Assembly (NCBI RefSeq): GCF_041956535.1 | Contig: NW_027192208.1 | Location: forward strand, 568,492-632,491 | Direction: 5' to 3' | DNA: 64,000 nucleotides | From: Calcarisporiella thermophila CBS 279.70 | Taxonomy: Eukaryota > Fungi > Calcarisporiellomycota | Shown here: one piece after another, positions 1-64,000 of the stretch | How the letters are laid out: each line of letters opens with the position of its first letter | Position numbering within the stretch: the stretch's first letter is position 1 | Position numbers and translations under genes: made by a program | Notes under the pieces: model-generated | Seen by the model: the letters and a program-made list of their open reading frames with translations, nothing else | Told to the model about the DNA's origin: nothing | Database searches by the model: none

Positions 1-2376
1 TCGCTTCTGATGAGGTGTCTCGTTGTCGTGGGTGCAATCCATGAAAAGTGCATGCGGAGTCGAGCCGGAAAGTGGGATTTTGACGCAAGGTTCGACCGCC
101 CCGGTCCTGGGATGGACGCACTCGGAATACTCGGTCAAACAGTCCATGTCCATCGATCCGACAGGTTTCCCGCCATGACGATGTAAAAGCCGGCTAAGCT
201 CTCGTGGATCCCAGGCCTGCATCGCCTCGCGTATCAATGAGGTAATGCCCAATCGCGAAACAAATTTCACGTCCATGGTTTCGGAGCCCGTGAACAACTC
301 TGCTACCACGTACAGATCCTTTCGCACTCGCCGTGCCGCATCTAAAAAGTACTCGGCGACATGAATAGGGGTCGAGTGGCAATTGTCTATACGGAAGCCA
401 TGGAAGAGCGAGGCGACTTTTTCAGTGTAGAGTCGCATATGCTCCCACAGCCAAGGGTTATCGTCCGGCGAACGGCCGTATCGTAGTTTGACGCAGTCGC
501 CCCACACGATGACCTCTCTTCGCAGATACGCCTGTGACTCGTTCGATGCAAAATCTTGAAGTGGGTTCGCATTCCAAATCCATCCGTTATTAGCTAACAT
601 AAGCTCTCCCTCCTGACGAGACCGCGTCCGCTCGTCATCCTTCGGTAACCGCGTAAAATAGGTTTCAATCAACGGTGCCTCTCGTGTGATCTCCCCGAGA
701 TTAGGCCCATCTTTAGCAAGGCGAGTATAGGCGGCACGATTGGCAACGTTCTCTATAATAGCTTTGGTGTCATCGTCATACTGTATGTAGAGCGGCAAAT
801 TCACTTCATTGAGTAATGCATGATAGCGCTTGCAAACACGATCAACCTCCGCATCCTCTCTCTCAAGAGCCTTCATGAACGCCAATGCCTTGTGTACGTT
901 GATTTTTATCCCGAACCGTTTCCCTAATCGTCGCTCTTCTGTAGCATCCTGCGCCAATCGATCTGCTAATTGCTTCAGTGTCATATTTTGCAATTCCTCC
1001 CTCGAATATACCTCCGAGTCATACTCTTCCCCTCGCTCGATCGCTCCCCGCAACTCAGCCACAGCGGACTCGACATCAACAACATAATACTCCCACAATC
1101 GGATTTTTTTGATAACTTCGTCCTTGGCGGCATCCATCACCTTGTCAAGGTCAGCACGTGTAGTGAGAACAGTAGGAAGACCTAGTTCTTTCAGGCGTGC
1201 GGAGAAGTCCAGAAAAGCGGTATCTAGCTCGTATGCAGGCGCTAAATGCGGCGAATTGATCAAATTGTAGCCTATATTAGCAAATAGTTTGAGTATTAGA
1301 GTGTATTGAAAAGCCAATGCGTTAGGCGCATATACCAGCTTCTGGGTGTTCCAATAGCCATTCAGAATTATGTGCCGTATGATTCCAAACCACATCAGAC
1401 AGGCAGTTTAATCCAAATTCATTCCTAACTCTTTCCAACGTTCGTCTCATAATCTCGAATCTTTCCTCCTTCGTCTTCCATGCGCCCGGCTCTTCGTCGG
1501 CATACAAATCATGTGAAAAGTCAAGCTGATCTGCAATTGAATATGGGGAATCCGAAGCCCCGCGCACTTGAAGCGGTACGAAATGGACCCAATTGTATCC
1601 AGCAGCCTGGAGCGCGCGTAGGTGAGGGGCCCACTGAGGGAAGGGACCAAGCCACTTGGCTATAACCGAGGCAATAACTATCCCGTCCAGAGGGAGAGGT
1701 TGCCACTCATCCATTCCCCCGCTCTTTGGAGTGATGTTAGAACTCAAGCTGGAGAACGATGGAGAAGGCCTTGCGCGGAGCCGAGGCTCGACCATAAAAT
1801 GCCCAGAATCGGAGCGTTCGATTTTATGTGGTTCTGTCCAGTTTTGATATTCAATAAAATATTCATACGCCCCAGACTCTTCTATTACTAGATCGCAATA
1901 GCCGTCCATGGAGGGATCATCTTTGAATCTGCCAGGCAAATTGGATTTCTTTTAGGTTTTTTTTTTTTTTGCTTCCATATTTCTCATCTTTAGGTACTTA
2001 CTCTAACTTGTGGAACTTCTTTCGATCGAACTCGCCACTAATTAAATGAAAATGTATACACATTAATAACATGGCATAGGCAGGGAAATTGCATGTATTC
2101 AGACTTACCCCTCTACTGGATAGTTTGTAACCAGCCTTCCTCCACGCGATGCCAACGAGCCCACCACGATTTTGAAGCGCAGGATGTAAGCTTGTTCCGG
2201 CGGGCCTAGCCGAACATACTTTTCGAGTGGGAAAAAGAGAAACAAAGCGCGTCACATTAGCGGGAGCCTCGCTAGGGATTCTGGCAAATAATGCTCACCT
2301 TTTTGGCATCCTCGGGCGACCCATCGTCGCCGAGCTCTAAAGTATAGACGACAAGCTTGTCTTGTAATAGTGTCAT
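1..2376 (-). CDS. GDB1: Glycogen debranching enzyme (amylo-1,6-glucosidase/4-alpha-glucanotransferase), 5' part; runs off the window start; multi-exon
   Basis: ATG at 2376 (MTLLQDKLVVYTLELGDDGSP). Motifs KWLGPFPQW, GYNWVHFVPLQVRGASDSPYSIADQL and DVVWNHTAHNSEWLLEHPEAG, then GYNLINSPHL after an intron. LKYGTAECERICTW-region bases read in frame as YFLDAARRVRKDLYVVAELFTGS near 290-350. Confidence 0.95.
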
Positions 2377-2999
2377 TAACGATGTGGTTTATTACGAGGA
2401 GGGATAGAAGTAGAGAGAATGTTATATAAAAGACCAGGAAATGGCCTACGCCTTTCTTCTTTTAGCTCCTCGTTCCTAATTTGGTTGACAATTCAAAACT
2501 CCGAGGAAAAGAATGATTTTCGAGATCTGGATAAAGATAGGGGAAATAGGTTCAATCGAGGTCACCATCGAGCTTATCGGCCCATCGAATTGGGTAATGA
2601 GAGCGCCATGCGTCAACCTCTTCCTAAGAATATTGTGTTGGTGGGAAGAAAGAGAGTGAAATTGGCAAGTCCTCCTTTAGTCAGCTACTCAATGAGTCAA
2701 TCAACAATTTACTCAGCCATTTCTGCAGATCAAATTTGTTGGATCAAGGAGTAAAAAAAATTTTTAGAGGAAAATTAGGTGGTAAAGGAATAATCCAAAG
2801 AGCATCTAATCTACTGATAATTTATGGGGAGAAAGTAGGAAAATACCAGGAAAAAAAAATAGAGCGAATTCTCAATGAAATGTAATTTTGTTTAGTTCAA
2901 TAGAACAAAATCATATATATCAACCAGAGACCGGGGATAATATAACAGGGATGAAAAGGGCTCGATATACACACTATTAAATATCTCAAATGGATTCCG

Positions 3000-5900
3000 T
3001 TACACCTTCTGCGTCACAAAGCTGGCTCCAACTTGCAGGAGAACATCCTTAAGGGCTAGCCTCACACTCTTGTCAAGGTCAAGTGTAAGTAGCCCGACCA
3101 ACAGGGGATACAGGTTCGGGAGATTCTTCTTGAACTGAGAATAAAAGAGAATGAAATGTCATTGGAGATTCCGTAGAGATAACGCAACAATCTAAACCAC
3201 TTACATCCTTCTCCCCGAACTTGGTTAATGACTGTAGGATCGAGAGAATGACTGGCGTCCAAGCAACAATGTTACGCGATTTCATCTCTGGGTCAAATGC
3301 TTGGAATTCGCTCAGGATATGCTGGCATAATCTGTCGAAAGAAACCATAAGTTTCACAACGAAACCCATGGCATCACAGCTAAATGAATACTTACGGCAT
3401 CAGGTTTGCCTCCACTAACTCTTTCTTTTCCGATCGCCCCGGCGTCGAACTCGTGTAGATATTAAGCATCAGGTTCACATAGCATGAGGCACTCAGGGTT
3501 TCTTGTTTAAGCAGGTTCGGTAGTGATTTCATGAAGCCTGTCGAAAATTTAGTCGATAAAAAGAAAAGAGTCAGGATGGAGTAGATGTTACAAAAGACTA
3601 CATCTCGACATTCACCAAGCTTCCACAAGTTGGTCCGCAAGTTAACATTCTCGTTGAAGCTACGCGCAAATAAGTAAGACTGACGCACCGATTCTGCAAG
3701 TTCGAGCAAACGATCAACGGGAGCCGCCTCAACCACAGTTGGATTGTTGAGTAGATCATAGAGCGTCTGCACCAGCAACAGTTGCAGTACGCATTTGACT
3801 ACGATCTGCTGGAACACACGGCGACGGCCATCGCTCGCTTGGTCATTTGCGGTCGGCGAGAAAGAGGTAAGCGTGGTGTGATTGGATGCCGTAGGGCTGT
3901 GCAGAGAAGGAGCTTCCGCAGATGCTTGCTCGTCTGCTCCTATGTTCCGAGAGAACTTGAGAACGGTCAAATCTCGACACAATCCGAAACAAACTTACCT
4001 TCAGGGGTAGCTTCAGCCTTGGGAATTGTACTCGATTGAACAGCCCCTTCTATCCGGGACGACTTCTCGACATCAAACAGCTCGTGTGGAGCGGTAGAAT
4101 CGAGTAAATATCCAAAGGTAGTGCATATCTGCTGCCACGCGTCATCGTCTAACTTCTCTACATTCGACTCAACTAGCTGTTGCAAACATGTGCATCCGAT
4201 TCTGGACAATGTGTCATTGTCTAATACGAAAAAAAGAAAAAGCAATGAAGTTTCTTCCTGCCAAAAACCATCTCCTCAGAGAACCCTTTTACCTTGCAGA
4301 ATGCAAGCTGACAAAAGATCCAACACTTGCTCCGTCATCATCTCCAGGCGACTATAATAATAGGTGTACAGGTCGATAAGATTTCGCAGCGCTTGAATCA
4401 GCGTGGTGGATAGCCACACGCTCATGTCCTCGTGGCTCGAAAACCGCCCCACTCCTCCCGACCTGATATCATCAAAAATCGGGAACACTGCTTGGCGACA
4501 GATAATGTCCCAAAAATCGCGCGAATAAGTATAACCATACTCCTTGAGGGTATCGAAGAGGTAGGTGAGCGCTCTACCGTACAAATATTTTAATAAGTTA
4601 AAAACTGATCCATTTGGAAGGACGTGATACCAAGCGCAGATACCTTGTTCTCACTTCGAGATCCTCGGCATTCATGATAACTTCCTTGAAACCGAATAGG
4701 ATCGGGAACCAAAACTTAACCTTGGGAGGGTCGTTCTTTGAATTGTCGGCATCCGGGGGTGTCAGAAGAGCATTAAGCTGGGACTCGGAGAGGTCGCTCA
4801 AACGTGTGATCATTTGCCGGATCATTTCAATTGAGTGAAGACTTCAAGATAGAAAAATTCAACCCATTGTGCCCATAACAGATTTAATGGCCTATGATTT
4901 GCATACCTGATCTTTTGAAACCTCTTGTTTTTTCCGAACTCGCTCAAGCAACGAATAAAGTCATCGTACACTCCAGTGCTGATTACTTCCTGGAACCGGT
5001 CCTTGAACAGACCCTTCACAATGTCAAAAGACATGGAGACAATTGTTTCTAATTCAATAGGAAAAAAGAAATTAGGTATTTCGATCATCTCTCCCGCTAA
5101 GAGGTATAGGCAGGCTTACCGGTGGGCTCTCTTGCAGCTTTTGCAAACACGCTGACCATGGTTTGCCACCCAGATTTTAGCCGATAACCACGGCTTTGAA
5201 TCATTTGCTGCAGACACCGTAGAATCTAAAGCGGAATACCGAATTATACTTGGCAATTCCTCGCGATGTATCCATTAAACTTCACATACCATATCCTTGA
5301 TGCTTGTATCAGGATTGTTCACCATAATGTACTCGAATGGTTTCAAGAAATCCTTCTGGAATTTGAAATGGGTCAGCTCCTCTTTTTCTAAGAACTTGAT
5401 CGACAGCTGCCGGAGGGAGTCCAGTGCGAAGAAGGCAATGTTAAAGTTTGAAGAACATCCAACCTAAGGACAGTGAAGTGAAAAACAAAAAATCCAATGA
5501 GTTACTCTTTCAAAGGAGATAAAATAGTGCCGAAAATAACCTGGTTAAAATGTTCTCCCAAAATTGCCCAAATGTTTGACCATTCCATCCGAATACGATT
5601 CATGTTATAATAGGAAATCTCGACTAATTTCTGAAGACTGAACATACGAGGATGTTCTGCCATGGCAGAAGATTGAATTTCTTCCCATGACACGGCACTC
5701 AGTGATCTAACAAAATCAACAATTGCCTCCTACACAAATGGGTACAGACATTTTCAAAATTCCCACTCATGGAAGCAATCAACCAATTATAAACGTTACC
5801 CCCGATAACTGCGTAGTGGACGTAAATATCCGGTCTACAGTCATTACCAACTGCAGCGATTTGCTTTCTACGACGACCTCCTCGTCGAATGCAATCTAAA

Positions 5901-8900
5901 TTCAAAAAATATATCTCAGAAGATTAGAGAGAGGGAGAAAACAGTCTCGTGGTGCCTACCGTCGATCCATGCTTTCCAGAGACCTTTCTTGTCGCTTGAA
6001 TCGATTTCCTCCCCGAGGCCGCCTCAAACGAAGAAGATTTTCTGTCAGCAGAGAAAGGAAGAAAACTTTAGAGCCAAATGAGCAAGGGGCATTCTATGGA
6101 GATACATACGTGGGTACCCGTCTGGCGTTCAGCAAGTCCGGCACCGAGTCCTGATCTACCCCATTGCTGATCAATTGGAACCGCTCTAACTGGCTCACGC
6201 AAGTCAGCACTTCTCGCCATGAACCTTTGAGATAGTTGCTCTCTGTGAGCGCAATATCGAGCAGGGTCTTAATTGCCTCCACATTCTTGGTCTTCATTTC
6301 GCCCAAGTTGTTGAGGAACGTGAATTTAGCAAGCGTGGTGACAAATGCGTTTCGCTCTAGCTCCATATCAAACAAGCAGATGACCCGGATGGCGTGACGG
6401 AACCCCTCAAGACACAGCCCAATCACCTCCATATCCTCGGATTCCTGGAGTGGGCCGGACAAACCAGCCAGAAAGGCCATCCACGCCACCTCGAACATAG
6501 GTCGTACGTGCTCCGCGTGGGAGGCACTGTAGAAAGTGACTGCGGATGTGTTCGAGCGTTGGCCTCCTTTTCGAGATCTTGATCGAAGCATGCTCTTGAA
6601 TAGCGCCTGGAAGAAGAGGAGGAGAATCAATATGGTTACGAATTGAGAATCTTAGAGAACCATAATCATATTTTACCTCGGTTTTGGAAGCCATTTCTTC
6701 GGAAGCGATCTGTAACGCCTCTCTCCTCGCATCACGACCCAATAGAGCCACGTTAAAATTGGATGTGCCGGAGGGTATCATGTCCTGCTCGTCCTTCATC
6801 TTGATCTCGTTCTCATTGATTTCATCATAGATACCGCTGAGAAACTCCTCGGGCAAGTCAGCGTTATCGTTGATTCCTCGGTTATTCTTAATAAACTCCG
6901 CCTTGGTCATGCGCCGCTTAATCTGAGGGCTATGTAAATCTGTATTGAGCATAATTACTGAATACGCAAGCACGTATGCGGTATCTAAGGTATCAGAGGA
7001 TCCATGATTGTGTTAATAAAATGTAATGGTAAACCACCCCACATACATGGCGACTAGGTCTACTTACCGGCATTGGCGAATGCATCCGGGTTCCCATCCA
7101 CGTATCGCTCAGCAAACTTGAGCATAAACCGATCGATCTTCTGTGCTTCACCAGGTAGCCGGAACGCCTGTAGAAAATGCCGCAATGCCGCGGTGAACTT
7201 CATATTTATGAAATTCATTTGGTCGACAAAAGCGTGCATGATCGCAATATTTTTCGGCTCTCTACAAAAAATCAAATTATACATTTTAAAAAATTCAAAA
7301 TTCATTACAAAATCTCGTGCAGGTAATATACCCTTCGCCCAAATACTCGCCAATCATCGCCTTGTTTAGCCCCTCGGTATAGAGCAAGAATTTTGCGATA
7401 TCCTTGGGGGAGTCGCTCTGAATAAGCCCGACCTCAAGCAGCTGTTCAATTCCTTTCTTGGGCTTCCAGTTGAAACGCTTAATGCTCTCCCGTAAGAGCT
7501 GCTTTCGATGCTTCAGATTGCCGAACTGCTCTGGGTCGTCCACCGCCACCGAAGTGCTGGAAGAGTTGGGCGAAGGGCGCAAATTAGGGGCTGAGCTGTT
7601 GGATGAATAATTATTCGAGTTCGTCGATGAAGACACTTCTGGCGGCTGTGCCACGCCACCATTCAATATCTCCTCGCTATTGCGTGCCTCGGCCTCCATG
7701 CAAGCATTAGCACCTGCAGCGGACTCCTCGCCAATCTTGTTGCACCATAAGACAAGCGAGCGAAGCACGGCAACTAGGGACTCTAGGGAGCGGTGTTTGA
7801 GCACAAGTTCGTTAGGCTCGGCACCAGATGTGTTTGCCGCATTCATACTTGTCGTGGACAAGGTTGGGGGCATATGGAAGTGAGCTTGGTTGGAGCTGGA
7901 GAAAATGGATAGATTGGTGGAGGATCCGGAGGCAGAGCCACCAGGAAGGCTCACAGATGCATCCCTTTCCTTCTCCTTTTCTCTCTCTCGCTCTCTCTCC
8001 CTTTCCCGCTCCTTCTCCTTTTCCTTCTCAGTGAGCACGATGTGAGTCGTGGTTATCTTGGACATCGCATTGACCAAACTTTTGATATACAAACGGGCAT
8101 CACTTCATGTCCCAAGGGAGCGAAAAATACAGACTTAAAATATACGTACCGCTCATAAATATTGTCCAGCGATTCCTCGCAATCATAATTCAGGTAGAGC
8201 TCGACCAAGGTCTGGGGATCTTCGCAGATTTTCAAAATGGCTTTGAGAAGGGAATGCCGCTGTTGCTGAGAAGAGGCTGTTCGGGACTCCAGAATCGGGA
8301 GAAAGATCTCATTGAAGAAGACGGCAATTTCTTTCTAATAGTGGAGGAGAAAAAAACAGTAGGGCGACGATAAGTACACCGAATAGAAGCCTAAATGAAT
8401 GTTTGGACGAGAGACCTTCAAGAATTTCCTAAGCTCCTGGATAACCAGTGAAAAGATCTCCAAAGAAGTTTCGAAAACCTGAGGCACCAAGGAAACAGCA
8501 TTCCTGCTCAAGCTGAGGCACAAATATTGCTTCACAGCCTCGATGAAGGGAGTGCCCCTACTGCTCTCGCTCGAAGACGTGATTATGACCGAGGTAGAGG
8601 AAAAGAGGTGCATATATGATGAGAGGATGGTGTGGATGAGGTGGAGAGAAAGAAGCTTCGAGCGCATCGAGTAGGATTTCAGGTCGGTTTCGCTTGATAA
8701 AATTACAAAACAAGAATGAATAGTTTAGTGGAAACGCCTCAGCAACAACCACAATGCTATATATCACCTGTCGCCGTAGAGGTTTTTCATCGAAAGCTTG
8801 CACAGAGAGCGGAATACGAGAAAGGCGTCTTTGGCAAAAAGGGTTTTGGGTGACTCTCGCGGAGAGTCGGTTCGTTCTGTAGAAACCAAGTCTAGTGATT

Positions 8901-10602
8901 TGCGTTCCTCGAATGTTTTTCTAAGAAGTAGTAATTGAAAATGTCATAAGTCGAATACCCTTTCAACTCAGGAAAAATAAGAAGAGCTTATTTACAGTGA
9001 GATTTTGTTGTCCTCTAGCTCCTGCTTGGCCACCTCAGAAATCACTTCATCGCTGGTTGCCTCTATGGAACTTTTTTCTACTATGATGCTAGAATTTTCC
9101 GGCGAAACTTCCCCTTGATCGGCATTCGAGACTTCTTCGACTTTCATATCCTGGTCTATCGCCTCCTTGGGAGGAATGGACTCCGGGCCTTTATCATCCT
9201 GCTTTGCTTCATCTTTCTCCTCCGGCGCCTGTGAGCTCTGCGGGTCGGTTTCGGCAATTTCTACAGCCGAGGTAGTCTCTGAAGTCTCGGCAGCAATTTC
9301 TGTAGCTACTACTTGAAGTTCTTGAGAAGGTATTTCGATTGTTTTGCCATTAGTGCCGTTCTCAGCTCCATTAGTGGCCTCTACATTGTCGTCCTTATCG
9401 ATAGCTTCTTCCACAGCTTCTACAGATGATTCAGTAAGCGCTTGGTTGTGCCCATTAAGGGGCTCCTCGATGATAGTGTTAATGCTTGGAGACACCTCCA
9501 AATTATTTTCTTCGGGCTCTTTCATATCGGCTTGCTCATTGGTATCCTGCTCCACACTGTTTGCAGGAGTCTCTACTGCATCTTTTTTTTCCTCAGCTTT
9601 TAATTCTCTATCCTCTGGAGTTTGGCTTTTGAGCGACTGCTTCTCTGAATCTTCCGCTTGGGAAGGCAAGTCCTGTGTGGACGCAGAAGACCCTGGCTGT
9701 GGAACAGGTACACGTCCAAATACCTGGTGTACCATCTGTGTTAATGTGCCCTGAGCCACGACTTGATTTGCTGAGTTGCGTGAGAGAAGGAAAATGTTAT
9801 AGGTGGTGCGCACTGCCTTTAATAATGCAGATTGATGAACGGTGACGATGGTCGAAGAGACCGCCGCCGACAATGCCTATTAGAATGAGGGGGAAATGAA
9901 AAAGGTTAAATAAAGCCAACTAGGAAAAGAACCATTCTAAATATTTACCTTGATAATCTGGAGCTGCACCTTCTCGTCCGTATTTTCCCCTACGAAACAA
10001 TCACATACGACATCAACCGCATGATCTAATAAGGGCCTTGTTATTTTTTTGGTCGCTGATATATCCCCCTTTTTTGCCTCATCCGATTGCTTTGAGCCAT
10101 TCGCAGCCCCTGCGGAATTTGCTGGCACCTCCTCTACTTCGTCATCCCCAATAATGTATCCATATGATATCAGCTTTCCAATGCAATCTACTGCAATGTT
10201 CATGAGCGCTTCGGAGCGGGTCTCACATGCAAGTCGCAGTGGACGGAAGATAATTCGCGCTCTGTTTTTTTTTAGAATGCCAAGCGATTAATACTGAGAA
10301 TTTGTGTCATTTATAAATCTTCATGTGCAATCACCTCTCTGGACTATCGTCCTGCGATTTTATGTGTTCTGAATTAAATACAATGGTTAGCCACCATCAT
10401 CTAGTTGGATGCAAAAACCTAGCTTACCTAGTGCATTCCCAACAGCCTCTTTCAAGGCTTTATTCCGTTTTGCCTCTTTGCTAGCAGCGATCTGCTCCAG
10501 GGCATTCGTAATGAATACGCGGCCCGATACGACCGAGCCTGGTGTGGGTGGATAGGCCTGCTCAGGGAGCCTAGAAGTGGTAATTCGAGGTGGTTGGGCC
10601 AT
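3000..10602 (-). CDS. SEC7: Large ARF guanine-nucleotide exchange factor, Sec7/BIG1-2 family; many exons
   Basis: Sec7 domain motifs [21 protein letters not shown] and [27 protein letters not shown] segments: [59 protein letters not shown]. Start taken at ATG 10602 (MAQPPR); stop TAA at 3000-3002. Confidence 0.96.
7965..8030 (-). repeat. Coding low-complexity (EK/ER)n tract inside SEC7
   Basis: [23 protein letters not shown]; pyrimidine-rich run on the + strand. Confidence 0.85.
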
Positions 10603-11054
10603 TGTGGACTGCGGTACTGCGTCCGACGTCAAGATTCAATTACAAGAGTGCGCGCGGATTCTTGTAATGAAATGTGCTAATGAAATGGCGATGCAGTAAG
10701 GACTAAAAGAGATCGAGTTATTTGGTATCTACTGCGAGCTGAAAAAATAGGTTTGTATTGCGGGCGCGTCCGCTTTAAAACAGGGTGACTAATTTAAACC
10801 GTCAATCTCCTCTGCTCCAGGCGATGAAAAAAGTCAAACTATCTGAGAGAGGGATAAGCGAACAATTGGCCTCCTAGATCTCTTCAATCTTACTTCTGGA
10901 TGACTTGATGAAATAGATAACATGTATATATATAGATTAGCTTGCACTCCTGGCCTCCTCCTCGATTTCTATCGAGTGGCTTTCTCCCTGTGACTTGACA
11001 CAGATGGAAATTTCTCAGAGTAGAACATCACTTCATCGCGAATTTTATTTTCAA

Positions 11055-12224
11055 TTACAACTTAGGAAAATCCCTTTTCAATATCTCGTCAAACCGGTCC
11101 GGATTCACGGCAAACGGACGCATGAAATCGGCCTCTAGAGCATGCAGTCTGCTTCCAACAATAACCAGTGAGTGTAGGGGACCCCCCAGATCCACATCGA
11201 GCAGCTCCTTTAGCGTCCCCACCGCAAACTGCTCTGTGTCGGTGCCGATGCGAGCGCAGCCAATCGCCAACGTGTCGGCCCCATAGACTAACGATTAATA
11301 GTGGAACATCAGCTTTTGACAAAAATGTACAAGTAGAAAAATTGGAGGGAAAAGACAGGGGGACAGAGGGAATAAGGGCTGGCCAAAACACATTTTTCCA
11401 AGATATTTACCATTCTCTCCTCTCTTCTCCTCAATTTCAAGCAGCTGCTCTGCCGCCTGGTTCACTGTCATATACCGTGGTGGCTCATATATTTTTCGGC
11501 CCCTGGCCATATTCTCCCAGCTCTGTTCTTTCACCTTGATGTCTTGAAGAAAATCAGCTGTTCATCCCTTTGAAACCACCATATACAAATCTACCCTACC
11601 TAATAAACAAAGCGTGTGCAATCCAATGGCCCTATTTTCTTTGATGCGATCATAGAAGCTGTCGGGCCTCCAATTTTCATGAAAGAACACGATGGAGATT
11701 GTCTGGCCAAAGTTGTAGAGTTGTAGTCCGCAAGATCCGATGGCGTTCATTATCGATGCGTTATGGATGGACCGAACAGGGATATTTAACTCCTTGGCAC
11801 GAAGAATGAGGTCCGTATGTGTTGTAGCACTAGACAAACCAAAAACGAAACGGAAAGCTAAGGGTGGTCCACTCTTCACTCTTTGGCCTCTCATCTTACC
11901 CGTATGGATCGCCAACCACCAAAAAACCCACGTCTATTTTGTCAGCATCCTTTAGAATGGCATCGCTCTCTTGCTCCACCATTTCTCGGTCGGCAATGAC
12001 GATCTCCTTTCCATAGTATGCCTCCTTTAATAAAAAAAAGACCCTTGAGTCCTATCAGTCCATTCCACAGTGGAAGCATCCATCTTTACCAGCTTCTCTT
12101 TCTCCACCATCAGGATGCTGGTGTAGGCTTCTAGATAAACACGCTCACATTTCCGAACTGCCTCCAGTCCCTTGACCGTGATGTCTCTTTCGTCTGAAAG
12201 CCCCAAGCCTATCACGTAAAGCAT
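11055..12224 (-). CDS. DPH5: Diphthine methyl ester synthase; multi-exon
   Basis: [38 protein letters not shown]; [11 protein letters not shown]; [25 protein letters not shown]; [18 protein letters not shown]; [11 protein letters not shown]. Confidence 0.97.
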
Positions 12225-12333
12225 TCTGCTCTAATGAAGTGAATGCAATAATAATAATTAAATTATCGATCCAAGGATATTTGAACTCCGAAAGGAAGTA
12301 AAAGTAAATATCTAAGCCGCAAGGGCTCAATGT

Positions 12334-12420
12334 TAGATTAGCGTTGTGAATAATTCACAACGCTAATCTACGTCAGCAAAAATAAAATACAATTTTTGTA
12401 TTTTATTTTTGTCGACGTAG
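12334..12420. repeat. Two abutting palindromes/hairpins at the left edge of the AT-rich island
   Basis: TAGATTAGCGTTGTGAAT-A-ATTCACAACGCTAATCTA (perfect 18-bp arms, 12334-12370), then CTACGTC-AG-CAAAAATAAAATACAA-TTT-TTGTATTTTATTTTTG-TC-GACGTAG (12368-12420). Confidence 0.9.
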
Positions 12421-12468
12421 CTGTAGGAAAAGGATATTAATGAAATTTTGTATTTATATATTTTAGTA

Positions 12469-12681
12469 TGGGTAATTTTATTTGTACCCGGATATAACTA
12501 TTAATTACCGCTAGGTCGGTTAATTACTGCTAAGTTGGTTAATTATTTTGTTTTATTTAACAGCAAGCACACTTTGGGTAATTCTATTTGTACTCGGGTA
12601 TAACTATTAATTACCGCTAAGTTAGTTAATTACTGCTAAGTTGGTTAATTACTTCGTTTTATTTAACAGCAAGCCACACTT
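12469..12681. repeat. Two-copy ~106-bp tandem direct repeat with internal ~19-bp subrepeats
   Basis: TGGGTAATT(T/C)TATTTGTAC...TTTAACAGCAAGC starts at 12469 and again at 12575; internal units TTAATTAC(C/T)GCTA(A/G)GT. Confidence 0.9.
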
Positions 12682-12773
12682 TTACTTTTGTTACTCACGC
12701 ATCAAATTAAAATTTTATTATTTTCAAGTTGAGCGTAAGCCTTTATAATTTTTATCTTTACTCCTTTGTAAAG

Positions 12774-13292
12774 ATGACTATCATCATTTCTGATCTCAAA
12801 TCCCGTATGTTCAAAGATCGAGACGAAATAACTAAATGGATGAACGATTATGCAGTTAGTATTGGGTTTGAATGGAGGGTAGAACGCTCAGATCGTTATA
12901 CTGGATTTCTCACTGCTCTATTGCATGTTCACGATCAGGCCAACACAGTTCGAATAGCGACATACCTATGAGAAATGTATCAACAGTGAAATGCAAATGT
13001 CCTTTCATATCGCGATTTCGATTTTCAAAAGCCGTAAATGCTTACCGCATTACCTCTGGTATTATCGAGCATAATCATCCTTTGGAGTCCGAGGATATTC
13101 GTTTTGCTCGCAGATTTCGTAGACTCGACCCTGAAACAGTTCAGTTTGCTCAGAATGTTATTCAATTGGATTCTGTGTTTCTCTCTCACAACTCGTCTTG
13201 TTCGTGGCCAGATTGAATCCATTCAGGCTAAAGATATCAATAATTCTTTAGCGACAAATGCCAGAGCGTATTGCAGTATGCAGTTGAAGTAA
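12774..13292 (+). mobile_element. Degenerate Mutator-like (MULE) transposase fragment with a FAR1/WRKY-GCM1-type DNA-binding domain; frameshifted and truncated before the DDE core
   Basis: Frames join as F..RDEITKWMNDYAVSIGFEWRVERS / CSRSG...VKCKCPF...IEHNHPL / IQAKDINN. This matches the FAR1-type Zn-binding pattern and the KD[IV]xN motif typical of MULE transposases. Confidence 0.75.
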
Positions 13293-13853
13293 TCAACCCT
13301 ATAAGAAGTCACCATAAGCAGTCTCAGCGGAAAATTTAAGGATTTTTTTAGTAAAAACGCCAGTAAACCTATTGGTTCAATAGGAATATTTACGTAGTGA
13401 ATAAGGAAGTCAGGAAAAGTGCCTAGTGGAAATTTATTTGTCTCGGCCCAAGCAATAAATTTTGAGCCGAAAAAAATATGTGAAAACAGAACTCGGCTGA
13501 AATTCTACAGCCAGGCCAAAAAGCCCTTAAAAATTTCCCGAGATTTCCGAGTAAGATTGATAGAGCAATTCAACTTTAATCAAATGTCAAATCACATAAT
13601 GTTGTAATAGAATAAAATTGATTTTTTATAAAAGATACTACAGCTCTACTCAAGAGAACCATCATTTTTCTTATAAAGAAAAATTTTGAGTTATTTCACT
13701 GTTCGTTTTCTATATCTTTGAAACAAAAACTTAGCCTAGTTTTTTCTTAATATATAATGAAATAGAAGATCAACTACCAAATTTACTAAAAGATAATAAA
13801 ATATGCAAGGTGACAAATCGTTTCAAATGAAAATATAATTTTACAATTCATTC

Positions 13854-16502
13854 TTAGTTTTGGTTTTTAATTTTCAAAAATGAATATAGGATATCTTTCC
13901 GAGGAAAAGTTTCTTTGCCCACCGGATTGCCATTAATATCATAATAGTTGGTATTGTATACCTCTTTCGGGAACATTTCTCCTTCAGATTCGCACAAATA
14001 GCCCAATGCATTCTGCAGATTGGTGCCGAACGAAAAGGATTTATAGTTGGAAATAAACAAGTATATCGCAGAATCTGGAGAGGAGGTAGCAGAAGATGAA
14101 TGGCCCCACACTAGAGTTGAGTTACGACGAAGTGAAATATAAAGATGGAGATGCGGCGGCGTATTTCCATTGAACCAACTTGAAAGTTTAAACTCCATCT
14201 TTTTGGCACAGTCTTTCATGTTACTGGGATCATCTCTTTCGCGATTTTTCACCTGGATTGCAATGCATGTATAATTCCCATCGCGAAATCGAACCGGAAT
14301 CAAAAGATCTATTGCCTCACTATTTTTGGGGAGGGTGATAGCTGCTCTTCGTTTCCAACAGGTTTTGAATAAATCAACCCCAATATCACATTCGGATAGC
14401 TTTTCGTAGATGTTAAGAAAATGATTGAAGGCTACCTCTGCTTCACAAAATGAGCCAAGTATTTGGCGCAGGGTGGCTGTATCTTTCACCAATTCGCACG
14501 GATTATTATTAATTACAGGCGGCTGACTAAGATAAAATAGACAAGGTAAAATTGTGGTGCATCTTCTATTCATAAGCTTTAGAGTTACCTTCCGCCAATA
14601 TCCTGCACTTTAGAAATGCATTCATATTCGTCCGATAATAGTGATGATAAGAATAGTTCCACTGAAACCTGGTTACCAAATATCGATTTGCTAGCTAATT
14701 GCATTGCGCGTAAAAGAGCGATGCGAACTGCTGTTTCGCCACACTCTCCTCCGTGAGCAATTCCTCGATGCACAACATCTACCAAAATATTCACAGAGTC
14801 TGCCCATTGCTTATCATCATCAAGACTAGCAAGTGCTCCTGCTGCAAGAAATGGCTCCGATGGGTATACGAGAAACAACTCTGTTCGGTCTGACGATATT
14901 CCTAGAGCTGTGGCCATATGATCTGCGACCAATGTCTGTGCAAATATGGCCATAGGCGAGAATCTTATTGCTGCAAGACACGCCAGCTGAGCTAAAGCTG
15001 CTAGTTTCGTATCTCCAGATGTTCCCATTAGTTTAGCTTTTGCTAATAAAACTATGTCTTTCAAATCCGAATTTTTTGATAGGAGTGCTCCAAAAAGCGG
15101 GCGACCGTACAGGGCTAGTTGCTTGGGAGTAGGATTCTCCGGCATGTTTCTGGCTAGTGCATCTGTCATTGCAACATCGAAAAAGGGCTGAAAGAGTGTA
15201 AAATCAGAATCACGAGCGGAAGAATCCAATTCAAATTTGGGAAAGAAATTATTAATTTTCCCGCTGGTACTAAGGCACACAGAGAACAATCCTTCCCAAC
15301 GAAGATAGCGAATACCACAACGCCACATACGGAATTTCTTGGAGTAATTTATTTGCGTAACTCCTTTTCTTTTCTCGAAGAGTTCATGTGCTTCATCAAG
15401 ACAACAAATGAGCTTAATATCCCCGATTCCCTTCCCAAGTCCACGTTTGTTCAGAAAAGAAGCGCTAAGAATTGCTTGTTTTGCAGCGGTTTTCGAAACT
15501 TCATCTTTGGTGTGACTAAATGAATGAATATATATATATTGAATTTATCAATATAAATGCCAGCAAATATAATATATAATATTTGCATTTAAATACTACC
15601 TTTCATATTTATCCTTAATATTATTCCAAAATTGTTCGCAAGCTGCTCGTTGTTCGATCTGCATCTTCCAAAATTCACTATGTTCTTTGTTTATCTCCTT
15701 AATTGCCTCCACCGCTGCAAGCATAATTACTGCAAACATTTGAATGTCATCTTCATTGTCCACTTCCAGTTGTTTTTAACACCCAATCGATTAGAGGGGA
15801 TGCCGAAGGGAAACCAGTTGACCCAGGGTTTCGCTTGCAAATATATAGTACATGCACATTTTTGGCGATCTGTGAAATCATTCGAGTTTTGCCATAGCCT
15901 GAACTCTGCACTAGCGATATGAAGGGAACTACTTTTTTACTAAACCGCTTCCATTCTTTATGGCACCATAGCATATATTTGATAAAACGCTCAACTGCAA
16001 AATGAGGATCCATATAATCAGTGTTGAAAGCTTGTTTTACGAACTCAAAGGGAGGTTCGTACGATTGTTCAAGTGTAAGTTTGGCTAAACATTACGCGTT
16101 GTTAATAGGAAAATTAATCAAAGTATTATGATGACCTATAATCAAATACCTTTAAGCGCATTTCTTTGACGAATTTGCAGTCTTAATTCATTTTGAAGAT
16201 TCATTAAACGATTGCGAAAATGGTCTTTCAGAGATAGATTTTCAGCACGATCCCTTGAACTGCCTTTTACAGCTTTTTCTTCAGCATCTGCGATTTCATC
16301 GATACAAAATTGTATTTTTGCTAATATGATTATATAAAGAGGGTGAATTTAGTTGTCAATTGAGTAGAATTACTAAAATACCCTTTAACGAGTTAATATT
16401 GGAGTCTAGATCGTTAATTGTAACCTGCTCAGCTGGAATTTCAGAGTTGCCTTGGATGACTTCCATTTGGACATCCTCTTCATACTCTTCATTTTTACTC
16501 AT
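13854..16502 (-). CDS. P-loop NTPase fused to a C-terminal PD-(D/E)xK (restriction-endonuclease-fold) domain, Crinkler/CR-NTPase+REase-like; multi-exon, AT-rich
   Basis: Walker A-like FISLVQSSGYGKTR; Walker B-like LICCLDEAHEL (~15380-15415); YGRPLF, YPSEPFLA and GECGE; nuclease core AIDLLIPV...CIAIQVKN. GT-AG introns join the ORFs. Putative ATG at 16502. Confidence 0.75.
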
Positions 16503-17271
16503 AGTAAATAGTATATACGAATGAACTAGATATGAAGGGAAATTTGGTAATGTAATAATTGATTCTTTTGAATATATTTTAGTTTTTCATGTAATATCGT
16601 CGTCATCTTTACTCTGATAGAGATGTGTTAAATTGCAGTCACGTATCAGTCACATTTTTCGACAAGCCTCCATTCTACACCGCGCTTCATCAGCTTGAGT
16701 TCGGTTGGTTTGCCTAGCTGCATTAAAAAATGAGCCAGATTTCTTCCTAGGCAAAATGATCCTGGAGGATTTCAAACCTCTTACCATAATATATAAACAA
16801 TAACGCGACGACAACTCGCAAATCTCTTTTCATTTTTCTCCTGAATAGGTTACCCCCAGTCCTCAAACTCTTATATGATGACGATATAGCACCTTAGCTA
16901 CGATGAATAGTTAATTTATTGTTAATTGTTTCTTACCTCATTCTCATGTCTACAAGCAACTTTTTTTTTTACGAAGAATGAGCCAAGAGTTGCAACCGTA
17001 TTCCTCGCCAAAGAGATCCCCTCTGTGCTGAGGAGCAAAACTCGTCAGGAGATAATTTGAAGCAATAAGAAAAGAGCTGAATTCGACTTGGTCGTGAAGG
17101 AATTTTCAATTTAATTCCCCCCAATCGGGTGACGTTTCAGAACCTAAATTTCTCCGGCGGGTTGAAATGAAAAATCTCCTCAAAGAAAATGCAAAGAAAA
17201 AAAAACGCACTCTGCTCTTTATTCCCTTTGCCATCGTTACTCCCTCTAATTTCACCACATTATACTACGTG

Positions 17272-18366
17272 ATGATCATGCGCAGATACCTCTTAATAGC
17301 TCTTTTTCTCTTGCTAATACAGAAATCCGCCGCCGTCAAAAACTTAGGGCAAGCGTGTGATCCCACCCCGATCTATAGCGCGGCCCTCCACTATATCGAC
17401 GACTGCGATAGCCCAATGCTAGCATGCGACCCGGGCAATCACACATGCGTCTACCGCGGATGCCGTAATACCGACTATATACCAGGCTGGATCCCGGGTG
17501 TGCCCTTTCCCATGCGATGCTCACCATCCACATCCTTCTGCCCCGATAACAACCTAAAGTGCCAGCCGCTGAAGCCCTACAACACTTCGTGTGAGCCGTC
17601 ACGGGACGACGAATGCTTTGGGACCCATTCCATCTGCCTGAACCAAGTGTGTCAACTAAAGATCCGGACCCTGGGGCAGCCTTGTGTCTTGGACGTGACC
17701 CAGTACCGGAGAACTGGATATGGCGGCGAGGCGGGCGTCGTGCAGACCATTGTGCGGGATGACTGTATGGCGGGCACCTTCTGCGCCGAAGACACCCGGG
17801 TGTGCGTGCAAGCATGGCCGTTGGGCAAAGAGTGCTCCCAGGACCGAGAATGCTTGACGGGGGCATGCGGCGAGTCGGGCCTGTGTGATGAGCCGCCAGA
17901 GACCTATCAACAAATAGGCAGCTGGGCCTATGTGCTGGTTGGCCTCGGGACCGCGGCCCTGATAGCCGCCACCATGGCCTGTCTCTGGATGCTGCACCGG
18001 CATTATCGGAAAATACGGGGCGCCAAGCGGGCGCGGTTCTTTTCAGAGCAAGAATCCTTCCGCCAAATCACTCTGCCGGGACTCGGGGAGGGGCATATCA
18101 CCCTTTCCACCCCGAATTCCCCGATGAGCGTCTCGTTTTCTGCCCGGAGTCGAAACAGCATCCTTACCGACGACGAGGACGATAGCACGCTGATCTCCTC
18201 CGTAAAGAGTCCCTCCATTATGAGCCGGTCTAGTAGCATGCACGGTGTGACCAATGGAAGTCTGCGCTCTATCTATGTACTCCCTGACGTCCAGATGGCA
18301 AACGAGGCCCAAAACTCGCGGCCGCCCAGCTCTTTTTGTCAAACGCCAAGGGAAAGCCTTTGGTGA
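17272..18366 (+). CDS. Intronless Cys-rich single-pass type I membrane protein of unknown function
   Basis: Signal-like MRRYLLIALFLLLIQKSAA; 20 Cys in the ectodomain; TM segment WAYVLVGLGTAALIAATMACLWML followed by basic HRHYRKIR; Ser-rich tail. Start is more likely 17272/17278 than 17167. Confidence 0.85.
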   Translation: MIMRRYLLIALFLLLIQKSAAVKNLGQACDPTPIYSAALHYIDDCDSPMLACDPGNHTCVYRGCRNTDYIPGWIPGVPFPMRCSPSTSFCPDNNLKCQPLKPYNTSCEPSRDDECFGTHSICLNQVCQLKIRTLGQPCVLDVTQYRRTGYGGEAGVVQTIVRDDCMAGTFCAEDTRVCVQAWPLGKECSQDRECLTGACGESGLCDEPPETYQQIGSWAYVLVGLGTAALIAATMACLWMLHRHYRKIRGAKRARFFSEQESFRQITLPGLGEGHITLSTPNSPMSVSFSARSRNSILTDDEDDSTLISSVKSPSIMSRSSSMHGVTNGSLRSIYVLPDVQMANEAQNSRPPSSFCQTPRESLW

Positions 18367-18570
18367 TGAATTTTGCAGAAAGAAAGGGATCTGGCGGAGG
18401 AGGAGGAGGGGAAACATTTTGGCTACCGTATATCCACTGGAGTCGATTGATATAATTGGATTTTTTTTTTTAATGGTTTCATATTATACTTGGTTTATTA
18501 CGCTGACTAGTAACATAGAATATTGTCCTTTTTCAATATAGCAAGAAAAAAACAATTGTTTTTACAACCA

Positions 18571-19535
18571 CTATAACCATTGATCTAATTCTTTCCACTC
18601 ATTGTCGTCCAGCTCTGACTCGGTGTACTTTTGGCGCACCTCCTGGACGCATTCCTTCAGGCTCGAAGGCACGGTTACGTTGGCATGCTGTTGTTTCAGG
18701 AAGGTGTGCAGTGTTCGAAGAGACTAAAATATAGAATAATTACAACCAACCATGAGTCATGAACCCGGGAAAACGGATGTTATTCATCGACCCAAGTTGA
18801 GTGGCTTACCTTGGCCACCAAATCCTCGTCATCTTGGAACTCCCTCAAAACACGCTCTAAGCCTACCGCCATCCCCTCCTCCCACAAGCGCGCTGATACG
18901 TTCTCCTCGTCCAGCATCACATTCTGATATAAGAACACCACTTTTCTTACCACCGAGGCCTGGCCTTCTACAAGCAGCTGCGCAAGCAAAGCCCACCCGT
19001 TACGGTCCTCGAATTCCCGGAGCGCCTCTTGGCAGTTGCGCACACTACCGCTCACGCACCCGACTGCTTTGGCTTTGACCTCTTGAGATTCATCCTCGAG
19101 GAGCGGCATCAGGGCCTCCAACCCTCCCGCTTTCAAAAATGCCTTCTGTGCCCTGGGGTTATTTTGGAGTGCACTTCCGCAACACCATGCGCCCATTGCA
19201 CGGATCTCCGGCTCCTCCGCCTGCAATTGCTTGAGCACGAGCGGCCACAGCTGCATGTTCTCAAGATTGCACGCGTTGTCGATTTGCTCAACCAATTCTT
19301 GCAGCTCTTCTAATGCAGCTAGCCGGGCATCAAAAGAGGACGAGGGCGAGGCGATGATATCTGCCGCCTCGCGCATGCGCGTGGGATCGTCCTTGCCCAA
19401 GACGGCATCGATCAACTCGCGGTTAATGGTGTAATTTGGCCGCTCAGAGGGGGGCTGTTGTGCTTGCGTGGAGAGTTGCTCGGGATCGGAGTTGGCGATG
19501 GCCCATTGTAATAAGCTCTGCATATTTCTTGACAT
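18571..19535 (-). CDS. FES1: Hsp70 nucleotide exchange factor Fes1/HspBP1 (armadillo repeats); one 3' intron
   Basis: MQSLLQWAIANS; ALEELQELVEQIDNACNLENMQLW; AWCCGSALQNNPRAQ. Last exon ends ...EWKELDQWL-TAG. Confidence 0.93.
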
Positions 19536-19885
19536 GATTTGCAAATGGGGTGGTTTTTTGTGTTGGCGAGGCGGAATGAAAATAAAATATACAACTATGA
19601 CTTTCTGTCCATGCTTCATTTTCGGCTGGACTCGAATCTTCTCGATGTTTTCGTTGTCCAACTGAGCCACCCGTTTATTAAAAAAAACAATGCCAGATAT
19701 GAATGAACACTATTAACATTATATTAGAGAGAAAATTTTGAGGGGGGTGTTGAGCGATGCCCACCCCCCAAACAGTGGAGTGAAATGCTTTACAATAAAC
19801 CAAGAAATGCAAAAAAAAAAACATTGTCAAACACTTCTAATTGATGAATCCCTTTTGATGAAAGAAACATGGATATAAAAATGGC

Positions 19886-20104
19886 TCATGCCGCCACCGC
19901 TATAGCGCATGATGGCGTGTTTGGCCGCGTCGGAGCCGGGTACGGCCAAACGTAGTTGCATGGGGTATTTGGGCGTGACGGGGCGACAGGATACGGCCCA
20001 TTATAGCTTTTGGTGGGGAAGTGTGGACGTGTGGGCGCAATAGGATAAGGGGAGTGGCCACAGGGGGTATTAGGGCGGGAGGGTGCAATTGGAAAAGGGT
20101 TCAT
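19886..20104 (-). CDS. 72-aa Pro-rich repeat micropeptide (4 x P[YF]PxAPxRPNTP-like units), C-terminus CAIAVAA
   Basis: AAA-ATG context; repeats conserved at amino-acid level with synonymous codon differences; TATA-like box upstream; paralog at 29335-29613. Confidence 0.8.
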   Translation of the reverse strand: MNPFPIAPSRPNTPCGHSPYPIAPTRPHFPTKSYNGPYPVAPSRPNTPCNYVWPYPAPTRPNTPSCAIAVAA

Positions 20105-20306
20105 TTTACACAGAATGACTACTCAGAGATGCAATGGGGTGATGAGCAAGTTGATTGGGGCAACTGGAGGCGGCCTTAAGAACAAGTGAATAGAGGTGGG
20201 TGAGGGGAGAGAAGGTTTACTACGGAAGGCCTAACGAGAAATTTACAGATAAGAAAAAATTTTCAAGAATGAAAAATCAGTAAACAGGGGGGGGGGGGAA
20301 TACGGG

Positions 20307-20314
20307 CTTATATA
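20307..20314 (-). promoter_or_regulatory. Putative TATA box (TATATAAG) of the 19886-20104 micropeptide gene
   Basis: TATATAAG on the minus strand ~200 nt upstream of the ATG, followed by a C-run and a pyrimidine-rich leader. Confidence 0.5.
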
Positions 20315-20591
20315 TTGACAGAGAAGCCATGGTGCAATCTATTCATAAAAAGACAATTGAAAAAAAAATTTTTCCCCTCTCGCTGAATCTTATGCATGTT
20401 TACTAGAGTTCATTTCACATACAGGTTTGAGAGGAAAACAATTAAAAAAAAAGTTGACATTTGCATTAATAACTTTTTTGTGGAAGCTGGAAAAGTAAAA
20501 AATAGAAAAAGGGGAATCCGTACGCAGCAACGGTCGGCCCGAGAGGGAAAAAATGGCGAAAAAAAAAAACGAGTGCCGAGGCAAGACCTGC

Positions 20592-21451
20592 TTAATACTT
20601 GTATTTTGTAGAATAGTCCTTGGGGGACACCACCAAACCCCGGCCTAGTTACAAATCATGGAGATTGGCAAGGATTAGAAAATGCACCAGCACCTTTACG
20701 TGATCCATTCTTATGGTATACGTACCTTTGCGTGCTCCCCTATACACCGTCTCTACGATGTCGATAAACTCGTTCTAGATAGCGATAAAAATAGATCAGT
20801 CCCGCCCTTATCCTTTTTTCCTCCCTTGCTGCGTTTCCACTGAGGATCCATTACCTTATCCTCGAGGGCCCAGTTAATCTTATTGTTGTTTCCGGTTCCA
20901 AGGTCAATCATGATATGCTTGTTCCGATAGAAAAACATGACGGTGCAAGGGTCATACAATTCATACATCTTGTTGAAGTCTGGCACCTCCGTGATGTCGA
21001 CCTATGAAAAGAATGGATCCATGCTGAGGATTGGCCACCCATGAGCCCCCGATCTCAATAAAGGATCATTACCAAGTAAATCACGGCAAAGTTTTTGATT
21101 TTTTCAGCGGTCCCATAGAGAATCTCGTCCATCTTCATGCAGGTAGGATCCTGAAACAGCATAAAATGAAGTTATGAGTGAGATGTGCATGGTGAAAATG
21201 AATCTCTCCGATATATACCCAATCATGGCCGAAGCGTATGACCACAACCCGATCCTCCTCCGAAAGAATGGCTTGGTCTACTTGCCAACCTAAGGTGGGG
21301 GAATCAAAAGCTCAATCAGTAACTCGAAAATGATGTCTAGGATTTCCACCCGCCTTTGCAGGAGAAATGAAACTGAATGTGAAAACAGAGGAGAAAAAAG
21401 GAGGCAAACAGCACACTTACCGTTCTCAAGATGAGGGAGAAAATAGGACAT
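20592..21451 (-). CDS. DIB1: U5 snRNP thioredoxin-like protein Dib1/Dim1 (TXNL4A); multi-exon
   Basis: MSYFLPHLEN|GWQVDQAILSEEDRVVVIRFGHDW...PDFNKMYELYDPCTVMFFYRNKHIMIDLGTGNNNKINWA...GRGLVVSPKDYSTKYKY*. Confidence 0.97.
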
Positions 21452-21985
21452 GGTGTGGTTCTAGTGAAGCGATCGATATTTTTCCAAGATTAAATGCATT
21501 TAAAACCATTGCCGTCCATACATTCTATAACCTAACCTAATACAATTTTGGCATTTAACTTCCAGTCCTGGGGATTTCCAAGACAATATCCTTAATAGCT
21601 AGCAAAGTAAATAAGGAATCCAACAAAATGAATCAAAAACAGGCGCCCTCCTAGTTATTGAGAGCATTTCCATTACTTGTTGGAATCTCGAGGGTAATAG
21701 GTTTTTGATAGGGAAGAAAGGGAGTGATAGTAGTGGCATTCTGATGTCAGAGGAAAACTCCAAGAAGGATGTGCCATGCTCGGCAACGCGTCAGATGTCC
21801 GCTTATCGTGTCAGGAACTAACCACTCCTGATACAGACGTAATCCATTCTTTTCAACATGCTTACAGAACCTCCATATTGCACAGCATCTAAGGTTTAAG
21901 CGTGAATAATTTGCGGAGAGCGCAGCGAAAAAATATCAACCTTAGGAGCATGTTATACAGAGCTTCCATTTGGGATCAAATGCCT

Positions 21986-22750
21986 TTATTCGTTTTTTTC
22001 AAAAGGACGAACAGTATCTATCAGAGTCTGGGCAAACGCCTCAAACTCTGGATCCTCTCTGGCACGATCTAATCGTCTCTCTGCATCCTCCGCTGAGGTA
22101 ATTTCACTTATCAGTTGGCAAACACGGGGGTCTTTAAGATACTGCCGAACCTTATCCGAGTGTTCTAATAACAAGAAGTTCCATCTAGCTTAGATCCAAA
22201 TAAACATAGGTAATGATGGGGAGGTAGTACCAAGCTGAGCAAGTTGCTCGTCGCTAAGAAGCGATTCGTCATCTTCAGGGATATTGAGTGGAGGGGGATC
22301 CTGCTTCGGTGGTTCTGCGCATAGAGATGAGCTAAACACCCATGGCCATCTAAAGTAGCAAAAAGAATATATACCTGGAGGTGGGGCTGGTTTCTCACAC
22401 GGATTCTCTGCGTGGGCGGGGGAGAAGAGCCATTAAATAGTTGAATACAGTGAGAATTGACTCGAGTCTGTCACGAATTTTACCTTTATGCTTTTTATAA
22501 CAAGGGAGTGAACAGCTATTTAGATTAATGATATAGGTAAATTTCCTGAACATTATGCACATGGCTTCCATGAGGAAGAAAAAAGAAAGGGAGGGGGGAG
22601 GGAATAAAAGGACATTTACTATGGTAATGTGCATATAGGACATTTATATTTCGACACATTCTCTTGACACACTCCACATGCCTTGCTTTGTAAAGACTGA
22701 GAAGCAGAAAAGGATGACCCTTCTGACGATTTGCCCGCAAGCGCATTCAT
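21986..22750 (-). CDS. HIT-type zinc finger protein (Hit1/ZNHIT3-like, box C/D snoRNP assembly); multi-exon
   Basis: CGVCQENVSKYKCPICTLPY|CSLPCYKKHK; C-terminal helical domain ...LKDPRVCQLISEI...DPEFEAFAQTLID. Confidence 0.85.
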
Positions 22751-23464
22751 TACAGCATCGATGTTAGAGAGGGAGACGACGAATGAAGATCAGAGGTGAA
22801 TAGGACGAGGAACCACCTGCGCCGGTGGCAAACAAACAAAAATAACAATACGGTGGCTTTGCTTTGCGCGGCAGCAGGTCTGCAATCTTTCTTAAACTTT
22901 GGAGTTGGATACTGCGGCCCGCTGAACATCCATTAGCGTTTTCGATCCGCAGCGGCCTTTTTAAGCAGGAATCAGGATTGGATCAAGCAATAAGAAACGG
23001 TCAGGAAATGGTTTCGAGGCTGGCCGAGGGGGCCGTGACGGAAGAGGGCGGGACGTCATTGCTTGCGTGGGCAGGCCATAGGACGCTGAGCGCAATTGCC
23101 TCCTGCTCGATTAAGGAGGAGTTGGCTCGGGAAGGAGCGACAAGGTAGCCGAAGAGGTGGGCTTGAGACCCTGGCTGCTATATTAAATAAATGAATTAGA
23201 TGAAGGGAGCGGGCAACTCCGAAAGGAGGCGTGTCACCTCTCCCTCAGAAGGGAGGCGAGCGTGGGGGGTCCCGTGGGTGCCTCATCTGTGACGTTGGCG
23301 GTGGCCTGCGGGCAAATCTTAAGGCCGCCCTTCCTCCGGGATTGCAATATGAAGAAGCCGACTCCGCACGGGTTGCGACCACGGAGAGATTAGGAAGACG
23401 AAATCAAGGTTGGCAGTGACTTTGTGCGCTCATTGGTGCGGGTTTCGGAGTAGGCCCATCTCCG

Positions 23465-23472
23465 TATATAAG
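23465..23472 (+). promoter_or_regulatory. Putative TATA box of the Sfp1-like gene
   Basis: TATATAAG ~165 nt upstream of ATG 23633, after a GC-rich promoter region. Confidence 0.5.
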
Positions 23473-23632
23473 ACCTATAGAAACGCGGCCCTAGGTTTTA
23501 TATTACACCGACCGCCGCTTCCCTCTCGTGCTCTTCTTTACCCCAGCTATACCTCCTCTCGGTGCGAGCCTTCCTTCTCTCCCATACCTCGCGTAGTCAT
23601 TCCAGCCCCAACCCAAAAGCATCTTCCCCATC

Positions 23633-24539
23633 ATGCCTTCCGCCGTGTCTGTCTTGCGTCGCTGCAGTCTTGTGTATGCCTTTGAGTAAGTAGGAAAGCA
23701 TCGAGCGGCCCCAAGCCGATGGCATCCTTACCATTTCTCCTTGTTCCTCTTTGTAAAGCACTCTTTCCCCGCTCAATTTCGAGGAGCACTCCGTGCCCGC
23801 CGACTCCTTCAATCCCCACGACCTGGAGGCTGCCTTCTTCCAGGACTCCTTCTGGTGCTGCGGAAAGCCGCTCTCCGACCTCCATGACCTCCTCCTGCAT
23901 CACGAAGACTACCATGCGCACGAGTTCGAGCTCGACTTTACCGAGGACGAGCCGGGCCAGGATTTAAAGCGCAAGCGGTCTCTCTTCGAGCAGCAGTTCT
24001 CCTTCGCCGCCAAACGCCTTGCCTTGGCGGACAAGGACGAGGCGGCCGAGATCGAGGAGAAGGTACACCCCGAGGGGGACGAGGGCGACGACCGCCAAAT
24101 CCCATGGGAGCTGGCGGTAATGGCGAGCCAGCTGGTGGCTTCCCTAAGAGAGGCCCCGCTTTCGGAAGTGGAGGAGGCTTTGTTTCAGCGGGAAGAGCTT
24201 GGCGACGACGCCGACCGCCCCTTCAAATGTCCGGTGCCCGGCTGCGATAAAGCCTACAAGAACCACAACGGGCTGAAGTATCACCACCAGCGCGGTAACT
24301 GCAACTTGAATGCATCGGGGATGGAGGACGTGAACCGCCCCTATCGGTGCAGCGTCAGCCAGTGCGGCAAAAGATACAAGGTAGGTTGCGGACGAAGAGG
24401 ACGATCAAGCCTGGGCACTCGCTGACTCTCCTTGTGTTGCTGCTTACAGAACTTGAACGGGCTCAAATACCACATTGAAAAATGCCATCTCCAATCCGTT
24501 CCTGTGCTCCGCCCGACTCAGGCCATGACCCTGAACTAA
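23633..24539 (+). CDS. SFP1: Sfp1-like C2H2 zinc-finger transcription factor; 3 exons (introns 23686-23758 and 24381-24449)
   Basis: FWCCGKPLSDLHDLLLHHEDYH; RPFKCPVPGCDKAYKNHNGLKYHHQRGNC; RPYRCSVSQCGKRYK|NLNGLKYH. The GT-AG introns restore the reading frame. Confidence 0.85.
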
Positions 24540-25242
24540 TGCATTATTTCACACCCACTCACCCCCTCAACCCCCCTATCTATATACACTTAACAACACA
24601 AGCAATCCATCCAGCATTTCAATCTGTATTCCACCCCATAATCACACTTCTTTATTTCTAATTCGGTTGGGAAGCCAAAATCGGTAGAGTGTTCTTGATG
24701 TAATTGTAGTTTCCCCTCCCAAAAATCCAAAACTCAATAAATAGACGTTGAGCAGGGAGCTTGGCCCTTAATAAAAGTAAATTCGAGTAGACAATAACCC
24801 TTTCTTGGCCAGCTTCGCTACAAAAAGTCATAGCTTCTGGGAGATGGAGTGGGTGGAAGGCAGCTCGTTTCATCTAGCTTAAGTCGAAAACTCTCGCATC
24901 GAACTCTACGTGTATTCTTAGGGGGAAAAGGTATCGGCCGACAACTTTCTAGGCAAGAGTTAAGCCTCCATGAACTAGGAAGGGTAACAGAGAAAAATAG
25001 ATCTTATTGCCTTCCTGAGTACGCCGCCATAGCAATATACGATTTCGGGAGTTGGAAAGCCCACCAAGTATCAAGCCGAGTGGCACTTCAAAAACGATAG
25101 TGGCCCCCCATTGAGATTCACCTCTTCTATCCGGGGTCGAGTAGTGGGTGGCTGAGTTTCCTCGAATCTGCTCCCTCTCAGTACAAAGCACATGATATTG
25201 AATCCACTTTTACTAGTTCCCTCCAGCGACCAATATTGAGCG

Positions 25243-27265
25243 ATGCTTGCATCCATCAACCATGTTTTTCGGCGATATCGCCGGACTCTCGGTTACGCAG
25301 CCGGCATTGTTGGCGGCGCGTACCTGATTGCACAATACGCCAAGTCGAAGCTGGTCGAACACCAAGAACGGTTGGCGACGGAGCGGACCGCCAAAGAAAA
25401 GTAAGTCTTGCATCATTCGAGATCCGCAGTGGCCCATTCCCCTAGCCGTGGGTACGGATGGATCATGGGATTGAATTCTTCTTCCACTAGTTTGCGGAGG
25501 CGATTTGAGCAGAACCAGAGCGATTGCATGTTTACGGTCATGTCACTGCTTCCCTCGCTAGGAGAGCAGCTATTGAGCGAGCTAGATGTCGAAAGAATCA
25601 CAGCGAGGTTGCAGCAAGGTCGTGCCCCGAAACCTGCGCCAGAGCCGGAGGCCGTGAAGGAGAATGGCGCGCGAGGGATGGAGGAAGAGGTGGCATCCAA
25701 GAATGCAGAGGTTAAAGATGAAGAGACAAAACCACTGAATGGAGATCCAACCACCGATGATGCGAAAATCAGTCCCGCAGAAACCAATACTACCGAATCA
25801 ACCGATCCTCATAAAACTGCACCAGAAGTGCCCCAGGCACCTAGTGAAAAGGAGAACGGGGACTCAAAAGGCGAGGAGAGATTAGTAGAGGAACACGCTC
25901 GGAGCGAGAGTGAAAAAGTTACGGAAAGATTACAAAACGAGCCGGATGGGGAGTTGAAGGGCAAAGAGAAAGAGAAGGAGTCTGCCGATGCATCTAATGG
26001 CACGCAGACCAATGAACAAACCACAGTGGTCCCTAAGGAGGGTCTAGACAAACAAACAAAAGCACAGTTATTACAAGACTTGAAGATCTTGAGTGAGTTG
26101 CACATTTCTTTGTTTTTTTCTCCTTCTTGCTAGAGATCGATTTTCGACTTGCATATTATCCACTTGTTTCCTAACATCGTGTTCATGGTAGCCTTCACTC
26201 GCACGATATCCTCGCTATATCTCCTCACCCTCCTCACTCTTCTCACCCATGTGCAACTTAATCTGCTCGGTCGCTTCACCTACATCTCCTCGGTCTTTGC
26301 CATGCAAGAAAACGAGGCCACCGGCGAGACGTCGCTGCGAATGCAGGAGCAATCCGGCCTCGGCGCGGATGTGGAGCGGCGATACCTGGCCTTTAGTTGG
26401 TGGATCTTGCACGTGGGCTGGCAACAGTGCGTGGAGCGGGTGCGGGCCGCCGTCGAAAAAGTGTTTGGGGCCGTCCCCTTGAAGCGCAAGCTTACCTACG
26501 GAGAAATCGTGAGAATGGTGGAGGACGTGCGGGAGGAGGTGGAGGGCGAGCTAAGGAAACCGGATGGATTTGTACACCCGCTTGGAGAAAGATTAGCGAC
26601 CCATGGCGGCAGTAGCCAGAGCCATCCTCTCGTCAAGTAAGTCCTCCCGCTAAACTTGGCTTTCCCGCCCAGGACCCACCACTACACTCGTCTAACCATC
26701 CCCGCCTTTTTTTTTCCCTCGTAGTATGCAAAACATTCTCCTCCCCGTGACCACGGACGAGGAGCTACGCACCCTTCGAGAGGGCCTGGGCGAGATCTTC
26801 CCCGCCATCCATGCTGAGTTGCGTCGCCTCCTGGACGAGACCCACGACTTTGTCGAGAGCCGGGACTTTGCGACCGTGCTTCGGCTGTGTCTCGATCAAG
26901 TGTTTGCCCACTTTTTCCACACCGCCTTTGCAAAAACCTACTTCCCGTTGGAGCTGCCGACCGCTCCCCAAGAGGAGAAGGGACCCCGGATCCAGGAGGT
27001 GGGAGAGGACGAGGAGGCCTCGGTTCCGCTGCTCAAACTCCTCCCGGTCGTGGCGAAACAGGCACATCTTGTGATCCACGGGGTGCCAAATGAGTATGTG
27101 GAGGTAAGCAGGATTTGAACAGAAGCCATCTCAACGCTGAAGTCTCACGGGATTTCTCTTTTCATTCTTATCAATGCCAACCCATCGCGCTGCACCACGT
27201 AGACATTAAGTAATGTCAAGGCGTTGCAAGGGTTTTCCGCCATCGTCTATGCTTCCTTTGATTGA
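25243..27265 (+). CDS. PEX3: Peroxisomal membrane biogenesis factor Pex3; multi-exon
   Basis: N-terminal basic stretch + TM (RRYRRTLGYAAGIVGGAYLI); KEN|LRRRFEQNQSDC; FTRTISSLY..LLTLLTHVQLNLLGRFTY; YLAFSWWILHVGW; ends FSAIVYASFD*. Confidence 0.95.
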
Positions 27266-27624
27266 TGAAAGAAAATATATGCCTTTTTTTTGGTTTTACT
27301 CTAATACTCCTTAGCAATAATGCCTCTTTGCTTTGTTACTACTGACTTTTAACTTTTTCTTCCTCTTTCCTTTGAACGAATATAGACCTCTGCCGTCGTG
27401 TTTATTGCTAACTGTAAACGAACGAAAAGAAAGCGACACGATGAAAAAAAAAAGAGTGTTATCGAATACAGAACTGAAAGAATTACATCTATACAGGCTT
27501 GGCCAGCTCTAAAATATATAGTATATGCATATCCGGGAGAATTATCATAGAGAGAGGAAGAGAAAACGCATTAAAATTACAAGTGTATGGCACAATAGGA
27601 GTACATTCGCCGAGCTTCACATCG

Positions 27625-28144
27625 TCATGCCTCCTCTTCCTCCTCCGATTCCTCCCAGTCGTTTTCCTTTACAATTCTTTCGCGTTCCAGAACAAACTTT
27701 CCGATTTTGTATCGCTGCGAATCCTCATAAGCATAGATATATTTCCATCCCACCGTAGTCTGGCACACATCGCAAAACACATCGGCGACCGTGTGCAATC
27801 CAGTGATGAGAAGACGATCCTCCACCTGGCCCGTGGACACGTTGACTACCTTTGAGAAGAGGTAGGCACGGCCAAGCCGTCCGTGAAATGCCTGGAGGGG
27901 GAGGGGGGTGCGGTCAGCAGAGAGCGAAGGGAGGGGGAGGGGGAGGGGGCGGATGAATGAGGGGAACTTACTTTAGAGATGAGCGAGTCATGATCGGAGA
28001 GATGGGTATGGCATGTGCTGCAAGTATATACGCGGTCGTTGAGGTAGGTTGGAAAGACTAAGTAAAAGCATCCAGAAAAAAAAAGACATCATAATTAGGC
28101 CCATTGGCAGCAATTCACAGGTCATGGCACGCACCTTTGCCCAT
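27625..28144 (-). CDS. MOH1: Yippee/Mis18-family zinc-binding protein (Moh1/YPEL); 3 exons
   Basis: MGK|VFPTYLNDRVYTCSTCHTHL...ISK|AFHGRLGRAYLF...LITGLHTVADVFCDVCQTTVGWKYIYAYEDSQRYKIGKFVLE. Confidence 0.92.
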
Positions 28145-28967
28145 CTAGGTATATGCTTGAATCTAATTCTAGAGTTGTATATCGATTATGAATCAATGCC
28201 AAAGTGCGGAATGAGGGGAGAAGGAGTGCGGAGGGGGATGCAGAAGAGGATGGAAGAGGAATCAGGATCCAAAATTTAATTTGACATGACAAGTCACGTC
28301 GAGTGACAGGCCGTCTGCAAGGCTGAAATGAGCAGGGAGATCGGACGAGGGGGTTGCTGGCTCTGATTAGCTGGCGGGCCGAGTGGGGTTGGGACTCTGA
28401 GCCGGCCTCCCCCGGCCACGGCTTTCTCCTCAGCAAATCGCTCGCCGCCCTGCCAATGCATACCGCTTTGGCAGGGCAAAGGCGGCTGGGTGGACGTGTT
28501 GCCACCGCGACCGCTTGCTCACAAAGCGTGGCCAAGAGAATTGGAGCAGAGCAGCCCAGCGCGATCTGAAAACAACAAACCGCAAAGCAGCGGGAGGGGG
28601 TTGGGCCGGCCGGGCCTCCGCCCTGGGCAAACCGGCTTGGCTCTCGCAGGCAGAGCGGCCAAAACACTCCGCCGCGCGGGTCGAGGAAGGAGGGCAGGCT
28701 GGCATCCGATCCGGCGGATCAAAACGAGCAAGCCGAATCAGACACTATTTTAGTGCTAAGCTCAGCCTAAGGACCCCCCCGCGGAGTGCGCCCAAAAATA
28801 CACACCACGTTTTTTCTTGATTCCTTGTTCCGCGATGGATTCGAAAACGGGGAGATCGCTTTATTGCGCGGCGCTCTCCTCCTCGGTTGCCGGCCCTGGG
28901 CAGGGGAGGGCCCTGCTCGATCCGTGCCCGCCGCGCCCTGGCGCGAGCTGGGCGGATCCGCCGGAAC

Positions 28968-29332
28968 TATAAAAAAAGCCGCATGGTGCTGACTGTTGAC
29001 GACACAAAATTCAAACGGCTCGAATACGCGTCAATCCCAACCATTACTTATTTTGAAAGGAAAAAAAAATTTTTGTTTGTTTGTCAATACGCGGAGTCGA
29101 ACGGTTTTTTTTTTATTGTGTCAATATCCGCTGTAAGGCAGTCAGCCGTTTTCGCTCTTCCTCTCTCTTCTTTTCTATATTTATCGCCTTGGCCTGGAAA
29201 CCCGAACGAGGCAGCATTATTAATAGCCCATTGCCCATCTCGCCCCCCCCCATTCAAGTAAGCCGTTGACATTGCTCTCGGAGCCTGTCACCTGTTTCTA
29301 ACAACCGCCGAATTTCCGCACCATCCAGCCAG
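28968..29332 (+). promoter_or_regulatory. Putative TATA box and 5'-UTR intron of the 29335 micropeptide gene
   Basis: TATAAAAA at 28968; GTAAGC donor at 29258, CTAAC branch point at 29298, CAG acceptor at 29326/29330 just before GCC-ATG. Confidence 0.6.
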
Positions 29333-29334
29333 CC

Positions 29335-29613
29335 ATGTCAGTCTTCGCCGCTTCCCCTGTGCTCTGCGTTCCTAGCTCGCCATCCGTCTACTCCGCGCAC
29401 ACCGGCTGCCAGAGATCCAGCATCCCCGATTCCGATGCTCGCTCACAGCTCACCCTGTCATCCAAGCGCCTCGGCTTCTCATATCACGACCCTTACCCGG
29501 TGCCTCCCGCGCGGCCCAACACCCCCGCCAAGAGGCTTGCCTGCAACCCTTATCCCACCGCCCCCACTCGGCCCAATACCCCCGTTAGCTATGTGTGCGC
29601 GGTGGCTGCTTAA
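29335..29613 (+). CDS. 92-aa Pro-rich repeat micropeptide (2 x PYPx[AP]PxRPNTP units, each preceded by KRL), C-terminus CAVAA
   Basis: GCC-ATG context, C-ending codon bias, canonical 5'-UTR intron; motif and C-terminus shared with 19886-20104. Confidence 0.82.
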   Translation: MSVFAASPVLCVPSSPSVYSAHTGCQRSSIPDSDARSQLTLSSKRLGFSYHDPYPVPPARPNTPAKRLACNPYPTAPTRPNTPVSYVCAVAA

Positions 29614-31409
29614 CGTCCTCGCCGCCTCTTCACGCTTATTCTAGTATACCCTTTATCTTTCCCACTTCAAAAATCAAGCAACAGCAGCAAAAAAAAAGCC
29701 ACCTTCTGCCCTCCTTCCCCTTCTATTTTACTATATAGAATTAATTTTATTTGACTCCTAGAGTATAGAGCGTCCTCATTTCTGAATCATGTTATATCCC
29801 CTAGCATTTTCGTTATTTTAACCTGGAAACACAAAAGTGTTATGTCTTGTTTTCTCCACGTTTCCTGCTTAATTAAAAGTGTTGATTCATTGTTCCTCTC
29901 TTTCAACGTCGGCTCCAAATTCGTCCACGGAAAGGGGGGTTGGATAAGGGTCTCTGTGCCTAGGCTTAATCACAAGGCCACGTCTCTCTCCTTGCAACAT
30001 CCCGCGCCAAATGCAGTTGTGTGAACGCTTCGCTGAGCTTCTTTTTCTTCCCTCTTAAAGGTAAGATTTCCATTAGGACGGTATGTACCGGAGAAATAGA
30101 CTTTATGTGGGGGTGCCGCATAATCTCGAGTAGGCATATTGTTCGGGAGAGGAGAGTGGAAGGAGAACAGGGGTCAGGTACATGTGAAGGTGAAAACGAT
30201 GGTTTGTTGGATAAGCCTGCAGGTTTGGATGGTTTCCAAGGAGGCTCCATTCTAACCCGCGGGACAAGGTGAGTTGGGATGGAAAAGCGTCGGGTAGTTC
30301 CGAGAGGTTTATTACCCGGCCGGCGGCACTCGAGCCGCAGGCCCGTACAAATAACCTGCCTCCAGCGTCGCTCGATTCGGAGCCAACACGGTCTAGCGGA
30401 AGGGAGCTCTCGTCTCTCTTTTACCCGGTCCAGCCGCCGCAGCATCTTTTTAGTTGACACTTCGCTCGGACAATTTGGCCCCTTTGTGAAGGCGGGGGGG
30501 CCTTCACATGTAAATGCGTTGGCCAGTGGAGGAGGAAAAAAGAAGCTTCATATTTGGGTTCGGCAACCTTAACGGCTGCTGCCTGCCCTAGCTGGCTTCG
30601 TCACAAAAAATTGGGAAAAAACCGGGGCGCTGTGTTGATAAATGAGGGGAAGCTGGTATGACTATTCAAGGATATAAATTTTCGCGCCATTATCCACCCC
30701 TATGGAGCCATCATGAGAGGACTTTGGCTAAAGCTGCGCCACGTTCACGAGCTCTGCGAAGGAAATTGTGTGAGGGGATCCAATTAAAGAGGATTGACAA
30801 TCTTTATGAGAAAATGGCGTCTCCAGACGAGCCACCGAGCCTGGGGAGGAAGACGGATTCCAGATAGTGTGCCCTGAGCCCTTCAGCGAGCGCGCGAGGG
30901 ATGGCTCTGGCCGGCAGGGTCTAACTGAGGAGCATCGAGGCACCGGGGTGAGGGGTGCGAGAAGCTGCCAGAAAGCAGGACCCTTAGCCCGGCGATGAGG
31001 GGATCGTGGGCAGGACGGCCTGGCTGCGCGAGGGGAGGGGAAAGCGGGGGCACATGCTCACAGGAGGCTCGGTAGAACCAGAAGCGAGCATTTCGCGCCA
31101 GTGCGCTTACTCAGATTCCCCCCTCAGCTCGACAGGGTCAGTGGATCGTGTTTTTCTGGCGATGCAATCTTGCAGAAGCACGCAATCCAGGGATGGAGCG
31201 AATGACAGCTGAGCTCGGTGAGAGAATTTGGATGTGTTAGGGAGAAATTGCGGTGAACTTTTTTGATATATATTTTAACACCCGAAGCATTTCCTAAGGT
31301 CCTGTCAAAACAGCCGCTTTTTGGTGCGTTTGTTGTTTTCCTTCTCCCCTGTGATTGATCGATCTTCCCTTGCTCACTCCTCCGCGTCCGTCATCTTGAC
31401 TATGCGTTT

Positions 31410-33379
31410 ATGATGGACCTGCATTCTAATCACTCCAGCGATCAATCTGAACATCCACAACCGCATCCCCAGCAAAAACCCGCTCCCACCAAGGGAAAAT
31501 GCTACCGACATCTAGCCAATGCCTCCCCCTCCCATGACGAGCTCAGCAACCAACTCACCCCCCTCCCCTCCGAGGCGCGCTCCACCATCTCCCACATTTG
31601 GTCCCTTTTTTCGGCCGCGCCCTCCTCCCATCGAAGACTGATCCTCCAGGGGATCCTCGCCCAGTGCTGTGTCCCGCATCTCTCTTTTCTTGCAACCTCG
31701 GTGCCGCCTCTGCTTCGCATTGATTTCATCACCATGCTCCCCCCGGAGCTGAGCCTGAGAATACTGAGCTTCTTGGATGCGGGCTCACTGTGCGAGGCAG
31801 CCAAAGTGTCGCGAGCATGGAAGCATCTCGCCGATGATGATGGGATCTGGCACCGCATGTGCGAGCAACACATCGACAAGAAGTGCCACAAATGCGGGTG
31901 GGGTCTTCCCCTCCTTAAGCGGGGGGTCAGGAAGACCTCGACCCCTCCACCCGACCACTACGTTCCTCCCCTGGAAGATCACCAAGGTGCCGTGCGGGAA
32001 GATGCAAGAGTGTCGACAAAGAGGGCAAGGGAGAGCGACGATGAAACTGCACCCACATGGTCGAAGGCAAAGCGGAGCCGCTGCGACAGTGACCCGCGGA
32101 AGTCTCCGGCTCAGCCGCCTCCCCAAGACTTCGCCCGCCCTGAACTGGCTCCTCGCCGCGTCAAGCCTTGGAAGCAGGTGTATGCCGAGCGGCTTCAGAT
32201 CGAACGCAACTGGCGCAAGAGCCACGCCCACCACACCACCATCCAGGCCCACAGCGACGGCATCCTGGCCTTCCAGTTTGATGACGCTCAGAATTTGTTA
32301 GTGACGGCGTCCTACGATTACCTGGTTCGGGTGTGGGATCTGTCGAGTGGGGAGCTAGTACGGACGCTCGAGGGCCACACACGGTGCGTGCGGGCCTTGC
32401 AGTTCGATAACCTGAAGCTTGGTAGGGGCTCCATCACCGGGGGCCTTCCCCGTGTTCTCTTCTTCGGCATTCCTTGACTAACCGATTTTCTTTCTTTTTT
32501 TTCCCCGCTTCGAACGCATTAGTGACGGGTTCCATGGACCGGACCCTGCGCATCTGGAATCATCACACCGGGGCTCATATGCGTACCCTGCACGCTTCCT
32601 CCGGCGTCACGGCTCTCCGCTTCAACCACAACCTGCTGGCCGCCGGGCTTGCCGATTTTTCCATCCAGATCTGGAACTTCGACACCGCGGAAACCTTCTC
32701 CCTGGTCGGGCACGGCGACATCGTGAACGGGCTGTCGTTCTGGGGGAGAGACACGCTGGTGAGCGGAGGCGACGATGGATGCGTCCGGATCTGGGGGCTC
32801 GGGGTGGACGATCGGAGAGAGAAAAAGTGCTTGGAGGGCCATGTGGGCCCGGTGACCACGGTGCATGCCTCGGCCATCGTGGGGGGGATCGGCGAGCCGG
32901 AGGAGGCGTGTGAGAGGGAGGAGGATGAGGAGGGGGGGGATGGAGACGCCGAGGAGGAGGAGAGAATGCGGTACGAAATGGCAAAGGCGCGGGTGGTCGA
33001 GAAGAACATGGAAAAACGAAAGCAGGAGCATGTTGCCAACCAGGAGGCCGGCAGGGCGGCGGGGAATGGCGAGAAGGAGCGGGTCATGCTCGTGACCGGA
33101 TCGCTGGACAACACCATCAAAGTTTGGGATTTCGATACGGGCAAGTGCGTGCGCACGCTCTTCGGCCACGTGGATGGGATCTGGGGTCTACAGTTCGATC
33201 GCCTGCGCATGGTGAGCGCCGCCCAGGACGGCTCCATCAAGCTTTGGGACATGGACTCGGGTCGGTGTTTGCGCACCGTGGTCTGCTCCGGGCCTCAGAC
33301 TTGCGTGGCCCTCTCGGACACAAAACTGTTGAGCGCGGGAGAGGATGGCGTCGTCCGCATTTGGGATTATAGCGTATAA
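31410..33379 (+). CDS. MET30: F-box/WD40 SCF substrate receptor, Met30/SconB/Scon-2 (sulfur control); intron ~32422-32522
   Basis: LRIDFITMLPPELSLRILSFLD F-box; family-typical WHRMCEQHIDKKCHKCGWGLPLL; PWKQVYAER..IERNW; multiple WD40 repeats (TGSLDNTIKVWD, TLFGHVDGIW). Confidence 0.93.
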
Positions 33380-33389
33380 AAAGATGCTA

Positions 33390-33950
33390 ATTTATGGTTT
33401 TGTTTTCGTTTTCCTGTGATTATCTATTTTTTTCCTCCTCCTCCCTCCTCTTCCTTCTCCTTATCCTTTCGCACTCTTATACTCTTTTTTATACACTGCA
33501 ATCTAATCCATGTCTTTGTTGTATTTCTGGGTATGCTTTTTGTATTGTCTTTTTTTTTCCTCTCGCTTTTTTTTTTCTTATTTACTTTTTTTCCTCCTTT
33601 ATTCTATTTTAGCTGCCTTCATACTTCCTTGTGTGCTTATATTTTGTAAATCTGACTTTTTTTTTTTTTCAAAAAATGAACAATAATAGATAACTTCAAA
33701 AGAGGCATATCCTTTGTTCCACCTCCAAGAAGTACCATGAAGAGAGAAAGAAAGAAGAAAAAAGAATTTTGTTTAGATAAAAGAAATAAAGGGTAAGAAG
33801 AGAATAAGAAAAGGCAGGAGTAAACGAGGAGATAAAAGTAGAAATAGAAATAAAAGATAAAAAAAAAAAGAGATGCACTATTAAAAAGAAAAAAATAGAA
33901 AAAAAAAATCGAATGATGCCTTTTTTTTATTTCCCAATACAAAAAAACAG
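33390..33950. repeat. Low-complexity T-rich then A-rich intergenic tract between convergent MET30 and CCT5
   Basis: T/C-rich in 33390-33670 and A/G-rich in 33670-33950; produces spurious Phe-rich ORFs. Confidence 0.8.
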
Positions 33951-34029
33951 GTCTAGAATTCCAAGCTTGCCTTCATCTCCCCTCTCTCCCTCCCCCGTGT
34001 CATCGGTGAACCCTGGACCGCTTGCTTGT

Positions 34030-35976
34030 TTATTCATCCCCACTGCCCGACATGATCACATCGTCGATCTTCAGGATCATCTTCACCAGCTGGGTGGCGA
34101 GCAAGAACTGCTGCCGCTTCGAAATCAGGGGGTCGATGACGTGGAGCTCTCGCATGTCGTTGGTGCCCTTGTTCATGCAGTCAATACCCAGCCGAGAGTT
34201 GCTGGTGGTCACATGGCGACTCTTGACGTCGGCGAGCGTGTCGATCGGGGACAGTCCCGAGTTCTCGGCAAGCGCCAAGGGGACCGCGTCAAGGGCCGAG
34301 GCAAACGCGCGCATCGCGTACTGCTCGATGGAGGAGATCTTGTCTGCCTCGTCCGAGACCCGGAGGGCACAGGAAATCTCTGCCGCACCACCACCGTAGA
34401 CAATGCGGTTATCGCGCACCAAGTTACGAACTACGCACATGGCATCGTGGAGGGAACGCTTCGCCTCGTCGATGATCTAAAGAGCAAGCGGGAATTGCGT
34501 TAGTAAAGAATCATGTTAAAAAACAACTTGTAAGTGAAAGGAGGGGGGAGGGGGGGGGAGAGGGTGGATCCCTTACCATCTTGTTTCCGCCCCGCACGAA
34601 CACGGTCACCGCCCGTGAATTGGCGCACTCCTCTATGACCAGCATTCGGTCCTTGGTGGTGCCGAACGAGAGCTCCCTCACCAGTCCTGCCCGCCCCAGC
34701 TTGTCCTCCCTCAGGTCCTCGAACCGTGGGACGATGCGACCGTTGGTGGCAATGGCAATCAGCTCGATCTCGGGCCCACCGACCCAGCGCACTGCCGGAA
34801 GCTGGTTCTGCATCAGCAGGTGGTTGGCCTCGTCGTCAAAGCCCCACTGGCAGATGACCAGGTTGGCCCCGGAGTTTTTGACGTGCTGGATCATCTCGTT
34901 GAATTTTTCCCGCTCGTACTCCTGCAACCGGCGGTACTCCTCCACCGAGGTGATGTCGAGCTTGTGTTTTGTCTTGGGCTTGGGCGGTTCGAACGGGCAG
35001 GTGAGGATGGCAAGGCGCACATCGCGCAACTCGCGGGGCATCTGGGGATGCGACATTTCCTTGTCGACGAGCACTCCGTTCACGAGGATGGTGTCCGCCA
35101 GAGAGCCACCCACCTTGCCGTCGACCTTAATGAGCTCAAAGTCCACGTCCTTCCGCTCCAGGTCGGCCACCGAGAGCACCGCGTCCACGGCGATCTTCGC
35201 GAACTGCTCGTGATGCTTCGATACACTAAGAAAAAGGAAAACAGCCCGATTAGAAACACTCAATCCGAATGGGGGGCCTTTGCCCAGGATCCCCAAATAT
35301 TACATCTTGCTCCCAAGGCTTGTCATGGCCGTCTTCATAAGAGAAGAGGTATCTTCACGCGAAAATTCTACAAAGTCCGAGACTGTGTCCAAGTGCTCTA
35401 CCGCGATCTTGCATGCACGCTCGAAACCATCGGCAATTCGCGAGGGATGAATGCCGCGGTCGAGGAGCTGTTCGGTCTGCTCCAACAATGCACCCGCCAA
35501 CACTAATTAAATCCAGGAGGAAAAAAAATGAATCACTCGTCCCAATATAGGAATGGAGTCCATAGGATCTATCTGTATGTACCAACAACGCCCGTTGTTC
35601 CATCACCAATCTCGTCATCCTGGCTTTTTGACAACTGTACCAAGAGTTTAGCAATCTGGTGCTCCACTTCCATCTGGCTCAAGATCGTCGCGCCATCATT
35701 CGTTACTGTGATGTCGCCGTCGGGTGAGATCATAATCTTGTCCAAGCCGCGCGGGCCGAGCGATGTTCTTATGATGTTGGCGACGGCCTTTGCCGCAAGA
35801 ATATGAGACTGTGAACGAGATATAAATTAATGATAATGCAGATTAGTCCGTGGAAGAAAACGGGCATGTACTTTAATGGCATCGATTCCCTGCAGCCGCG
35901 ACTTCTTTTGCTGCTCGCGGACAATAATGTAAGGCTTGCCATACTCGTCGTAGGCGAGTGTTGCTGGTGTGTTCAT
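34030..35976 (-). CDS. CCT5: T-complex protein 1 subunit epsilon (CCT5); multi-exon
   Basis: [13 protein letters not shown]; [12 protein letters not shown]; [13 protein letters not shown]; [16 protein letters not shown]; [13 protein letters not shown]; [20 protein letters not shown]. Confidence 0.97.
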
Positions 35977-37656
35977 CTTATGATTAATTTTAAGGATCCT
36001 TGGGACTAATAAAAAAGTTCCAGTAAGTTCTCGCTTGCAAATAAACAAGAAATAAATAACGGGTGACGTCAATCGAGTCGCGCTAAAGGGAACTCGACCG
36101 AAAAGGCATAGAAATTGAAGGGTGGAGAAATAGATGAGCCCCTATCGACCCTCTTCCTAGAATCTTGGCCCAATATATCTATGTGTCCATTACGGATCGA
36201 AACAAGGTCCTTCAGAGGAAGTTGATATAAAATGCAAGCTTGTATTTCGTAAATTTTCTAGTGTAAATAAAGGTTGGTATCGTGTATGTAGAATGGCATC
36301 CTTGGGGGGATTATAACCTCAACCCAAGCCCGCCATCAAACTATTGATTTCCCAATGAAATCGTCCTCCTCTTATTCGCCTGTGCAAGCATCAAAAGGCG
36401 CACCTGAGTGCTTGCCATAGTGCTCTCGCTTTCAAGATCGTGGTGATTGTGCTCGGTGCTGCTTCTCCTCTAGGTCCAAAAATTGTCTAGGATTGATATT
36501 AGATGTTAGGACTGATAAAATATCTTCTTTAACTTTCCAAAGAACAAGATCCATCTGCAGATGCAGCAGGAAACAGCAGCATTGTGATGATGCGAGTGGG
36601 ACCTGAGGGGCAGTGAAGAGGGGGTGTTGCTGGAATTGAGAGGATGATCGAGCGCGCAGCAGACCAAACTCGGCCGGCTATGTGTGCCCAAGGATACCCC
36701 CAAATGTTATTTCTAATTCGATCCAGAGTCGGCACGATTTCCGGGATTGAGTGGAAGTCTCGAAAAGTTTGCCATGGCTCTCGGCTCAAACGAGTTCCAA
36801 TTGAATACAATGGCCACCGCAGAAGGCATCGACATGTTCTCCTCTCACTCCCCTCTGCATATCCCCTTGCCGCTCACCATTCTGTTTATAATTTTTAATC
36901 CCATAACACCCCACCCCCCTAAGTTTGTTTGGTTCCCTTCAATACTAAAAGTGCTCAAGCGAAGCTCACGTAGATAAATTAGTTAGATTTGACTGAAAGC
37001 TTTGGACGTATATTTTTAAAGGCAATTCAAAATAGCCACGGCAATAATGCGAGAGAAGGTATGCCTTTTTTCGTCAAAAGGCTTTTCGAAGCTTAGATTG
37101 TACCAGCAACCAAGTGTAGGGATACAGTCACACATACTCGCATTTTCCGCTCTGTTTTGGCCATGTGCCTTTATCCAAACACGATTAGGGACGGATCTAC
37201 TATAACATGATGGTGTAAGGGCTCGCCCAACTTGGACATCCGATCTTGTTTACACGGAAACAGATGGGTCAGCAATGTTAATTTCATACACAAGAGCAGA
37301 ATTGGACTCCGAAGCAGGATGGGAGACGAAAATTCTACAGCTGCCTTGTTAACTCTTGAAGGGACTACAAGACACTACGGTCTTTCAACCTTTTATTTAT
37401 TACTCGTCGACACTTTCAACCGTGTTTACCAGCCTTCCCCAAATAAGCCTTGCCAAATGCTCAGTCAAAAGCACTCTCAGCCAATGGGGAGGAAGTATGA
37501 GTTAACTATTATCAGAGCACAGAACTTTGTGCATCCGGGAGACACCAAGCTAAGTTTTGAGTGAAGACTTTAAATATGGCTCGGGGTTCAGCCGTTGCTC
37601 TGTTCGGATTTCCCCCTTATTTACTCTCCTTGATTGTATTTGAAAATTCGGCTTAA

Positions 37657-40442
37657 ATGATGGAGCTTCAGAGCGCTCGAAGATTGACGCGCAAAGGCCG
37701 CTTGGCCATAGTGTCCATGCTAGCGCTTTCAGCACTCTCTGGGGTCGAGGCAAGGGCCATTCCTGTGCTGCAGCCGCGTCAGGCGCCACAAGTAATGACG
37801 TGTTTTATTTGGAAAGGAGCTGGATGGTTGTGTTAAGACGCCAATAACTTCTCTTTTTCAAGCCCCCAGTATGTGATTCTCCACAGTGCCAGGAGCTTGC
37901 GGCCATCTACAAGACTTACATGGATCCGGCAGTGAATCCTTGTGAAGACTTTTACAATTTTACCTGTAGTTACCATGCAATTCATGCTCACCTGTGTGCC
38001 CAGAAATACTAATTTCTACTTTTTATTTGCTCCATGGTTAGGTGGCGGCTTCATGAAATCGGCCTCACGAAATCTTACTGTCCTAAAGCCCTTTAATTCA
38101 TATTTCGTGAATACCAACGATGTGAGAGCATTACATCTGACCTTCTCTCCCCCCCTGATTTAGTATACTAACCGACACGATTGCTTCCTCTATAAAGAAA
38201 TTCATCTCTGATCTGGTGACGGGGAGATTTAATCCCACAAACCCAGTTACCGGGTGGCCGGGAGTCACCATAGACAAGGCGGACGAGGAGTTGCTTGGAA
38301 AACTGCGCGGTTTCTTCACCGCCTGTGTGAGTGGCTCGCGAAAGGAGAAAGGCATTGGGCCGCTTATACCCATCCTCCAACCTCTTACCGATGGCCCGCT
38401 CGAAAATAGCCCCGATATTCTTGGGACCCTCTTTGGAAGGGCGTTTGCAGAGGCTCGTATTTTCGCCTTCTATGGGTTGGATCCGGCCGTTGATTTCACG
38501 ACAGGGAATATCATGCTTGCAGTTACTATGCCTAGAATGAGGATCGACTTCTCATTGCCGGGAGTTGAAAATTCATTGATGGGGATCCTAGAGGAGGATT
38601 TCAAAGAGATGCAGAAACTCCTTCCTTCGCTTTCACAAACTGATCCATCGGCTGCCGCAAAAGAGGTCTTTGCACTGATGAAAAAGCTGATGCCCATCTT
38701 CCTTTCCCTGTAAGTAAATTCCTCCCAAGTGTATTTGAGAAATGGCCAACCTAATCGAATCCCGTCTATCTTAGCCCGTTACGGCCCAAAGAGGTTGACG
38801 TGTTCCACCCAATGACCCTAGCAGAACTCTCGGCTCTTGCTCCTGGCGTAAACTGGGAAAATTTCCTCAAGGCCTATTTACCCCCTTCGGACGCGCTGCC
38901 CTCGAAAATTAACGTCCCATTCCCCGATCAGGTGCGCGCAGTCTCCTCGGTGGTGACCAGCTCCTCTCCTCTTGCCATCCGGTACTTTATGATATGGAGA
39001 ACCAGGAGGAAGTTTCCAAGTGCCTTTTCTTCACTCTCTCTTGGGGAAGAATCCTGCATAGAATTGGCCGATATGGCACTGCCACAGATATCCGGACGAT
39101 ACTACGTTCTCTACAATTCAAACAATGAGACCCGCACCGAGGTGTTTTCGGCCATCTCATTGCTTCAGCAAAGCTTTTTGGAACGCCTCAGTCAAATTAC
39201 TTGGCTGGATGAGGGAACACGCAAGAATGCGGCTGATAAGGTACGGCGTCCTAATTCAACGCTCCTTGGTAATGGCGCTGGCTATGATATATTAACAAGA
39301 CCATTCTCTCTACAGCTTAGTAAAATGAAGGAAACCGCCGTGATCTCCGAGCACGATCCCGAGACCCTCTCCGCCCAAAACATTGCACAGTTTTACTCTA
39401 GTTTCAATATTACCAACAACTTCATAACCAATGTGGTCAACCTGCAGAAATTTAATAACCACCTTGTTTTGTCCATGCTTGGAAAGCCACAGGATCCCCT
39501 TTCTTGGAAACTAATTCCGAGCTTGCACATATTAAACGCATTTTACTCCTTTGATACCAATTCAATCGCCGTTTTAGCTGGTAAATACTATAGCTTGGTT
39601 TGCTTTTCCGTTTTTATGTATATGGCTCAATCCAATCGAACTAGATACGATGAAGCATCCTCTATACGATCCCGCCTACCCCGAATACATAAAATTTGGC
39701 GGACCTTATTCAGTCTTGGGCCATGAAATCACGGTACGATGAGCCATATTCCTCCAAGGATTGTATTTTGTGTCCATTCCACTGACGTTAATTTTTTTTG
39801 TCTCGTCCATTTCAGCATGGTTATGATAACTATGGTAGACTATTCGATGGAGCAGGCCATTACTATAACTGGTGGTCCAACGAAGCAGTGGCTGCCTACA
39901 ACGAGAGGGCGAAATGTTTTATTGATCAGGTGCGTGGCTTTATTCCTTCCTCTACTTTCTTAACCCTTCTGTTACTGATGAGTGCTCTTATCACACAGTA
40001 CAATGAATATCCTATTGGAACGCTTAACAACCGAGTTTACAAGATCAATGGCACGGCCACCCTTGGCGAAAACATTGCAGACAACGGAGGGGTTGCTAGA
40101 TCCTATGACGCTTGGCAGAAACGATTCCAATTGGGCCAGGTGAATAACCGTGCACTTCCAGGGCTGGAAAAGTACACTCCACAGCAAATGTTCTTTATTG
40201 CTTACGGACATATGTTCTGTGAAGCATATATCCCGGAAGATGGGATCATGAGGGTAGGCAATTTGCCAGTTAAACATCGATCACACTACCTCTAACTCTC
40301 TCCTCTTGATGGGTTGACACAGTACTCTATCGATGAACATAGTCCTAACCAGTGGCGAATTCGCGGTGTGATGAGGAATAGCGCCGAATTTGCTCAAGCA
40401 TTTAATTGTCCAGCTACTCAGAATCGTTGCGAAATTTGGTGA
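37657..40442 (+). CDS. Peptidase family M13 (neprilysin/endothelin-converting enzyme-like) zinc metallopeptidase, probably secreted; multi-exon
   Basis: N-terminal hydrophobic leader; MDPAVNPCEDFYNFTC|GGF; NAFY; HEIT|HGYD (HExxH split by an intron); TLGENIADNGG; HSPNQWRIRGVMRNSAEFAQAFNCP..CEIW*. Confidence 0.92.
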
Positions 40443-40642
40443 TTGAGCTTGGGGGACGATCTCTTTTTTTTTTTTTATCTACCTGTGTATCCGCTCAATT
40501 CGTGTTTCGTTCCTTCTTTTGATGATACCATCACTTTGGCTAGACTTCTCTTTCCGAAATATAATCGTAATCTAATTTCATAGAATAGGCTCAATGCAAC
40601 AGAACACTTTCTTACCTCCCTCAAGCATGTTAAGGTCCACTG

Positions 40643-40684
40643 AAGTTGGCTCCGCCAGGCTAGCTAGGCTGGCGGAGCCTACTT
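40643..40684. repeat. Near-perfect GC-rich palindrome
   Basis: GGCTCCGCCAGGCTAG|CTAGGCTGGCGGAGCC (one mismatch), flanked by AAGT/ACTT. Confidence 0.8.
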
Positions 40685-41608
40685 TAAATAAGAAGTATGG
40701 TCATCTCAGCTATGAAAATCTTTCATCTTCATCGTGGGAAACAATTTTTATTTGTATAGATTCAGGAACTAGGCAAACTACCTGGCCGCTAAGGTCGAGG
40801 AAATGAGCCAAGGCGAGAACATGCATTCAATACTTATATTCGTTGGAGCCAGCGCGCGTGCGAATCTTCCTAATGCAAGCGATGAAAACCGTTAAACGCG
40901 TACTTAAATACTCATGAAAATCGCACACAAAAGATCCTCAGTCGAGTTCATTTTGATCTCACTAGCCACCGCACCAACAACTCTTCAAACTCTCCCACTC
41001 CTCACTATACGCGCGTATCCACACTGGACCTCCACATCACAACATGAGAACCAGTAGACCATAGCTCACGCGTAAGATAGATCTATCTCCAAATACAAAT
41101 TCTCCTATCCTTCTCGATCTCGCGAAGGTAAGAAGAGGATGGAGAACACTGTGTGACACCAGTAGGCAAATCTGTAGTGCTCAGCTTGAACAACACAGCT
41201 TCCAATGCTAGGCCAAGAGTTGATCTATTTTGAGCACTGTAATCTAATCTTTCGTCCACTAAAGAAACAAAGGCGTCGAGGAAGTGGTCCAATGCTAAGA
41301 TTCTCCCTCGTGCAGTGGCGATTCAGGGAGGGTGGAGAGCAGAAGAGTTGCTGTAGATGTGGGTAGCATTCGAACCTTTTACTGAAGCATCATGGGATCT
41401 TAAGTGTGGATTAGTCGATATCGAGCGTCGCTTACCTCCTTGTTGGGGTTTTATGAAAAACGTGTTCAGGGAGAAATTAAGACTGTTAAAGAGGGGCATG
41501 AGCTGATTGGATGGATATTCATCATAAACTTTAAGTAAGCAGTCATACGATAGCAGCTTCATCTCAACCTCAGCATCCTTCGCAATTTGTCAGCTCGATC
41601 CCAGCAAA

Positions 41609-42502
41609 ATGTCTTTCACCCACGTCAAAATTGCTGTCATTGGCGGTACCGGCCTCTACAATGTGGACCATCTCAAAGTAGTGGGTGAGGTTTTCCCGGA
41701 CACTCCTTGGGGCAAGCCGAGCGATGCCATTACCATTGCAGAGACCCCCTCCGGCACGCAAATCGCCTTTCTCGCCCGCCACGGCCGAGGCCACTTCCTC
41801 AGCCCTAGCGAGATCCCAGTACGGGCCAACATTGCCGCCCTGAAGCATTTGGGAGTCGAGATTATCATCGCATTCAGCGCGGTTGGCTCGCTGCGCGAGG
41901 AGATCAAGCCAAGAGACTTTGTTCTGCCCTCGACCATTGTGGACCGCACCAAGGCTCGCCCCTCCACCTTCTTTGAAAATGGCGTGGTGGCTCATGCCAT
42001 GTTCGCAGACCCATTCCACCTGCCTCTCGCCGATCTCATCTGGAAGCAGCGTCAGGTGATTACCGAATCAGGGGTCGACTTCCACCGGGACAAGTCCTTG
42101 GTGTGCATCGAGGGGCCTGCCTTCTCCACCCGCGGCGAGTCTCACATGTATCGGGCTTGGGGATGCGATATCATCAACATGTCGGTGGTCCCTGAGGCTA
42201 AATTGGCTCGGGAGGCGGAGATTGCTTATCAGATGATCTGCATGTCCACCGACTACGACTGCTGGCGCGAGGATGAGGAGGCCGTCACCGTGGAGGCCGT
42301 GGTGCAGAATCTGACTTGTAACGCTGATAATGCGAAGAAATTGCTGCTGGCCCTGCTCCCTGAGCTGGAATCCATGGCGGTAAGCGGAAGTGCGGTCGAG
42401 GGATTGAAAGGAAGCATGAAATTTGCCTGTGTCACGGCCCCGAACAAACGGAACCCGGAGCAGGTTGCCAAACTGAACTATATCCTGCCGGGCTACTACT
42501 AA
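41609..42502 (+). CDS. MEU1: S-methyl-5'-thioadenosine phosphorylase (methionine salvage), intronless
   Basis: IAVIGGTGLY; TPWGKPSD; FLARHGRGH; FSAVGSLREEI; CIEGPAFSTRGES; INMSVVPEAKLAREAEIAY; MSTDYDCW. Confidence 0.97.
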   Translation: MSFTHVKIAVIGGTGLYNVDHLKVVGEVFPDTPWGKPSDAITIAETPSGTQIAFLARHGRGHFLSPSEIPVRANIAALKHLGVEIIIAFSAVGSLREEIKPRDFVLPSTIVDRTKARPSTFFENGVVAHAMFADPFHLPLADLIWKQRQVITESGVDFHRDKSLVCIEGPAFSTRGESHMYRAWGCDIINMSVVPEAKLAREAEIAYQMICMSTDYDCWREDEEAVTVEAVVQNLTCNADNAKKLLLALLPELESMAVSGSAVEGLKGSMKFACVTAPNKRNPEQVAKLNYILPGYY

Positions 42503-43101
42503 AGGCCCATTGCCTGGTATTTAATGCAATATCCGTTGTACTAGAAGATAGAATAGAATGTGTGTGATCATGTTTCAAAAATGCTTGTTGTAATAGAGGG
42601 CGGCCTTCTATCTGATCTAGAAAACAATATTTGTTTTGTTGTATTGTTTCTATATTGGTTCTAGATGTGCCTAAATATACATATCTATCTATATATTCGT
42701 ATAGAATGCTCCGTTCTATCGTCTTATCCATTGGTAATCAAATTTTCGGTGATCACTCAAATATGAAAACAGCCATACAATTTCCATGGGACATTTATAT
42801 GCTTGAGCATTGTAGATACGATGATTACGTTGGGCTCTCACACAAGGTTTCCAGCGGTGTCTTCGTATTTCTACACAAGATCCTTTATTCTACGGGATAT
42901 AGACGAGTCCTTTTATATCTAAGAAATTGAGACCAAAAAACATGGGGGGCCTATGTTTGTTAATATAAGCTTATATATTTCATGTGGATTTCCACTCTCC
43001 TATATTTCTAACCACGTCCCCTGCCCATTTAGTGACAGTATATGGATATGGAAGGCAAGTGATGTTATAATACAAAGAGAATATAATTCTGGGTCGGTAG
43101 T

Positions 43102-43915
43102 TCACTGGTTGGAGCCTGCAAACTCTTTCTGCATCATCTCCATTACTATAGCATTGCACATCTTTGCGTAAGGATTCTCCGCCACGGCCGCGGTCTACAG
43201 ATGTAGAATAAGGGGATCAGAAAAATGAATATGAACTCCCGAATGGTACAAAGAGGAGCCCTACCTTAGCAATAGGATTGCCCAGCTTCGCTCCTATCTC
43301 AAAATCTGCTAGTGCACCCTCTGCGTCTCCTTGCATCTTACGAATGATGGCACGTTGGGTGTAGGCCTTGATAAAGGAGATACAAAATAAAGAATTAACA
43401 AACAAGAAAAGAAAACCGGCCCACGCCCTCTACTCTACCTGCTTTAGGACCTTTGTCTGGCCATGGCCAACCTCGATGGCTTGGTTCAGGTCCACCAAGG
43501 CTTTATCTAAATCTCCCATTAGTCTATACAATTGTGCACGATTGTTCAGTCCGCTCGCATACACTCCACCCGATTTATCGATGATCTCGGTGAAGATCCG
43601 CAGCGCATCCTCGGTGCGATCGGCCTCTGCGAGTTGAACAGCCTCGGCCTCACGTTGCTTGAGGGAGGCAATGAGCTCTGGGGAGAGATTAGGGGTAGCC
43701 TCTTCTGTGGGGACCTCGGGCTCTGCGGGGAGTGAGGCATGGGTCTCAGGGATAAATGATTTGGCCTCTACATTCATTCCATTCATGGTCTAGCAAGATA
43801 CGAACCAAGATATAAGGAGTAGCCAATTACCTGGATTAAAAACGGCCTCGAGGACTTTGAGATCGCGCTCAGACACCTGCGGATTTTCTTGATGCTGATG
43901 GCTAATTTCGGGCAT
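43102..43915 (-). CDS. TPR protein, TTC36-like; multi-exon
   Basis: SERDLKVLEAVFNP; YASGLNNRAQLYRL; QAYTQRAII; DFEIGAKLGNPIAK; ENPYAKMCNAIVMEMM. Confidence 0.88.
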
Positions 43916-44083
43916 TGTGGATTACCGGTCCAATTATTCTAGTTTAATATTTATCAGAGGTAAAAGGGGAATCGGCAGCAGATTTATAAATTATTCGAAA
44001 GCGTGGGAATGGGGCCGTCGAATTGATATCAGTTCCGAAGTTCGAATTGAATGAACCACAAAATCTGATGATAGCGTGCATGC

Positions 44084-44134
<51 letters not shown>

Positions 44135-44135
44135 T
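44084..44135. repeat. (TTTA)n microsatellite
   Basis: About 13 perfect TTTA/TATT units; explains the YLFI repeats in the spurious ORF 44023-44664. Confidence 0.95.
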
Positions 44136-44315
44136 ATTTGTCGGTGTTCTGGGGCATGCTACTAGAAATATCACGCTATATCAGATTGCGTGCGTCAGGC
44201 CGAGCAAAAATTCAAGATCGGGGAAAATGGTGGGATATACGGTTCACTATAGAATTGGATCATGGTCAACCCTCTGCGACGATGCATATGGTGGCAAACA
44301 AGAGAAAGAGTGGGT

Positions 44316-44857
44316 TCAACCTACCCCAGTTCTCAGAATCAAATGCACCCCACTATCTGTCCACACTGGCTCGCTCATTTCTCCAACACGTAAACCAAAG
44401 GCGGCCTCCTCGAACGGGGGCTGCATCTGCCCGCGGGAGAAATATCCAAGATCCCCACCGTGCTTTGCTGAGGAGCAGTCACTTTCTGTCTTGGCTAGCT
44501 CTGCAAATGAGATCTCACCTGCCTTAATTCGCCGCTCATGCTCCCTCAGAATGGCAATGGCTTCGTCCGGCGATCGGGTGATATTCTCCTCACGCCAGGA
44601 AGAAGGGCGACGACTCTCACGGTGCTTGACGAGAAGGTGGCTTGCACGGACCTTGTCCGGTTGATGGTCGGTGGAGGAGGGGTCCGATTCCGGTCGGTTC
44701 CACTGCGATTGGCCCGTCGCTCGATTGAAGTAGTAGGGCATGTCACGCGTTTTGGAGTGGCGGATTTCCCAGTTGGGGGGTAGATTTTGATCCTTCAAAG
44801 ATCAGATTAGTGGATGCTTAGGTATAAAATCGCGTAGCAGACTTTATCCATTACCAT
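44316..44857 (-). CDS. ESS1: Parvulin-type peptidyl-prolyl isomerase with WW domain (Ess1/Pin1)
   Basis: ATG-only first exon at 44857, then intron. WW domain [31 protein letters not shown]; PPIase [43 protein letters not shown]. The stop may instead be at 44244 via a terminal intron. Confidence 0.96.
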
Positions 44858-45114
44858 GATCGACCTAGCTAATGTTAACGATGGGTCGCGATCGGATTGA
44901 AGGCGCGAAAAACCCGATCTAAATGCAAGATAAGTGGGTTGAGGGCGGGCAATTTGTAGGTTTTCATTGGATTCAACCACGGCAGTACAGTGTATATATT
45001 ACAGAAAGTGAAAGATATAAAAGCGAATCGAATAACAGTGTAAAACAGATAAATAAGAAAATTCATAACACAATCTCCGAAATATATCGAAGAAAGCCAG
45101 GTTTGGTCAACCCT

Positions 45115-46287
45115 CTAATCTACGTGCATCCTTTCGTGCTTCCACTTAGACATCCACGCCGAAAACGCTACGATCACACAGATCGAGAGTATGGCAATAT
45201 TCCAAATGAATCCAAGCATGTCTAGCAGCGTTCCGACCTTGGACGGGACTCCAGGCATAGTTTTACGCACGGAGGGAAGTGCAAAGAGAAGTGCAGCTAG
45301 AACAGCGACGTCCTCGAGAGCAGACTATAGGTCATACAAAAAAAAAGTAAGCGGTAGGCAAGAAGGAGACAAAATGGTGAGAGAGGGGGGAATAGACTTA
45401 CCACACGCCCAAAGATCACGATCTGATACGAGACTACGGCCGCCACCAGAGTAATCAACCACTAATGCAATTGTGTATGAATAAATGCATTCCAAGATCC
45501 ATAGAGGTGCTGCTAAGAAGAGCTCACCATTAATACTGCAATAAAGATACTAAACCACTTGGTGAAAGTGGTCTGTTTGACTTTGATGGTCAACTCAACC
45601 CAAAACTCGTTCTGTTCTGGCGAGGAATTCTTAGTATCCGACGACTCCTCCGCTTGGAATCGAAAAGACTGTTGCACGCTTGTAATGTTAATATCCACGG
45701 GAAGAAAGACAAAGTCACCAGCGGTGTTGATAGCGTAGGCGGCTTCGATATAGGTGAGCTCGTACTTATCGTAAGGATAGTTAGAAGAAGTTCCGTTATC
45801 AAAGCCCGCCTCTTGGTCAATGCCAAGTATCGGAAATGTGGAATTTAAAATGATAATATTGCCATTAATGATTATGTGGAGATTTGGAATCAAGCTGTTC
45901 GCTTGTAGTAGCTTGAACAAATCAGGATCGGCTATTCCGATATGCTTCATCTTTGATGGTTATGGTTTAAATAAGAGTTTACACAAAGGTTCTGTCATGG
46001 CCGTCATCCCTATTTACCTTGAGAATGCTCTTCTCCAAATCCGCGAAATAGACCGTAGTATGGAGCTGGGGGACCAACATAGGGGTGTTGATTATGCCAA
46101 GTTTGCCCTCTGTCCTGCTCGAGACATTAAAGCTGTACTTTTCAAGATTCAGCTCGCTCTCCTCTCTGAACTTATAGTAGGTCACTCCGATGGCAGCCCC
46201 CAGACAAATGAGCATCAAGAGAGGAATCCCAAATCGGATGATCCAGAGACGGGTCCGTTTGCCGAGGGTGCGCTTGAAGGGTCGCAT
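45115..46287 (-). CDS. DUF4436-like multi-pass membrane protein, paralog 1; multi-exon
   Basis: N-terminal TM; YPYDKY; C-terminal TMs with LLFALPSVRKTMPGVPSKVGTLLDMLGFIWNIAIL. Confidence 0.75.
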
Positions 46288-46691
46288 AGCGCCTGAACGG
46301 GATGCAATAAAACAGCAGCAGAGAAAACACTAGCTCGTCACCCTAGGGAAGATTCAAAACCTGTGGAACCTAGGAATTTCTCTTTGCCTTCGATCGATTA
46401 GGTGCGCTTTCCTTTTTGCCTCGATAAATTTTAGGCACAGACTGTACAGGCTGCGGGCTCGAGGGCTTAGCCTTGTTCAAAGTTACAAGTACCATTCATG
46501 CACGAGGGAGAAAAGTCCAAGAGAGAAACAGTGTAATGCGGAAGATTGGAAAAATATAAAAGACGTAATAAATAGTGGTGTTAATAGAGTGCCGTAATTA
46601 ATGAGACTCCATCTCCACTAGCGGCACAAAGACAAAAGATTGGCGCGTGCTAAGGTGGAATTAACGGGCATGCTCACAACAAAAAGGAGAT

Positions 46692-47806
46692 CTAAGCCTT
46701 CGTCAGGACTCCAGACTCTCTCCTCTCCTCCCCCATATAATCCTGGATGATCTCGCTAGAGTTGATTTCGCGCGCTTGTCTCCGCTTCTCTTTCTTGTAT
46801 CGCACCAACCATGTGCTAAACGAGACTACAACACAGAGCGAGAGGATGGCAATGTTCCAGATAAAGCCAAGCACATCCATATGCGTACCGACATCCTTCG
46901 GTACGCCGGGCATAGTTTGTCGGATGGAAGGAAGCGCGAAAAGGAGGGCCGAGGGAACAGCGACGTCTTCGAGAGAACACTAATGAAGAGAGGAAAGAAA
47001 GAGAAAAGTAGATCAATACCAAAGGCTTAAGAACATAAGAAAAACAAGACATTTACAGATCGCTGATATACTACGATCTGATAAGTGACGCTCGCAGCCA
47101 GTAGCGCAATCAACCACATCAAAACGGAGAGAAATATCGAAAACCATTTTACGAATTGAGTCTGTGCTACGTGTATCAGTAGCAAATATCCCACCTCCAG
47201 CTGGTTCTCCACCATTGTGTTCACCAATTGCACATTGAAGCGATAGTCATGCTGAACACTCCCAACCTGAACTACAATTGGCATTGGAGTAAGAGGGTAA
47301 ATCTCGGTACCATTGTTCTTCTCTCCAAAACCTTCTATTATAATATGCAAATCGAATCCGTCGAATGGATAGAGCGCTGTGTCGCCGCTCTCAAACTCAA
47401 GCTCTAAATCCTTGGCGATGGTGGGGGCACGCTGGTTCAATTCTATGACGTCCCCGTTGATAAGTATGCGTGCATTTCTTGTCAGATTGTTGGCCACCAC
47501 AAAATCACGGAATCCGGGGGCAATGTAGGCATTCCCTTTCGTTTTTAATATTGACTTCTCCAAATCGATATAGATCACCTTCAAGTATAACCCTAATGCA
47601 TATTGTCTGGAGAGCTGGTCAAATTCCTCGACACTCGATATGTCCTGAAACGTGATGAAGTTTTGGTCTTTTTCTGCATCCTTATTATTTTCCACAATGG
47701 TGATCGAGATTGCAGCACCAATTGCAAGAACAAGTAGGATGGGAATCGCAATACGATAGAAACTTGTTCTGCTGGAGTTGGAGTGCTGATGAAAGGGTCT
47801 AATCAT
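46692..47806 (-). CDS. DUF4436-like multi-pass membrane protein, paralog 2
   Basis: YPFDGF; QTQFVKWFSIFLSVLMWLI; LLFALPSIRQTMPGVPKDVGTHMDVLGFIWNIAIL; collinear with 45115-46287. Confidence 0.75.
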
Positions 47807-48714
47807 GGCTACGTGCTTCCTCAGTCCCAGTCCGTCATGCGGACATTGCTGCAAGGCGAATGTTTAAAGGTGTCAGATAGTGATCGGGTCAATGGAATGG
47901 AGGACGAATGGATGCCCTAGGGGCGACCCTAGATATTGTTTTTCGACCTTAGGACTGAGTTGATTTGCTTAAGACCCGGGAAAGAGACAGGGATAGAGCG
48001 TGCTAGTGAAACCCACGGAGGGCAAAAACTGGAACATGCTACTTGTTTTGGGACATTAGCAATCCAAGCACGTCCAGCGTACTAGGAATATTCGACCGAG
48101 AAGCTCTATGTGCGATAGAGCGCTCGCCAGTAGCTGATCCCCAGCGGAGCTCTGCTCTTGTGCTTGTCTGCGCTCGTCTGCGTTCGGTGCTCTTATAGGT
48201 TCTGAATACGGGGGAGGATTCGTCGAGTGGTGTCTGCAAGGCTGCTAATGCCAAGGCTTGGTTATAGAAAGTGCACCCGTAGTCACAAGGACGCCTCTAG
48301 TTTTGTAGCAGTACTGCCTTGAAGTGTACTCCGCTTGGGTGGAAATGCGCCAGAAACCATTCTCGTCCATGTTAGCAATCGAGCTTGTTTCATTCGTCAT
48401 GAATCCGAGTGCCCTCCGATTCCCCGACATAGGCTGCTGTGCTCGATAAGGAAATGCTTATGAACGCATGGTCCATCTTCGTGAAATATCTTTGAGTATT
48501 ATAAAATAGAAATAGAGAAAAACAGCAAATGAAGGAGAAAGAAGAGACAAAAACGTGAAATATTTTAAAACTACAAACGCTCAGCAGGTGAACAAGGAGA
48601 GCCACTTGTCCTTGAATATATATATATATCAAGTGATAGCATTGTATAAAAATAGAAATAAAAAATAGGTCTACTTCAAATATAAGTGCGGGAAAGTGAG
48701 AGTGCGAATCCCGA

Positions 48715-51481
<2,767 letters not shown>

Positions 51482-51597
51482 CGCATTTGTTATTTGTTAT
51501 TCTCTAATCCTGATATTAAGGAGAGAAAAAAGGGGAAGAGCTGAGTTTCAATTCTGCTACAAGGTTTTTCAAAGAAAAACCGTTCTTAACGCATGAA

Positions 51598-51630
51598 TGA
51601 CGTGAAGTTCAGTGACGTTTAGTGACGTTT
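51598..51630. promoter_or_regulatory. Three TGACGT (CRE/ATF-like) sites in the bidirectional STE20/TFA1 promoter
   Basis: TGACGT at 51598, 51613 and 51623 (AGTGACGTTT twice in tandem). Confidence 0.55.
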
Positions 51631-51700
51631 CAGATTTCTATACCTAGGCCAGAATAACGCACCGATCCACTATTTCCTTTGAACAGATCTTCTCCTTACA

Positions 51701-53746
51701 ATGTCAAACTCCAAGTTGAAAGGTGAAGATTTGCAAATTCTCAGAACGCTCGTTGCCCGCGTGGGGCGAGCGTTCTACGAACCACGCCAGATCGCGGTTC
51801 TTGATGCGTTGAATAAATCGAAACCGTATGTATATTTCCCACGCGGAAGAAATTTCTCTTCTGTCAAATACTCTGAATAAAATCCAAATATGCATATTCA
51901 ACACTAGGCTGAAGGATGATGATCTTGCTCTGCTGGTGAAGATGTCTCCGAAAGAGATCCACAAGATCTGTGGAAAGTTACGCGAGGAGAGATTGTTAAG
52001 ATCGTATGTCACTAAAATACGCTTACAATGAGAATTTCGACCTGTTAATACAAACAAATGTTTTGCATGATAGTGAGCAACGTAATGAACCCCGTAAACC
52101 AGATCAGCGCCTTATTCCACGCGTTTATTACTTTATTGACTACAAACAGTTTGTTGATGTGGTTAAATGGAGGATGTTTAAAATGCAGCGGACTGTGCGA
52201 GAAGAGATGCAAGAGGTTAGTGCTAAAGCAAATATTGCTAAGGATTAAAAGACTTCTTTCGGCCTATTCTTTTGTAAAATGGAGTGAGTAATCTTCTACT
52301 CTATTTTCCGCTGTGCAAAAGGCGGCAGATACAAAAGGATATATATGCCCTAACGATGATTGCAAGCGCGAGTACACTTTATTAGAAGCCACTTACAATA
52401 TCGATCCACAGACAGGCCTCTTTCTTTGCGAAGTATGTAGCTCTGAGCTTGTCAAGAATGACAACTCCCAGAAATTAAAAGAATGTGAAGCGAAAGTGGC
52501 ACGGTATATAACAATATTGCGGAGGATCCCGAAAGGAGATTTAACACATACTCGTTCTCTAGGCTTGTAGAACAATCTCAACTTATCATTTCGTTGTTGA
52601 AGAAGACAGACTCTATCGTGATACCTGCGTATGTATCAATGTATTTTATCAATAATGCAATGGCTGATATTTATATGTTGACCATGCAGGAGCTACTCAA
52701 CTGCCGCAGGTATTGTTCCGGGCACTACGAAGAAAGGTGCTACCGCCGCAGGTAAAGTCATGCACAGCTACTGTTTTTTTAGATAGGAATTATTCATATT
52801 ATTTTATCCAACTAGACAAAGAGCTTGCCCTTGCCCAAGACACTGGTGCTGCTCAAGCCGATATTGTTGTTGTCATTAAAGAAGATAATGAGGCTGCGAA
52901 GCGCGCAAGACAGGCAGAAGCTGAAAAGAAAAGAGAGCAAAACGCCCTCCCAATATGGTACCAGGCGAGCACAATTGGCCCTGCTAGCGGAGAAGTAACT
53001 GCGACGGCGACAGACAATTCTAGCGTGGTTGATGCAGAGGAAGAAAAGTGGGAGGAAACGGGCGATTCGGGAGATATGGATGAAGAGGATACGGAAGAGT
53101 GTGCGTATTATATCTTTGTGGCACGGTTTGGGTTACTTGCTTTTAACCTATTTTTTGCGAATGCATTTAGTTTACCGAAAATATTATGCAAATCTTATGC
53201 AAGGTGAGGGAACAGCTGATTATTCAGTCAATGATTTGGAGGAGGAGAGCGAAAGGGACAAGACCTCGGATTTGGAGGTTACTATCGGCGTTAAGCGGCC
53301 TCGTGAAGACGAAACTGAAGATGAATATCCGAGCCAGAGATATGCAAACGGTGCAACAGAAAGAGAGGTAGAGACTTAAAACAGTTCACGTTGTACATTG
53401 GATTGCTAACGATTTATGTTACTAACCTGCGATTAGCAGAGTGACGAAGAGATCAACGATGAGGAATATGAGGAGGATACTGGAGTCGATGAATCTCGCG
53501 AAATCCCAACCGTTATGGGTAAACCGATACTATCCCGCTCATATGCAAGATCTATAAATAACTTTTGTGGATATGTAGTTTCTGGAGAGCCGGTATTAAT
53601 CACAGAGATCACGGAAGAGCATAAGGATAAGATGACCCCTGAAGAATATATGGTAGGGCACAATCTATATTGGAATTGAAATAGAGTGGTGTACTTATTC
53701 TCTTTAATAGGCCTACTATCAAGTGTGGCAGAGCTGGGAGCAATAG
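51701..53746 (+). CDS. TFA1: Transcription initiation factor TFIIE alpha subunit; many exons
   Basis: LVARVGRAFYE..IAVLDAL; winged helix LKDDDLALLVKM..EIHKICGKL; YYFIDYKQFVDVVKWRM; Zn ribbon YICPNDDCKREYT..FLCEVCSSEL; QNALPIWY; MTPEEY. Confidence 0.93.
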
Positions 53747-53986
53747 AATATATGTAGACACTGGGGCTTTACCTAAATCCATGTTTGTTAATAAGCAACA
53801 ATGTGAGAGGGAGTAATCATGTTCAATTGTATGATAGAAAATTTAACCAAAGAAAATAAACTTTAACGATCATCAAATCAACTTGAAACATATTTGCTGC
53901 GCCACATGTTTACAAAAAGGGACTCGAGGCTCTATAGAATTCTGCTGGAGGTTTTTAACCCTAAAAAATCTTACAATATTTTAACA

Positions 53987-55781
53987 ATGGAGAGAGAGCA
54001 AGTTGTTGTTGGAATTAATTTCGGATCGTCATACTCCTCCATCGCTTACTTAAATCAGGTGGGTCTACATTGATAGCATACTATAATGGCAATGTATATT
54101 CTAACGGTTCACTCTAGAACGGCCGCCCTGATTGTTTGGCAAATGAAGATGGTGATAGGCAAATTCCATCGGTTATTGCCTTTGCGGGTGAGGAAGAGGT
54201 AAACTAAGCCTTTCGATTAATGACATATTTACGCTAGGAAAAAGTGTCTGACTTTTTGTATATTAGTTCATTGGAGGCCAGGCGCTAGCACAGATTTTTA
54301 GGAACCCTCAAAATACGGTGGCTATGTTCCACGATTTATTAGGAAAAAGGTAGCTAAAATGCCAAAAATAATGACCCATTATGACATGAACTTATTATGT
54401 AAATGGTGTTGATAGCTTCTCCGAGATAGATGCCTCAAGTGATATCTACTCCGCTTCTCTTAAAAACAAAGATGGTAAACCTGCATTCGAAGTTGAGATT
54501 TCTGGCAGCACCCAGGTCTTCACTGCAGGAGAGCTCGCCACAAAATTCTTGCAACGCTTGCGGGAGTCTGCAGAGGCGTATCTCGGGAACCCAGTTTCTG
54601 GCGCTGTTCTTGCCGTTCCTGCTGAATTTACAGATGCTCAGCGTGTAGAGCTAACACATGCAGCTGAGAATGCAGGACTCAAGGTGTTGCATGTGTTGCA
54701 TGATACTACAGCTGCCATGCTGGCCTATGGTTTGTCTGGTAAAGTAGAGGATAAGACGGTGGTGGTCGCAGATTTGGGCGCCCACAGCTTTAATGTCTCT
54801 GTTGTGGCTTCTCGTGGTGGACTCTTTACTATCCTGGGAACGGCACACGAAGCAGGTTTGGGTGGTGCGGCCTTGGATGAGCTGCTTGTGAACCATTTCG
54901 CTGCTGAGTTCAAAAAGAAGACCAAGATCGACATCTCAGGCAATCGCAAAGCCTTGGCGAAGCTACGCGCGGCCGCTGAAATTACAAAACGCACGCTCAG
55001 CTCGAGCGCTTCTGCACCTTGCTCCGTCGAATCGCTGGCGGAGGGAATTGATTTTCACAGCACCATCAACCGAATCCGCTTTGAGATGATGGCAAACCGC
55101 GTCTTAGGGAAATGCACCACCGTCATTGATCAAGTGCTTGAGAAGGTCGAATTAAAGCCTGCCCAAATCGACGAAGTGATTCTGGTGGGTGGCTCTGCTC
55201 GTGTTCCTAAATTCCAGGCGAAGCTACGAGACATGTTTGGTTTGGAAGAGGGTAAATTGCGAATGGAAGTGGAACCCGATGAAGCCGTGGCGGCTGGTTG
55301 CGCTGTACAGGCGACCCTCTTGATGGACATGGATAAGGAGGCTATTGAGCAAATCACTCAGCCCAGTATGACAAAGGCACCCCATCTCACCAAGCCTATT
55401 GGTGTGGTCGACGTGGAGGGCAAATTCCACGTAATACTGAAGGCGGATACTCCTCTGCCTGTGAGACGAAGAGAGGAAATGAAGGTTGGAGCAGAAAAGA
55501 GCGTCTATGTAGCGTTGTGGGAAGGTCAGCATATGGCAGTTGTGAAGGAAATAAAGAAAGAAAAAGGAGAGGAAGAGGAGGAGGAGGAGGAGGAGGAGAA
55601 ACGCGAAATTATTGTTGACAAGGCCGAAACACTTCTAGCAGAATTAGCACTGGAGCAGGTGCAGAGCGAAACCGTCGAGTTGACATTACAGGTTGATGCC
55701 GATGGAAAGCTGACCATCATATTACGTGAAAAACGGCCCGAAGGCAAGGTTGTCAAATGCGAGACTGACGGCAGTGCGTAG
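53987..55781 (+). CDS. SSZ1: Atypical Hsp70 of the ribosome-associated complex (Ssz1/HSPA14); 5' introns
   Basis: VVGINFGSSYSSIA; LANEDGDRQIPS; ADLGAHS; SVESLAEGIDFHSTINR; ILVGGSARVPK; short C-terminal substrate-binding region without a lid. Confidence 0.9.
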
Positions 55782-56052
55782 ATGAAATTTGGCATTCGTT
55801 CCATAAATATTCTCTCCAAAATGGCTTCATTCTTATATTGCTTTCTTCCTGTATCACAGTTTCGTTCTTTTTTATTTTTCCTATTTCAACCCAATATAGA
55901 CTGATATCATTATTAGACATAGATATGTTTTGTTTATTTACGGAAGTATACTCGGGAGATAGCGTGATAAAAGGAAAAGGAGAAGTAATTTACATAGCAT
56001 TTTCCGCACATTAATTTAGGAATTTTCTATCTGGAATTCAAGCAACAGTAGC

Positions 56053-56476
56053 TTATTGTTTCTCCTCCCAATGTGCAATCCATTTTTCTAGATCGAATCG
56101 CGGATCCTCTGGATCGCTCACTACTCCATCAGCTCCCTTCTCCGCAGCCTTGAGTCGTGACCACTCTGCTCGCCCACGTTCAATTAGAGCTTGTTTGTGT
56201 GCCCATTCCGAATCAATACGATTCTTTTCTTCAGCACGGACAAGAGAGGAGTGGTGGTAAGCACCATATAACACACCTAAGCCGAGGGCAGACCAACGGG
56301 ATACCTAGAATTCATAAGGGGGAATCAATCCAAATTATTAGAACATGTATGGAATAGTAGAAAATATTAAAGAGTAAGCATGGGCGAATCACTTCCATCA
56401 AATATATAATAGTTATAATAATATAAAATTATACAATATATATATCTTAACTCACGTTGACAAGTGGAGCGGTCAT
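56053..56476 (-). CDS. TIM11: Mitochondrial ATP synthase subunit e
   Basis: MTAPLVN|VSRWSALGLGVLYGAYHHSSL...VVSDPEDPRFDLEKWI. Confidence 0.88.
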
Positions 56477-56685
56477 CTTTTCGGGATTGTATATCAAATT
56501 TTCGATCTTTAGTAACTATATACGTTCTCGTCAACAATCATGCGGCGTAGCAGGAATTTGAGGCGCAGATATCGTGCTTTTTAGGAGCCATGTGAATTTC
56601 ATATGCAAAGCTTAAAAATTCGGCCTTCGCGTCCCTTCAACCAGTATACGTTTTTGATAAAATAGATACAATTATATAAGGGCCG

Positions 56686-57981
56686 ATGCTCGCAAGATTC
56701 AGAACACAAGGATATAACGGATATTCGGTAATTATTTTGCATGTGATTTGGGCTTTACTGAACAAGTCTTTGCCCTTGTTACCTGCCCTAAAATGATTAA
56801 TGACTTTCGTTTCAATCTACAAGTATGGTCATATTTACTCCCTCTTCTCGTCTTTTATTCTAGGTCCAGTTCAGCCCTTTCTTTGAAAATAAGCTCGCAT
56901 GTGCTTCATCGGCAAATTATGGACTAGTAGGCAATGGTAGATTATATGTGTTGAGGACGGGAGTTGGACCTGAGGGCATCGATGCTGAAAGAATGTAAAG
57001 AATCTAAGCTTGTTGCGCTTAACTGCAAATGCCAACAAGTGTTTCATTTTTATTAAATAGTTTCGACACACAAGATGGGCTTTTTGATGTATGCTGGAGC
57101 GAGGTGAATGAGAATCATTTGATTAGTGCAAGCGGAGATGGATCAATAAAACTTTGGGATACTAATTTAGCTGTAATATAACTTTTATTCTCTACTTGTT
57201 CTCCTGCTTGCAGTAGAATGTCTAATGCTTATCTATTTTGCCCCAGGATCTACCAATTCGAAACTGGCATGAGCATGCAAGAGAGGTTTTCTCATTGAAT
57301 TGGAATTTAATTAAGAAAGATGCGTTTGTATCAGGATCCTGGGATCAGACAATTAAGCTGGTAAATATTCGAATCCATAATATTTCAATTCTATTAGACG
57401 CATCCAGTCATTATTAATACTTTTCTTCTTCATGCCAGTGGAATCCAGAAGCTCCGAAATCTATATCTACATGGAAAGAACATACGCATTGTGTCTACGG
57501 GGTATCATGGTCTCCTCATCACCCGGGACTTTTTGCTTCTGCCTCGGGTGACCACACCATTAAACTCTGGGATGTGGCCTCCCCTCGTTCTGCTCAAACT
57601 CTCCGTACGCACCACAATGAAGTGCTATGTCTAGATTGGAATAAATACCAAGAGCACACGATTGTGACGGGAAGCGTCGACCGCACCGTGCGTATTTGGG
57701 ACTTAAGACGACCCTCTCATGAATTGGCAACATTAGTAGGACATGAATATGCCGTTAGGAGGGTGAAATGTTCACCACACAGGGGAAATATTATTGCTTC
57801 AAGTGCATATGATATGACGATGCGTGTATGGGAAACGAATGGGCGGCAAATACACGTGCACGACGCGCACTCGGAGTTTGTTCTAGGGGTGGATTTCAAT
57901 TTGTATCTAGAGGGAGTTGTGGCGACATGTGCGTGGGATGAATGGGTGCATGTTTTTGGGCTAGCACCACCGGCACCGTGA
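56686..57981 (+). CDS. PEX7: Peroxisomal PTS2 receptor Pex7 (WD40); multi-exon
   Basis: [10 protein letters not shown]; [11 protein letters not shown]; [11 protein letters not shown]; [19 protein letters not shown]; [10 protein letters not shown]; [14 protein letters not shown]; [10 protein letters not shown]. Confidence 0.95.
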
Positions 57982-58557
57982 ATATAGTTCCTCTTATTTT
58001 GCTCGTCTGTTCTATAATAAATAAACATTTTTCAAATAAATTAATATCCATATTCTATTAATTTTTGATTTATCTTCCAAAGAACTCGATGATGCTCTTC
58101 GATTGCTCAAATTGCTCTGTGTGGGTGTGGTTTGTTCCTACTGCAAACCTTAGATGGTGTATATTAAATGGATCCAAAGTCACATTGTTTCAGAGTAGTA
58201 TACATCCAAATTCTTTACTGAATTATTGAATGATTGAAATAGAGTAAATCAGTTCGAAAATTGGTATTGTGGTGCAGCGCACATAAAGAAAAGCTAAGAG
58301 ATGCATCGCAGTTGTATAAGCCTTTGCGTATTCTTGGGGCTTTGTCGAGAAAAGATGGGGATGCAAGGCGTTTCGAGAATTGTGGGGGGAAAAAAATCAG
58401 ATCATGCTAGCTAAAACAACTTTTCCCTTTTTACCATTATTATATAAAACTGTACAAGCGAAAAAAAGGAAACGAGAGAGAGGGAAAATTGAGTCTTGAT
58501 GAGAGTATTGATTCGAGCCCAAATCTTTAAAAAGCCTCAGTATATAAAAGCTAGTGT

Positions 58558-59626
58558 TCATTTCTTGGTATCCGTTACCTCCACCAGCGAAAACCGGCAA
58601 ACTGGGCAAGTTCCATTCCGCTGCAACCACTGTCGTATACACTCGCTATGGTATATATGTTTGCATGGCATCTCCAGCCCCTCTTCTCCAATTCCATAGT
58701 GTTCCTGGCATATTGAGCAGTCAAGTGACTTTGCGACATGATCTCTTGAGATCTGCACCAACGGAAGAGCTCTAATAGCTTCCTCAGAGGCGGGGGGCGG
58801 CTGGTTTTGTCTAATCAAGGATCGACTTTAGTTTTGTCGACGACTTTAAGAAGGCTGTATTAAATAAACTTACGCTGCTGTCTGTTCCATTAAGTCACTG
58901 ATCACAGAGTCCAGCTCTCTTTGAGACCACACGTAATTGCCTGCGTTAGCTACAACGTTGAACATATTGAAGAGTGAATGTCCCTCCCATCCATAGATAT
59001 CCGGCGCTTCTCCTCCAGGTTCTGAAGAGAGAAACCATCGAAGTAAACTAGCGATGGGTGAACGGCCCTCAGTTCTTAAACTCGATTCGCTAGAGTCCTC
59101 ATCACCCTCTTCAGACTCTCGTGCCATCGAATCTGTGAATCTCTCATCGTTGATCGAACTTTCCCTTCCAAACATTGCTTGGAGCATTGCTCCCATCATC
59201 TCTGCTCTCCGTCGTTCTATGCTTGTTGATTCATCATTGTGTTCCTCATTCTCTTCTTCGCCCTCGTCCTCTTCGTCTGGATAGTCAGCGAAACGTTCCT
59301 CGTCGTCTTCCTCTCCGTCTTCATTCATTCCAGCCCATTCCCCCTCGTATTCTGACTCGCCCCCGTCGTATTCGCCACCTTCTTCTTCATGATCTGTGTT
59401 CATATCAATGTATGATGGAGCGTCAGCTGGCCCTAGCTATAATCACAATAGAGTTAATGCGTGCAACTACAAAAATGGGCAGTGGGCTCATGATAAATGA
59501 TCATATGGATATTACCTCTTCAATGAATTCAGAATGACAAATACGACACTGTGTTCTGGGGGTAGAGACAAAATCCTCCTGACATGCGTGGCAATAATAG
59601 AGTAAAAAGCGGGAAGTATCTGACAT
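58558..59626 (-). CDS. RING-H2 E3 ubiquitin ligase with N-terminal zinc ribbon (RNF126/RNF115-like); multi-exon
   Basis: YYCHACQ...CRICHSEFIEE; GNYVWSQRELDSVISDLME; PPPASEEAIRALP; CSICQEHY..MPCKHIYHSECIRQWLQRNGTCPVCRFSL. Confidence 0.9.
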
Positions 59627-59936
59627 GATAGACGTAAATTACTATGAAATTATTATAAAATTGGTGTACTGTTGATTTAACTCTAATTATTCAATGTTAT
59701 GCTTAAAAGAAGAGTAGAAAGAGACAAAAGGAGAAAACGTTAAAGTAAAAATAAAAAAAAATTAAAACAAAGAAAGGAAATGTGTATGACTTATTCGTTA
59801 TTGAAAAGAAAATGGTACACGGAACGTTATCATGCAAAATATTGCTGCGCCGTACCTGAGACTTGGCCACCAGGTTATAAATTCAACTTTCTTTTTCCGC
59901 GGTTCAGTACAGAATAAGTGTGTATCTTTGACAACC

Positions 59937-60604
59937 ATGAGACGCGATGATGATTTGCCAGGTTTAGCCGATGTAGAAATTCCCCTCTCCCGTGCAGAGT
60001 TAGATGTTAGTACTGGCTTCCAGACTTCAAATTCATGCTGCAGTGTGATTTTTATTCTGATTAAGCATTTTTCTAACTTGGATAGGTATTAAGGAAGCAA
60101 TATTTACGTGAGGGTGAGCTTGCTTCCTCACAGACGAAGTTCAACTATGCCTGGGGCTTAATCAAGAGTAGGCGCACAGATGAACAGCGTGATGGCGTGA
60201 GATTATTTACAGGTAAGATCAATTTTTATTTATAGATATTAAGAATATTTTTGTTAAATCTTCAACCAGAAATATATAAAGAATTACCTGAGCGTCGGCG
60301 AGAATGCCTATACTATCTTGCGCTTGCAAATATGAAACTCGGTGATTACCTTACTGCCAAAAAGTTTGCAGAAAAACTTTTAGAACATGAACCCAATAAT
60401 ACACAGGCTCAGAAATTACGTTTGATAATCGAAGAAAAATGCTCAAGGGGTAAAATTTATATAAAGAGTACTCTCCATTAACATATACATTATAATGTTA
60501 ACTGGCTCTTTAATAATATAGATGGATATATTGGCATGGCAATAGTGGGAGGACTGGTAGCCGCAGCTGGCATAGCAGTTGCAGCATTTATGAAGAAGAA
60601 GTAG
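59937..60604 (+). CDS. FIS1: Mitochondrial/peroxisomal fission protein Fis1; multi-exon
   Basis: LP..AD.EIPLSRAELD|VLRKQY; QTKFNYAWGLIKS; RRRECLYYLALANMKLGDY; EPNNTQAQKL; tail anchor GYIGMAIVGGLVAAAGIAVAAFMKKK*. Confidence 0.96.
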
Positions 60605-61011
60605 TAGTACTGATATGATATAATATCACTACTTTTTTAGAGTTATTTATTTGAGAATTCTAAATATATATTTCACAAGGTAACTGTAATATGACGAGCA
60701 ATCTGCAATTGAATTTATTTTTTTTAAAAAATAACACAGCACTTCTCCTAACACCTGTCGATGATGTTTTTGGAGATAGCTCTCAATATCATCTTGGTAA
60801 AATACATGGAGAGAAGGAGGAAATCACAAGTCTCCTATGTGAATTTTGACAGATGTCTACAACTTATCATAAGAAACTAACATACCCTAAAGTGCAAAAG
60901 ATTAATTGTGACTGCATATTTAAAAAGTCACTTGATAAACAATGTTGAAAGCTAATGAAATAATTCGGCCACCTTAAGAGCCCAAGTAACACTAATATAA
61001 TCATTCGAACC

Positions 61012-63893
61012 ATGAAGGGTACCCGCACGCTTAAGCAGGCTCATGCAATCCCTTCCCGTCAATGGTGGTATATATGTCGCCGCTGCCTAACTACCAACTC
61101 TATACCTCCTCATCCCATTAGCGAAAATATACCGTCAAATTCTGGGGATGAGAAACTGGGTGTCGATCCATTTGCTCACTCAGATCCTTTCAAATCGGGA
61201 AAAGAAGGAGAAAAGAGGAAGGAAAGTGTTGGAGAGTTTGGATCCATGACAAATAGTACCAGCATTGCTAGGGCAAGAGATATCAAATACAAAAGTATTC
61301 CCTAATTTTTTACACTTCAATTGTCATAAAATTGAGCTTTTGAGCTAAGACGCATTTCTTTGGATTTATATAATAATTATTGAATTCAGGTATAGATCCA
61401 CCGTTTTTTGTACCGATTCCTAGGCTTGCTCATGGCCTTGACCGCGTGCTCTTCAAGTAATTTATGCATCCTTTTCTCCCTAAGCTTGCCATTATGTTCA
61501 TGTTGGGCTTTATAATCTATATAGTCCAGGAGTCAACTATCTTCAGGACCCTCGAACAAAAATCTACAATTTTGATCCTTATCTCCGTTACATTCTTCCC
61601 CCTTCTGAATTCGATTATGACGCGTTAGCACCCTATATCACATCTTCCAAGGATAAAGTACATAATCTTGCTTTGACTGTATCTTTTTGGATATCAAATT
61701 TACTAGCTGGATTATTGACTTTACATATCTATTTCCATTTAAGATACTCGAAAACTTGGCTCGTGAACACCAGAAGCGCTATATTGGTTCTACATCATCA
61801 ATGACCCATGTACTTTCTCATTTTTATTACCTTATTTCATCCTGGCGCCCTATTGATACTTCATGCCTTTCTATGGCATTTGCGGACCAAGTATATATTC
61901 GAATCTATCGACTTTAGTGGTATCCCAGCTAATAATTATTTTTATAGCCTAATGGTTTTACAGGTGCAATGAAAGCCCCAGCAACCATTTATCTCCGCAA
62001 TCGTCAAGGAGTTTATGCTATTGATGCAGACAAAAGCGTTGATATCCCAGACGGCATTCTCTCTGTTCTTGGTAAATCTATGGAGAAAATGCTTACACTC
62101 TCTCCCGAAGAATTCGATAAGTACAGGAAAGGTAACACATGGCGCCTTCGTGAAGATGAAAAGAGCAAGCCTGAAGCCTACCATTACGCTACTGTAGGTT
62201 TACACGGAATATTTTGGATGACTTGAATAATTAACTTGTGGGTATTTAGGTGGAAAATTTCCTTTTAAGATCGCAACTGGATTGTATGGATGACAGGCTA
62301 CCGAACAAGGTGTTTGATTTAAAAACGAGGGCAGCAATTTCGATTAGGTTGGATCAGCTTAATTATATGGTGAGACTGGACATGGGACGTGAAATTACAT
62401 AGATATCGACTTACATGATCCATGAATGTTAGAACAATATCGGATATCAAATCAATCGCTCTCATGGATTATTTGAATCTTTTGAGCGTGAATACTATGA
62501 TATGATGCGGTCAGCAATGCTAAAATATAGGTATGCAGATATTTACCTTTTGTATATATCTTTCGTCTAACAAAGACTTTCATTTTCACATTCAGCCTCC
62601 AAGTAAGAATCGGATCCATGGATGGTATTTTCGTTGCGTACCATAATACTGCCAAGATTTTTGGCTTCCAATATATTTCCCTTGATGAAATGGATGCGCG
62701 ACTCTTTGGTAATTCAGTCCTTGGAGAGGAAAGTTTTTTGATTTCTTTGAAATTACTACGGCACGTGCTGGACACGGTTACTGAAAGGTTCCCCGGAAAG
62801 GTAGGAAATAAGAAATGATATGATATATCAAATGGCAATGCTTCATTCGATATATATTCAATAGACTCTTCGTCTGGGATTTGAAACTTCCAAGCGTTCT
62901 CAGAATCTTAATATATTTGCCGAGGTTGTCCCCGATGAGGAAGGAACTAACACGCAACAATTGACTACGGATTTCTTCTCCACCTCTCCCTTGGTTCTCG
63001 ACGAACACGCACCGCTGGCCAAATTTCAATTACGCTGCCACTCCAAGGTTAATGGACGACACATAACCACTGCGCTTGGCGATCTCAACCCTCTCGGAAG
63101 TGATTTATGGGAAGTTCATTATGAGTTGCAAGAAATTAAAGCGCCCCTTGATAATTTGCGGAGAGGGTATGCAGCAATGAGAACTCGACAAATGAATATG
63201 TACATGCTGCAAGGAGCAGGGGAAGGCCGCGAGTTTCCATTATTGAAAACTGTGAGAAGGTTAAGCCGTGAAGGAGCTTTAGGGGCAGCTGAAGAAGATG
63301 AGGAATTTGGGGAAGGTGAAGTTGAAGTATATGGGCAAAATATCAGCGCAGGTTTAGACTTATCACGACCAAGGGTAATGGTGCAGAGGCCCTCACCTTC
63401 TGATACAGATACTGTAGTAGACGTGGCCGATAACGAAGGGAAATACTCCAGTAAAAAACGAGAACGAGTTTCAGAACTTATGGGATCCTTAAGATTGCCC
63501 ATCTGGCCTTGCCCAACAGCATACGAGCTGCGAACCATGAACCGTAAAACATTGATACGCAATCTCAAGAAAATATCACAGCCTGCAACAGGGACGACTG
63601 AGGAACTTCGTACTCGTCTCGATCGCTTCACATGTTTCCCCCGTGCTGAGCACATACTACAAAGATGGGAGCAGTTTCTTCTACCCATTTTGCCCAAGCG
63701 TTCCGATGGAACCGGAGGAGCGAAAATTCCAGATTTAGATGCATTGACTAAAGTAGAACTTAGAGAAGTCTGCAAGCACCTGGGGGTGTTATATACAAGT
63801 AGAGAGAACAAGGCCATACTTGCGGAACGTGTAGTAGAGACGGTTCGAAATGCTAGAGAGGTAGTGGAAGAGGCAGAAGGCCTGAAAGGATGA
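61012..63893 (+). CDS. PET127: Mitochondrial RNA 5'-processing nuclease Pet127 with an extended C-terminus; many exons
   Basis: Mitochondrial-targeting-like N-terminus; LAHGLDRVLF; PGVNYLQDPRTKIYNFDPYL; YIGSTSSMTHVLSHFYYLIS; FLLRSQLDC; FDLKTRA; QVRIGSMDGIFVAYHNT..IFGFQYISLDEMD. Confidence 0.93.
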
Positions 63894-64000
63894 AAATTTT
63901 TTGCTGATACCCCAAAATGGAGATTAAGATTTAAGTGACGGGCAGGGTTTAGAGTTGATATATAATTTATTAAATTGTTCTTACTATGCAATAAATTCAA

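Follow-up and report, generated by a model that had tools for sequence, protein, structure and literature searches.

The question raised by this locus is whether two small open reading frames on opposite strands, which share a proline-rich repeat, belong to an undescribed family of small proteins, and what such proteins might do. The window, as we call the whole 64,000-nucleotide stretch that was analysed, comes from Calcarisporiella thermophila, a heat-loving, early-diverging member of the Mucoromycota. A preliminary description had placed six motif units in the two frames, and we found their places, codons and spacers all as claimed:

19886–20104, minus strand: ORF1, 72 aa, four units; absent from public protein sets
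20063–20098, minus strand: ORF1 unit 1, PFP..PSRPNTP, then Cys
20015–20050, minus strand: ORF1 unit 2, A-type, then x-K; acceptor Thr replaced by Phe (RPHFP)
19961–19996, minus strand: ORF1 unit 3, B-type, then CNYVW
19913–19945, minus strand: ORF1 unit 4, shorter by one residue
20307–20314, minus strand: TATA box TATATAAG, 210 nt 5' of ORF1
29335–29613, plus strand: ORF2, 92 aa, two units; annotated singleton (P0001)
29491–29526, plus strand: ORF2 unit A, then AKRL; its TPAK also fits the full CDK consensus
29548–29583, plus strand: ORF2 unit B, then VSYVCAVAA-stop
29176–29184, plus strand: imperfect TATA-like element TATATTTAT, 159 nt 5' of ORF2

The unit is 12 residues long, starts with P-[YFH]-P and has a core that can be described as P-[ST]-R-P-N-[TS]-P; its invariant part is P-x-R-P-[NH]-x-P, with a near-invariant Asn (10/11 units). 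In ORF1 a unit begins right at the protein N-terminus, and ORF2 carries an N-terminal extension of 52 aa rich in Ser and Pro. The strict motif pattern gave no match in 100 shuffles of the 64-kb window, and 0.002 strict matches are expected by chance, with prokaryote sequence as the background for this estimate. A pattern search of the organism's own genome, a check that the preliminary description had asked for, recovered three further members, on contigs C1, C13 and C14, bringing the family to 5 genes and 11 units. The C13 copy holds a single unit and looks truncated, and an additional match, C22:437179 (PWPPARPNTP), is a candidate only. Three look-alikes were excluded: C22:402841 is an off-frame reading in the last exon of a GSK3 gene, C26:358399 falls in an exon of the gene for a mitochondrial ribosomal protein and is most likely off-frame, and C12:442819 lacks an ATG and has stops immediately upstream.

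All family genes are read as single-exon, although introns are possible in C13 and C14, where splicing at the 3' end would alter the C-termini; they encode basic proteins (51–92 aa, net charge +5 to +7) with no Pfam domain where scanned; annotation has missed four of the five, ORF2 alone being an NCBI/UniRef protein. N-terminal hydropathy is 0.2–1.2 in four genes, while the ORF2 stretch that reaches 2.0 spans 8 aa and is broken by Pro; as judged from hydropathy and sequence only, no member has a signal peptide. The Atlas model of ORF2 has a pLDDT of 0.24, and the family proteins are predicted to be intrinsically disordered, cytosolic microproteins. A role as plant-hormone mimic, suggested by a resemblance to IDA/CEP, was rejected, there being no secretion signal. 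An AVAA-stop end, pointed out earlier as shared by the two frames, is indeed present in both ORF1 and ORF2, but as it occurs in only 2/5 genes family-wide it was dropped as a family signal.

Of 220 comparisons made across all 11 units at the third codon positions of the four invariant residues (Pro/Arg/Pro/Pro), 156 differ (71%, with a random ceiling of 75%), and since this divergence is near the ceiling we reject a DNA repeat. Because silent sites are saturated yet the unit is kept, it is the protein that is under selection, in agreement with what had been proposed from the codons. Four-fold sites give values of 0.61–0.75 for the neighbours and 0.5–1.0 per pair for the family, both saturated. 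The family genes sit in four duplicated blocks, all of which are linked by paralogous neighbours, namely Yippee, a zinc-finger gene, a Cys-rich membrane protein and GSK3. Two of these synteny markers, neither of them a family member, are in the window:

17167–18366, plus strand: Cys-rich membrane-protein gene, paralog at 62–67% identity
27628–28061, minus strand: Yippee gene, paralog at 61%

A paralog of the membrane-protein gene is found about 4 kb away from the C13 copy, and a Yippee paralog directly adjoins the C14 copy. Synteny and silent-site saturation together establish that the family is old and under selection. The ancestral gene would have consisted of unit A, a short basic linker and unit B with a Cys/aromatic tail, and was probably copied together with its chromosomal neighbours by old segmental or whole-genome duplications, after which ORF1 would have gained units up to a total of four and unit B would have disappeared from the C13 copy.

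A canonical TATA box combined with an ORF start as the first or main ATG is found in 4/5 family genes and, in a control that is biased, in 0/14 other Pro-motif ORFs; no promoter motif common to the family genes was found. TATA-like boxes had been ascribed to both frames: that of ORF1 stands, its start codon being the first ATG downstream of TATATAAG at 210 nt, but ORF2 has merely the imperfect TATATTTAT at −159. Stops interrupt every antisense frame, which rules out antisense coding. The reading of the ORFs as exons or upstream ORFs of neighbouring genes is rejected as well: they have a TATA box and first ATG of their own, C14 and the gene next to it are in convergent orientation, and the downstream genes differ.

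Outside C. thermophila, no relatives were found among 1.84 billion representatives, metagenomes, Pfam and PDB. A protein homology search found no homologue of ORF1 or of the ORF2 repeat region, and the profile search of the 1.84 billion representatives recovered, besides ORF2, just two unrelated tandem-repeat artefacts. ESM Atlas, PDB sequences, Pfam and NCBIfam held no relatives; metagenome, viral and prokaryote contigs gave isolated single matches, mostly off-frame-looking and none within a family-like ORF; and a full-text search for the motif gave no result. The claim of an undescribed small-protein family is borne out. The zinc-finger neighbour is also without a homologue in the database searched, and hence offers no route to syntenic loci elsewhere. 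The lack of homologues elsewhere, the four unannotated genes and the apparent truncation of the C13 copy would all suit ORFs that are now non-functional, or chance or low-complexity features. We regard this as highly improbable: silent sites are saturated while the unit is retained in four paralogous blocks, the frames are open with start codon and TATA, the strict matches far exceed the chance expectation given above for a prokaryote background, and the off-frame look-alikes described above (C12, C22, C26), whose number equals the control count, have already been excluded.

What, then, might the unit do? The reading that we tentatively prefer, at somewhat less than even probability, is that these are basic, disordered cytosolic microproteins whose unit is a phosphorylation-switched docking site. 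An SH3 ligand combined with a proline-directed phosphosite had been suggested before; it is the best reading available once narrowed to RPx[ST]P, of the DYRK type, with Ser/Thr at −4. PxxPxR, a class II SH3 ligand, overlaps 10/11 units; in the shortened C1 and C13 units a register shift restores it, and ORF1 unit 4 lacks it because it is one residue short. RPx[ST]P is present in 10/11 units, Ser/Thr at −4, the geometry of primed GSK3 sites, in 9/11, and both together in 8/11. The acceptor is Thr in nine units, Ser in one and Phe in one, and the S/T exchange at both putative acceptors resembles the nonsynonymous swap typical of phosphosites. RPx[ST]P is the DYRK1A consensus, and DYRKs typically prime GSK3 (PMC10952393), while PxxPxR is bound by the SH3 domains of yeast Rvs167, Ysc84 and Yfr024c (PMC314469). 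Each unit would act as a short linear motif of polyproline-II form, with PxxPxR as its contact to SH3 domains, and two units 16–23 residues apart would engage SH3 proteins that are tandem or dimeric. Phosphorylation of the Thr/Ser of RPN[TS]P by a DYRK/Yak1-type kinase would prime GSK3 for the Ser/Thr four residues upstream, within the SH3 ligand, where a further phosphorylation would turn binding off. The proteins would thereby serve as phospho-switched adaptors or competitive decoys, and lipidation of the Cys that follows unit B may keep them at membranes.

Known systems resemble this arrangement in part. The dynamin-1 tail contains 830-PQVPSRPNR-838, an SH3 site that shares the PxxP[ST]RPN run with the family unit, and is regulated by DYRK (DYRK1A), CDK5 and GSK3 (PMC11329700). 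Like that tail, the family proteins are predicted to be disordered, and phospho-control by the same kinase group is plausible; in contrast to it, they are stand-alone proteins of 50–90 aa with 1–4 units each, and the likeness is one of motif, without implying homology. Dynamin R838 is essential for amphiphysin/endophilin binding (PMC11329700), whereas the equivalent position is Thr, Ser or Phe in all family units, so that the second Arg of the amphiphysin/endophilin SH3 ligand PxRPxR is absent from every one. The DYRK-primed GSK3 sites of eIF2B-epsilon, tau and NFAT (PMC10952393) have both RPx[ST]P and, at −4, a Ser/Thr, as the units do, but lie in large proteins, the sites in our microproteins being putative. 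Like this missing Arg, two further points count against the preferred reading: short Pro/Arg motifs fit SH3 and DYRK consensuses easily, and a core signalling regulator with no homologue found in other fungi would be odd. The latter is tempered by the fact that small ORFs often go unannotated, as did four of these five genes.

A further difficulty for the preferred reading is that the Asn and the P-[YFH]-P start are demanded by the consensus of neither DYRK nor SH3, so that the constraint may come from a dedicated partner. The unit would then be a ligand or pseudosubstrate of this one partner, which could be, for instance, the active site of a kinase or peptidase or some non-SH3 domain that binds Pro, and the SH3 and DYRK/GSK3 matches would be incidental. 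The invariant core, whose Asn goes beyond known consensuses, and the non-phosphorylatable, pseudosubstrate-like Phe acceptor of ORF1 unit 2 favour this, but two positions four residues apart both exchange S and T, as phosphosites do, and no candidate partner was found, which leaves it rather doubtful. The main rival, which we consider unlikely, holds that the genes encode a-factor/rhodotorucine-like precursors from which the unit and Cys would be excised and lipidated, to leave the cell with no need of a signal peptide and be recognised by an STE3-type receptor. The ORFs are short with no signal peptide seen, and several unlinked copies carry a near-identical unit, as with yeast pheromones (10.1101/2021.09.28.462209). 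A Cys follows every B unit and 3/4 ORF1 units within 1–5 residues, and the CAVAA terminus of ORF2 is a C(x)3X end. The precursors of rhodotorucine A and of the h-type pheromone (HPP1) are likewise small, lack a signal peptide, are encoded by several gene copies and hold tandem near-identical units followed by Cys, in rhodotorucine A with CAAX-like spacers between (PMC3068285). In contrast to them, a terminal CaaX is missing in 5/5 family genes. The CaaX end is the feature held most tightly by pheromone selection. Moreover, the A units have no adjacent Cys, the spacers GHS, NYV and SYV are poor as aaX, and the C13, C14 and C1 tails either continue for 8–28 residues past the Cys cluster that is last or nearest, or have an end that does not resemble CaaX. 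Mating in Mucorales is mediated by trisporoids, and we know of no rhodotorucine/HPP1-type pheromone from Mucoromycota. That the product is specifically a processed lipopeptide like rhodotorucine, maturing with no terminal CaaX and acting as an STE3 ligand, seems to us distinctly unlikely.

Still more improbable is the proposal that these are cytosolic multi-core RiPP precursors of the MSDIN/POPB type, in which a prolyl oligopeptidase (POP) would excise and cyclise Pro-flanked spacers. Spacers of 4–12 residues between invariant prolines and no signal peptide are found as in MSDIN precursors (PMC6514808), and several spacers contain Cys, Tyr or Trp. Here, however, the constant part itself holds four to five more prolines, because of which POP cutting would be ambiguous, and the C13 copy, being single-unit, has no flanked core. 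The A–B linkers are basic and variable in length, whereas the sequence that follows the last unit shows partial conservation between blocks, three genes having [CV][SN]YV[CW] there. It is the Pro-rich unit, rather than the spacer, that has been retained, and the earlier layout of constant repeats around variable cores finds no support, the post-unit segment not being hypervariable. The observation that no tailoring enzyme is present in the 64-kb window holds and extends to about 4.5 kb around the other three copies: POP (including a POPB macrocyclase), DUF3328 and methyltransferase are absent near all five genes, and every copy is surrounded by housekeeping genes. UstYa (DUF3328, PF11807) had no match in the genome, by a search without a positive control, and none among the neighbours. 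All five sequences lack an MSDIN leader and conserved follower, and, being 51–92 aa long and free of Pfam domains where scanned, a Borosin-type N-methyltransferase fusion. KR precedes each unit in ORF2 only, ORF1 and C1 having no dibasic site, so Kex2-type KR/RR flanking of each repeat is not a family feature. In short repeat ORFs with Pro-flanked variable segments the family resembles MSDIN (amatoxin; PMC6514808) and dikaritin/Kex2-processed (PMC12048977) precursors; it differs in having no MSDIN leader, signal peptide, regular dibasic sites or nearby DUF3328/POP, and in that selection keeps the constant part, not the spacer.

If the lipopeptide reading were true, the family would provide STE3 with a peptide ligand in a fungus that diverged early, a pheromone or autocrine signal in the sister lineage of Mucoromycotina, which are thought to use trisporoids as mating signals. 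If the phospho-switched docking reading that we prefer is true, these microproteins, overlooked by annotation in four of five genes and so far from one genome, would represent a minimal stand-alone module in which a 12-residue unit combines an SH3 ligand with a DYRK-then-GSK3 switch.

Re-reading of the window recovered both small open reading frames of the preliminary description, together with all six copies of their 12-residue Pro/Arg repeat (the unit); a strict pattern of the type P[YF]P.{1,2}P.RPNTP occurred six times in the window versus none in 100 shuffles. When the 28-Mb genome of Calcarisporiella thermophila, a saprobe that has been placed as sister to other Mucoromycotina (10.1101/2022.06.24.497490), was searched by protein, pattern and profile, three further genes joined the set, as the proposed pattern and protein searches had been meant to do, giving five genes with 11 units:

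window 19886-20104, (-), ORF1: 72 aa, four units
window 29335-29613, (+), ORF2: 92 aa, two units
C14:344 kb, C14 copy: 67 aa, two units
C1:970 kb, C1 copy: 73 aa, two units
C13:185 kb, C13 copy: 51 aa, one unit

With 46 strict matches in 596 Gb of prokaryote DNA as the rate, 0.002 would be expected by chance in this genome. Three more pattern matches, equal in number to the control count, were off-frame or without an ORF and were rejected. A single PWPPARPNTP-coding match in the genome, C22:437179-437207 (+), 35 kb from a GSK3 paralog, is possibly a sixth, diverged member. The genes around ORF1 and ORF2 are ordinary fungal ones (Fes1, Dim1, a C2H2 zinc-finger gene, Pex3, Yippee, an F-box/WD40 gene). 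The window also holds an AT-rich island with two ORFs lacking a Pfam match (13854-15328 (-)) and two adjacent ORFs with weak matches to DUF4436, a family known mainly from bacteria (45513-47854 (-)), which possibly arrived by horizontal transfer. A gene for an M13 (neprilysin-like) peptidase, a peptide-processing enzyme, lies 8.6 kb downstream of ORF2 (38216-40295 (+)).

The suggestion that the family is undescribed held up: no homologs were found by word-based search or profile search of 1.84 billion representatives, in ESM Atlas, PDB, Pfam and NCBIfam, or in metagenome, viral and prokaryote contigs, and the unit motif had no match in a full-text literature search. ORF2 is an annotated singleton protein, ORF1 is absent from a 15-billion-protein collection, and annotation misses four of the five genes even in C. 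thermophila. Since the collections comprise annotated proteins or mostly prokaryotic DNA, these blanks do not amount to absence from other fungi.

Comparison of blocks spanning ~9.5 kb revealed paralogous neighbours. The Yippee genes adjoining ORF2 and the C14 copy are paralogs with 61% identity, the Cys-rich gene near ORF1 has a paralog ~4 kb from the C13 copy, and paralogs of the same small zinc-finger gene lie ~2.7 kb upstream of the C1 and C13 copies. The C1 copy stands ~0.9 kb upstream of a kinase gene, which we take from its activation loop to be GSK3-type, and the C14 copy is 23 kb from another of five such close paralogs; the chance of such linkages is 1e-5 to 5e-4 by a rough, post hoc estimate. 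Four-fold degenerate sites have reached saturation both in neighbour genes (0.61-0.75) and within the family, where 71% differ across all pairs of units; DNA alignment between loci is confined almost wholly to units. Together, these sequence comparisons show, as our strongest result, that the genes were copied long ago with their blocks while selection on the protein held the unit, as had been proposed from codon usage; they do not prove present-day expression. That the family is non-functional we consider highly improbable.

The GSK3-type paralogs (C1:972 kb, C14:367 kb, C22:402 kb, C26:59 kb, C26:160 kb) are 73-77% identical to the C1 one, and the shared blocks also hold three close Yippee and four zinc-finger paralogs. 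Such paralogs in common blocks point to large-scale duplication in C. thermophila long ago, of which a limited literature search on the species found no mention. L058 and L057, stretches of other contigs, encode small orphan proteins at 1421-1822 (-) (protein P0004) and 1269-1631 (-), respectively. These carry a zinc-finger-like CPYC...HIKxxH motif at the N-terminus and a tail rich in Pro and Gln; the genome has four paralogs, whereas a search of 5.8 billion proteins gave no homolog.

In the ancestral layout, unit A was apparently joined by a short basic linker (T-P-x-K or S-P-x-x-R) to unit B, after which came a tail matching [CVT][SNC][YG]V[CW]. This pair corresponds to units 2-3 of ORF1, where extra units flank it on both sides; the C13 copy retains unit A only. 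All units share the core P-x-R-P-[NH]-[TSF]-P. The proteins carry a net charge of +5 to +7, hence basic, and contain 16-28% proline; the Atlas model of ORF2 has a pLDDT of 0.24. Dibasic sites are missing from ORF1 and the C1 copy. Canonical TATA boxes lie 77-210 nt upstream of four genes, ORF2's being imperfect, and the AVAA-stop noted for ORF1 and ORF2 is limited to those two. Possible introns in the 3' parts of the C13 copy (GT...AG, ~59 nt, L058:4575-4635) and C14 copy (GTATGT donor, L056:4630-4720) would alter their C-termini. VSYVC after ORF2 unit B (window 29584-29601) resembles GSK3 activation-loop VSYIC, a post hoc and probably chance likeness.

RPx[ST]P occurs in 10 of 11 units, and Ser/Thr, interchanging freely, stands four residues upstream of the acceptor in nine. 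GSK3 phosphorylates four residues ahead of a primed site. RPx[ST]P is the DYRK1A consensus, and GSK3 is typically primed by DYRKs (PMC10952393). PxxPxR, the class II ligand of yeast Rvs167, Ysc84 and Yfr024c SH3 domains (PMC314469), overlaps the same residues in 10 of 11 units, and a register shift restores it in the shortened A units of the C1 and C13 copies. Dynamin-1 has the same run, 830-PQVPSRPNR-838, in a tail controlled by the same kinases; the Arg that ends this run, essential in dynamin-1, is replaced by Thr in the family (PMC11329700), so the units are not amphiphysin-type ligands. As the likeliest of the mechanisms considered, we tentatively propose cytosolic, bivalent microproteins, possibly lipidated at Cys, that would dock on SH3 domains until sequential phosphorylation by DYRK/Yak1 and GSK3 switched binding off. 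The kept Asn and P[YF]P start fall outside this scheme, leaving room for one dedicated unknown partner of the unit, an unlikely alternative. Ess1/Pin1 (WW plus rotamase) recognizes phospho-Thr-Pro, and its gene is found 15 kb from ORF2 (window 44316-44798 (-)), probably by chance.

With tandem units followed by Cys, no signal peptide and more than one gene copy, the family is reminiscent of rhodotorucine A, made from a precursor of tandem units with CAAX-like spacers (PMC3068285). Pheromone precursors end in CaaX (10.1101/2021.09.28.462209), which all five genes, read unspliced, lack. Lipopeptide precursors are unlikely, and a peptide-signal role is possible though improbable. The RiPP layout initially proposed fared worse, and we regard it as very unlikely: dikaritins require a signal peptide and DUF3328 (PMC12048977) and MSDIN a leader, follower and POPB (PMC6514808), whereas no N-terminus in the family resembles a signal peptide, an MSDIN-type leader and follower are absent from all five sequences, the conserved element is the constant unit, and the lack of a tailoring enzyme reported for the window extends to the neighbourhoods of the family genes. 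We conclude that this is a real, old and undescribed five-gene microprotein family, so far of one genome, acting probably as a motif-based intracellular regulator and not as a RiPP.
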